The notes under the pieces: model-generated
What the model was told of the DNA's origin: nothing
Database searches by the model: none
Seen by the model: the letters and a program-made list of their open reading frames with translations, nothing else
Shown: positions 1 to 64,000 of the stretch, piece by piece
How the letters are laid out: every line of letters starts with the position of its first letter
How positions within the stretch are numbered: the stretch's first letter is position 1
Program-made: the position numbers and the translations under genes
Source: Microbotryum violaceum
Taxonomy: Eukaryota
NCBI GenBank assembly: GCA_001244265.2
Contig: CDLV01000007.1
Span: forward strand, 2,356,001-2,420,000
Direction of reading: 5' to 3'
Length of the DNA stretch: 64,000 nucleotides

Positions 1-1531
1 GAGGACTACTTGACGGTGACAGTCGGATGGAAAAAGGCACCACTTACCGATTCCGATACCACTGATGAACCTGTAGGCGATCAAGGCGTTGAACATACCC
101 TTGTGGCTGCCCTTGGCGCCGTATGCGCCCGTCTGCAGGCAGGCAGCGACGGCGACGATGACGGCAGCCAGCATCATGCCACCTTTGCGACCCGTGCGGT
201 CGACTAAGAATCCGAACGAGAGCATACCGAGGACGGTGCCGGCGAAACCCATCGCAGAGAAGAGGGTCGAGTAGTTGCCGGGGAACTCCTTGGGGTACAA
301 GCGTCGCAAGATAGTGTTGACGGATCCGACGATACCCTATCCATACAAGGCCGCGAGGATACCAACAGCGTCAGCATGTTACATTATCAGATTCGACCAC
401 CCCACTCGCCGCTTTCTCGCAAGCCACTTGCGGCCGCTCTGACCAGGTGGCATGTGACGTGGCGTGTCTCGCCTGGCAGCGCGAGGTAGCGGCTGAGACT
501 GTGTCCAGGACTCACATTCTGATACCCATCCGAGAAGAGGGCGGTACCGCAAGCAAAGACGACCGAGATCTAAGCAAGCAAAAACCAGCAGCTGAGGTCA
601 GTACACCTAACGCTCGGTGATAGGTTGAGGCTTGACTAAATTGGCGACGATTTGGATGCGGGGCCCGCGCGCCGGCCAATAAGAAATCGGCGTTCGGCAT
701 TCGACCACGGCAGACCACGGTGAGATGCGGTCGAAAGCTCCCTCGTCCCGACAGATTGACAAGAGGCTGAGCCACTCACTTTGCCGAGACCTCGTTTGTA
801 GGTGACGACGGGAGCGCATGAGGCACGGGTTCAGCCATGTTAGGATCTCACGGCAGGAGGTCGGGTCGGAAAAGTTTCTTCGGAAAAGTTTCTTCGGAAA
901 AGTTTCTTCGGAAAAGTTTCTTCGGAAAAGTTTCTTCGGAAAAGTTTCTTCGGAAAAGTTTGTTCGGAAAAGTTTGTTCGGAAAAGTTTGTTCGGAAAAG
1001 TTTGTTCGGAAAAGTTTGTTCGGAAAAGTTTGTTCGGAAAAGTTTGTTCGGAAAAGTTTGTTCGGAAAAGTTTCTGGAGAACAGTTTCTGGAGAACAGTT
1101 TCTGGAGAACAGTTTCTGGAGAACAGTTTCTGGAGAACAGTTTCTGGAGAAAGAAAAGGTTTTGGAGAAAAGGGAAAGAGCAAGAGCCACAGCCTGATTA
1201 AGGAGTGATGATGATAGGTTGAAAGTTGGACTGGCCCTACTCTCAGATACGCGCGGCCGTGCGCACGCTGGGCCAACGCTTGAGCAGAATAGAAAGGATA
1301 GGCATATTGCTTCCCGAAATAGACGGCTTACGTCCCTCCCTTGTGAAAGGTCGCTGAAATGGAGACGAGTTCAGCACTCCTGGCGAATGTAATGCGCAAA
1401 ACAGCAGAAAAGTAGGTCTCTCACTTGACTTTCCTATCTCGCCTGTGACCTGGGTTTGGGGAAGGGCGATCAAAGAACGTGCACTTTGACCAAAGTGCCC
1501 AGCACGGCGCACGTTCATGAGTCTCAGTCAT
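1..1531 (-). CDS. GIT1: MFS glycerophosphodiester/phosphate permease, GIT1-like (5' part; runs off the left edge)
   Basis: Manually spliced exons 1531-1513, 1379-1332, 790-780, 569-516 and 336-48 give MTETHERVLNSSPFQRPFTREGRLGKISVVFACGTALFSDGYQNGIVGSVNTILRRLYP...GMLSFGFLVDRTGRKGGMM...AYRFISGIGIG. This contains MFS motif A (GxxxDRxGRK) and the GIT1-type ACGxxLFSDGY. The last two exons are firm; the first three are a frame-consistent model. Confidence 0.8.
867..1145. repeat. 14-bp tandem minisatellite, ~20 units in three blocks
   Basis: CGGAAAAGTTTCTT x6 (867-950), CGGAAAAGTTTGTT x8 (951-1062), one 13-nt junction unit, GGAGAACAGTTTCT x5 (1076-1145). Confidence 0.98.
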
Positions 1532-2168
1532 TGTGTAGTCGGTTAAACTCCGGACGGTTCCCTTGACGCTCCTATAGCTGGGGGCCTTCTCAGAAGAGTC
1601 TCGGCCGGACTCGGAGCCGGACAGTGCGGCAGCTTCCGCTGTCGGCCGTTGCAGAGGCCGAAAGTGCCGAAGGGCGTTGGTATCCTGCAGCTGCGCGACG
1701 GTCAGCTGCAGGTTGTCGGAACAGATGGCATTGCCTCTGCAGAAGTTTCCACTAAGTCGAGTCCTCGGGCACGTTTCGTCATGTTAACGTTGTCTTCCTC
1801 GCTCCCTCTTTGACGACTCGAAGTTATCTGCTCCCAGCTCGAGAAGAAGAAAGTTTTTTTTTTCTGCTCCCAGCCAAATGCAAAGTCACGTGCCCGCGGC
1901 CAAGTATTCATCAATCGAGTCACGCCGACTCGAGAGTTCCAATTTCAATGACAGAATATCAGTCACGTCAAGCCACGATTCCGTTCACGGAGTACTGAAA
2001 CAGAGTGAGCGATAGACAGGATACCTACTTGTATGCCGAACGATTATCTTCGAGGGAGTTGCGAATAACTAACTTGCGACGCTCGGGCCTTGGCGTCATG
2101 TGGCGTCTCAACCAAGGTCCTCACGGCCTCTCACCTTCCCCAGCTCGACCAGCGCCACGGCGCGACAC

Positions 2169-4853
2169 ATGGCGCCAGTCGCATCCACTTCAAAGGCCCT
2201 CGTCTACTCTTCCTCTCCCTCTTCTTCGTCTTCGCATGCAACCGAGCCCACCGCTTCCCCTGCGACGACCGATTCAACGGGGCCGCTCGCACTGGGCGAG
2301 CCAGAGCCAGCCGATGGAACCGACGTCGACGACCACCGCTCGTGGCAGGTCGTGCTCGTAACACCGCAGAAGAAGCTCGTCATTTACAACACCCATCGCA
2401 ACTCGCTGCATGTCGCATCCACACGGCAATGGGCTGAGGCTCCCGACGATGCGGAGACTGTAGTATGGGATGACGAAGAAGGCGTGGAGCACTTCCATCG
2501 CACCGACGACGATGAGGACGACGTGGAGGAGTCGGGGCAGGTAAGGGCGAAGCCAACGCTGACCACCACACGCAAGACCACACGGAGTAGGAGCTCCAAA
2601 ATTGGAACCGTTTGTCCACTATGTCATCGGCTCTTCACCTCGGACCCCAGAGGCAAACGAGACGATCTAGGGAGGGCGAACGCAACGACAGCAAGTGGGG
2701 CCCAATTCCGATTTGGCCAACACCACGCCACTGAACCGAGGCTCGATCTCATACAAGGTCGGGATGCAAGGAAAAACTCGTCCTACTTCGCGCTGTTGTC
2801 CCATGCGAACTCGAGAACGAATTCTCCTCGCGTCACCGCCGCATCGGCCTCGGCTCGAGCGGAACAGGCTGACCAGCAGAGTGGGGGATCGGCCACGCCC
2901 GATGGGACGGAAAGGTTGCAGAATTCGACACTAAACACGGGCTACTTTGAGAGCTTCTTCGAGCCGTTGCAACTGTTGGGCAAAGGTGGGGCCGGTAGTG
3001 TGTGGCTCGTTCGGCATGTGCTGAATGGAGAAGCACTCGGCTTGTACGCTTGCAAGAAGGTCGCGGTTGGCAACTCGGCTCCCTCGTTGTGAGTGGCGTG
3101 GCTCCAATCAACCACTCAAACTTGGATCACTGATCGAATTCCGCTCTACTTCTAAGACTCTTGATCCTGCGTGAAGTACATCTGCTCGAAGCTGTCCAGC
3201 ATCCGAATATCGTCACTTATCATCACGCATGGGTCAGTTTCTTATCGGTGGAAGCGTTTCGTACACAATGCTGACCCTCTGCATGTCGTCATTCTCGTAG
3301 GTCGAATCGGCCCAACTCTCCCTCTACTCCCCGCCTGTTCCAACCTTGCACATCCTCATGGGCTACGCGAACGGTGGATCACTTGCCTCCTTCATCGATC
3401 GACGGCGTGGCTCCAGTTCTTCGCCGGAGGACGGGACGGGCGAATCACCCGCTCAGCGCAAGGAGCGACATCGCTTACGGAAACTTGGCGCAGTACATCT
3501 CCTTCGTGTGGACGAGATCGTGCACCTGGCGAGGGACGTGACGATGGGGTTGGGCTTTCTGCATCAGCGCAATATCTTGCATTTGGATCTCAAGGTAAAA
3601 ACCAAGTATCGCTTCGGGCCACATTCAAGACCGCACGGAGCGCCATCTGACCGGAAGATGGTTCTACGATACTTTTTGCAGGCTGAGAACGTTCTGCTGC
3701 ACTGGGAGGAAGATGCGCTCTTGCCGATTGCGAAATTGAGTGACTTTGGAAACGCCACCAGCGACAAGTGGAATCGGGAGCGCAGTGAGTGACCAGCAGT
3801 GCATTTTCTATGTCACTGAGCGTCGGTCCCACTAAACACTGGGTCCTACTCATGCAGCTGGGGGCTCGGGAACACTCATGTACACCGCACCCGAGGCATT
3901 CGAACTCGACTCGAGGGGCCGGCTGCACACCGCGGATCGGGCGACGGACCAGTGGGCTCTGGGGCTCATCTTCCACTTGATGAGCTTCTTCACACTCCCA
4001 TATCGGAATCAGGATGATACAAAAAAGCTCGAGGAGGAAATCAAGGCGTACCCCGGGTGAGTGCTGCAAATTTTGCAGTCAATTGCTTGCGCGGATGAGC
4101 TCAATCTCAATCACATACGCACTGGCGACTGCGCTAGGTTCTTCCCGCACGATGCCCTCACACTCGACCATGGGAATCGTCACGACTTGCCCGTTTCTTT
4201 GCTTTTTCTCACGAGCTGTCTCATCCATCGCTTGCCGGGGGAGAGACCGAGCTGCGAGAGAGTCCTCGTCGCTCTGGGAGAGATCGACAGGGGTGACGGC
4301 GACGACGATGCCCAGGTAAACGATGGACATGCAAGCGCGCAGTTGGGTTTGGTCAAGTCGTTGACGCCTCCCAGTAAGACGCCTATCGGCATCATGGTCA
4401 GTATTGATATGTTGGGTGTGGGTTCCACCACAATCCCCGATTGACGAAACTGCATCTATTTCACGCAGCCCCGCCGCAAGCTCCTGTCAGGCCCCTCTTC
4501 TCAGTTGATAAGCGTCGATCTCGCCAGCACCAAGCAGATAGGACAGCAAGTACAGCAGCCTTCTGTGGTTGAGTTGTCGCAACGATCGGCCCTGGGGGTG
4601 ATTGCCTTTCAGGTCAGTCGCCGTTTTCGTAGCTGCGATGGCGAAGACAAGGGAGGGCAATACACTGAATCTCGTACCATTTCCCGACCATCAGGCGCTA
4701 TCTCTCGCTTTACTTTCTTCCCCCAGCTCATATTTCAGCATCAGACAGGTGCTCGCGATTGTCGCAGGGGTGTTGACCGAGGTTTTGGTGCCTCGGGCGG
4801 CAGTTTTCGTCGGCGTCAGCTTGCTCGGGGGATTGGTAGTTCGTGGTTGGTAA
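2169..4853 (+). CDS. IKS1: Ser/Thr protein kinase, fungal IKS1-like (multi-exon)
   Basis: Kinase motifs across exons: LGKGGAGSVWLVRHVLNGEALGLYACKKVAVG, LREVHLLE..QHPNIVTYHHAW, YANGGSL, ILHLDLK|AENVLL, LSDFG, GTLMYTAPE, DQWALG. The N-terminal WQVVL...LVIYN and CPLC followed by YFALL are typical of IKS1. Hydrophobic C-terminal exon ends at 4853. Confidence 0.8.
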
Positions 4854-5067
4854 TCGTGTCTGCTGGTGTATGTAATCAGTGGTTCGTCGTACCTCTTTGT
4901 GGTGATGAGTACACCTGGGATTGGCAATTTAATTGCTGGGCAACTGTCTGTACGATCAAGCCTGCGGCATGCAGTGTCACTCTGTGTCACTTGGTTTGTA
5001 CTACCCACTGCAGCACGGTGCAGTGTAGCTCTGCGCTGCTCCCCCACCTACAGTGCGCGTACCCACA

Positions 5068-7115
5068 ATGTCAACGCCGTCGACGCCGTCGATGGACTCG
5101 ATCGTCGAGCTCATCAAGTCGACCTCAACGTTCGAACAGCTACACAAAGAAGGTGAGCTGCACAACAGGCCCCTCGTAGTGCCGACTGGGTGCTGTACTA
5201 ACTCTCCACGCTGCCGTCGTCGTCGTCATCGCTCGCAGTGCAACAGCTACGCAAGCTCGACAAGGCCTCGAACGACAACCACACGTCCATATTCGAAAGC
5301 GCATTGCAAGATGGACGAGACCCATTGGAAGTCTTGGATTCGTTGCAGCACTCGGCGGGGTATCTCTTCATCCTGTACGTCGAGCACACGCGACGCACCA
5401 AACTCGACCCGTGCTGACTGAGGATGCGGACGTTCGTCTACGCACAGCAATGCGAGGTTGTCGGTCGAAGGATGCGATCTGGATCGTATGCTGCCTCTGC
5501 TGCTGGAGTTCAGTGAGAAGTTCGACTATGAACAGCTCGCGCTCGTTCCCGACCAAGGTCAGCCGCGTCACACGACACACCCTTGGCTCCACGAATGGCA
5601 TGCGCATCTCATTCTTCTCTGGTGTTTGTTTCAGTCTCTTACCTCGTCAAGACCATCACCAACTTTGTTCAATCAAGCCCAAGTCACCAAGCTGTCCGTC
5701 ACGCTTCTCACAACTCTTCTGGCGGGGTTTCCTGTCGGGCCCCACCTTCACAGACGCTCGCTCACTTATCGCCTCGCTGCATCCTCGCTTCCTCCCAGAC
5801 GATTGCCTTGCTTCTACCGCTGCGACTTATGGTCATGCGTAGCTCACGACCAGGGCATCTCACCGTACTGCACCCTGGCTTCCTCGATGTAAGCTGGCCA
5901 AGATATATCATTCTCGGTTCTGGTCGTAGTGCTGACGCCAAGATGTGCTTTCCTCTCTCAGCTTTGCATCAAAAGCCGCGCATACGACTTTGCTCTGGAC
6001 CTGCTTCTGACGGACACGATTGATGTCGACAACACTGTGAGTCAAAAGCTCGGAATTCGGATCCGTCTGATTTTTTCCTCTGCTGACCAATCCACAACTC
6101 GTTGCGCTCGATAGCTTGGACAAGTCAAGTACATTGATCACCTCCAGTACCATTACCTTGGGGGCGTTATCCTCGCCTTACTCAAGTACAAAGAGCGTGC
6201 GATTGACTTTCTTGAAATTGCAAGTCAATTTTCTTGTCCGCGGTAGAGATTATATGCTGACCTCCATCACTTGGTGACAAAAGGCCGTCTCTGCCCCGGG
6301 CCACTCGGTCTCATTGGTTCAAATCGACGCCTACAAAAAGCTTGTTATCCTTCAGTTACTCACCCACGGCAAGACATCCCCTCTTCCCAAATATACAGCG
6401 CCGAATGTCCATGGTGCGATCAAGAGTCGATGTGCGGCCTACCTCGACTTCGCGACCGCCTTCATGAAGCTCGACAAGTCCGCACTCATGAATCTCGTGG
6501 CTCAGCATGGACCGGCGTTCGAGGAGGATCTCAACTCGGGATTGGTCAAGCGTTGCCTCGCCTCGTTGCGTCGACGTCAGATTGAAAAGTTGACCGAGAC
6601 GTACATGACCTTGAGTCTCGGTGATTTGTGCCAGGCGCTTGGGCTGGACAGGAATGTTGAGCATGACTTGCTCGATGTCAAGCAAGAATTGTCCATGATG
6701 GTGAGTGACGACATTCTATGTGGCCCGTTTTCGGGAGAATACGCTCCTGACACCATCCGCTTTGTGACGTGTGAAGATCGACGAGAAGCACATCTTTGGC
6801 TCCATCACTCCTGCCGACGATCTTGCCTCCGCGACCGTGACCTTCACCGATGACTCATCGCTCTATACCTCCCACGAAACTCTACAACGTCTCGCCCAAT
6901 CGATTGCTACGACTCAAAAGATGATTGCGCAATCCGACGCACGTGCCAAGGAAATTGAAAAATCCAAGGAGTTCGTAACCAAGGCTTACACAGCGGCGGG
7001 GAACCAGGCTAGTGCGATGGCGGGTGGACACGGCATGAACCTCGCTTCGATGCCGAGCTTCGGGGGCGAATTCGATTATGCCGAAGAAGGCGTTTGGGAT
7101 GGGGGAGACGATTGA
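5068..7115 (+). CDS. CSN3: COP9 signalosome subunit 3 (PCI domain)
   Basis: HLQYHYLGG..., AVSAP..SLVQIDAYKKLVILQLLTHGKTSPLPKYT, DLNSGLVK...IEKLTETYMTLSLGDL are CSN3-family motifs. Multi-exon, with one GC-AG intron. Confidence 0.85.
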
Positions 7116-7445
7116 GAGATGTCATAGTATGTGCATAGCCACCATCGCCGGGCGGCTCCCGGCCTTTAGTTGCAATCACGAAGTCCATGCGCTCGTTCAC
7201 CGTTCTTCGGCTGCCTGCGAGAAACGGTCGCGGTCATTGGCGATTGACTAGTGTGGCCCCTAGGCCGCCAATTTAAGGTGCTTCAAGTAGCTTTTGGGAC
7301 AGCCGCTCACCATCTTGGTGAGATTCATTATGGAATCGTACGCCGTACAGACTGACCACTTTTTCAAGGACTCCGTTCCCCATCCAAAAACCTTTCTCTC
7401 CCTCCGGCACCTTACTGGGTCGCTGCATTCACGCTCCTCGCCATA

Positions 7446-8595
7446 ATGCTCTTTAGGACCCTTCTTCTCGCCTTTGTTGCACCCATTTCTACATCCGTCT
7501 CTGCTGCTCCTAGCTTGCCCCCATGCGGCATGGATTGCGCGAGGCGCGTCGCGCCCAACACGTCGGTCAGTCCGAGCGGTCGTCGTTCGCGCCACACGCC
7601 TAGCGGCGTCCGTTTCGCATCACTGACCCTCCCGACTGAGCACCGCTTGATATTGAATTAAGTGTAAGGAGTTCACGAATGTGAAATGTCGTTGTCAAGA
7701 TCGGGAATATGGCAAACTCTATCGACAATGTGTCAGGGAGAGTGGGTCGAACGAAGGGGCTCCGAACCCCTATCTTTCTCAAGCTAGTCTTGTAACTGAC
7801 TCGATTTGTGGGTCATAGGATGTACGGTCCAGCAACTCCCGTTTGTGAATGAGGTGGAGAACACGACGTGTGCGAGCTACAAGTTGTCGGAAACGAAGAA
7901 GGGGGGCATTGGAGGTACATTCAAGTTTGGGGTGCTTCACTGGGTCGGGCCCACGGGCAGGAAGCTGACTTCTAAACGCCACCATTCTCTCCGCAGTTCA
8001 TCTCACACACCCCAACGCAACAGCAGCGGATGAGGGTAATAGTGAACCGAAGGACCAGCGCTCCTCCCCTTCGAAGAAAAAGTCAACCCAGTCCACATCC
8101 GAGTCCCCAACGTCGACACGGACCAAAGCCCTCCTCAATGCGACCCACGACATACCCTCATCAGCGACCGCGGTCTCCCCTTCCAACGTGGACATCGTCT
8201 ACGCCAACTTGACGAAAGAAGTTGCTGAAGGAACGGGTATTGCGCTCCCCAACACGACCTACACCACCCCCGACACCACTTCTCCCAGTTCGAGCGAAAT
8301 GACGAACGCCACTTCGACGACCGCGCCCACCACCGATCCCACTTTTACGAACGCCACTTCGACGACTGGGCCCACCACCGATCCCACCTCTACGAATACC
8401 ACTTCTACCACTCCTTTATCCTCCTCCTCCTCTGAACAGTCGACCAACGCTTCTCTGGCCGAAGGGAATTCACTGGCGGGTACTGCCATTGGTAGGTTCA
8501 GCAAGAGTGCAGGTGCGAGGTGCCTGTCGACGCCGACATTAGAAGGCTCGTTGGCTTTCGCCTTGGTTGCTATGACGGTCTATTTTCAGATGTGA
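7446..8595 (+). CDS. Secreted CFEM-domain protein with Ser/Thr-rich stalk and probable GPI signal
   Basis: Signal peptide MLFRTLLLAFVAPISTSVSA. Spliced 8-Cys domain PPCGMDCARRVAPNTSCKEFTNVKCRCQDREYGKLYRQCVRERCTVQQLPFVNEVENTTC. Thr/Ser-rich stalk and hydrophobic C-terminus (SLAFALVAMTVYFQM). Confidence 0.8.
8302..8410 (+). repeat. 45-bp coding tandem repeat (~2.4 copies) in the CFEM stalk
   Basis: TNATSTTAPTTDPTF / TNATSTTGPTTDPTS / TNTTST; each unit carries an N-x-T sequon. Confidence 0.9.
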
Positions 8596-8861
8596 CCGCT
8601 CTCCTAATCTATAATCTCCTTGATTCGCTTTATTCTCATGTATCTTCGACTACTATATATATGACGCTTTCGGTGTACAATGTAATGAGTTGGTTCTCCC
8701 CATGCGTTCGTTCGATCAACTGCGGCAACTGGCAGCGTGATTCTCTCCGTGAAGGCAAATGGATATGCGTATTAGCACAGGCCAAAAATACAGTACTAAG
8801 GTGATGCAAGAAAATAAAAAGATAAAGAAGGAAAGAAAAGAGCCGCATCAAGACCACCACC

Positions 8862-10789
8862 TCAACGCCTACCTTTCTCCGCTGGCGCACTGCCCCCCTC
8901 GTCACGTTCCTCATCAACCTCTTCCACCACCCCGATCGATTCGACGACATTCGCTCGACTCGACTCTCTCAATGCCCTCGGATGATCTTTGGTACTCCTC
9001 GAAGGTCTTCGATAGCCTTTGACGACGGCGACATTCTCATCGTCCTCGGTGGCAGGGATTGATAAAGAAGGATGAGGAGGCGGGAGGTCCAACGGTCCCA
9101 AAGCTGAAGCGATGGAGTTTTCGAACGAATCGACGAACCCCGATGCAGCTTTCTGCGAGGACCGAATCGTATCGCCGATGTTGACCGTTGAGAGCCGCTT
9201 GGACATGTTACCCCATCCGGAGGAAAGGACATCAAGTGTTGTTCGAGGTCGGCCTTTCGAAGCTGAAGTGGGGACATCGCCTTGCTCCACTGGAGTCGGG
9301 ATCGAAGTTGAGGCGGTGGAAGAGCGTTGAAGTTCCTCAATGACGAGTTCCTTTGTCGAAGTCGACATGATCGTCGACGCCAACGAATCGTCCTCATCTT
9401 CCTCTTTCAAAACCCTGAGTCCACCCGATTCAGAACTCGTCGAGGCCATACTCGAGATCGACGAAGAAGGTGGATGAGCTCCGACGACGTTCAGGAGCGT
9501 TTCGTCGACGGTGTTCATCACGCGACCAAAGACGCCGCCGACCCAGGCTTTGGCCGCTTGGACGCTCTCCCCTACGTCTGGCGACGAGATTGAAGACAAG
9601 TTCGCCGATTGGACCGAGCTTTGTGCCTCGTCCCCCGTCGGATCGAAGGTCGAGGCGAGGAGATGGATGTCAAAGGAGTGCGAAGAGCCTCGTGGCATAC
9701 CTGGATCGGCAAGGTTCGGGGAACGGGAAGGGAAGGTTGAAGTGGGTGAGGCCGTCGGAGAATGCAGCGATTTCGCGACGATGGATTCCCATTTAGACTT
9801 GAGCGATTTGAGTTCGGCTTCGTGGCGTTTGAGCTCTGTGCCAGAGAATGGATCGAATGGATTTTAGTCTTGGCAAATTGTGGTTAAGGAAAGCAAGAGC
9901 ATTCACGAGACTGACCTTCTCGCAAGTCAAGACATTTGCGCTCCTTTTTGGCGATGAAGCTCAGCAGATCGGCATTCTGCTCCGTCAAGGTCGGCCGTGA
10001 CGAGCCCGTCATCCCACTGGCTGATCTCGTCGGAGACAAGAATGAAACACTCGTTGACAAGCTGCTGTTCCTCCTCGATTGCCGGGGCGAGGTCCAGCCC
10101 GAGGATGTCGCGTCCGACCCATCATCGTTCTCGGCCACGCCAATTGTCCCCGAACCCAACTCGAGTCCCAACCCAAGCCCCAAATTGTCCTTGGAAGCCC
10201 CTACGGCCTGAGTCAAACTCGCCCCGTTGAATAGTTGAGGGTCGAGCGAGAGAAGAGACGAACTGGAACTATAGGAGATGCTGCTTCCCCTTCGTGAGCG
10301 CGGACCCGGTCGATGATGAGCGGCCGACCCGCCCATGGTAGTGACCCGTGGCGCATGAGCGCTCGAAGGGGCCGAGGTCGACGAGGCAGGAATCGGGGAA
10401 GGAAAGTTCCATGCTGGTTTTGATGAGGAGTCGGACGCGGTCGAGACTGAGGCCAACGCTGTCGAGTCGCGATCCTCTTCGAAGTCTTCGTCAGACTCAC
10501 TCGGGTGCGAAGAAAGTGATGAGCGAGTCGGACCGCTTGCGTGCTGAGTCGAGCGATGAAGGGTGTGAGGTGAATGCGACGTGTAGGCTCGAGAGCTGTT
10601 GCTAGTCCGAGCCAGTGTAGGCGAGTCCAACGGGGTCTGGGAGGACACGGACGAGGTCGAGGTGCTGAGGGAGAGTCTCTTGAGGTGGCGAGAGGCGGAT
10701 GGGGGCGTGCACGCGCTGGGCGGATTCGAGCCGGCTGACGACGATGAGCCTACGATCGCGGAGGTTCGGCGAGGGAGTGGTGACTCCAT
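8862..10789 (-). CDS. Ser-rich coiled-coil protein, TDA11/DUF4048-like
   Basis: Two exons splice in frame to LLSFIAKKERKCLDLREELKRHEAELKSLKSKWESIV, a coiled-coil resembling fungal Tda11/DUF4048 proteins; the rest is low complexity. Confidence 0.6.
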
Positions 10790-12199
10790 TGTGAGGACGA
10801 GCTATTGGCGCGACTGTGAGACCGTTGGAATGGATCCTAGATGGCGACTTGGGAAGCAGGAGCTCCTTTAACCGAGCGGGTGGGGGTGCGTAGACGGGCG
10901 ATACGTTGACGACCGACGCGTGGAGAGCGGTGCAATCCAAATCCACAGGATACCTCTGGGGCGGGAAAGGAGCTTCACGATCAGTTAAGAAACGGTGGAC
11001 TGATCCCCCTGACTAGGAACATACAGGGGCCCAGAGTCGAACGGAAGCGGGTTACCGGCAATCACGCGTGGAGAAGCTGTCCAACCGAGCGCGTGCGACG
11101 TGACAAAACCACGACCGACACACGACGCGACGCGTTCACTTGAAGTCGGCTAGCGAAACTGGTCACTAGTCACCGCTGCTCAGTTGACGGTCGATGTACC
11201 ACGTATGTCACTTGGTGAGGGTGGGGATAGATACAAGATCAACGGCAGCAGTGAATGTAGGCACGGCGGGCGGAGACGTAGGCATAGACTCGAGAGTCGG
11301 GACGCAGGAAAACATGGACGACAATGCGGAGGCGGCCGCGAGCGAGCGAGCGAGCGGCTGCGTGATCCATGCCTAAATTGACCACCTCGATCAATTTAAT
11401 TTACTGTACTACACCGAACAGACATCGCCAGAGCAAGCTATTTGGTATTGATGATCGACGCTTCAGCAAAAGATATCCGTGCGACTCGTGGCACACTCGC
11501 GCCTGAAGTAATAGGGGCCACTGATCGAGACTGGGACCGCGCCCGCCGCACGCGGCAGTCGTGGCACTCTGGGCAGTGTGCTGTCGGGGGTCGCACTACC
11601 GCTCGGTTTGTCTCACGGGCCTTGTCGAGTTTTCATTTTCTTCGGTGTCGAGGTCATGAGGTCCGCGCGATAACGTCCCACACTTTTGGGGCATTCAGCC
11701 GAGGTCGCCCGGGGATCACTCGATCACTACCCGCCAAAAACACGGTGAACTCAACGAGCCTGGCAGATTACCGTTCAGCTCGACCCTTGCGACATTCTAC
11801 TACACCCCGACTCTTACCCCTACCAGTCCTCGTAATAGATCGATCGGCTGGTTCAGCGACGAGCAGCGCTTGAAAGCGTCCCTTTCTCCTCTTGTGTCCC
11901 TTTTCAGTTTGGGCAAAGGTAACGCAGCACATTGGACCCTTAAAGCGGTAAGTCTGGCCGTTTGCAGGCGGTGACGGGCTGCAAGCCTAATCTACCGCCG
12001 TGTGAGCCGCGCGCCTAAGTTAAAAGTCGGGCGAGGCAAGCTCAGCATGCCGTCAGCAGCCGGCCCTTGCGAGTCGTCGCGAGTCAGAGCAGGTAGACAG
12101 TGTGAGAAGAGCACTACTGACTGACGCCCAACTGACGCCGGCCCCCCGCGGCGCGCGCCCGACCTTTCTCTTTTCGCTTTCAAGCGCCGCGAACGAACG

Positions 12200-15100
12200 A
12201 TGAGCTCTACACCGACCTGGGCCCAACGAGCTCAATCGCTGTCCTCGTCTGATCCGACCTCATCGTCCTCGTCTGCGACGAACGGTTCCTCGATGGACCA
12301 CCCTGCCTCTTCGTCGTCCGCTGCTGGTGGAGCTGCTGCATCAGCTGCTATGGCGCCCTCGTCGGGATCGCTACTGCCATTGCACGTCGCACCGATGGCC
12401 TCGTCGTCGAAAGCGTCAACGTCCGACAACTGGCGGGCAGACTCGTCTCTGCACAACACCCACCACGATACTTTACACTCCAAGGACTCGACAGCCGACC
12501 CGGACTCGAGCGCACACAACGATGACGGCTGGGTCACGCTCGAGAAAAAGGATCGTAGCTCTCGCAAGGCGACTCACACCCCTGCGATGAGCTCGACCTC
12601 GTTCTCGAGCAAAGGCGGCGCCTATTCGAAGCCGAGAACGTCGACCAAGCCTTTGAACAACTCTGCATTTTCTGCGTCGTCCATCTCGGGTCGAACCGCG
12701 AACGGGGTTGGGTCGCACGGGCGGTCTTCGTTGTCTGGCCCGCTCGCGCCCTCGCTCGCGGTCGCAGAGGCCACCAGCGCCGGTCCATCGTCGTCGCTCG
12801 CTGTCGCACCCGCCGGGTCGTCGATGGCCGCCTCCGATCCGAGCCACTCCCGGCCAGCGTCCCTGACCGTACCCACACCAGCTCTACCCGCTTCTCGACC
12901 CGTTCTGGATTGGGCCGACGACACGGACGACTCGTTACCACCACTCCCTTCGCCCACGTTCCCAACCACCGCGCTGCCTCCGACCACGACAGCTCCGTCG
13001 ACCCAAGCCTCCACCCCGGCCCTGTCCGACAGCCCTGATACCCCAGAGAATGCATCGACGGTAGCGAGCACACCCATAGATGAGCATACCATCACTTCTT
13101 CCAAAACTTTGCAGCCGCAGTCGGCGGGATTGGCATCGGAATCGGCATCGGCGCCGAGCCCGGCTCCCTTCGTACCCACGCCAGTCGTAAGGCAGCCGGC
13201 TCCCGTTCCGACCGTGAACGTCTGGGCCGTTAGGAAGGACCAACTCGCCGCCGCGGCCGCCGCTGCCAAAGCCGCTCAGCCCGTCGCACCGAATTCCGCT
13301 TCTGCACCAACAGCATCATCTTCATCCGCAGCAACAACAACTGTATCAGGTTCTGCTCAAAATCCGACCGGCACAAGTCCGGCGCCTGCATCCAAGAAAT
13401 CAGCCGCCAAGCTCGCGAAAAAGGAGGCCGCTGCGAAGGCCGCCGCCGCCGCCGCCGTTAAATCGGGCCCACGCGCACCGACATCGTCTCTGACCCCGCC
13501 GCCGCCACCTTCCGCCACCTTGAACTCCAGTCCCACTCCCGCTCCCACGGCGGCTCAGAATTCGACGTCGACCCCAATCATCAAGCGCAGCACCGAAGGA
13601 TGGAACGGAGTGCCATCCGCGCCGCTACCCGTGCCCGTCGGAGACGTCGAGTCATGGCCCTCGCCAAATACCGAAGCCGCCAAGCCCGCCGGGCCCGTGA
13701 AGAAGTATGGATCCGCAGCGAATGCATCCAACGAAGCTGAGATCGAAGAGGCGCAGAACAAGAAGAAGGGTACGTTTTCTCTGTTCTTCGCGAGCCTTTC
13801 GCAGGCGCGTCTGCCGAGGTCACGCGACGTGGCACATTCGTCAACTCCCATCAATCATGACTTTTGCTGACCCCATAGCCTTCTCCCACCTACAGCTGAA
13901 AAGACAAAGTGGATCCCCATCAAGGCCGACATCACGGTCAACCCGACATCGTCGAGTCGATTGTTCGGTGCTTCGGGCGAGAAGCGGGTACCCAAGTCGG
14001 GAACGAGCTCGAGAAGGGAATTCGGTGGAGCCGACAAGGGTGCTGAGGAGAACGGTGTCGGTGGAGCAAGTAAGCGAGCTGCTGGTGAAAAGAAGCCTAA
14101 GTCTGCACAAGCTTCTGTGGCAGCCGCTGCGGCGTCTACGCCCGCTCACGCTGGCTCGGCCAAGAATGCAAACGCGGCTTCCACATCTTCATCCAACCCC
14201 GCTTCCACCCGACCGACCGACCACCCCCTGCCTTCCAAGCCTAACTCTTCCCCATCTTCACACCTGCCCGCGCAACAGGCCGCCCCCTCCACTTCTTCTC
14301 CTTCGGCCCAACCTGCTACTTCCGCTTTCGCCACGTTGACGGTTGCTGCTGCGTCCAAGAGTGCGCCGGCTTTGAAGAACGGCGCTCAGGCTGCTACTGA
14401 AGGCGACTCTGCCTCTTCCGCGCCAAAGTCGGCACCGAATGCGACGGTTTCACCTACTTCGGCAACGGCGCCCTCGGCCAACAAGGCTTCTGCTTCTCAG
14501 TCTTCGAGCTCTGTATCGGTGGCTGTTCCTAATGCTCCCACGTCGCAAGCATCCAAGGGCCAACCCACGCCCAACGGCAACGCCCAAGCACCCTTCCAAA
14601 ACGGCACTTCGACCCACGGTCGTCACCTGGGATCGGGAACCACCGTTCGAGGTGGTCTTCATGCTTCTCGAGGAGGCCCTACCGCCCGCGGTGGTCGTAG
14701 TGGATCCATGTCGAGTCGAGGTGGTTATCAGGGATCCAACCCTCGAGGACCCGCGTCGTCGTCGTCGTTGCACCAGGCGCAACAAGCCCAGGCTGCGGCA
14801 CAGCAACCCCATGGTGCGGGCTACCTTGACCCCACTACAGCGTATTGGCACGCTCAGGCCGCCTACGGAACCGTCGCTCTCCCCGACGCTGTTGCACCCT
14901 GGGCCTACGAGCAGGCTCAGCCATACGTTGACCCGAGGGTGCTCGACCCGACACGATACTGGCTTCTGGGCCAGCTCGAGTGGTACTTTTCGGTCGACAA
15001 TCTGTGTCGCGACATGTACTTGAGATCCAAGGTGAGTTAATTTTGAGGATGATGGTATCGAATTCCGGAGCCCTGGCTGATTTTTCGTTCTGTTGCCCTC

Positions 15101-15553
15101 GCCCTCTCTCAGATGGACGCGGCCGGCTGGATCGAGATAACTATCATTGCTTCGTTCAACCGCATTAAGAACCTGACGTCCGATCGCAAGATTGTCCGCG
15201 ATACCATGATCTTGACGCCCATGCTCGAAGTCTCTGGCGAGTTCGTGCGCCTGCGTCAGCATTGGCCCGAATGGGTTCTGCCCAGTGCGATCCCGGCCCG
15301 AATCGCGCACTCGCACCACGTCCCCGGTCTCCAGATGGCGGCGGCCGTCACCGCGAGCGCGTTTGTACCCCCTTCGCCGGCGTCGAGTCTGACGAACAAG
15401 AAGAGGAGGGAGGAGAGCGAGGCTTCGTCTGAGGATGGCGGTGAAGGTACCGCCGCCACGACGATATCTTCGGGTAGTCAAGCCGAGGACGTTGCGCCCG
15501 CCGCCAAGGAAGAGACAACCGCATCTACAACACCATCGACCGTTACCGCATAG
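12200..15553 (+). CDS. La-related RNA-binding protein (LARP1/Sro9/Slf1 type, no DM15 region evident)
   Basis: La motif QLEWYFSVDNLCRDMYLRSK|MDAAGWIEITIIASFNRIKNLT. Upstream VNVW, ESWP and KWIPI motifs and an RGG-rich segment. Three coding exons. Confidence 0.85.
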
Positions 15554-16292
15554 AATTCGCGCTCCCGTCTGGTCCGTCTCGCGTCCACTTTGCTATCTGC
15601 ACCCTCACTGCAATTCCCGCTCCTTCCGGCATCTTCTCGGCCTCTCTTCGTCTCCCGGCCTCGCTTGTATCATCTCTGTGCATCACGACCCCCGACTTTG
15701 CTTCGGGCGAATCAAGTCCTCTATCGCTCTTATGTTTCACCAAGATCATCACCACCCGTCTAAAGCCAATCTCAAAACAAAAATCCGCCGCACTTCAGAT
15801 CGAGGACTACCGACTGCTGGAAGAGCTTGGACGCGCGTCTGTCGTGCTCGCTCTGGATCGCAAAAATAACCTCATATCTGCCCGACGTCGGCGTTTGATT
15901 CACGTCGCGCACAAAACTCCCCTCTTCAGTGTTAAAAATTCCATGTTCACCTCTATCCGCTCCGAGCGGCCAAGCTACATCATCATTTTTCGTTGAATCT
16001 GGGCCACCTTTTGTTCATTCACCAAGTTATTTTCAGCTTCCTGCTCCTTTCTTTGTGTTGCTCTCGCACCTCATTTTCATTTTCTTTCCTTATCTTTTTT
16101 TCTTTGTTCTTTTGTTTTGTGTGTGTGTTGCTCTCGATTGCAACCTAGGGGTTCTTCTGACTGTGTTCATTGTCATGCCTGTTCCGGGGTCCCGCGTTGA
16201 GATGAATCTGATCGAGGTCAACGCGGCCCCACTTTTGGTCTTGTGGTGCGCTTTTGACTTTGCCACCACCACCACCACCACCACAGCACACG

Positions 16293-17990
16293 ATGGCCGC
16301 TGCTTCGTCGAGCTCGATGACGGTCGACGCCGCTTCGACAGCGAGCAAGACATTTGAGCTCAACAATGACATCCAGACGGTAAGCTCATTGCTTCGGATA
16401 GCTGCAGTACTCGATGGCACAACCACATCGTAGGCTGGCACGGGCTGACCCCGCCATCACCGTCGCATGACCGTTCCATCTCCCTCATCACCTCGGACTT
16501 TGCTCCCACAGGTCGACTCGATCTTTCGCCACGACCAAGCCGAGCAGAGACGACAACTGGCCGCGCAACCATGGAAGAAGGACCCGCACTACTTCCAGCA
16601 TGTGCGCATCTCGGCCGTCGCGCTCATCAAGATGGTCAGTTCTACACACCAGTGGGGGAGTCATGTCGATCCGAGAAGCTCAGCTTTATCGTCTACGTCT
16701 ACGTTCGCTCTTTCAGGTGATGCACGCCCGGTCAGGCGGACAGTACGAGATCATGGGGTTGATGCAGGGCAAGCTCGATGGCGACACGATGGTCGTCATG
16801 GATGCGTTCGCCCTCCCCGTCGTCGGCACCGAGACCCGAGTCAATGCCCAGAACGATGCCAACGAATTCATGATTCAGTATATCGAGTCATCCTCTGCTG
16901 TGCGTTACTCGACGGATCTTTCTGGCTCCGAATGGGGCGCTCTCGGCGCTCGCAACCCCCACCCCACTCGCTGGACCGGGATACTGATCCACCCTTGACT
17001 CCCTTCTCTCAGATCGGACGACTCGAAAACATCATCGGATGGTATCACTCCCATCCTGGTTACGGGTGCTGGCTTTCCGGTATCGATGTGCAGACGCAAA
17101 AGATTCATCAAGCCTTTGAAGATCCGTTCTTGGCTGTGGTGGTAGGTTCCTCGCCGGCCTGGACAAATCCACTTGTGCTGCATGTAGGGAGGACCGAGAG
17201 CTGATCCTCGGTCATATGTCTCGTTGCATCAGATCGACCCCAACCGCACCATCTCGGCGGGTCGAGTCGAAATCGGCGCTTTCCGAACCTACCCTGACGT
17301 GAGTGGCCTCGTTCGCCCGTTCCGTACCTCGGAGCTTACAAAATAACTTCGACTCGCTTCTACAGAATTACACTCCTCCGAACGCCGCGGCTTCCGAATA
17401 TCAATCGATCCCGCTGAACAAGGTCGAAGATTTCGGTGTGCACGCCAACTCGTACTACCCGCTCGAAATCTCGCACTTCAAGTCGACGCGCGACACCGAA
17501 CTGCTCGACAAGTTGTGGAACAAGTATTGGGTCACGACGTTGATTCAATCCCCTATGGTCACCGTAAGCCCCCTTCACAACCCGTGTACTCGGCATATGC
17601 TGAGTCGATGCTGACCTTGGAAGGTGCGCGTGGATGTGATGATGATAGAACCGGGCATACACGACCGCGCAACTCGGTGATCTCGTTGAGAAACTCTCCA
17701 AGACGGATTCTTCGGTCCAACATCGCTGCGGAATCGGAGCCATGTCCCCCATCATCGCCGCCGCTCGTGCCAAATCCCGCGACTCGTCCTCCAAAGACAA
17801 GGACGGTACGGCCAAGAAGGAGGAAGAGACCCCGCTCGCTCGTGCGGTCAGGGATAGCAACAAGATGTCCGCCGAGGCGAGCCAAAACCTCATTGGGATG
17901 TTGATCAAGGATATCTTGTTCAATGGGGGGAGGTTGGCGCAACAGGGTCGAAATGACGGTCACTTGGAGCTGCCCCCTGTGACGCTTTAG
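16293..17990 (+). CDS. CSN5: COP9 signalosome subunit 5 (JAMM metalloprotease)
   Basis: [60 protein letters not shown] motif [48 protein letters not shown]. Confidence 0.95.
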
Positions 17991-18481
17991 CGAGCGCTCG
18001 TTTGGTCGTTGAGCAAGATGGCTCTCGGCGTTCTTTTTTCGTTTCTCTCTTTTTGCATCCTTTTAATGCACACCCTGTAACCCGCAATGAGCTCTTTCCA
18101 TTTTTTCGATCACAATCGACGAATTATCGGTTCTCGTATGTATGGACAGCATCAGAGCATTTCACTTGAGCATGTCCTTGGCGGACTGACTGATGTATTG
18201 GCGGTGATAGAGAGCACAGAGGTAGTCAAGAGGTTTGCAACGTCAAAGTGCACGTGACAGGGGCCACGATCGAGGATGGCGAACTTGGCTCGGCAAGACG
18301 TGCATTGGTGGACTGTACTCAATGGAGATATAATTCTTTGTTGTTCAGCGACCCGTGTCTCTCAAGCCAGAGAGTCAAAGACAGGAGCCAGTCACGCTCC
18401 GAGCTCCACACCGGAACGATGGCTCTCTGATAGCCAGACCGGCCGCTCCAAACGCACAGCGTTGCAGTACCCATCTACTAG

Positions 18482-19487
18482 CTAATTCGACCAGTTCCTC
18501 CACACTCCAAAGTTGTTCTGTATCCCTCCAGCATGCCCAACCTGGATATCTGTCTTGATCAAGGGACCCAAGGGTGCCTCGGTATAGATCTGATCGAACA
18601 GGTGCTCCACTGATGTGGACGTCAAGAGAAGAAGTTTGCTATCGGGTTTCAAGATCTGCTTGAGAGTTTTGGCCAGCTTTCGATTTGTTACCTATGGGTT
18701 CGAATTCGTTGAGAAATGAGGATGAGCTCGGAAAATCTAGGGGTTTTCATCGAAACTGAGAAAGACCGCGGGACCGACCTCGTTCAAGAATGGTGGATCA
18801 CAAATGGCGATATCGACCGTGCCTTTGATACCTTCCGGGACATATTCTGGCTCATCGATATCGTAATGCACGAATTGGTCCGCGTCGAGCAGCTCGAAGC
18901 GCTTGTCGTATTCGAGCAGCAAGGTCCGAGAAAGAGGATTCGTGTGTTGAAAGCCGACGTATGCTGTCGGACAGCACAAGAAAGCGACGCGGGTTGATGT
19001 TGAAGGGCACAAGGACCGAATATACTGGGCCAGTGTGGTCGCAAACGCTTGGGAGTACCTACGATGCCCGACGGTGGGAAGGGCGAGTTTTCGCACAGTT
19101 CTGGATGTCAGATTTGAAGGCCCCGACGCGCTTCTTGGTGGCCAAGTTCGATACCAACCAGAACTGCGACAATTGCCAATCTTCACCAAACAGTCTCCGG
19201 AACTCGTCCACAGTCATCATTAGTGCCTTGTCGGGTTCGTCCCCGCGGTCCGCACTCTCAGGCCCATACGCGTCCTCGCCGTCCTCACCGGCAGCTTGGG
19301 CGGCTTTCTTGCGCTTGTCTACGCGCTCGGACAACTCTTGAAACTGGCGATCTGCCTCGTCCTTTTCGTGAAGGAATCCAGCGAGGATGGCTAATGTGGC
19401 CGGGTCGAGTTGAGGTGGTGGTGAAGCTGAAGTGGAGCGGGACCGGGTCGACCCTTCAGCGACGTCGGCCGGGGCAGCGATGGACAT
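18482..19487 (-). CDS. EFM5: EF1A lysine methyltransferase EFM5/N6AMT2 (EEF1AKMT1) family
   Basis: EDWQLSQFW|YS, VAFLCCPTAY, LLEYDKRF, CDPPFL; three exons. Confidence 0.9.
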
Positions 19488-20299
19488 GGTGTTGTTCTTG
19501 GCGCAGAATGGCGAGTACGGTCCAAATCTAGAGCCAGAGAGCTGTCTTGAGGAAGTGGAGCAGAGCGAAGACTGTGACTGGGGAACGACTCCGAGTGCCC
19601 GGATGACGGCGGAAAAAGAGGTCCGAGCGGCTCAAGGCCTGCGAAGTAGAGCGAAGTAGATCCGCTGTCAGCCTGTGCCAGTCTGTGCCAGCCTGTGCCA
19701 TCGCGAATGTATCCCTTCCTCTGCCTGCCCACGCCTCAAACCCATCTCCGCCAACGACCGGCGCCGCTTCCCCACCTCGAACGGATCACCACAAGTTTTT
19801 GATCAGGCCTAACTGATCCGGTGATGGGCGTGCTCCGGTTCGAGCTGTGCGCCACAGCCTACAGGCGACAACTCGGCGGCCGAATCAGGCACGCGCGTTC
19901 TACGAAGTGCTCATCGTTCCGACCTTGAAGCTTGAAGTACCTTATCCTCAGCAAGGACGAAGGAAGACCCTGGCTCAACCTCCGGACTGTGGACGGCTTG
20001 CTCCGATACGGGCAAGACGATGGCACGCCTTACTTCTGCTAGAGAATGGACATTTTATCGATAACATCCCGACTTTCGTGAAGTGGGATCAAGGTGGACG
20101 GGAGGACCTTGTCCTGACCGCCGATCTCGTGTTCGAGTAGTCTGGGAAGACGTGAGCCGCTTCTCTGGACATCAACCCCCGTAATATTCTGCCTAATTCC
20201 GCTACACCTGGTAGTACCATAATTGTCTCTAGCAATGCAACCTATCCTTATTCAATCGTGCGGGTCGCCTTCGTCTTCTAGTATAGCCAAAGCGCTTCC

Positions 20300-23200
20300 T
20301 CAGGCCCTCTTCTTGATCATCTCCACCGCTCTCAACGCCTTGCTTCGACTCGATCGAGTCTGAGAATCAAAGTCACGGAATCTGTGTGCGCTTCCCCTGG
20401 ACAGCTGATGGGCTGCACTCGCAATCGACACTCTGCGGGCCCGCAAAATGTCAATCTTTTTGCTTCCCATGCTGAGATAATGACGTCTAGCATCGACACT
20501 TACGTCATCTCTTGCATCTCGCCTGCTGCATGGCGCGCAGCAGCTGTGATAGCGGGCCGGCTTCTCGAGAGAGAGGAAGTTTGCTCGTTCGTGCGGAGTT
20601 GATGCTTCCGCAGCACAATCTGTGCAGTAACGATTTGTTTGACTCAACTCAGCTCCTGACTGGGTTTGGAGTACCGTTTCAGCGTGCGGTAATTACCCTG
20701 GCAAGGTCGACCAAAACGTCTTCGCTTTGTTGTTCATCCCGCTGCATGGCTTCGGGATGTTCCCTTGGCGCTGACGCTGTTTCCACGCGAACTCGTTTGG
20801 CTGGAGGAGTCTGTCCGAATCCCGCCGGGGTACGACCTCGTGTTTGGATTCTTGAGTGTTCCCTGATCCCAGAAGTTACCCTGGCCGCATTATGGTGTCT
20901 AAAAACGAAAGCAAGCGGGGCCAATGGCGAACGACTAGCGCGGCCGTCGAGTTGGCTCGCTGCGATTGGGTCCGGTCTTGGAATTATTGTGGGAGAAGAT
21001 GCCTTTGAGCTTGTCAATAGCGAAGGGGGCGTCCGTAGATTCTTCTTGAACGGCTAGAAAGGGATCGAGATCAGTGTTCACTTTACCTTCCTTAATTCAG
21101 ATCAGATCAGTATGGAACCTACAATATTGTGGACAGGCTCCTTGACACTGGGAGACTGCCAGTGTGCGTCCCTGATGAGCTCCTTCTCTTCGAGTGGTGG
21201 AGCCTCTTCCCTGCTTTGAGCGGTCCACCTTGGTGCGGGCTGGTCCACCTTCAACGCGCCGTGAGATGTAACCTCCTGGAATAACTCTCGATCATCTTCC
21301 ATTTCCGTTCCTTGACGTTCCAGGCGAGGACCAGTATCAAAATTGGGCTCAATCCCACCAATATCCCAGTCTTCGTGTGCGGAAACTTGAAGGACGGACT
21401 CGCTCCTGTTCCTGTACTCTGGTGGAGCATTTCGCGTCCTCTCCCCGGGGGTGTCATCATCCCACGGCCTCTTCTGACGAGACGATGATTTGCGTTTAGG
21501 AGCAGGCTGTGGTGGCTTCGAATGGCGAGTCTGTTTGGGCGGTGCGACGTCTCGACGAGTTGAGGGTGTCTTTGGCCGCACCACCCTGGGTAGATCCGAA
21601 GAAGTGTCCGAATCTGCCGCTTCACCGAGTGTTTGACCATTCGCTTTCATACCTGCTCCCATCTCACGTGCCTTGCGTGGCACACGCTTCGACCCCGCCC
21701 TGTTCCCTTGTGGAGTGTACCGATCAGGCGAGGAAGTGGGGATACCGGACTTTCCACGCAGGGATGAAGCACTGTATTTGATGGGATGGAGCGACGGTTC
21801 TTCCGTACGAGGTGGTTCCTCCGCCGCTTTTCGGCGTTCTGCATTCGCCATATCTCGCCCCATGACGTCGGCCTGCTCAGCGGCTCGAGTGGTATACCGC
21901 TTGTGAGAAGGATCAGGTGAAACTCTCAGTTCAAGATAAAGATCACACATGGAAGATGATTGTCTAAACTCACTATCTTTCTCATCATCAAAACTTGCTG
22001 CAGGCGCTGTGCATCCGAAAGGTGAATGCACAGCACAAGACTTGGGCCAGCCTCATTGTGGGGGAGCTCGAGTGGCGTTGACTCCAACGTCGGCGAGTGA
22101 GACAGTATGATCCTGCAAGTCATGTGTTCTGTCCAAAGATTGCTAGGCGCCCCGTCAGCTTCTGCTCGATATCTGTGCAAAAAACTTAGCTTACCTTCTG
22201 AAAAGTCAAACAGCTCGACACTCTTGATGCCAGACAGAGGTGCTTCGATAGTTCGTTGTGCCCCGTCGTCGTCTGCAAGGTAGCTCAACACATTGGCGCT
22301 GATAGATCTTCGATTGAAAGACACGTAGTCTTGATAGTCTTCGGTGGGCTTCTCCACGTCGGTGCAGAGGAACGCGCGACCGTTGGCGTGAAATGTGACT
22401 GCAAAGATGAGTTTGAAGCTGTGAAACAGGATGGGGTGCTATAGGCATACAGTGAGTATATCACATCACAAAAATTTGATGAACTCACTTGGTGGCAGCA
22501 AATGTGCTCAGTTCCTGCAGCAAGCTCAGAGACCCCTATTCGGGCGGCGATTTGTCAGTCAAGTCAACAAGCCCAACACGCCTTAACGAGGGGGACTTTC
22601 GTACTCACCTCATCCCATTCCCTCGCTTTTATTCTATGAAACATCCCGCGCAGCTTTTGCGACTCCTCTGGTCCCCACACGTCGGAGGGGAAGAGCGCCG
22701 CTTCCCAACTCGAGACGGAGACCCCAGCCGAGGAGGGCGCTCGGGCGAGATGACTGCGCAGCCGAAAGGCCAATTCTAGGGCTCTTGAAGTTACTCCATG
22801 ATCTGAATACGACCCAATGAGTCTCAGATTGACGGGGTCGGAAACCTGAAGAGAAAAGACTTACCCTCGGCGACACTGAATAAGCCCGCTAGACGCTTCG
22901 GTCCTAGGGCCTCCGGTCGAATGAGGCGATTTTTGTTCTCCACGCAAAGGTGGGTCGAGTCTTCAAAGATGTCCAGGATAAGTCTTTGAACAGCTGAAAT
23001 CACGTGGTCTGTAGTGAGAAGTCGTGCCAGGGACGGGTAACAGAGCTTGCCGAGCAGGTCTTCGTCTAGTAAGAAACACAGATATGTGTCGGCTATCAGT
23101 CGACATCATGATTAACAGACGGCGTCAGTTTTGACTGAAACTGTCAAACGCACCAAGTGCCGTGAGAGGTTTTGCCCTTGCCTCGGTCGGATCCAGAAAG

Positions 23201-23663
23201 GCTTTTAGGCTCAGTAGAATCGACTCCATCACCAGATCCCAAGCCTGACCTAGTGCCACCTTGTCTTCCACGAATCGACGACCGGGTTCTTGATTGGAAT
23301 CTAGAAATTTCCTGATCTGGGTATTGGTATGATCGAGCAGAGCGGCGAAGAATCGGAGAGTGGAAGCGGGTCGTGCGACGAGGAGCACAATCGCACCTTC
23401 GGACGAGGGGAAGAAGGCTGCTGCCTGGGGCAGGTAGGACGCGTTATGGCGCTGTGGTGATACATGTTCGAGTCCAAAGATTATGAATGAGTCGGTGCAC
23501 TTTAGATATGATACAAGGACGAAGTGGTAAAACTGATGCTTACAAGCAAGTCACGAACCGCGCTGCGGAGTGCGGCCGTGACTCCTTTCAAGTCATCCGC
23601 ATCACCAACGTCATCCACGATCGCCTGGAGCAACTCGGTTGCAGACCCCTTTGAACGTGACAT
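20300..23663 (-). CDS. Multi-exon protein, candidate meiotic chromosome-axis core protein (Red1/Rec10/SYCP2-like)
   Basis: Exons join in frame from ATG 23663 (MSRSKGSATELLQAIVDD) to TGA 20300. Helical N-terminus, then a beta-rich segment ending in a helix, a long disordered basic/Ser-Pro region and a C-terminal helical segment. The gene model is fairly firm; the family call is an inference (see findings). Confidence 0.6.
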
Positions 23664-23969
23664 GACTGGGGGTGCGACTGTGCTCTGCGAGGCACTGAGA
23701 CGTATCCCTTGTCCGAAGAGATCGGATGGGAAGGCGGGCAAGGCGTAGGAGATATGCGACCCGGCCGCGGGCGTTCCGGGCGGCGGCACGCGCCGAAAGG
23801 AGCTGCATGATCGTGATCAAATCGGGCTCGGGTTCGATCACCGTCGAAAGCAAGATCGGGATTCTCGCGCGTTGATAGATAAACCTATATAACTCGTATA
23901 AAATGGTACTGATGAGGCTCATATCCCCCCTGTACAACATACTACCTAGCAATCCTGCTCTCGGCGAAG

Positions 23970-24797
23970 CTAGAGCTTGGACTCGGGTTTGGGGACCGAT
24001 ATCAGGCTCGGCATGAAGCGACCGTTGAAGCTCCTCAACTTCGATCCAAGCCATCCACTCTTCATCTCCTTGCCATTCCATCGGTCTTCAAACCGGGTGA
24101 TCTTGTTGTCGGTCGGGTCCAGCTCGATGTGAACGAGCGATTTCATCTCCTTGACAGTGTGGATACCCGCGACGGTATATTTCTGCACTTGTTCGTACTC
24201 AATTAGGCCCTAGAGAGTCCAAGAAAAGATGAGCGATCCGTTCAACTCTTCTGAACAATGATAAACCACTCACAGGCTCGTTCTTGAGAACTTTCCAAGA
24301 CAAAGTCTCCGACTGAGGAAACGCTTTGGGCATGCCGTACCTGTTCATCATAGCAGTCACAGCTGTCTCAGCGTGTGCTCATGGCAGTGTGGCATATTTT
24401 CGGACTGGCTCGCTATCACCATTGTGCCATGTATTCCTTGTCCCCCTTGGCGATGCAGATCGGATCCTCAAAGACGGCATCTGTCAAGAGGCGTCGGGCT
24501 TGTGGGCTCAGCGCGCCAGTCTGCGACGATTATCAATAGACTGGTGGAAAGTTGCTTACCCTTCTTCCAGTCCTGTTCAAAGATCTCGAGCCTCGGCTTA
24601 GAGCTGAAGAGGTCCTGCACGTTCTTGACCAGCTGCGCTCGGCGTTCATCCAGCACGAGACCGTGTTCTCCTGCTGCTGGGGCCGTCGTGGGGGCAGTGC
24701 TCACAGTTGCGTTTGAGGTCATCGTGCGGTAGAGAAGAGGTGTTGTGCGGTGATAAGCAGCGAGTCTTCGGGCGACGAGTGGGCTTATCGCAGGCAT
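23970..24797 (-). CDS. NTF2/SnoaL-like protein, copy A, ending in PTS1 (-SKL)
   Basis: Four exons: ...VKNVQDLFSSKPRLEIFEQDWKK|DAVFEDPICIAKGDKEYMAQW|YGMPKAFPQSETLSWKVLKNEP|GLIEYEQVQKY...KITRFEDRWNG...PESKL*. The DAxFxDP and KIxxxEDRW motifs fit the SnoaL/NTF2 fold. Confidence 0.75.
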
Positions 24798-25525
24798 GGG
24801 CCTGAGGAAAACGAGCAGCTTGCAGAGCGGCGAGAGCACCTTGCGTATCGTCGCTCCGGGCATCCGCGACCCCCGGTCATCGGGTGCCTCAACTCGGAGC
24901 ACTGCGCATTCTCACCGGACATCGGAGAACCACTGCAGTGCAGGCAGTGACAGTGGTTCTGACTCCAGTGCTCAGCCTTGGCCTGGCTTACTGTGACTAG
25001 CAGACCTCTCCGAACTCTCCGAGGGCCGTCGTCTTTGAAGAACCGAGCTCAAGCTTGATTAGGATATGAGTCTTGTAGCCAATCTACAGCGCTGATCCGT
25101 CCGGACCGGCGGACGCGACTCGGAGGGTTCGGAAACGTCGCGCGTCACGCGTCACGGGGTTCTGAGATCTCAGATCTTAGCGCTCTTGAGCAATGAGAGC
25201 GCGCCTGGCCTACGTCATTGCAATCCGGCCGATCACTGCTCTGTGACTTCATCGCGCTTCGGCGGGGATTTGGCCGCGCAAAGGCTTGGTTACAAAAACA
25301 GGACGGGGGAGCATGAGAGGCTTAATCAATGACTCGTTTTCGGAAGTGAAACCCCGCAGCACCCGAGTTGCAACCCCAGCCTTCCCCAGCAACGTTTTAG
25401 ACCTGCACTTGTGCCCCGCCGCTTTCCTTCCTTTCCGTCACTCCCTACAGCACACCAACTCACTCGAGCGAAACCAAGAAAATCACATCAACCTTTTATT
25501 TCGACCACCTTCGACCAACACCACC

Positions 25526-26121
25526 ATGCGCTTCTCCCTTGCCGCGCTCATCTTGGTCGTGTCCCCCTTGCTCGCCACCGCGTCCCCACCCCAAGTTAGG
25601 GAGGCGGCCGACCAACTCCGTCTCCGCTTCACGGACGAGAACGACGACAAGTGCCCCAACCTCAAGGTACGCACTAACGCTCCTTCAAAATCCTCCTTCT
25701 GTGGAGCGCGCAGACTGTGTTTGCGACATTATGCTGACCCATAACGTTCTCCGATGTAACTTGGGCCCCTCTTCTAGGTGCGTTGCTTCAAGGACGGCGA
25801 CTTGACGCAGCCGATCGGCAACATCGGCAAGCAGTCCTACTGCTGGGATGAGGAAGAGACCAAGTGCAAGCAATGCCACCAAACCAAGAACGTGAGTCCC
25901 TGCGCTATATTCGGAATATACCTCTGCGCTCCGAGCCCCACCTCCGTGACGATATGCTGTGCGGGGAAATATACCACAGCCCCTATTTTCACCACAATAC
26001 CTCGATTCCGGGCGAGCAAACGCTGACCTAGATCGCATATGGCCAATAGAACGTCCAATGCAACACCAAGTATCTCAAGGATTGCGCCACCAAGTGTGAG
26101 GCGATCGGAACTCCCCTTTGA
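25526..26121 (+). CDS. Small secreted cysteine-rich protein (108 aa, 8 Cys), effector-like
   Basis: Exons 25526-25666, 25778-25891 and 26050-26121 with GT-AG ends: MRFSLAALILVVSPLLATASPPQVREAADQLRLRFTDENDDKCPNLK|VRCFKDGDLTQPIGNIGKQSYCWDEEETKCKQCHQTKN|NVQCNTKYLKDCATKCEAIGTPL*. Confidence 0.85.
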
Positions 26122-26610
26122 GCGCGAGAAGGTTCCATGTACGAGAAGGAGTTAAGAGATCTGCGTAGCCCCGCATCAGATGCTGTATCAATAGAATGCA
26201 AGACACTTTTGACTCAGTAACAGACATCGTTTGGACCAAAACCTAAGTGCTGGTGGTCATTGCTTGTACCAAGACGTTATAGTGCGAGATTGGACTGCAC
26301 GCTTCGACCCTTCTGATCCATTCAGTACACCACCCATGCATTATCAATCGGCCAATTATTTGGTTCGCTTCCACTTTTCATACACTGAGACATACTCGCC
26401 GCTCGCCCTGTGCACTGTGGTCGACACTTGCTCCGAGGGCTGCTCCAGCGGAAGAGTTGGTGCCATGGTATAACGGTCCTCGCGGCGAGAGATCTAGGCT
26501 CGGGCTGTGATTTAAACAGACTGTAGGTGGGAGTGGGGAGGTGGGAAGCAAGAGATGGCAGGCAGGGGTGAGAGATGAGGTGGAGTGAGTTACGATGATG
26601 GGGGTGGTGA

Positions 26611-26652
26611 GGTAAAAGGTGAAAGGTGGAAGGTGAAAGGTGGAAGGTGAAA
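26611..26652. repeat. 7-bp tandem repeat GGTG(A/G)AA, ~6 copies
   Basis: ggtaaaa ggtgaaa ggtggaa ggtgaaa ggtggaa ggtgaaa read directly. Confidence 0.85.
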
Positions 26653-27993
26653 CGGGTAAATCCGGGACGAGACAGTGAAAGGCGCACGGGATGGAGGGAC
26701 CGTTTTGAGACACGGACAGGCCCGCTAGGTGTGACAACTCACGCTTTGGACGATGGGAGGGATCGAGCTCGAACGACGAAATCTGCCACCACAAAGGCCA
26801 CCATTGTGTATTCCCCTGAAGAGGGCGCCGATGCTGGTAAGATGAAGTGGGTCGAGAAATGCAGAGCGCGTTGACGAGGAGAAGGAAGCAGGATCCGACG
26901 AGCTGGAGGTGGTTGCTGACTTGGGCGCGGGGGCGCATGCTTAGCAGAATGAGTTATTTAATATGAAGCCACTCTGTGACTTCAAGTCTCCACCGCTCCA
27001 CCTATGCCGATGCTGAGCCGAGCGCGGTGGTCTCGCTGCTAACCAGAACCGAATGCGCGAACAGGGGATCTTGCACCCTACTTTGAGGTCAACGATCCAC
27101 CGTTCGAAAAGACCGATTACATCGTCGATCGAGCTCGTTCGGCTTTCAGCAGGTCCTATGAGGATCATACGAGAAATGAGATCATCGCACCGTGGTTGTT
27201 GCTCCAACAGCTTTGTTTGAGCTGGGGCGACCTTGCTTCCACCTCGATTCGCTGCGAAAATGCCACGGAGCTCGGTCGCTAGGCCGGCTTCATGTGAGAG
27301 CTCCGACGCGGCGAATCAACAAGAGAAAGAATGAAGAGTAGTTCCCGAGGACCCCACGAACCAATATCAAGTAAGCGTTCTTCCGCTCGGAGGTAAATCA
27401 GCTGCTCAGCTGCTCAGCGGTCGAGGGCCACAGAATGATAGTGAATCGATTTTTTCGAGTAGACCATGCTTGTGCATGGGCATGCATGACTACGGTTCTG
27501 AGTTTCGTGGTCAACTTACCAATACTCATGGAAGTGCATCGTCATACACTGTTGTGCACGGCCGTGCATGCGCTGGGAATCGGATCCGAATTGTCCTGCG
27601 TCACCACGGCGGTTCGGGTCCATCGCGCGCTCGGACCCCTCAGCCCCCCTAGGGCCCCCCAGGACCGCGCGTCTCGGAGATTTGTACTTTTCGGGCCCAT
27701 TTATGCCTTGTAATATGCTACATGACCTAGTTTCTGATGCTACGTAGAGTAGATTTTTCAACGTAACTCGATAATGTGTTCTTACACCGGAATACACATA
27801 CTCCTTGGATAGGGATATTCGGTCATGTACAAATCGGCCTGAAAACGGGTTTTTTCGAGACGCGCGGTCGGCTGAGCTTTCCCGGGCCCTGTCCTGGCCC
27901 CCCTCCCAGCCCTTCCCGATCGTTTCGCAGCGAGAGGCGCAAACCCATGCGCGCGCGCGTCGGTCTCCCTCCTTCCATAGATTCCCATCCGCG

Positions 27994-30616
27994 ATGTTTG
28001 GAACCTCTTTGCGCTTGGCTCGGACGTTACCGTCGAGGGCGAGTGCTCTTGTCCGCCCCCATGTGCTGTCACTTCATCGATCGGTCGTGGTCGCGTCGTG
28101 TGAGTGATGTCGCTTCGATCATTGTCGGTGACTCGCGGAGCTTCGCAGGCGGGCGCAGCCAGCAAGCGAGCAAACACGAGCCTCGGATCCGGTTTGCTGA
28201 CTTTGTGTCCTGCGCGCATGTAACAGTCGCCCGGTCGTTGACGACAACACCATCATCGGGTTATGCTCAGATCGCGTCGGGTAGGGTCGGTGGCCGCGTC
28301 TCCACGTCCGGTTCGAGGGCCGTGTACGACGACACACCGGTGGCGATCGAGGACGACAGCGCCGAGGTGGATGCCGATCCCGAACAACGACCGGCCGCCA
28401 CGTTCGCTTCCATCAAGGACACTTTACATGCCCCCATCTTCAAGGCCATCACACAAAGGTGAGCCACCAGTCTGGGCCAGCTTCAAAATGAGGAGTTCAG
28501 CCGAACACCCCCTCCCCCCCGAATGAGTCGGAGCGGCTGACCAACAAACTCATTCGAACACAGGCCTTTCAAATACGAGACCATGAGTGAGGTCCAAGAA
28601 GCCGTACTAGCTCTCTTGCCTAGGCTGTCGAATCCTCCCCTCCCGACCACCTCCCAAGACGGCGCCTCAGAGTCGATCGAGCAGGCTCAGGATTTGCTCG
28701 TCCGAGCCAAGACCGGCACGGGCAAGACGCTCGCGTTCCTTATCCCCGCCCTCGAAGGACGACTGCGCCAACTCGAGGCATACAAGGTGCAGTGGGAGCG
28801 TGACAACCCCGATGCGCCCAAGGCGCAGGCCGAACGAGCCTTGAACAAGTACGCCAAATTGTCGGTTGGAGCTTTGATCCTCTCGCCGACGAGGGAGCTC
28901 GCGACCCAGATCGCGACCGAGGCCTCCGCTTTGATGAGCCACCTCCCCGACATGGGTGTAAGACTCTTTGTCGGAGGAGCTTCCAAGAGTTTGCAGTACC
29001 GCGATTGGGTCAGGAGCTCGAGCAACGACATTGTCGTTGCCACTCCTGGTCGAATTCTGGACTTCCTCTCGTCCGAAGAGAATGTCCGCGCGCCTTTGTC
29101 CGCAGCAAGGATGCTCATTCTCGATGAGGCCGACACTTTGCTCGACATGGGTTTTGCGGACGCGCTTGCCGACATCACCGGATATTTGCCCGATATTGCG
29201 CAGCGACAAACGTTCCTCTTCTCCGCGACCGTCTCGAAGCAAATTAGGGAGGTTGCCCGAAAGAGCATGAAACAGGACCACGTCTTTGTCGACACCGTCA
29301 AGGCTTCCGATATCGATACCCACCTCCACATCCCTCAATACTACACCGTCTTGCCCGACCCCGAGTCTCAGCTCATCCATGTTCTGCGATTGCTCGCTCA
29401 CGACCAGCTCTTGCACGCTCGCAAGGCCGCAGCCAATGGCGGAGAGCAGGGCGGCAAGGCCGTCATCTTCCTCCCCACCACGCGCATGACCCAGATGTTC
29501 TCCCTCGTCCTGCAAGCCATGAAAGCTCACTTCCCATGGGCACGCGATACCCACATTGTCGAGATCCACTCCAAGAAGGACCAGAATCAGCGCACGCGAG
29601 CGTCGGATTCGTTCCGCAAGAACAAAACGGGTTATTCGATTCTCGTTACCTCCGATGTGTCAGCACGTGGAGTCGATTACCCTGGTGTCACGCGCGTCAT
29701 CCAGATCGGTGTTCCCGGCTCGAGGGATCTCTACATCCATCGAGTCGGTAGGACCGGACGTGCAGGAAAGGAGGGACGAGGCGATATCATTCTTTTGCCG
29801 TGGGAGGGCAAGTATGTCTCGAGTCAGCTGAGGGATATCCCGATGCAGCACTTCTCGGTCGAGGATGGGGAAAAGGCCTTGAACGAGGCCGCCGAGGAGT
29901 GGGACCAGGACCCGCCCGAGACTCGCGTCACCGCTGAGGCCGAATCTCGCGGCGGCTTCACCAAAAGGACGAGCAAGTCGATCCGGGACCGTCGAGTCGG
30001 GTTCGTGCGAGCCCCTCAGATGTCGTCGCCCGTCGCACCTCGACTTGAATCCCTCGAAGACTCATTGAGGACTTCGGTCCTGCCTTCGCTCGACGAGGAG
30101 GCGGTCAGGGACGCTTTCGCATCGATGCTGGGTTACTACGCGCCCAGGTCCTCGGACTTGCGAGTAACCAAGTCCGAGATCGTGCAGGGCCTCAAGGATT
30201 GGGCGACGGGATCGATGGGTCTCGAACAGGAGCCTTACGTTTCTTCCATGTTCCTCGCCAAGATCGGAATGAACGACCGAGGATCCAGCAGGACCAATTC
30301 GAGCGGACGGTTCGGTGGGAGTCGGGACAACGGCGGCAGTCGCGGCGGGCGACCTTCTTCGTTCGATGGTTACCGGAGCCAGAGAGACTCGAGGCCGATG
30401 GACAGTCGCATCAACAGCGCTGGCAAATACGCCAGCAAGAAGAACCCTCCTCATGCTCCTCGTGATGGCGGATACAAGCCTAGAGCCTTCGGCTCAGAAT
30501 CGTCGTATGGAAGTAGTAAACCGTCGTTCGGCTACGGCGGTTCCTCGAGTCCTTACGACAACGACCGAGGCGATCGCAAGAACAACCGGAGATCGTCGCC
30601 GTCGTCAAGGTATTGA
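27994..30616 (+). CDS. MSS116: Mitochondrial DEAD-box RNA helicase, MSS116-like
   Basis: Presequence-like MFGTSLRLARTLPSRASALVRP; Q motif FKYETMSEVQ; AKTGTGKT, SPTRELA, ATPGR, LDEAD, FSAT, SDVSARGVDYPGV, HRVGRTGRAG; basic G/R-rich tail. Two introns. Confidence 0.85.
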
Positions 30617-31032
30617 TGGCGTGTCTTTCTAACGACCGTGTATTGTGTGTTTCATCAACGCTAGAATAGTCGTAGGCTGTACTTGTTCCTGATCATTGCA
30701 ACACCACACCACACCACTTCGAAGACCGAAAATCATGGCACAGTCGACAGGCGATGTGCAGCTCTCCTTCCTGAGCAGTGCACATGTCGCCAAGTGAGTC
30801 CGAGCATAGCAGGCATTTGGGATAGCAGACATCATCGTTTCACTTTTTTGCGAGAGAATGAACAGAGAAGATGGTGAGAAAGGAGCGAGGGAAAGGGGTT
30901 CAAAGGAAGGGGGTAGCCGAAGGGAAAGTAAGAGCAACCTTCACCGCAAAACACTCGCCCTGTCATCATAACGCAGAGACCAAAGGGACACATGACACAC
31001 ACACCGACCCATATCCTCACAAGACAAGTCAT

Positions 31033-34000
31033 CTAATATGCGCCCCCGTAGCCAATCATCGGCATGCCCTGGCCGAGTAAGATCGGTGCGGACGACTCGA
31101 GTTCCTCCTTCTTGGCCTCCTTCGTCGACATATCCTTGACTTGCTTTGCGAGCGAAGTCAACATCTCGTGCCGATGTCGTTCTTGGCTCAATAGATAGGG
31201 CACTGCAAAAAGGTTGAGACCGAAGTCAGCTCGCTGCAGCTTATGGTGTGCAGGTGGACTGTTACTCACTTGTAAAGTCATTCAAGCCTGCCTTCCAGGA
31301 CAGATATTGTGCAGTATCAAGTCGAATCAGGTCGTAGCAGACGTACAGCGTCGCGGTGTAGCACTCCTTGGAGCCAATGTCGACAAAGTAGGTCAAGAGC
31401 TCCTCGGCAACCTCTGTCGAGTTCGACGTCGCGGCGGTCTCGATCGCATCCTTGAACAGCTTGTCCTGCTTGGACAACGAGATCGACTGCTCCCACTTGC
31501 CGTTCTTCTTGTACAAGTGAGCGGCGAGTCGTCGGAACTCGAGCAGGTCGTGTTTCTCCAACCGAGTTGCCAGAGCAAGAGCGTCGAATGCATCGTTCGA
31601 GTCGGTCGAATCCCGCAGCGTTTTGTAGTCCTCGTCCTCGATCAAAAGATCGTTGTAGGCTTCGTTGACAGCGGGGATGTTGTTCTTTTGAACGGCGATG
31701 AGGTAAGACTTGATCATGGGGAGTTCGTCCGCCTTGAGGAACATCTTGACTACTCGGGTGTGGTCGATACGAGGCGCGAGCACCGACAGCAAGTCGTTCA
31801 ACAGCATCGGTTGCTCTTGCAAGTAATGTGTCAAGGCCTACGGGTAAGATTGCAGAGCTCCGCTTAGTGTTTGCCATAACAGACGTTCTCTTCACCAGCA
31901 CAGCAGAAGGGACAAGACGCACCTTGTAATAGATCTCGATGTTGGCAACTTTCACTACGACCTCCTTGAACTGGTTGTGGTCCCAGGCATCGGCCGACCG
32001 TTCCATCATCGCCAGGGCCGCGTTGTCGAATTCGTCGTACTTGACGTACAGGAAGACGAGCTCGGACCAGAGATGGGCCTGCTCGGCGGCGCGGATGACC
32101 TTGGGGATGTTGATTCGGGACCAAAACAGCTTGAGGTGCTCCATCAACCTCTCGGGCGCGTATTTTGCGTAAAGGACCGACAACTCGGTGAACATGCCCA
32201 TGTGCGCTCGCTCGAGACCAAGACCGGCCTCGAGGAGAGCCATCAACTCGTCGACGTGACCTCGGTGTTCGTACAGGCGCACGAGTGCCTGCAACTCCTC
32301 GGCATGAACGATCAAGTTGAGACCGCAGATCTGAGCAAGTCGGAACTCCTTCTTGTCGATGCACGCGGCGTTGACCTGTCGCCACACCTGTGTATTGCCT
32401 GCCTTGCGAGCGGCATCGACGGCAGCCTGGTTTTCGCCGAGGTAGATTAAGGTCGTCGCGAGGCGAGCCCAGTTCGAGATGCTGGTGAAGAGCAGACGAG
32501 CAGCTTCGTACATGCCAGCTTCAAACGCCTTCTCACCAGCCGAGAGCTGATCGGCAACGTTGGTCATGGCAAGGAACTCCTCCATGTCATGCAAGCGGTC
32601 CGTTCGTGCATACGCGAAGGCGAGCTGAGTGTCGATGGCGGGCTCACGCAATGTCTTGCGAGCCATCTGCAAGTATCGAACGAGATCGTCGTACTTGGCT
32701 GCTCGATCCGCGGTTTCGATGACCTCGGCGTAGTTGCTCGGATCCTCGGCCTTGACGTACGAGTCGATCGCGTCCTTGATGCGCAGACCGTCCAATTGAG
32801 CTTTTCCGAGTCGGGACCACACAGCGGGCTGGTCAATCTTGGCGGCGTACTGCGATGCGCGGTCGATCGAGACGATATACTCGACGAGCACATTCATCGC
32901 GTCGAGGTGTCGGTCATTCTTCTTGAACAAGGTGAATGCTTCCTCGTAGAGGCCGTGCTCAGTAGCGATCGCAGCAATCTCTTCGACGTTAAAGCCCTCG
33001 ACGCGTTCGATATAGCCCATCACTCGGCCCTTGTCGGCTCGGATCGCGGTCAGCATCAAGAGCTTCTTTAAGTTGCTGTTGTCGCTGAACGCCGAAGGTT
33101 CAAGGATAATCTTCTCGAGCAGCTCAATGAGTTCGGAGGGGAGGTCGGCGGACAGGAAGGCCTTGACGGTCACCGAGACGTCCTCAGGATCGGTCGACTC
33201 GGGCACGGCGGTGGCCACGACCTGGTCGACGAGCTGTCGCTTGTGGTCGTTGTCATCCGAGAGGACTTGCTGCCACAGTTCTAGTCGTCGCCTCTTGACG
33301 AGGTATCGCGCCTGGTGCTTGAACATGGAGTTGTCGTTCGTGATCGAGATGAGCTCGTCGTCGCAGAAGCCCTTGGCGTATGCGATGTAGGCGAGGTAAG
33401 GATCGCGTTGCTCGCAGTATTTACCGACAATCAAAGGGTCGTACGCGTTATTCTCCTTGAGGAACTGCTCGGGGTTGTTGTTGCTGTCGATCGCGATCTT
33501 GGCCAGAGCGTTGTAGATGCCGGCTTCCTGTTGACCTGAAGCGACCTTGGCCTCGAGCCAGGGCAAGATGAGCTTGAGTCGGTTGCGCTTCTCGACCTCG
33601 TCGACGAGCTCATCAACGGGGATCGGACCGGTGACCGAGGCGAGCAGAGCCTTAATCGTCGTCTCGTCGCAGTCGACGTCCAACAGGCCACCAATGACCT
33701 GAGGGGTGCGAGCCGAGTTGACGCGTTGCACGTAGACCTCGATGAAATTCGTGAGACCGTTTTGGTAGAGGTACAGGACGAGATCGTGAACAAAGTCGAA
33801 TCGATCGCATACGATGATCAAAGGCAGTTGGTCGGCCAGCTTTGCCTCCTTGAGGAAGTTCTTGACCTTCTCGGGGTTGTAAAAATTTGACTCGCGAACG
33901 ATGCGTTCGACCTCGCGAATTTGGCCGGTGCGGGTCGCGGCCTGGATATACTTGAAGTGCACCTCCGAATCCTCACTGAGGTTGACGACAGAGCCGAGGT

Positions 34001-36919
34001 AGTAGTACAGGCCCTCGGACGTCTTGAATGACTCGAACATCTCAATCAAGCGAACGGGGCCGATCAGATCCGAAAACTTGGTTGCGGCCTGAACCACGAC
34101 CTGCAAGTTCTGGCGAATGTTGACCTTGAGCATCTCGTTGAAGCACTCGAGCGTTTGCTCGACTGTGAGCTTGCCAAAGTAATTGACGAGCCACTGGAGG
34201 TCAAGATGAGGGAATATCGACCATCAGCGACGTTGCAAAGAATAAAGTAGATACCGGCAGCAAAGGACGTACGTCGGCCTGCAGTAAGTTGGTGTGGACG
34301 ACCACGCGCTTAATATCGCTGATGTCCTCGTAGTGCTCCAGAGCCTGTCTCATTTGGCAAAGTCAGCGTTCTGCCTCACATCTCAAAAAAAAGGCAGCTT
34401 GCTCTTACCCTCTGCAACAGGCCAGCTTTCTCGCACAAGTTGGCGATACGGGGCCGGTCGTAGTGGGTGAACATCTCATTGCCGAGGATGGCGTCGGCGA
34501 CTTGGGGCGCGTTCACGAGGTTCATCTCGAGCAATCGCGTCTGCATGTGCGCCTGCTCGGGCTTGTTGTCCTTGAGCGCGTCGAGCAGGAACGACGTCGC
34601 TTGTTGTATCATGTTCTGGCTCATGAAGATGTCGACGACTCGCTCAACATCGACAAGCGGGCCCGATTCATCATTCACGAGCTGGCCGGCGAATTCGGCA
34701 CCTTGGTCCGGGTTCAGTCGAGTGATGTGCTGGAGCAGCGAGGCGTAGTCGGGCGAGTAATTGACGCGCTTCGAGTAGACGACAATTTTGGCGAATTGGC
34801 CAGTTTCGGCGAAGCAAGCGACGACCTTGTTGGGCACATTGGCGCGCAGGTAGACGGAAAGCGCCAAGGTCATGTCGTGCGCACGAACAATGTCACCCAA
34901 CTCTTCGCTGCACTCGATCTTGTCCTCCTTGAGCCATTTCTCCAGCAGCTGCTTACGGCCTTGCACGATCACAGGACGTGCAAGCTCGAGTGACTCGTGC
35001 TTGTTCAGCTTGCCACGTTCGAGCAGAATACCAAAGTAATGCAGGATCGGCGACATCTGGCCCGCGGGAACGGGAACACCCTTGAACTGCTCGATCGTTT
35101 GGCTCGTTCGCAAAATGCCTCGGGGCGAGTTGGCAGCGACCTTAGCGGCTTCAGCGTAGTTGCCCGACTGGAACAACTGCGCGAACTGGCGCGTGTACAA
35201 ATCGTCGGCGCCAGGGAGGTTGGCGCGAGACGCGAGGCGGATAGCCAGCTCGGTGTTGTTGAGCGTTTGCAGGATGTACGGGATGATGGTGTCGTCGTCG
35301 ACCGTGACGGACAGGACCTGGCCCTTGCGGTTGACACCGACGATGCCCGAGGTCGAGGTGTGCTCGCAGGTGACGAACATCGTCTCGCCCGAGATTCGGT
35401 TCATGTAGATGCAGGCGCCCGACTCGAGGTCGTAGAGGTGGATAAAGCCGTACTTGGTCACGAGGTAGGCGATGCCGTAACGTTTTGAAACTTGCATCGC
35501 GACGGGGAAGTCGTTTGTCGCTTCCGGAGGAAAGAAGACGTCGACGGCCTTCTTGGCATACACGGGCAAGTGGGCTTGGTGATCGATCTCGACTACATGG
35601 AGCTGCAGCAAGGAGAGGGGCAGATCGGGGTCAGTCTTGTCGAACCGCAATCGTAGGAATGTGATGTCGCACACGCACCTTGGCGCCTGTCCCGGTCCTG
35701 ACCGCAAAAGCAAAGAGCTTGGTGTCGTCGCTCGCACCATCCATCCTCAACTCTGCGAAACTAGCGGCATGACCTTCGATCGGTTGACTGACGCCGCGCT
35801 CGCGCGAGTAGAGCTGCATCGCTCCCTTGACCTTGAACCCGGCAGGGTTGGTCGTGTTGGATGAGATACCGACGAGCACGAGCCACTTTTCATCGGGCGT
35901 GACGCGATAGTTGATAATCTGATTGCCCTGGAGTGAGGCGTGTCGATCAAAAACCTTGACCGGTGCCGGGGCTGTCTGTGTGCCGGGAGCAGAAGCGGGG
36001 GCGTACGCAACCCAGCTGAAGCAGTAAAAGGCATGCAGCCATGTGTCAGGTTGGATTATGTAATAACAACAAGGAGAATGCACGTGCGACGCACTGGTAG
36101 ACGGCGGTCTCTGTGACGATACCCAAAGTGGTGTTGGAGATCCACTTCCAGAAGACAACGTCCTCGTGAATAGCATACGACGTTACTTTTTGCTTGAGGT
36201 CAATGTTGAAGATTTGCAGCTGTCGTTGGGCTGTAGACCCATTCGCAAACATAGACTCGGGTCAGCTGCAGAATCCGGTCCGAAGGATTGGGTTAGAGCG
36301 GGGACGCGTCCCGCTCCTGGCTGGGGGACGGTGGGGGGAGGGCTCGGTCGACACCACGGGCACCACGGGGACACGATCTCGCGACGACTGACCTCTGAGC
36401 GCGATGACCTTCTCCTCGGGGTGCATGATGGCACTCTCGGCCGAGATCGGTCTCCGGATCACATTTCCCGGGTCGTTGAGATCGATGATGACGACCTGCT
36501 TGGTGCCGTTGACCTCCTCGCGGACGCAGATGAAGCGGTCCGACTCCAACGTCAAAGTCGCGAACCCGATTGAGCCCGGTTGGATGCCCAACGCGGTGAG
36601 CTGTAGGTAAAGATACGTTTGATCTTAGTGTGTCAACATGCTTGTGCGCGTGGGGGGTGCAGTGTGCAGTGTGCAGTGTGGGGTTGCGCGGGTGTGTCGG
36701 GATGCGACGTTGTTGGCAGGTGTGACGTGGTGCCAGAGAGCGCGGATGCGTCAACGCGGGCGCGACTGACACACGGCTGCGTCGGGCAGCGATTGCGCAC
36801 AGATGGACATGGAGGACATAGAGCCCATGGTAGAGTGATGCAGCGCGCGAACAAGCACCCAGCAGACGGTGACTGACCTGTTGGAGTTCGGAGAAGCTGA
36901 TGGGGCGGTCGACGGCCAT
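31033..36919 (-). CDS. CHC1: Clathrin heavy chain
   Basis: [121 protein letters not shown]; multi-exon. Confidence 0.98.
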
Positions 36920-37799
36920 CGTGTAGGATGCCTTGGGTCAAGCCAAGCCAAACGGGAGGGACGGCGGCGGTGCGACGTAACACCAACGAGAGGGCGGTGG
37001 CAGTGGTACAATCGGACTCTACTCGAGTGAGGAGAGATGCGATCGGTCACGAAGAAAGAGAGAGCAGAAGTGACCAAATCAATCACGATGGGCGTGTACA
37101 GTGTCAGAGGGCGAGGCGAGGTGGTCGAAGCGGACCTTTAGCCCTACGCGCTCTTTGGGCACTCATAGCAGCGCATGCCTCCTTTAGCTGGCTTATGTCG
37201 GCGGGCTAAAGTCGAGCGTTTTGGATCTTGGATATGTAGCTACCTCTACACGGAAGTTCATCGCACTGCTGAGCTTCTCATATGAGTAAAACAACGTGGA
37301 ATATTTTTCAACATTTTCGCAAATTCGGAAAGTAATGTAGTAATTCATGTCCAAAGTTGAGGGCAAAACCTTCATTTGCAATTTGCATTTGGTGACCTAT
37401 AGTCTTTTCGGCTTTTGCTGCAAGAGTTTGACGCCGAGGACTCTCCGCCGCCTGTTTCCGCCTGTCCTCTAACCCCAATCTACTCGTAAACGAGCTCGAC
37501 CCCGATCAGGATCGGCGACTCAACCTGGTGTCCCCTTCGCCAATATGATGTACAAGCACTCTGCTATGCCATTTGGCTGCATCGCCACTGTTACGATCCT
37601 CCTGCGGCGGAGTGGCACCCCGTGTCTCGAAGCAGGCAAAACGACGTATCCCAGTGTATGACCTGTGTGGGACACCCAGGACGAGTCCTGCAGCGAGGAT
37701 CCGGGAGTGGAGCAATGTCAAACGCTCGGGGCCCAGCTTGATCGTCTTGGGTCCTCAGCCCAAGAGGGAGAAGAAAGGTTTGCCGACTCGTTCATCTCA

Positions 37800-38760
37800 G
37801 CGAGCTCTTGCGGCATACCGCCCTTCCGCGCTCGCCACCGGTGCTCATCGTCCCCCGGACGAAGATACGTATGGACGACGACGACGTCCCTCCTACTGCA
37901 TCCAAGCTCAGGACAAAGCCGCGCGGGTGTACGAGCAGACCCTTGAGGCTTGCGGTCGCATCCACGGCCTACAACGATCCTGACCACGTCATACTGCGCC
38001 AAGAGAAGGAAGATATGTACATGGAGGCTTTGTGTCAGCCCCGTTCGCACATGGACAGACAAGCCGGTCAGTTGACGAAGGACCACGGCCTCAGGCTCAA
38101 CATTATTGAGATCATGAAATTCGTGAGCGCCGTCGATGTCCAGTCAAGGCCGCTATCCCGAAGAGGCTCACGTGCGCCGGACACACTGAAGCCTCGATGG
38201 ACCTCGAACGAGCCGACTCAAGGAGTTGATTATCACCAAGGTCGTGACTGGAAGCACTTTACGCGTTTCCGCGAGCGGGCAAAGGATCCCCATTTGCGCT
38301 TCGACTTCATGGTCTTCTACGACGACACGTATCGTAAAAAGAGCTCGGCGATCCCGACAGGTCGGTCCACTTCGCTCCTCGTTGCGAAAGGCACGCGTCT
38401 GGGTGGGCCATCGGTGGATCAACTTCGAGTAAAGTCCGTCACCGAGATGAGCGTCGAGGACCGAGTGATCCGACGTGTCGGGATCGCCAAGCTCTGTACG
38501 ATCAGGGTCATCGTAAAGGACCATGAAGTCAAAGCCCAATTGGAGATCAGCAAAGAAACGCGTATAACGCTTCCAATCGTGACCTTGGTGGTATTCGAAT
38601 GCCACTTCGAGTCGTTCGAAGTTCATCGAGCTTTGAGGGACATTCTTGGCGGGTGCGCTGGGTTTTGGTGCTCGGTGAGCTTGGTGCGCTCCAGGTTGAC
38701 AGGTATTTTCCGGGCGGCGGTACTACCCGGTCGGGTGGGTATTGCCGCGACGGTCATCCA
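37800..38760. pseudogene. Two convergent, apparently degenerate fragments of an uncharacterised gene family
   Basis: The copies differ by a 1-nt offset before YHQG and another after YDD. Aligned segments KPRWTSNE (+) and KAR*TSND (-) differ by TGG/TGA. No clean exon structure. Confidence 0.4.
38189..38633. repeat. Imperfect inverted repeat (arms ~38189-38385 and ~38451-38633, ~65-nt spacer) formed by two diverged copies of a coding fragment
   Basis: The + strand reads YHQGRDWKHFTRF...RFDFMVFYDD and the - strand reads YHQGHDWKRYTRF...GFDFMVLYDD. Exact reverse-complement blocks: 38234-43/38581-90, 38303-14/38519-30, 38347-59/38476-88. Confidence 0.9.
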
Positions 38761-39312
38761 CGCCTATCGGGTCGAACCCGCAGGAAACCAAGTCAGCCGG
38801 GGTTTGCGAACGAGGTCAAGGCGTTAGTCGATGGACATTCTGTCAAGCTCGCCACCCGCACACCCGATGTCGGCGCCCACCGGGACATTAGTAGGCTTTA
38901 GACATTCGCCGCGATGACTCATGGGGGTCGAATGAAAACGAAATGACAGCTTTGGTCATTGATTACTCGTTAGTGGTCACGCAACCGCGACAAGGAACTG
39001 AACTGCAAGTGAGTATGCCAATTGTCCCGTATGAGATTGCCTGTGGCACCATGCGCTGTGGACACCCGGTCTACGCTAGTCGGTTCGGCTAGGCTTGGCC
39101 GCGGCGATCAATCCTCACCAAACATGGGCGGTGCTTTCACGCGAGGACTCTCCTGTCTCGGTGAAATAGGCGACCCGACAAGGCATAAGCGCGCAACTGA
39201 GCGCCGACCTTCCACCTCCGTCTCATCACTACCACAGCCCATCCTCTCATACACCGTCCTATCCTATCCTCCTGCTTTTCCTCGACCCTTTGAACCACTC
39301 GCATTACCGCTG

Positions 39313-42300
39313 ATGCATTTGCGACTGAAACCGCAGCACGGCGCGTGGTCGCTGCTCGTCCAGACGCAGTTCGGCCTCGCGCTCGCGATCGGTTTCCTGC
39401 CCAACCGCCAGGCTCGTACGCCACACCACCTTCCGGGTCGTTACATCGTTGAGACGACGCCTGCTCTCGCTGGTTCAGACCATACAACCTCCTCCGTGAG
39501 TTGCCTTTCTCCAACGTCAAACCGCGTCACCTCGGTGTCTCGAGGCAACCGCGCGCGCAAAGCAGGGTTTGCACGGACACTTCCGGGACGGGGTCATCCG
39601 AACCCAGGACGTCGACTCATGCTTGTGGTTGTGACGGTGCTACAGATACTAGACACGGTCATATCTCACGTCCAGTCGCATTTGGACATCGAGCGCATTC
39701 ATCACACGTTTCAACACGACCTGTTCACCGGATTCTCTGTTCAACTCGCCGGCAACACGACCCACCACCACTTACGCAAGCTCGAGCACGTCGTCGTGAG
39801 TTTTCCCGCGCACATTTGAGAAGTGGAATGCAACCCGCCACTAAGCTGTGTATTCTGTCCTACAGAACGTTCACCCCGTCAGGATGTACGACGCGATCAA
39901 TCATCCCAAATCGCCTAGACAGCACCACTTCCACCTCGACCACGATCGCGCCGGCTACGCCAATGACAATTTCTCGCCTCACAAGATGACCGGGGTCGAC
40001 AAGCTTCACAAGAAGGGCATTCTTGGCGCTGGAGCTCTGGTATGCGTGGTGGACACAGGAGTTGACTACAAGCTCCCCGCTCTTGGTGGGTGCTTCGGCT
40101 CCAACTGCCACGTCAAAGTTGGTCAAGATTTCGTAGGCGACGATGGGGAACATCCCGACAGTGATCCTTTCGCTCAATGCCAAAGTCATGGAACGCAGTA
40201 AGTTCCAGCAGCTCCCTTCGACCGAAACCTCATCCACCACAGTTTTCTGATCCGCTCCCGTGTGCGTGTGTGTGAACAGCGTTTCTGGTATCATTGGCGC
40301 TCTCCCCAACAAGGATGGCTTCACCGGTGTTGCACCTGAGGCGGACCTTGGGATGTTCAGGTTAGTCTCTCAAGCATAAAACTTTGAGGCGGCTAACATT
40401 GGCTAGCCTTCGGCCAATCTTCAATAAACTAATCATGACGGCCCTCTCCACTGCACGGTCAGGATCTTTTCTTGCGACGGACCCGCGCCTGACGATGCTA
40501 TCATACAAGGCTTGATTGCCGCCGCCAAGAGCAACTGCGATGTCATCAACATGTCGCTTGGCGGCAGGGCTGCGTTTAGCGAAGCGGGCGTGTTGGACCG
40601 GGTCGTTGGTCGTCTCGCGGCGAGGGGTATCGTCGTAGAGATCGCTGCCGGGAACGGCGGACAAGCGGGTCTCTTTACGACAAGCTCGCCGGCTTTGTCT
40701 CCTGGAGGGACGAGTGTTGGTTCCGTCAATGTCGAGACTTTTCCCGCATTCCGACTCGATCTTGAGGGTGGTGGTTCTCTCCAGTCGATCCCCTACCTCG
40801 CGAGTGCCCGCTACAATTCAACCGCGCACCTGCCACTGGTCGCACTTTCCTACGATACGAAACCCAGTCATATTGGGGCAGCATGCGAGCCAATTCCGGC
40901 GTCGATTGATTGCAAAGGTGCAATCGTGATCACACAAAGGGGCCTCTGTCCTATGGCTCAGAAGTTGCAGAACCTCGTCGCCGCCGGTGCCCTGGTGATC
41001 GCTCTCTACACCACCAACTCGTCAGCAGCGTTCACCGTCTACACTGCGGAGCAATTTCCTCTCTTCCCTATCGTCACGACTACGAACTTCACTAGTAAAC
41101 TCCTGGAAGCGCTCAAGGCCAACCCGCACATGAAGGCTTCGCTTTCTGGCACGCTACTCGAGTCTGACCACTGCATTGTCGACACCGTCACTGGTGGCCT
41201 CGTCTCCGAGTTTTCTGCGATAGGTCCTTCGGCCGACATGCTGATTCAGAGCGCATTCTGCGCACCTGGGGGCAACATCTTGTCCACCTTTCCTTCCACT
41301 GACGGCGGAATCGGCATTGACAGCGGAACATCAATGGCCACGCCATTCGCGGCAGGTGCCGCCGCGTTGCTTCTTGCCGGCCGTCGTTCCGAAAAGCTGA
41401 CGCCAGCGCAGATCAAATCGTTGCTCGTCACAACTGCGAAACCGATTCCAGTGACTCCGCACAGCTCCGATCTGGTCAGCACGTTGAGGCAAGGCGGCGG
41501 TCTGATCCAAGTCGACAAGGCATTCGAGGCAAAGACATTCTTCAGCCCCCTCGCGCTAAGCCTCAACGACACGGCCCACCCACGTCTCACACACGAGATT
41601 GAGATCACTAACACAAACGAATTTGACGTCACCTACACGTTTGGCTCGAGATCAGCACAGAGCCTGGCGGCGTACAATAGTGTGAGTGCGCGCTTTGCTG
41701 CGCAGTGAACTTCCGTTCAGCTTACGTTTTGTCGATTCCTTGCCGCGACTTACGATATTTGCTTCACCAACGCAGAGCGCTATCGAAGCTGTGCTACCCG
41801 CGGAGACTGCGTTTCAAGTACTTGGGGTCGCGAATGTTCTGTACCAGGTTCCTGTCCTGCGAGTTCCCGCCGGTAAGACGGGGAAGATCGTTGTGACCTT
41901 CAAGCCCCCAGTCTTCTCCAAAGAGACTGTAGCCCAAATGCCGTTTTACGGCGGGTTTCTCACGATCCAGAGTGACGAGTGCACGCAGATCGACTATTCG
42001 ATTCCTTACTTTGGATCGGGATCGAGGCTCATCAAGATGCCGGTCGTGGACACTACCTCAACGTTCACCCCTCTCGCCCTTGGCGACGATGGCACTACGG
42101 AGCAAGACTACTCTTCCTCGCCTCTTCCCCTTTTGTCGACAAACGACAACAAATTGAAGATTCAAGTACCACAGACAGACCCGGAAGAGGTGGTGATGTA
42201 CCGTCGTGCGTCCGGCGTGGCTTTACGAGTCCGATTTGCAGGTGAGCAACACTCGCATGGACACTCCCCGGGTTCAGCGATTGGTAGGAGACTGACCACG

Positions 42301-42881
42301 CTCACGCTTGTGCAACAACATGACAGGCCCTTCGAGGATGGTCACCGTTGATCTGGTGCACGCCAATACGACCTTTAAGGCGAACTTGCCTCGCCGTGTT
42401 CGTCAGACTCCGACCGCAGGCCTCGTTCTTGAGGACTTGAACCCGGTGACCATGCACTTCGGGGAGGACGATGACGACGACGTGCCGGGGTCTTCTTCGT
42501 GCCCTTCTTTCTCAAATGCCCATGTCATCAGCCGAATCTCAATGGCCGCCGACATCCCCCGAGATATGCCCGACAGTGGCGACGGACCGGCCACAAGCAA
42601 TACTCTCGTCTTCCAGGGCAAGATCTCGGAAACGCTGGACCCCGACGACGAGAAGATGCTCACTTCGGTCCCGGCGCACACACCGTACAAGATGCTTCTT
42701 AGGTCAGTCCCGATAATTGGATCACCGTCTTTCCGCACAAGAATGATCAAGAACCCGCACACATGCTCATCCGCCTTGTCGCGTGTCTTCCTGACGCAGG
42801 GCGCTCAAAAATACTGCCGACGCGAAGTACGATTGCAGTTGGGAGTCGTGGCTATCGCCTCCGTTCGCGTTTTTGGACTAG
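39313..42881 (+). CDS. Subtilisin-like serine protease (S8) with propeptide, PA domain and C-terminal Fn3-like region
   Basis: Catalytic motifs VVDTGVDY, HGTH|VSGIIGA, AAGNGG and SGTSMATPFAAG. PA insert (GAIVITQRGLCPMAQKLQNLVAAGA), QGGGLIQV, and C-terminal WESWLSPPF. Confidence 0.92.
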
Positions 42882-43061
42882 CCCTCGAGTCTCCTCCTTC
42901 GTCCTATGTATATGTGATTGTCGTGCTGCACTTATTATGCAAAGATCCCTGAATATCTTCCGCTGCATATATTGCACCTTGTCTTCGATTAACTTGCAAT
43001 CACAAAATCATTTTGTGAGTCCACTGCGTTGCATGAGTTGACTACGAGGCTGTATCCTGAT

Positions 43062-43883
43062 TCATTGCTTGGCTTTCTTCTCCTTGTCGACCTTATCAAC
43101 ATTCACCATAGTGGGTACAATGTATGTCGCACTGAAGTCCCTCAACGCTTTAGCGACCCTCCCTTGCGGCAATGGCTTGCCATCCCATCGATCCTCGAGC
43201 TTGACAATCTTGTCATCGCGATCGAGCTCGATGTCGACCAGCGAGTTGATGATCTTCTCCTGGCCCGTCACGGGAAGGACGTAGCGCTGTCGCTGCTCGT
43301 ACTGGAGGATAGGAGGTTCGTTCTTGGTCACCTTCCATGCAAGCGTCTCGGACGATTTGAAGATGTTCATTCCGGCCCATTGCGCGCTGTATTGATCGTA
43401 GCCCTCGGCGTATGCGATTGGATCGGCGAAAATTGCGTCTACAAATTTTGAAGAAAGGGAGAGCAATAAAAGGGCAGCTTGGTATGACAGTACGATGGGT
43501 ACTGAAATAAGTGATGTAACTTACTCTTGGCCCAAGATCGCTCGAGAATTTCTTTGCTAAACTTGGCCGAGAACAGCTGTGTGGCGCCAAGAAAGAGGGA
43601 GGCTCATCAGCGGTCCAAGCAAAACCCGGCTCGTGCATGATACGTGGGCCACTGAGCTTACATCAAGGACGTCCTGTACCACTTGGGCCTTCTTGCCTTC
43701 CAACTTGATACCGTGATCGGTTTCACCGCCGACAGCGAACTGCTCCGAGGTAGATGACGACATTCTGAAATGCTGGTGATGGGCTGGGACGGAGGCCGCG
43801 TGAAGACCGGTAGAGGCTATGATTAGAATTGATCGAGGGGAGAGGATGAGCGGGACGAGGAGATTCGTGCGGCTGAGGAGCAT
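43062..43883 (-). CDS. NTF2/SnoaL-like protein, copy B
   Basis: ...VVQDVLD|LFSAKFSKEILERSWAK|NAIFADPIAYAEGYDQYSAQWAGMNIFKSSETLAWKVTKNEP...KIVKLEDRWDG; colinear with copy A. Confidence 0.75.
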
Positions 43884-44333
43884 TCGGATGGAGAGGGATG
43901 GGGAAGGAAAGAAAGGAAGACAAGCCCCACCGCGTCGGAACTGAAGCGAGTTCTCCCTCGGTGCCGAGCAGGAGAAGCGGAGCGCCACTTCCCGATCGGC
44001 GATGGCCCCGCGCCGGCACGTCATAGAGAGCCTCGCTGAGGAAGCGAGCATCGACCTGCTGCCTGTAGTGCATGCTACGCTGGGTACAGTTGTTCTAAGG
44101 TTTCCGGTAGGCTATAGAATTTTCAACAACGATTTCCAAAGAGGCATGGGTGAAGCTCATTGCACCTCGAGAAGACGTCTCAGGGGCTTGCCTCGGTGTC
44201 GAGGCAGCCTGAAATGTGGTCAAGCATCATTCTTTTGGCTACCGTTTCCGCGCACCGACAAGCTCATTGTATGCGTTCGAAATCAAAAGTTGCAACACAT
44301 CATGTTCATCGATCTCCAAGTCATAATTCACTA

Positions 44334-47119
44334 TTACCTAGGTGGCTGATACACGATGTTACCTTCACTGGAACTCGTGGCATACCTCTGCAATGGTGGT
44401 CGAGCACTGTCGCTCGGAGGCGCACCATTCTTGGCCTCGCGTCGACTCTGGCCCCCGCCACGTCCTCCACGACCACCCTTGCCTCCCGCACGACCATCCT
44501 CAGTCCCCAGCCCACCATTTGCCTGAGAACTACGCCCCTGCCCCTGAATTACTTGAGTTCGTGACGAGCCTTTGCGGTCCTTGGACCGTCCTCGGGCCTT
44601 TCTTGCGCCACTGCCTTCACGCCGAAGGGGTTCGCAAATCTGTTCGATCGCAAAGCCCGTCTCGACCATATCTCTCGCACGTATCATCTCCGCTTTGATC
44701 AGATCAACCATTTCGGGGCGGATGTTGCTCGCGGTGTTGCGCTCGACGTAGAAAGGGTCCTGAACGACCAAGGCGTGGTTCTGCCAGGCGCGAGGTTCTT
44801 CAAAGTGCTCGTACTCGATTGGAGAGGAAGACCTTGAGGCGAGGTGAACGTCGATAGGCTCAAGGTTGATATTTCGTAGGCCTTCAATTAGGTTCGAGTC
44901 CGTTCCTTCGGCGTCCATCGTGCCATTGATGAGTGCAGAAGCAGGGTCCTGCGCGGAAGCCAACCCTTCGATGCCACCGTCCAAGACACTGAGCGCCGAT
45001 CGGTAGTGCCTCTCCCGGTCCATCGCTCGCCCCAGTTTGACCGCCACGACCTGTCGCTCGGAATCGAACGACGTTTGATCCTCCCCCGCATAGCAGGAAA
45101 AAAATCCCACGGCCCACTCCTTCAACAAGCCGCATTCCATGGTCAATGGGCCGTCGTACCACTGACCAGGATAATGCTCAACGAATGTCGTGTCCCATCC
45201 CGTCGAGCGCTGTATGTTGTTCTTGCCATGCCGTTTACGCACCCGCGGAGTGGAGTAGAACCGGGTAGGTTCAGTCGAGGTGCTTTCAATTAACTTCTTG
45301 TCCTGCAAGTTGGGCAGGTGGTTGATTTGTTGTAGGTAGTTGATGGCGAGGAGAATGATGGTGTACGAAGACATCGAGATCGGTCCTTTGCTTCCGGAAG
45401 GGTCATTGAGCTCTCGGCTTCGAGCCCAATGTTTGAGAAAGACGCAGAAGGGGCGAAACATCGGGTGCAGTTCGCAATATGCCTTGATCAGCCTCGAATT
45501 AAGGACGCCTGGGAGTGGCACTATTTAACAGTGTGGTCGGGTACAGTATACTCAAGGGGTCGATCGTGAAGCTCACCCAGTCGCTCGTTGGTATTGATGT
45601 CACCTTGAATCACGTATCCATCCACGACGGCCTCGATCTTAACGATGGGTACGTTCGCAAAAGGGATCGGGGTCGCATGTTTGATATAAGGCAGGCTCTG
45701 GAGCTTGGTCGCCAATAGCCGCGGGTTGTAGATCTGTGGCAGTGCTTTGTTTGGGGCGTCGGACCGGCTGAAGAACTTGTCTCTGAAACCTTCGGGGCGA
45801 TACTGTCACCGGCGAGTAAGGAACAGGGGCAAGGATCATGTTAAATGAAGTAGTCAAGGCAGGGTAGAAGCTACCGCGAGGTCTTACGGGATCACAGAGG
45901 CACATGTCCAGGTCGGAAGCCTCGGTCGCCAGGCCAAACCGGACCGATCCGAACGGCTCGATACGGATCGGCATGCGATAAGGGTTGTGCGAGTGACCCC
46001 AGTTGAACCGCTGGGCGTTTAAAAAGTCTTCGAGCATTCTGATCAAATTTTCTCGTGCCTGCACGACGCCGTTCGGGGGAGACCGGGTCTAAGGAAAGCA
46101 TTGAGGGAGCAAGCAAAATAAGTAACAAACCTTCCATTCGAAATGCAAACCGCCGCCGAGCAAAGAGGGAGACTTGCGATGAAAAAGTTCCAGATATCTT
46201 CCTCGAGATTGTTTGTAGCGAGAGAGAACCCCGCAGAACCCCATGCAGGGTCCCGATCCAGGGTGACGGCATCTTGAGCGGTGTCCGGAAAGTGCTCGGC
46301 ATGTCTCCCGGGGTCATCACTGAACAATTCGTGCGACGAGCCTGGACCGGGATGACGTCCATAAAACCCTTCATTGAAGGCATCGGCATTTTCCTCGTCG
46401 AATAGATTATTGTGCGCCTGTATCGGAGGCTCTGGAGCTGGCGAATGCGGTAGATTGGTCCCTCGAGATGGGTGGGCTTCTTCGCCGCCGAGATTTCGAT
46501 TTGCTGGCTCAGGCTCGCCGTCCGGGGACATTACAACACGGGCCCCTTCTTCATCTTCGTACTCCCGGTTGGATATTTGATAACTTGTAACGGACGCGGG
46601 CGTCGCGTGTGACCCTGATGAATGGTTGCCATGGTGCGAGGTGGTGGAAGCGGAAGCGGTTGTAGGAGCGGCGGCCGTTCGCTGGGGATCGGGGTGGGGG
46701 AGCGGGCTCGACGCGGCCAGATTCGAGTCGCCCTCCGTGCCTGCGCGGTGTTTGGGCTTGCGATCCTTTCTGGTTCGTACTCTTCGCTTGTTCTGTTCAG
46801 CTGCTGATTGATCGGAGGATGCAGCAGCGACAGAACGGGTTAAAGAAGAAGCGGCGTGGGGTGGTTCCGACTTGGACGGCGTGCCTTTGTCGGTCTCCAT
46901 CGAGGGTGCCGAAGTTCGTATTGGTGTCGGTGCTGCTGCCGGTACGTCACATTGGGCATCGGAAAGCGTGGTTCTAGCCTTTTCGGGTGATCTGGTCGGT
47001 AATGGCTTGATGGGCCTCGAGGTAGACGGCGATGCGATAGAGGAGGGATGATCCGACTGCGGAGGCTGAGACTGATCGGCCGCCTTCCCCTTCCCCTTGG
47101 ACGAGTTCCTGGGTGCCAT
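44334..47119 (-). CDS. Cid1-family non-canonical poly(A)/terminal uridylyl nucleotidyltransferase
   Basis: PFGSVRFGLATEASDLDMCL (GS..DxD), ANVPIVKI..GDINTNERLGVLNSRLIKAY, KHWARSRELND...MSSYTIILLAINYLQ, PAP-associated LVVQDPFYVERNTA; long disordered N-terminus. Confidence 0.88.
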
Positions 47120-48110
47120 GTGGGATGAGAAGGATTGGTGCGAGTCGAAGACGACGGCGATCTTGGTGGTGACAGTGGTCGAGGGCTGGTTGGTACGACG
47201 TAGTTGGAGTGAGCACCGGCTCAAGCGCGACAATGGCGACACTCGACTCCGTTGTCCGAGCAAGAACAATCGGGGTTGGATCACGCAGAAGGAGCGCAGG
47301 GAGCTCCACACAAGCATGTACCGATGCCTCAGACACCGCGCCTACTCCACTTCGTGCTGGCTGGTTTTGGGGCCCGGCACAGCTGAGGCGATGCGGCGGA
47401 AGTGGGGCTCACTCCAGCAGCAGCATTTCAGGAGCGCACCGGCTAATCGGAATTTGAACATGCGCTACACTCCCGCAAAACACCAATACAATAGCTTGTC
47501 ACTACTTAGTACCGGCACGCGCCCGGCCGCCCCCACAGGCTCGCACTCTCAGGCTCAAACGCGTGACCAGATCCCCACGTCCAAGGTATGCATCAAAACT
47601 CCCTTCTAGATTTTACCTCTATTTCTCTTGATATTTTCCCTGGAGTATCATCAGTGGTTTAAAGCGCTCAAGTCGTCAGATATGGCACCCCCTCCGCCGG
47701 CGATTACAGTTCTCCCGCGCCGCATGTGTGCGCGTGGTCAGTTCTAACGAGGAGGGTCTCCTTTTCAACCGTCGCACCTGTTTGACTTTGCGGCGGCTCT
47801 CGCCGAGTGTCGAGTCGCAGCATCTCCTCTCCTTTCCACGCAGGCGCAATCGTTCACACGCGTCATTCCATCGCACCCCCTTTCGGATCTCGGTCCTTTC
47901 GACGGTGTCCACCATTCCGCCTCACCTCCCAGCCATCATGCATCGGTCGGTAGCTTGAAGTACCTTTGCCCGAGGACTTGCTCGGCGCTCCTAATCGGGG
48001 CGCCGCGCTTATCGACCGATTGACTGACTCGTCGAATCGTACTCGCTGCCTTCTTCAACTCCAGCTTGGACTTGACCACCGATCAAGACGAGGAAGCGGG
48101 CCAAACGACT

Positions 48111-49652
48111 ATGTCACGCTTTATCCCTGCACATCGTCCACCAGCTTCCGTTTTGGATGCCCGATCACCATCTGACGTGCTGGCACATCGTGTTCGACTC
48201 GCAACTTCGTCGAGCGCAGCATTCAACACCTCTTCAACCTCTCGACCACCTCGCATCGAGCCATTCCCTCGAGCCATTCCCGAAGAGATCATCCTCGCGA
48301 TCGTGCGCTGCAACCTTCCGCCATGTTCACCAGAGTCGTACCTCCCTCGCTATCGGCTCTTGACCCGTGTGTATGGCCGCCTGTCCAAGGCGTGGTACCG
48401 GGTCGCTCAACTCGAACTGCATCGACACGTCGTACTCAAGACGCCGGTACATGCTCAACGATGGCTCCAAGTCATTGCATCCGCCGATTCCGTCAAGAGG
48501 TCATGGAGATTCAACACCGTGGCGCTCACCTTGGGCACTCCTGACGGCGACAATGAGATCTGCACCCCCACTGGATCCCATCGCCTGACCCGAATCGCGT
48601 CGAATTGGAGCGAACAGGACGAGACTGATCATCTCGTGACTCGTATCGTCAAGCACACTCCCTCACTCCGCCGAGCCTGGCTTTACAGGTGCCGCTTCGA
48701 TCCTTCTGATCTTTCGGTCGCCGTCGAGTTGACGACGTTGGTTTGCTCCAACTGTGAGCTGGTCCTAGGTGGAATCAATCAAGAGACCAGACACATCGCC
48801 GTCCCCTGCTGCGACGTCCTTGCGTGGCACCTCCCTCGACTGCGTGCGTTGGAGCTTCATCACTGCCTCATGTGGAGCCATAGCTCAGACTCGGCGAGTT
48901 CCTCTTCGGCCGTCGGGCCGCCCCACCCCCACCCCGAGGTAGCTCGCATCCTCTTCAACCCATCGTCGGTACCGTCGTTGGTCAACCTCGCTCTATCGCT
49001 ACTACCTACATCAATGCCATTGGCGCTGGACCTCCTTTCTCCTCAACTCGAGTCGCTCTGGATCACTCGCACGCCCCTGCAAATCCGACCGCGCTCGACG
49101 CAATGGCCCCTCTTGCCCGAGTTCGGAGCGATGCCCAACCTGCGCCATTTCGCGATCGACGTTTTTGGCGGTGGAATGCTGCAACGTGATGTCCCGGCTC
49201 TGGCGTCGGTTCTACAAGGATGTCGGTCTCTTTTGACCTTGAGGATTGATTCACTCTGGATCCACCAGTTTGAACAGGTGATGTTCCACAACCCTTCTTT
49301 CCAAGCCACGGTTCACTCTGGAAGGATGCGAGCCGCTTCGTCGACGAGCTCGAACCGCACCCAGTCAGGTCGTAATCCGAACCCACTCTGCATCCTGAAC
49401 CACCTGTCCCAACTCCGAGTCGTCTTCCTACCCCAAATCCCCATTCAAGAGCTGAAGCTGACCGCGCACGAAGAACATCAAGCCACCATGATCCGTGACG
49501 AGACGACACTGCTTTTGCACCGACGTGGGATCAGACTGAGCAACTTTACACTCGAGTTCGCTGGGGAGACGTTGATCAAGACCTCGCTGGATTCTCTGGA
49601 GGTCGATCCTGGTTACAGTCTGTGGCATGCGTTTGTGGGTCGTTTTGTTTAA
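48111..49652 (+). CDS. Uncharacterised protein with F-box-like N-terminus and LRR-like repeats
   Basis: Open frame of about 513 aa from ATG 48111. IPEEIILAIV...LSKAWYRVAQLELHRHVVL is F-box-like; LPRLRALEL, PSLVNLAL, MPNLRHFAI and LSQLRVVFL are LRR-like. Confidence 0.6.
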   Translation: MSRFIPAHRPPASVLDARSPSDVLAHRVRLATSSSAAFNTSSTSRPPRIEPFPRAIPEEIILAIVRCNLPPCSPESYLPRYRLLTRVYGRLSKAWYRVAQLELHRHVVLKTPVHAQRWLQVIASADSVKRSWRFNTVALTLGTPDGDNEICTPTGSHRLTRIASNWSEQDETDHLVTRIVKHTPSLRRAWLYRCRFDPSDLSVAVELTTLVCSNCELVLGGINQETRHIAVPCCDVLAWHLPRLRALELHHCLMWSHSSDSASSSSAVGPPHPHPEVARILFNPSSVPSLVNLALSLLPTSMPLALDLLSPQLESLWITRTPLQIRPRSTQWPLLPEFGAMPNLRHFAIDVFGGGMLQRDVPALASVLQGCRSLLTLRIDSLWIHQFEQVMFHNPSFQATVHSGRMRAASSTSSNRTQSGRNPNPLCILNHLSQLRVVFLPQIPIQELKLTAHEEHQATMIRDETTLLLHRRGIRLSNFTLEFAGETLIKTSLDSLEVDPGYSLWHAFVGRFV

Positions 49653-49870
49653 CGAGATTAGGATGACCAAGTTCGTGCCGTGCAGGCAAGGATCGGCGTC
49701 TTTTTTGAGACATCATTTTACTACGCGGCATCCGCAACTTTAGTACCTCATAATTAGGCACTGCAAAACCAAGACTGTACTGTGCATGAACTTTGAAGAA
49801 CAAGTGTATCACATTGCGCCATTATCTCAACCTTACAAAAGGAGTCGAGCGAGTAAATTCTTCACGCTAT

Positions 49871-51201
49871 TTACAGCTTACCACCGACCAAAGCACCACC
49901 ATCCAAAGCAATTGTCGCACCGTTAACCCAAGCACCCGCAGGACTGCTCAAAAAGATGCACGTCCCCGAAACGTCTTGAGGTGCACCAATTCGACCGAGG
50001 GGAACGCCTGCGACGATGAGGTCGCGGCCGGCTTCGAGCGTCGCGGCCATCACTGAGGTGGAAAGCAAGCATGTGAAGCAGGATCAGTAGGGGTTGATGC
50101 GTAAGGTCGTTGAGATAAGAGAACCTACTCTTGGACTCGAAAGGCCCGCAGGCAATCGTGTTGCTCGTGACTCCCCTTCGACCCAACTGCGCGGCGAACA
50201 CCCTCGAGAGTTGATGCAGAGCCGCCTTTGAACTCGAGTAGGCGTACGTCTCGAGACTGGGGACACGAATACCGTCGACCGAACCGATGTTGATGATGCG
50301 AGCTGGGTTCAAGGATTCGGAAGGAATTATGAGGCAGAACAGGGGACGAATTTCTGGCGAAAACTCACCAGGGTCGTTCCAGGGGCCTTCCTCGGGAGCA
50401 TCCTTGGGTAGACTCGCCAACAGCAAGGGCACGCATTTTTGAGTGAGAGTGAAAACTCGCTTCAGGTTGAGACCCAAGACACGGTCCCAAGCGGCGTCGG
50501 GGTATTCTGAGATATGTCGCAGCTTGCAGATCAGGTTTTCGCTCGGAAAACTTCAAGTGCTCAGTGTCCGATGAGACGAACCTTCGAGGGGAGCACCCCA
50601 GTTGTTGCCTGCGTTATTGACGAGGACGTTGAGATCTGATGACAAATTCGACAATGTGTGAAAGACGTAAAGACCAAGGAGGTCTGAGAGTGAGTATGAA
50701 GGCCGGCTCACGCTTCTCCCGCTTGCTCAGCTCGGCGACGAGAGCTTCTACGCCTTCGTACGAGGCGAGATCCTACTCGAGAATGAACAAAAACACACAC
50801 GTCAGTCTCTGAATAGTACAGTAAGCAGTTCCTGGAATGAGAACAGCACTTGGAACGCACAGCGGGGATCGAATGAGCGGATCCGGGGCCGAGCTTGGTC
50901 AACTCTTGCGCTACAGCGTCGCACGACTTCTTGTCCCTCGACGAGATGTAAACCTTGGCACCGGCAGCGACGTATCCCGTGGTGATCTGTGGTCGTTTTG
51001 ACGAGGTCATAAAGTGGTCGTTCGGGCATGAGCAGTCGATCACAATTGGTGTAGCACTCCACGAGTGCGCTCGAGAATAATCGGCTGTGACTGCTGTGGC
51101 CTGTGGGTCCCGGGGACACTGACCATCTTGCCGATGCCCTTGGCACCACCAGTGACGAGCACAACCTTGCCCTTGACCGAGAATGAGGGAGCGGACGACA
51201 T
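49871..51201 (-). CDS. Short-chain dehydrogenase/reductase (RhlG/FabG-like), C-terminal -GKL
   Basis: VTGGAKGIG, LVNNAGNNWG, IINIGSVDG, catalytic YSSSK, NTIACGPF, NGATIALDGG; multi-exon. Confidence 0.9.
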
Positions 51202-51580
51202 GTTTTGATAGTTGCGTATAGTTCGAGCGCGAGACGGAGCGCGAGACAGAGCACCTGACGCCGCGCGCTCGCTGCTCGCTCTCGTCGGGTGATTCGGCGA
51301 CTCGACGGGCCGAGCTCCGGGTACGAAGCCGGTCTTGGGCCGAACGGACGAGATGGAATGGCAGTGATCTAGGAGAAATTGAAAAAACATCCTTGTGATT
51401 CTATCTTAGTTATGAGTTTCCGCTCGCATAGGGTATCGAACTCACAGAGGCGATGCAGCCGTAAAACAATACAGGGGCTATGGGAGCCTGCGTCTCGCGC
51501 AGACAGAGTTGAATCCATTAGTCCGGCGTGTTCCTTGCCGCTGCCTTGATCCTGACGCTGCCCCAGCTCCGCTCGGCACC

Positions 51581-52507
51581 ATGATTCGTACTGTACCGTT
51601 TACCACGCTCACGAGATTGACGTGTGCAACGACTCGGTCATTCACGAGCTGTACGCGTCCCACTCAACTTGAAGCTGCGCGACCGGATCCCCCACACGCC
51701 GTCGGAGCGCGAAGCAGGGCCCCACACGGCACGCATGATGCAGACAACTACGCGAGCAAGCTTGCACTCGGGGAGGCCTACATGAGGGACAACGGATACG
51801 ACATGGCTTCGTTGATTGAACAGCCGGTGGCAAGTCCCTCCTTGCTGGTATCACGTTCATCTACGGATCATGTCACGACACATGCATGCCAGTCTTGTAA
51901 GACCGCTAGGCTCACGTACCTTCTCTCATTCATCAGGTCTGGGGCGACTGTGATACGTTTCAACACCTAAACAACGTTATGTACATCCGATACTACGAGA
52001 CGGGCCGCATCCGGCTTATGCAGACCTTGCTGGCCGACCTCGGTCCGGGCGCCGAAGGACCGCTGCTCAAGGCCAAACCGGGTGGTGTCGGCAATATCCT
52101 CTGCAGCATTTCCGCCCGTTTCCGCGTCAGTATCCAGTCCTGAAAGTCACTTCATTTTTGGACCAAAAGTGGTAAAACTGATCGTAACGTCTGCCTCACT
52201 CGACTCGAATTCGCCACACAGCGCCCTGTCAACTTCCCGGATACGCTCTTGGTTGGCCATCGCGTCACCAAGATTGAGAAGGATCGGTATTCACTCGACC
52301 ATGTCTGCTGGAGCTTTCAACAAACAACGGCAGCCAACCTCGGAGAATGTGTTATGGTTTGCTACGACTATGGGAACCTCAAGGTAAGGTCAAGATCGAA
52401 ACTGTCGTTGGAAGGAGAAACCGTTGACGAAGCCAACTCTCTCCGCCTGACAGAAAATGGACATGACAGAAGAGTTTGAAGCTGCCCTGAGAAAACGCAT
52501 ACCGTGA
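51581..52507 (+). CDS. Hotdog-fold acyl-CoA thioesterase (4HBT-like) with mitochondrial-type presequence
   Basis: MIRTVPFTTLTRLTCATTRSF presequence; WGDCDTFQHLNNVMYIRYYETGR; F|RPVNFPDTL; VCYDYGNLK. Confidence 0.85.
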
Positions 52508-52543
52508 AATACAAAACATCAAGGTTGTACATTGAACTTCTTT

Positions 52544-54116
52544 TCAAGCCACGACCTCCATCTCGTCTTCATCTTCGTCATCTTCGTCAGGGTCGTCCTC
52601 CGCCTTCCTTACATCTGTTGTCGAGCTTCCCTCTACCCCCTCCCCATTCTTAGCCACATGCGCTTCATCCTTCCCTTCAGGCTTAGCATTCTCGTCCCTA
52701 TTGCCGCTCTTGAACTGCTCTTTAAGCGTCCACATCCCAACATAAGGACCCCTCGGCACCAACGTCCCAACCTCGCCCAACACCTCCTTCAAGAACGTCG
52801 CCGGCTGCTTGACGTGCTCGTTCAACAGCTTGAGGTTCCAGTACGGCGCTTGGTCAAAGTGTTGGAAGAGGAGATCGAGTAGTTCGTTGCGAGGCATGCG
52901 CACCATGCGACCATTGGGCCCGGCGCCACTGCCTGCCGCCGCTTTGGCGGTTTTCTAGCCACGCAACGATGACCGCACGAGGATCAGAAAGTTGTCCACT
53001 ACAGAAAGACATATTTCAATAACTTTGAGAAAACTCACAACCATACTGGCCACACGATGCTTCACACCCGACATGCCTACACCCGAAGCCAGTCGATTCG
53101 CCGTCGCGTTGTCGACGTCCAACATCTTGATCGTGCGTTTGGGGTCGGTGGCGAGGCGTTGCCGTTCGCGCATGATGGTCCGGTACGAGTCCGAGGCCGA
53201 GATGGACGACAGTGAAGGTGTGAGCTGGCATTCGTGTTGGATCGTGCCCGCCAACGAGGTGATCCCTGGCGACCGTAGTGTCGGATGAGCATCGTACTTT
53301 GTCCAAGATATTGCCAGGACATCCTCTCTCGACTCACGCCTCTTTTTCCTGAAGCCCACATCGCCCGTCGACTCGTCCTCTTCTTCCTTCTCGCCAAAAA
53401 TAAACAGATTCTTACTACTCGTGTTCTGTAACCGAAGGTGGTACTCTGTCGGTACGGTGCCGTTCCGTCGTCCGATCGGTCCTTTGCCTTTGATGTCCCG
53501 ACTTGGTGCGGGTGCGGCTGCGGGTGCGGTTGCGGTTGCTGAAGGAGCCGAGCTTTCGTCTTGTTCGAGGAGGACGGCAATTTTTGGATCTCCATTGGCA
53601 TCTTTTCTGTGCAATTGAGAGTGGGATCGCAATCGTAGAGTGTGGATGAGCCTCAGAGCCCAGCCCGGTGTGTTCGAGGTGGTGGGGGGTCACGCGAGAG
53701 ACGGAGCAGAGCAACTGACTCGTCATAGACCCTCACCCGTCCCAACACGACGCCCTCTTGTTGTACCTGCTCCCACTTGTCCAACAAGAACTTTGGAACC
53801 TGGCGAGCGACGGGTGATAGACCAGGGTCTGGGTCAGCTCTGTTCTGGCTCGCTGACTCGAGTCTGCTGGCACGAGGGACACCAGTGTATATAAACCCAA
53901 GTCGAGCATCCTGGGCCGCTCACTGAGCTCAAAAGCATCTTCTTATTCCAGTGCACTGACCTTGCACAACCACACGCTCCTTTGGCTCTGCTTGAGGTCC
54001 AAGTCATCCTCCTCGTCCGCGCCCTCATCGTCGAGGTTCGAGTCCGGGTCCGCGAGGTCGATCGAGCCATGTTCGGCTTCGAACTCGGCGGGAAGTGCAT
54101 TCATCGGGATCGACAT
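52544..54116 (-). CDS. TFG2: Transcription factor IIF beta subunit (Tfg2/RAP30)
   Basis: VWLCK|VPKFLLDKW, LAGTIQHECQLTP, C-terminal winged helix RMPRNELLDLLFQHFDQAPYWNLKLL..VKQPATFLKEVL. Confidence 0.92.
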
Positions 54117-54640
54117 GGTGGACACTAAGGAGTGGCCGACTGTGTCTGTGCGCGTAGGGATAGGCAGTGAGACGCAAGAGTAAGAGAGCGAGTGATGCAG
54201 TGCTCGTGTCGCCAGCGGGGTGGGGGGAGCGTCATGCGGGATAAACTCCCTCGTTCATCTTAACTTTACGAGAAGAAAATGCTTAACCGAGATAAGGAAA
54301 TGTAGTGAGACAAGTAGGACATTTGATTTATTCAACACAAAGAACTAGGCAAGAGGAGCAAAGGGGGAAAAAGAGCCCTCGGCAACGAACAAGACCTTAT
54401 CTTCCAGCCGAGAAAAAGCAGACCCCCAAAAGGGCACTTATGTAGAGTAGAATACGCCAGCAAGGAGATAAAGACGATGATAAAAGCAGCCGTTTCATGG
54501 GAAATATTAGAGAGCAGATCCTACATGTAAGATGGAGGACAGTCGAAACGAAGCAGGAAATGAGGAATGTAGCGGAAAAGGCTTTCGGCGAACTAGCTCT
54601 TGGGAGTAGGGTGAATACGCTGCAAAGAGGCGTAACTCCG

Positions 54641-57600
54641 TCAGTAATACAGTTCTTGCTCGAGAACGCCACATTGAGGCAGGGAACTCACTGTACTCGG
54701 GGAAAGGGTCGACCGACCGACCGCATTGACGATCGCTGGTAGTTTCAGGTGCGGCAGAGGGGTCGAGCTTCTCGACTGGATTGCCGGTGTTCCAGGGACG
54801 GATCGGTTCAATGCCAAATGCGACTTGACGAGCGAACCCGCAGCTAAAGCGGCCATGAGCGAGATTTCTCCTGCGAGCACCGAGGCGCAGATGATCCGCG
54901 CCAGTCGCTGCGCGTTCTCGCCTGGATTTGTCGGGTGCGGCCCTCGCACGCCGAGCAGGTCCAACATCGCGCCCTGCGGTAACAAGACTGTTTACGAATC
55001 CAGTGTCGAATCAAAACTCCGAACCGGAATAAGTCGAGAAGAAAAGCACTTTGCAACTCACTTGTTCCGCCTCCAACGGTGCCGACCTCGATCGACGGCA
55101 TACTGCACGAAACCAAGAGATCCTCGCCATCGTTGATCGCCTCCATCAACGTCATGCAGTTCGAACTCTCCACGTTTTGCGCCGGGTCTTGCCCTGTGGC
55201 GAGGTAAATCGCCGTCAAGATGTTGGCCGCATGGGCGTTGTTGCCACCGATCGAACCGGCCATCGCACTGCCGATCAAGTTCTTGGTGATGTTGAGCGAG
55301 ACGAGGTCCTTGACGGTCGTCTTGAGGATCGACTTGACCGCCTCTCCAGGAATGATACCCTCGGCCACGACGGACTTGCCTCGGCCCTCGATCCAGTTGA
55401 TCGCAGCGGGCTTCTTGTCTGTGCAGTAGTTGCCCGACAAGGAAGCGATGCGCATTTCGGGGAAGTAGTTGGTCTGCATCGTGTCGAGTGCTCGTTCTGT
55501 CCCCTTGGAGATCATGTTCATGCCCATCGCGTCACCCGTCTGCGTTGCGAAACGAACGAAAAGCGTTCGCCCTGCCATCGCCGTCTTGAGCGAGATGAGT
55601 CGCGCGAAGCGCGACGTGGAGTTGAACGAAGACTTCATGATTTTGGACCCCTCGTCCGAGTCGATCCAGAGCTTGGCAGAGGCGCACATCGTCACGGAGG
55701 GGAACGTCAATGCCGGACCACGGGTCATCGCGTCTTGTGTAACGACTGTCGTGACACCACCATTGACGTTCAAGGCTTTGCATCCACGAGAGGTCGAGGC
55801 AACGAGTGCACCCTCAGTGGTGGCCATGGGGATAGGAATGGCTACACCATCAACTCGTAGAGGACCTGCGATACCGACAGGGATCGGCATGAAACCGACC
55901 ACGTTCTCACAGCATTGCCCCATGACTCGAGAGTAGTCAAAATTGGTATAAGGCAGATCGGAGCTTTCGAGCGTCTTGCGAGCCGAAGCGCGAGAGATGA
56001 GAGCTCGACGGATGGCGACCGAGCGCTCGTAGTCCTTGAGCAGCTTCTCCAACGCGTAGGCGGCCACTTTGCCTTTTTGGACGAGCATAATGATTTCCTC
56101 GTCGTTGAGCAGCAGTGCGCCGGCTCCGTTGTCAAAGATTTTGGCGCATGTCTCGAGGTCACGAGGTGTGTCGGGGACCGAGCCTTGCTTGACGAGAGCA
56201 ACAGTCGAAGGCGACAGGCGGATTGTGCGGGTCGAGCCGTTGTCAGAGGGAGCAGTAAGCGATACACCAGAGTTATCCGCCGAGACCGATGTCGTGCCGT
56301 TCTCGACCACAGCGGCAGCGTTAATTGAGCTCTTGGGTGTTTTGCGGCTCTTGGTCATCACAAAAATGGGCGAAGGAGGGGGAGAGCCTTCGGAGCTGTC
56401 TGAACTGTCGAGATCGCCCTTGGCCTTCTTGGACGACACTTTGACGACTGAAGGCGGCGCCTGCTCAGCCTGGGCCTTGGCGTATTGCTCGGATCGAACA
56501 TGCTGGCGGGTCATGGCAGCGGCGTCGGTCGGGGTCCACTCGTTCTGCAGCTCGACCGCAAGTTGGCTGATGCTGCGTCGTAGCTTGGCTTCGGTCGTGC
56601 TCATCGATCCCGAATCGTCTTCATCGATGGCACTGCCGCTCACACCGGCTAACAGAATGCGGGCCGCTGCTTCGGCAGCGGAGCCAGAAGCGAAGCCGCT
56701 ATTGGAGCCGCTCGCAATGCCCTTGAGGAGGTAACCATTGAGGAAGACGGAGATACCGAGGGCAATGACGATCCATTTCGAGAGAATGGGGTCTCCGACG
56801 AGCTTGGTCCAACGAGACATGAACTTGTCAAAGCTAGCGAGATGGCCCGTGACGGTGGCGTCGACAGGTTTCGATGATTTGGCAGCTGTTGCAGAGGGAT
56901 CGATCGCTCGGTACTGGAGAGGAGGTGCAAGGTGGACGAGCAAAGCCGTCTGGCGGTCGTGGGCATTGACGAGCTGGGCGAGGGCCGCACTGAGCGAAGG
57001 CGAGCTCGTGTCGACGGCAAGAGCCACGCTAGGAAGCGAGTTGTTGTCGGTGTGGCGCTTGAAGGCGGTCTGGGTTGTGAGGGTCGTGACCAGGTTCAGC
57101 GAGTGAAGGATGAGGAAGGCGGCGATGAGCAAAACCTTCAGTCGGGCAGTCGGGCTGTTGGCGTTCGCCTTGTGGCCAGGTGCAGTGCCGGTTGCGAGCT
57201 TGACGACCCTATCGCGGAGCGTAAGTTGTACCGTGGGTTCATCGTCTTCGGATCCCGAGCCTGGCGTATCCTCTTCCAGACCAGTCGTCGGGTCGTCGAG
57301 CAAGCGAGCCAGATCAGCCGATGAGTCCGTCCTTTGCAGCAGGCGCATGACCTTGATGCGGTGCACCTCGACCATGATGGTGAGGATGGCGACGTAGAAG
57401 CCCACGAGCATGATGCAATCAAAGACGAGGATCAAGGCGGCAAGTTGACAGAATTCTTTGAGACCAGCGACTCCGCTCATGGCGCCAATGACGAGCACGG
57501 CGCACTCGATCGCATAATCCCGGACAATCGCGATGCCGTGCTTCGACACAGCCGCAAGGACAATTTCACGAGCAGGGATCGGAGGGGCGAATCGAAAGCC

Positions 57601-59547
57601 AAAGCGAGAGGCCCCGTTCAAGCTGTTCGAAGAAGACGAATCGCGAACGTGCGAGGCCCCAAGAGAGTCGGAAGACGGTGAGACACTGCCTCGGGCACTC
57701 CCAGAGAAGCCGGCCCCGGGCCCGATTGCGGGATTCGAGAAGATAGCGCGAGTGAGTACGAATGGTTTCTCGAATCCAACGGTGATGACGAGGAAAGGCA
57801 AAGCTTCGCCTAGCAGCACGGGGTTGACGGTGATCTCGAGATAAGAAGCGAGCAGAAGGGAGAACATGAAGGCGAGGCACGACGAGACGAGGGCGCAGCT
57901 GGCGAGCCACATTCCCAGGGATCGAGATTGAGGTCGGAGCGATAGCGTCAATCGACGCATGTTCAGGAAGAGCGACACGAAGGTCGAGTGCATCAGTAGG
58001 TAAGCGACGAGCATGACGAAGATGTCGGCCGAGTCCGCTTTCTGCCCGCGGGTCAAGCAAGTCAGGGCAAGGTCAGCTCAGGTCCCGAATACACCAGGAA
58101 GGAGTAGGAGCACAGCATGATTGAAAGTACCTTGGCGAGACCATAGAAACGCATGACGAATGCTCGGACAGCGAAAATCATCCACTTGACGCTCTGCATC
58201 TCCTCGAGGCTGCGTTCGCTTCTCTCCTCGACGAGCAGCTCTTCGGGCTGGGCACTATCGTCCTTGGACCCGCCGCGACTGAGGAAGCTGGTATAGGTGC
58301 GAGCCTTGCGCGTCTTGCGGGCTTTGACATCGAGTGTCGGCGACGACAAGGGCAGTTTGACAAAGTTCAGCGAAAAGTCTCGCGACGCGGCGGCCGAGGC
58401 AAAGGCGAGGGTTCTGGCGGTACGATTCAGGCTGGGTTGAGTCTCGACCATCCAGCAGTCCCCATTCCCAATCTTGTAGCAGTCGACGCCTTCCAGGGCG
58501 ACGCGGGTGGCGTTGTCGAGCGTGTCCTTGACCTCGGTCGAGCGGACGATGTCCAAACCCAACGGGACCTCGACGACGAGTTGCTTGAGATAGAGCTCGA
58601 CAGACCCAACGGGAGCGGCCGAGTTTGCGATTGAGGGTGACCAGAGGTGCGATGCCGGGTCATAGGAGATTGTCGGGTATTGATTGTCGCCAAGGGGTCG
58701 GTCGAACTCATCATTGAGGAAGTCGGACGTGCGAACGACCTGGGCAGGGGGAAAATGGGAAGGATCCAGAGACACCCATGGGTTGTCAGCGCTTGAGCTC
58801 GAGAGAAGATGTGCAAGCTTTCGGAACGAGTTGAGGCCGGTCTAGGAGAGTGTGGCATCTGCAGTGGGAGCTGGGAGCATCTCACCCTCCCGCGGAGCGA
58901 TCGACGCGACGGGTCCAGACGAGAAAGATCTCGGACGAGCAAAAAAAACCCATGAGGCAAGGCACATCAGAGGCGACCGATGTACGCTCAACCTTGAGGC
59001 AGCGCTTCGATCATCGATCCTGAGCTTGTGAGCTCGAGATGCGCGTTCATACATGGTGCACGGGCCCTCGACGAGAAAATGGACCCAACCGTGTCGCGTC
59101 AAGGCGGGACGACCCGCGCAGCTTGACGCGGTCAGCTCAGGTCCGACACAGCTGTCGAGCTCATTCCGGGGGACGAGGATACCAAGAGCAGGTGCTGACA
59201 TGTTTGACACTCAACAAGCTCGCCTGTGCGGCGTGTAGTCGAGGTATCGCGCCCGCATCCGCACTGCGAGGCGGATCGATCCGCTAGCGATCGATGTCTC
59301 GCATGGCCCCAGCGCACGATCAGTCGTGCCTCGCAGGGACAGGCGACCAAGAGTTTGCGACGGGTGATACGCATAATGGGAACTTCAAGTGAGGCAGACC
59401 CACCTTTAGAAGCTGAAAGTAGACGAGCGTGACGGCGCAGAAGACGGTGACGATCACCTCGATCGGAAACGTCGCACCCAGTCGTGCAAGTCGGAGCAAC
59501 GGCGGGCGCAGCGACGAGAACGACGACGGCGAAGTAGCAAAGACCAT
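54641..59547 (-). CDS. HMG1: HMG-CoA reductase (class I, with sterol-sensing membrane domain)
   Basis: N-terminal [26 protein letters not shown]; catalytic [92 protein letters not shown]. Confidence 0.97.
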
Positions 59548-60776
59548 GATGATGACCGCCGCCGAAACGAGACCACGATCAGGCCAAAGAAATCAACGTG
59601 TGCAATTCTGTTGAAGAGGGAGCGGTCCGAAACAACCAGGGTGGTGGGGGAGATGGGGTGGAGCAGAGATGACCCAAAGAAGTCGCGACGGCAGCAGATC
59701 AGCTGAGCGTCCGAGCTCGTCCTCAAGCAGGTCCAAGCCAGCGATCGAACCACGCTGCGCGCGCCTTCTCAACGTCGACCCGGCAGTACGTCGGCCCACT
59801 CTAAACTCTGCCGGCTCTGCCAGCTGACGACTTTACAAAGAATGCAGTGAACATCGATCCGAGCTCTCAGACGAGGTTCACCTGCAAAAATTCCTGAAAG
59901 GAGGCAGCGAAAAATGGCAAGCTGTTGATTACACCCTACAATTTCGGTTGAACGGGTGGTAAGCGAACCATCGAGTCGAAAGTCTAAGCGCTGTGCGAAG
60001 AGATCGGGCGGTGAAGATCAGCCGAAGCGGACGGGTCTCCGCTAAAGGGGGTTGGCGATTACCATCTCCCGGCGCGCGCCGAATCTCGCTCGAAAAGGTC
60101 CTACAAAAAATGGTCTAACGGTCCTCAGCATAGCTCTGACTGACAGCTTTACCCGTCGAAAATATCCATAAATACTTTAAAGGCGCTGACCGATTCAAAG
60201 CCTTGCGCTATGTCACCTCCGACGAGACGCATCGACTTGCGTTTGGGTCGAGGAAGGCTCAACCTGTTGGGCTTCCCTGACCGTAAGCGACACGACGAAT
60301 AGAAGTCGTAGCTCTTTAGGTTATGGATAACAAGTCTTGAGTGATTGAAAGCTGTGTCGACGCGTGCCTGCGCCCTTTAAATGTTATCGCACTGGACCAC
60401 CGATGAAACTACCGAGCTCGCCTCAGCGCCGGCCTACGCCTGGCAGCGTGAGCGCACGGCCGGCCTCGCGCCTCGAGCAGGCCTTGCCGGCTTCGATCCT
60501 ACGTGCGCGACCGACTAGACGGTTTGCTCGCGCGCTGCCCTCCCATCGACTTTCGACATCGCTGCTCAGCTCTCGAAACTGGAAGAACTGCCGCCGCTGA
60601 CTTGCCTCGAGTTAGGTGCCACCCCCGAATGGCGTCAAACAGGGCTTACGAACGCTCAAAGCGTTCAAAACCAGTCACGGCTGTGTGCCCGATTTTTTCT
60701 TCGCTCTGCCACCACGTTCACCCTCGCTGTCTCCGCCTGTACGACTCTTTCCTTCCTCCCCCTCACATCCCTCACC

Positions 60777-61813
<1,037 letters not shown>

Positions 61814-62198
61814 AGTTTCTCTCGGTTTCGACCAAGCTGCCTGGCTTGGTCGTCTCTTCTCGCCTTTTCTGTTCATTCGTTCCGTAGTTGTTTTAATAGC
61901 ACATCATCATCATCATTTTTTCTCCCTGCTGGCAACGTAGACACTATTGTCGCATTGGGCTGAATCCTCGAGACCCCGAAACCACCAGGATTTGTTCCTT
62001 CTAGAAAGACATGAAAAGTCACGAATAAACAATGCGTAGTGTCCGTGAGAGATTGATGCACTTGAAGGTCCAACAGGTTGCAAGAGCGGCCAACACAATC
62101 GCGGCGATGACGTTCCGTCGACCACACGTAACTCCTCCCATTGCCAGAACTCACATGCTGAGCCTGCCCAATCGACTCGATCCCTCACCGCTCGCAGG

Positions 62199-64000
62199 AT
62201 GCAGGGCGTCGCCATCCTGGCTGGAAGGTGAATTCAGATTCTGGAGTGTGATTGATAGTTTTTGTGATGCTGACCACCTCTGACTAACTCCTTGTACGTG
62301 CTGCCTGCCGCTTCTCAGCCGTCGGGTGCTGTCGACTCAATTCACCACCTCACCGCTTCGAGCCGCTCTCGCGATCAATGCCGCTCTAGCCAGCACCGAT
62401 TCGGTCGTTTGGGTGCCCAATCTCAACCCCGGTGTATCCTTGAGGCTCTCGGGGAGGACACGCGGCGACGAGGCCGAGTCCGACGATGACGACGATCAGG
62501 TCGAGAATAGTGCCGAAGACGATGAAGGTATCGAGGTGCAGCCTTGGGCGAGTACGTCCAAGCGACAGGCCACAATGGGTAGATCGGTCGTCTGCCAGAT
62601 CGAGAGGAACGGTCTAAGATACATCGCTCCGATATCGAGGGAAGGTGAGTCCACTTCAGTCGTTTCGCGCCCGTGCATGAATCATCGCTCAGTCTCGCTT
62701 CACCCTGGAATCTCTCAGTCGACCCCATCATTCCACTGCATTTCCTTCACCAACTCCACGAGGTTTTGGAGAACTACATCGGCGGTGCGGTGACAGAGGC
62801 CAGCCTCAAAGTGAGTCGAATATCGCCGAGCCAGGGCAGTGCCGAGCTCATCACTCTCCTTCCCCACCCAGGATCACTTCGACATCGTGTTGGCTCTGCT
62901 CGAAGAGATGCTCACTGCAGAACGTCCTCAGCTGACCGAGGCTGCCCAGCTGCGCGAACTCGTCGTCCCACCTTCACAACTGCTCGCCAAGGTCGCTTCG
63001 ACCGCAGCGAACGTCGCCGGCTTAACCGTGGCGACACAATCTTCCGCCAACGCGTTGCTCGCTTCACCGCTTCCTTGGCGGAGAACTGGGATCAAGTACT
63101 CTTCAAATGAGATATGTGCGTAACTCAGGTCTAACGGCGCGTCAACGAGTGTCGCGATGGCAGGATTTAATTTGGTTCCGTCCCATGCGCAGATTTCGAC
63201 GTGACCGAGGCGCTCGACTTTGTGCTCGACAAATCGGGCAAGATCGTTTCCGGTGGCATCACGGGGAATGTCGCATGTCGTTCCCGACTATCGGGCATGC
63301 CCGACTTGGTGCTATCGTTCACAGACCCGAGTCACATCGAAGACGCTGCTTTCCATCCGAGTGTTCGGTACGGTCGGTGGACGAAAGACAAGGTCGTCTC
63401 ATTCGTACCTCGTAAGTAGTCACAACTATTTCTTGGGATCATGACGTGTTGTACTGAGGCTATCTATTTTGTTTTCCGCCATCGTAGCCGACGGCGTCAT
63501 TTCGCTCATGACTTTCCGGGTCGGTTCACCCGTCCCCAAATCGAGCCTCACCTCCTCAGCAGCATCATCCCTAGCCATCCTCCCCATCCAAATCACCTCT
63601 TCGGTGACCCATGGATCTCAAGGAGGCGCGTTTACCATCTCCTTGACCTCACGTGCCGCGGCGAATCGGCCACTCACGCGCCTGGTCGTTCGAGTCCCTC
63701 TGGGCAAGGGAGCGAATGGGCTGACGGCCAACGTCACTGGCGGACCATTCCACCGTGACTCGAATGGAAATATTGAAGGTGGTGGAGCGGGGAGATGGGA
63801 TGTGGTTAACTTGCCGAATGGAGAGGGTTCGGTATTGGTGTGGACCGTCGATGAATTGGCGGCGACGGATCGGGCGGCGGTCTTGCAGGGGCAATATATG
63901 AGGTAAGTTCTCGCCATTTGTCCGCTATCGATCCAAATCAACTACACTTTGCTCACATGACTCTGTCACTCTTGCTCGTGTAGCCCGAGTGAATCAAGAG
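62199..64000 (+). CDS. APM3: Adaptor complex medium (mu) subunit, most likely AP-3 mu (runs off the right edge)
   Basis: HFDIVLALLEEML, PWRRTGIKYSSNEIY|FDVTEALD, CRSRLSGMPDL, AAFHPSVRYGRWTKDKVVSFVP|PDG are mu-adaptin motifs of the AP-3 type. Confidence 0.85.

What the first reader, a model, noticed from the sequence alone, without database searches (positions are those of the whole stretch)
20300..23663. Hidden multi-exon gene with the architecture of a Red1/Rec10/SYCP2 meiotic axis core protein
Seen: the ORF track shows only fragments here, but manual splicing gives one protein. It has a helical N-terminal region ending ...LGPKRLAGLFSVAEDHGVTSRALELAFRL...LRGMFHRIKAREWDEGSLSLLQELST. A beta-rich block follows: NFKLIFAVTFHANGRAFLCTDVEKPTEDYQDYVSFNRRSISANVLSY...TIEAPLSGIKSVEL...LVLCIHLSDAQRLQQVLMMRK (strands then a terminal helix, PH-like). 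Then come several hundred disordered basic residues with many S/T-P sites and a C-terminal helical segment (EDVLVDLARIVLRKHQLRTNEQ...VEMIKKRA). Known: budding-yeast Red1, S. pombe Rec10 and mammalian SYCP2 share an ARM-like + PH N-terminus, a HORMAD closure motif and a C-terminal coiled coil. Inference: from memory, the D-x6-LE-xx-RL / F-xx-IK-xx-E / V-x-FN-xx-S spacing matches the SYCP2 ARM-PH junction. These proteins diverge fast and are poorly recognised in basidiomycetes, so this may be an unannotated axis component.
Basis: partly seen in the sequence, partly recalled or inferred. Interest (0 to 1): 0.75.

Follow-up and report, generated by a model that had tools for sequence, protein, structure and literature searches.

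The report
Divergent meiotic axis-core (SYCP2/Red1-type) gene
This is a real 11-exon gene of the anther-smut fungus Microbotryum, listed in databases only as a hypothetical protein, whose N-terminal fold and overall layout match the SYCP2/Red1/Rec10 proteins that form the core of meiotic chromosome axes.

Summary
Window 20300-23663 (minus strand) carries one gene of 11 exons and 10 GT-AG introns (62-92 nt), encoding 873 aa.

The window is Microbotryum lychnidis-dioicae. The gene is already annotated as hypothetical protein MVLG_01642 (691 aa). That model skips two exons and most of a third, and these are conserved in M. saponariae and M. intermedium.

Sequence methods do not place the protein in a family. 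Pfam and PDB profile searches gave no relevant hit. Homologues were found only in Microbotryum and Leucosporidium.

Structure supports the interpretation:
- The Atlas model of the Leucosporidium homologue (BLASTP E 2e-33 to the window protein) matches an SYCP2 ARLD+SLD cluster at TM 0.69 over 352 residues; the next row is 0.35.
- Two low-confidence AlphaFold models both rank PDB 5iwz (named there only 'Synaptonemal complex protein'; its identity as mouse SYCP2 is recalled) first of 350,542 chains (E 9e-3 and 6.3e-5).

Not shown: the HORMAD closure motif, a true C-terminal coiled coil, and meiotic expression.

Verdict: a new, divergent member of a known family; moderate interest.

The parts
20300..23663 (-). 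Whole coding region, ATG 23663 to TGA 20302-20300: 11 exons, 873 aa
   Evidence: Exon joins worked out and checked: 2622 nt, one terminal stop, 10 GT-AG introns of 62-92 nt. Identical to P0001 (MVLG_01642) for aa 1-672, and 768 of 873 residues identical to P0002.
23544..23663 (-). Exon 1 (aa 1-40)
   Evidence: Donor GTAAGC at 23543.
23154..23451 (-). Exon 2 (aa 41-140)
   Evidence: Its 99-aa translation finds P0001 at 100% identity.
22865..23065 (-). Exon 3 (aa 140-207)
22609..22802 (-). Exon 4 (aa 207-271). It carries the ED-x-G-x-T-x-RALEL-xx-RLR block, conserved between Microbotryum and Leucosporidium
22489..22535 (-). Exon 5 (47 nt, aa 272-287)
22195..22418 (-). Exon 6 (aa 287-362), first part of the PH-like beta block
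21974..22128 (-). Exon 7 (aa 362-413), second part of the PH-like block and its closing helix. It is separated from exon 6 by a 66-nt intron that stays in frame
   Evidence: The E|E junction is seen in P0001-P0003. Intron 22194-22129.
21123..21899 (-). Exon 8 (aa 414-672), basic and Pro/Ser-rich, predicted disordered
20697..21053 (-). Exon 9 (aa 673-791): end of the disordered region and start of the C-terminal helices. Absent from the MVLG_01642 model
   Evidence: 101 of 119 residues identical to P0002, 53 of 119 to P0003.
20504..20619 (-). Exon 10 (aa 792-830). Absent from the MVLG_01642 model, and among the best-conserved exons within Microbotryum
   Evidence: 38 of 39 residues identical to P0002, 33 of 39 to P0003.
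20300..20432 (-). Exon 11 (aa 830-873 plus stop). MVLG_01642 keeps only its last 19 codons
22419..23663 (-). Genomic span of the ARM-like helical domain (aa 1-287, introns included)
   Evidence: 13-14 helices in DSSP of both models. Structural match to SYCP2 ARLD+SLD through P0007 and to 5iwz.
21888..22418 (-). Genomic span of the PH/Spt16M-like domain (aa about 288-417)
   Evidence: Strands followed by a helix at 398-410. Spt16 and Pob3 middle domains are among the PDB hits. P0005 and P0007 align here.
20303..20753 (-). Genomic span of the C-terminal helical region (aa about 773-873), the candidate oligomerisation segment
   Evidence: Two long helices, 767-798 and 806-866, in the P0002 model, at pLDDT of only about 40. 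The heptad test is ambiguous.

Best explanation
The gene encodes the Microbotryum representative of the SYCP2/Red1/Rec10 'axis core' family of meiotic chromosome proteins.

Shown here:
- A folded N-terminal module of about 417 aa, made of an armadillo-like helical solenoid packed against a PH/Spt16M-like beta domain. Its closest structural match is SYCP2.
- A basic, proline- and serine-rich region of about 350 aa, predicted disordered.
- A C-terminal segment of about 100 aa predicted as two long helices. It is strongly conserved within Microbotryum.

Inferred from the family, using the architecture described in the introduction of Mendez Diaz et al. 2026 (bioRxiv 10.64898/2026.01.19.700424):
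- In meiotic prophase the C-terminal helices would oligomerise into the axis filament, alone or with an SYCP3/Rec27-like partner.
- Short motifs in the disordered region would recruit the HORMA protein Hop1 (closure motif) and Rec8 cohesin (cohesin-interacting motif).
- The N-terminal ARM-PH module would serve as a docking platform.

The public model MVLG_01642 (691 aa) most likely mis-splices the 3' end and so loses the oligomerisation segment.
For: Gene reality:
- The 11-exon model has canonical introns.
- Collinear orthologues of 867 and 888 aa exist in two other Microbotryum species, and a 983-aa homologue in Leucosporidium creatinivorum.

Fold:
- Atlas structure search with P0007 aa 1-420: row 1 is an SYCP2-like cluster (PF18584 in 100% of members, PF18581 in 97%). 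TM by query is 0.69, TM by row 0.47, with 352 residues aligned over 1-407. Row 2 is POB3 at 0.35.
- Foldseek against 350,542 PDB chains puts 5iwz 'Synaptonemal complex protein' first for both models: E 9e-3 and E 6.3e-5.
- In one search, FACT Spt16 and Pob3 middle domains follow from rank 6. This fits a Spt16M-like PH domain.

Language-model neighbours (leads only):
- Rec10/Red1 cluster 0.85, with 171-172 shared features; SYCP2 clusters 0.83-0.86.

Architecture:
- The disordered basic middle region is described.
- C-terminal helices are at 767-798 and 806-866.
- Exon 10 is identical to M. intermedium at 33 of 39 residues, against 519 of 873 overall.

This is the combination that Tromer et al. 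2021 (PMC8131943, passages read) name as the best criterion for SYCP2-type proteins: the ARM-end plus PH region, together with a C-terminal coiled coil.
Against: No sequence-level link to the family:
- Pfam found no Red1, SYCP2_ARLD or SYCP2_SLD match at E <= 10, either for 8 exon translations or for 5 whole proteins.
- PDB profile searches with A1 and A3 found nothing relevant.

Weak models:
- My own models have mean pLDDT 41.6 and 43.3.
- TM to 5iwz is 0.15-0.27 and rmsd about 17 A, so those matches rest on local 3Di similarity.
- The TM 0.69 result is for a homologue only 28% identical, and both sides of that comparison are predicted models.

The coiled coil is not established:
- The heptad pattern beats shuffles only if Ala counts as a core residue (4 of 500 shuffles reach it). 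Without Ala, 236 of 500 reach it.
- The Microbotryum and Leucosporidium C-termini share no BLAST similarity.

Still open:
- No closure motif or cohesin-interacting motif was identified.
- No expression data were available.
- Whether Microbotryum has Hop1 was not checked.
Confidence: 0.72

Rival explanations
1. A non-meiotic scaffold or signalling protein that merely shares the generic 'helical repeat plus PH' arrangement. Examples are the ASK1 central regulatory region and DH-PH exchange factors.
For: Foldseek ranks 2-5 and 8-11 are the ASK1 central regulatory region, ECT2 and Ephexin4 (E 1.2e-3 to 9e-3). Ranks 3-11 are mostly generic armadillo or TOG repeats. No sequence family was assigned.
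Against: These hits have E-values about 20 to 150 times weaker than 5iwz. No kinase or DH domain is present. The Atlas structure search separates SYCP2 (TM 0.69) clearly from everything else (0.35 or less). The long disordered linker and terminal helices fit the axis-core layout.
Confidence: 0.12
2. A histone-chaperone-like protein related to FACT (Spt16, Pob3) or Rtt106 through its PH-like domain, acting on chromatin outside meiosis.
For: Spt16 and Pob3 middle domains score probability 0.97-1.00 (ranks 6, 7, 10, 14, 17 and others). POB3 is row 2 in the Atlas structure search (TM 0.35).
Against: These matches cover only about 180-250 columns, which is the PH part. The SYCP2 domain is itself named 'Spt16M-like' (Pfam SYCP2_SLD), so such hits are expected for an SYCP2-type protein. 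The N-terminal solenoid and the overall architecture are not those of FACT.
Confidence: 0.06
3. The locus really produces the shorter 691-aa product annotated as MVLG_01642, as the sole or an alternative isoform. That product lacks the C-terminal helices and so could not form axis filaments.
For: The public annotation of this very genome joins exon 8 directly to the last 19 codons. That join is in frame and uses a CAG acceptor (sequence).
Against: It needs an intron of about 760 nt, where the other 10 introns are 62-92 nt. The skipped exons are open and flanked by canonical splice sites. They are conserved: 101/119, 38/39 and 43/44 residues identical to M. saponariae, and 53/119, 33/39 and 26/44 to M. 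intermedium. Both orthologue models include them.
Confidence: 0.1

Closest known systems
SYCP2 (vertebrate synaptonemal complex protein 2; N-terminal ARLD+SLD, PDB 5iwz, Pfam PF18581/PF18584)
   Same: The N-terminal armadillo-like plus Spt16M/PH-like module is the best structural match by two routes. The layout is also the same: a long disordered middle region and C-terminal helices. The architecture is as described in the introduction of bioRxiv 10.64898/2026.01.19.700424.
   Different: There is no detectable sequence similarity. The protein is about 870 aa, against 1500 aa for mouse SYCP2 (size from Table 2 of PMC4132317). SYCP2 works with SYCP3; no partner is known here.
Red1 (S. cerevisiae) and Rec10 (S. 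pombe), Pfam PF07964
   Same: They are fungal axis-core proteins of similar size (827 and 791 aa, Table 2 of PMC4132317). They share the order ARM-PH, closure motif, disordered region, C-terminal coiled coil. A Rec10/Red1 cluster is among the language-model neighbours, at 0.85.
   Different: PF07964 does not match. The Red1 'KIS' closure motif that directly follows the PH domain (PMC5758881) has no conserved counterpart in the five-sequence alignment. Homotetramer formation is not shown.
FACT Spt16/Pob3 middle domains
   Same: The PH-like beta domain resembles them (and row 2).
   Different: Only the PH part matches. They lack the N-terminal solenoid, the long basic linker and the terminal helices.

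Membership tests
SYCP2-type axis core proteins (SYCP2/Red1/Rec10/ASY3) | N-terminal armadillo-like domain packed against a PH/Spt16M-like domain | tested here: met
   The homologue P0007 matches an SYCP2 ARLD+SLD cluster at TM 0.69 over 352 residues, and it is collinear with the window protein (E 2e-33). PDB 5iwz ranks first for both AlphaFold models, although those models are of low confidence.
SYCP2-type axis core proteins (SYCP2/Red1/Rec10/ASY3) | Significant profile similarity (E < 1e-2) to the ARM-end plus PH region, the criterion of Tromer et al. 2021 (PMC8131943) | tested here: not met
   hmmscan against Pfam (PF07964, PF18581 and PF18584 included) found nothing at E <= 10 for exons or whole proteins. 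Profile searches of PDB sequences found nothing relevant. Profile-profile comparison (HHsearch), which is what that paper used, could not be run, because no family profiles were at hand.
SYCP2-type axis core proteins (SYCP2/Red1/Rec10/ASY3) | C-terminal coiled coil that oligomerises into tetramers and filaments | tested here: inconclusive
   Two long C-terminal helices are predicted at low confidence. The heptad periodicity is significant only if Ala is counted as a core residue: 4 of 500 shuffles reach it with Ala, 236 of 500 without. Oligomerisation is not shown.
SYCP2-type axis core proteins (SYCP2/Red1/Rec10/ASY3) | HORMAD (Hop1) closure motif after the PH domain | not testable with these tools
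No motif after the PH domain is conserved in all five aligned sequences.
SYCP2-type axis core proteins (SYCP2/Red1/Rec10/ASY3) | Long disordered central region between the folded N-terminus and the C-terminal helices | tested here: met
   Residues 416-775 contain 17% bulky hydrophobic residues, 43 Pro and 61 K/R. Apart from one short helix (aa 425-440), both models leave this stretch as coil at pLDDT of about 30.
SYCP2-type axis core proteins (SYCP2/Red1/Rec10/ASY3) | Meiosis-specific expression and axis localisation | not testable with these tools
   No transcript data were available. No paper in the library mentions MVLG_01642.
[quoted passage not shown] | Short amphipathic helix in the disordered region | not tested
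   This feature is described in bioRxiv 10.64898/2026.01.19.700424. By eye, an acidic run followed by hydrophobic residues at about aa 610-625 is a candidate (alignment). No Rec8 sequence was at hand.

The most novel reading that the evidence does not exclude
This is the first recognisable axis-core protein of the Microbotryomycetes (Pucciniomycotina). BLAST-based meiotic 'toolkits' of other basidiomycetes list RED1 as absent or not detected (tables read).

Its N-terminal domain is structurally nearer to animal SYCP2 than its sequence is to any fungal Red1/Rec10 model. This suggests that basidiomycetes kept an ancestral SYCP2-like axis core which has diverged beyond sequence detection.

If so, it would give a direct molecular handle on the chromosome axis in Microbotryum. 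From recalled knowledge, that genus is a model for recombination suppression on mating-type chromosomes.
Probability: 0.6. Interest if true: 0.5.

Novelty: new member of a known kind. Interest (0 to 1): 0.42.

Why it matters
Axis-core proteins evolve so fast that sequence searches miss them. RED1 is scored 'absent' or 'not detected' in several basidiomycete genome papers (PMC4500085 table; PMC3560662 text).

Assigning MVLG_01642 and its orthologues to this family fills a gap in the meiotic gene set of Microbotryum. It also corrects a truncated public gene model.

It names a testable candidate for work on axis assembly and crossover control in a fungus studied for recombination suppression (that last point is recalled).

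It does not reveal a new kind of system. Tromer et al. 2021 already showed that SYCP2-type proteins are spread across eukaryotes, fungi included (abstract and passages read).

Tried and rejected
**Searches that found nothing useful**
- Pfam on 8 exon translations gave one sub-threshold DUF3731 hit at E 0.023. Pfam on P0001-P0003, P0005 and P0007 gave one sub-threshold Mobilization_B hit at E 0.025. I dismissed both as noise.
- PDB sequence-profile searches with A1 and A3 returned only cyclic-nucleotide-gated channel chains at E 1.8, then nothing.
- The exhaustive HMMER search with exon 6-7 found 5 proteins. That query unknowingly included 22 residues translated from the in-frame intron. P0004 and P0006 are long repetitive proteins that matched over short stretches; on reading them I judged them unrelated and dropped them.
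- The profile search with A1 recovered only the 3 Microbotryum proteins among 8000 scored candidates.

**Jobs without a usable answer**
- Complex prediction with four copies of P0002 aa 765-867 returned 'no answer' (score 0.00; the alignment was not used). It counts neither for nor against self-association.

**Gene-model alternatives discarded**
- A 44-nt first intron.
- Read-through of the 66-nt intron in the PH block.
- A 32-nt last intron.

The orthologue protein models decided against each of these.

**Not searched**
- The genome-contig collection holds only bacteria and archaea, so I did not use it.

**Motif hunting by eye**
- I looked for a Red1-like 'KIS' closure motif after the PH domain. 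The candidates around aa 411-417 and 450-454 are not conserved in M. intermedium or Leucosporidium, so I make no claim.
Full report
**What is at the locus**

The stop-to-stop ORF list for 19500-24500 shows only fragments on the minus strand, the longest being 316 aa. I read the junctions on the minus strand and compared them with annotated orthologues. This gives one gene of 11 exons:
- exon 1: 23663-23544
- exon 2: 23451-23154
- exon 3: 23065-22865
- exon 4: 22802-22609
- exon 5: 22535-22489
- exon 6: 22418-22195
- exon 7: 22128-21974
- exon 8: 21899-21123
- exon 9: 21053-20697
- exon 10: 20619-20504
- exon 11: 20432-20300, stop included

The joined sequence is 2622 nt and encodes 873 aa with a single terminal stop. 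All 10 introns are GT-AG and 62-92 nt long. All quoted peptides are present.

**Organism and existing annotation**

Exon 2 finds, at 100% identity, 'hypothetical protein MVLG_01642 [Microbotryum lychnidis-dioicae p1A1 Lamole]' (P0001, 691 aa). It also finds orthologues in M. saponariae (P0002, 867 aa) and M. intermedium (P0003, 888 aa). So the locus is annotated, but without a function.

P0001 equals my model for aa 1-672 and then jumps to the last 19 aa. It therefore skips exons 9 and 10 and most of exon 11, through an implied intron of about 760 nt. The skipped exons are open, have canonical splice sites, and are present in both orthologue models. Their conservation is as follows:

| Exon | Identical to P0002 | Identical to P0003 |
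|---|---|---|
| 9 | 101 of 119 | 53 of 119 |
| 10 | 38 of 39 | 33 of 39 |
| 11 | 43 of 44 | 26 of 44 |

Exon 10 is thus among the best-conserved exons of the protein. I read the 691-aa model as a 3' mis-annotation, but an alternative isoform cannot be excluded without transcripts.

**How far the family reaches by sequence**

- The exhaustive HMMER search with the exon 6-7 stretch returned 5 proteins at E <= 1e-3: P0001, P0003, a 180-aa fragment (P0005, E 3e-6) and two long repetitive proteins. I judged the last two unrelated on reading them.
- A profile of the three Microbotryum proteins recovered only those three among 8000 scored candidates.
- P0005 led to P0007, a 983-aa hypothetical protein of Leucosporidium creatinivorum.
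- P0007 aligns collinearly with the window protein over aa 81-417 (BLASTP E 2e-33, 28% identity). It has the same order of parts, but its C-terminus shows no BLAST similarity.

Pfam gave no Red1, SYCP2_ARLD or SYCP2_SLD hit at E <= 10 for exon translations or whole proteins. PDB profile searches gave nothing relevant.

**Fold**

With only 4-5 sequences in the alignment, AlphaFold2 models are poor. Mean pLDDT is 41.6 for P0001 and 43.3 for P0002.
- 13-14 helices in aa 8-287
- a short helix at 425-440
- coil to about aa 766
- in P0002, two long helices at 767-798 and 806-866

Despite the low confidence, Foldseek against 350,542 PDB chains ranks 5iwz 'Synaptonemal complex protein' first for both models.
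- For P0001, E is 9e-3 and probability 0.84.
- For P0002, E is 6.3e-5 and probability 1.00. This is the only hit at E <= 1e-3.

TM scores are low (0.15-0.27), so this is local 3Di agreement and not a good superposition. I recall, without a call, that 5iwz is the mouse SYCP2 N-terminal ARLD+SLD fragment.

The stronger evidence is independent of my models. The Atlas's own model of P0007 aa 1-420 matches a cluster named 'synaptonemal complex protein 2-like'. PF18584 is on 100% of its members and PF18581 on 97%. TM by query is 0.69 and TM by row 0.47, with 352 residues aligned across 1-407. The next row, POB3, has TM 0.35.

Language-model neighbours of P0001 (1-415) and P0007 (1-420) are the same list:
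- an unnamed Basidiomycota cluster, 0.96
- an SYCP2_SLD-bearing cluster, 0.86
- a Rec10/Red1 cluster, 0.85, with 171-172 shared features
- an SYCP2 cluster, 0.83

The tool rates scores below 0.9 as leads only.

**Rest of the architecture**

Residues 416-775 contain 61 K/R against 47 D/E, 43 Pro and 17% bulky hydrophobic residues. They hold 10 of the protein's 12 S/T-P sites.

The C-terminal 98 aa are predicted helical at low confidence. A crude heptad test is ambiguous. All 8 a/d positions in a 28-residue window are hydrophobic if Ala is counted, and only 4 of 500 shuffles reach that. Without Ala the count is 5 of 8, which 236 of 500 shuffles reach. 'Coiled coil' is therefore plausible but not shown.

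**Comparison with the known family**

The introduction of Mendez Diaz et al. [quoted passage not shown] Their results add a Rec8-binding amphipathic motif.

Passages of Tromer et al. 2021 (PMC8131943) give the best criterion for SYCP2-type proteins. It is similarity over the end of the ARM repeats plus the PH domain, together with a C-terminal coiled coil. They also note that the Red1/Rec10 N-termini and the fungal coiled coils are extremely divergent.

The protein here meets the fold and layout criteria. It fails the sequence-profile criterion with the tools I had. It leaves the closure motif, oligomerisation and meiotic expression open. The Red1 'KIS' closure motif (PMC5758881, passages) has no conserved counterpart in the alignment.

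**Literature on novelty**

- No paper in the library holds 'MVLG_01642' or both 'Microbotryum' and 'Red1'.
- The 6 of 8 papers listed for 'Microbotryum' plus 'synaptonemal' do not, by title and abstract start, concern Microbotryum axis proteins.
- RED1 is listed as absent in Cryptococcus neoformans and not detected in Basidioascus (table in PMC4500085).
- RED1 is described as absent in Malassezia and Ustilago (text of PMC3560662).
- The Basidiomycota row of Table 3 in PMC4132317 lists Hop1-like hits but no Red1-, Rec10- or SYCP2-like hits.

**Context**

The neighbouring genes are ordinary housekeeping genes: a La-domain protein, a JAB/MPN protein, a DEAD-box helicase, clathrin heavy chain, a subtilase, TFIIF-beta and HMG-CoA reductase. 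Nothing suggests a functional cluster.

**Verdict**

This is a divergent new member of the SYCP2/Red1/Rec10 axis-core family in Microbotryomycetes, with confidence about 0.7. The public gene model is probably truncated at the 3' end. Interest is moderate: it is useful for fungal meiosis and for annotating Microbotryum, but it is not a new kind of system.

Noticed in passing
window 20300-21122 (minus strand): The public model MVLG_01642 (691 aa) joins exon 8 directly to the last 19 codons. It thereby skips two conserved exons and most of a third, about 182 aa including the C-terminal helices. The orthologue models in M. saponariae and M. intermedium keep them.
   Followed up: yes
window 22129-22194 (minus strand): This 66-nt GT-AG intron is a multiple of three and has no stop codon. 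The PH-like block therefore reads as one open frame of 170 aa, and a read-through translation would insert 22 spurious residues.
   Followed up: yes
window 19059-19631 (minus strand): The neighbouring downstream ORF (190 aa stop-to-stop) has no Pfam hit at E <= 1e-5. From memory, its C-terminal part resembles the start of an EFM5/N6AMT2-type lysine methyltransferase. This was not checked.
   Followed up: no
window 31317-35746 (minus strand): Clathrin heavy chain, split over at least two large ORFs (Clathrin repeats E 1.4e-164; propeller, linker and H-link domains). An ordinary housekeeping gene.
   Followed up: partly
window 54844-58077 (minus strand): HMG-CoA reductase with a sterol-sensing domain (E 8e-118). 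Ordinary.
   Followed up: partly
window 2073-15040 and 37742-49652: Eleven of the long ORFs (220-581 aa) in these spans have no Pfam match at E <= 1e-5. Examples are 12125-13870 (+), 48024-49652 (+) and 46043-47341 (-). They may be lineage-specific or disordered proteins, or antisense frames in GC-rich DNA.
   Followed up: no
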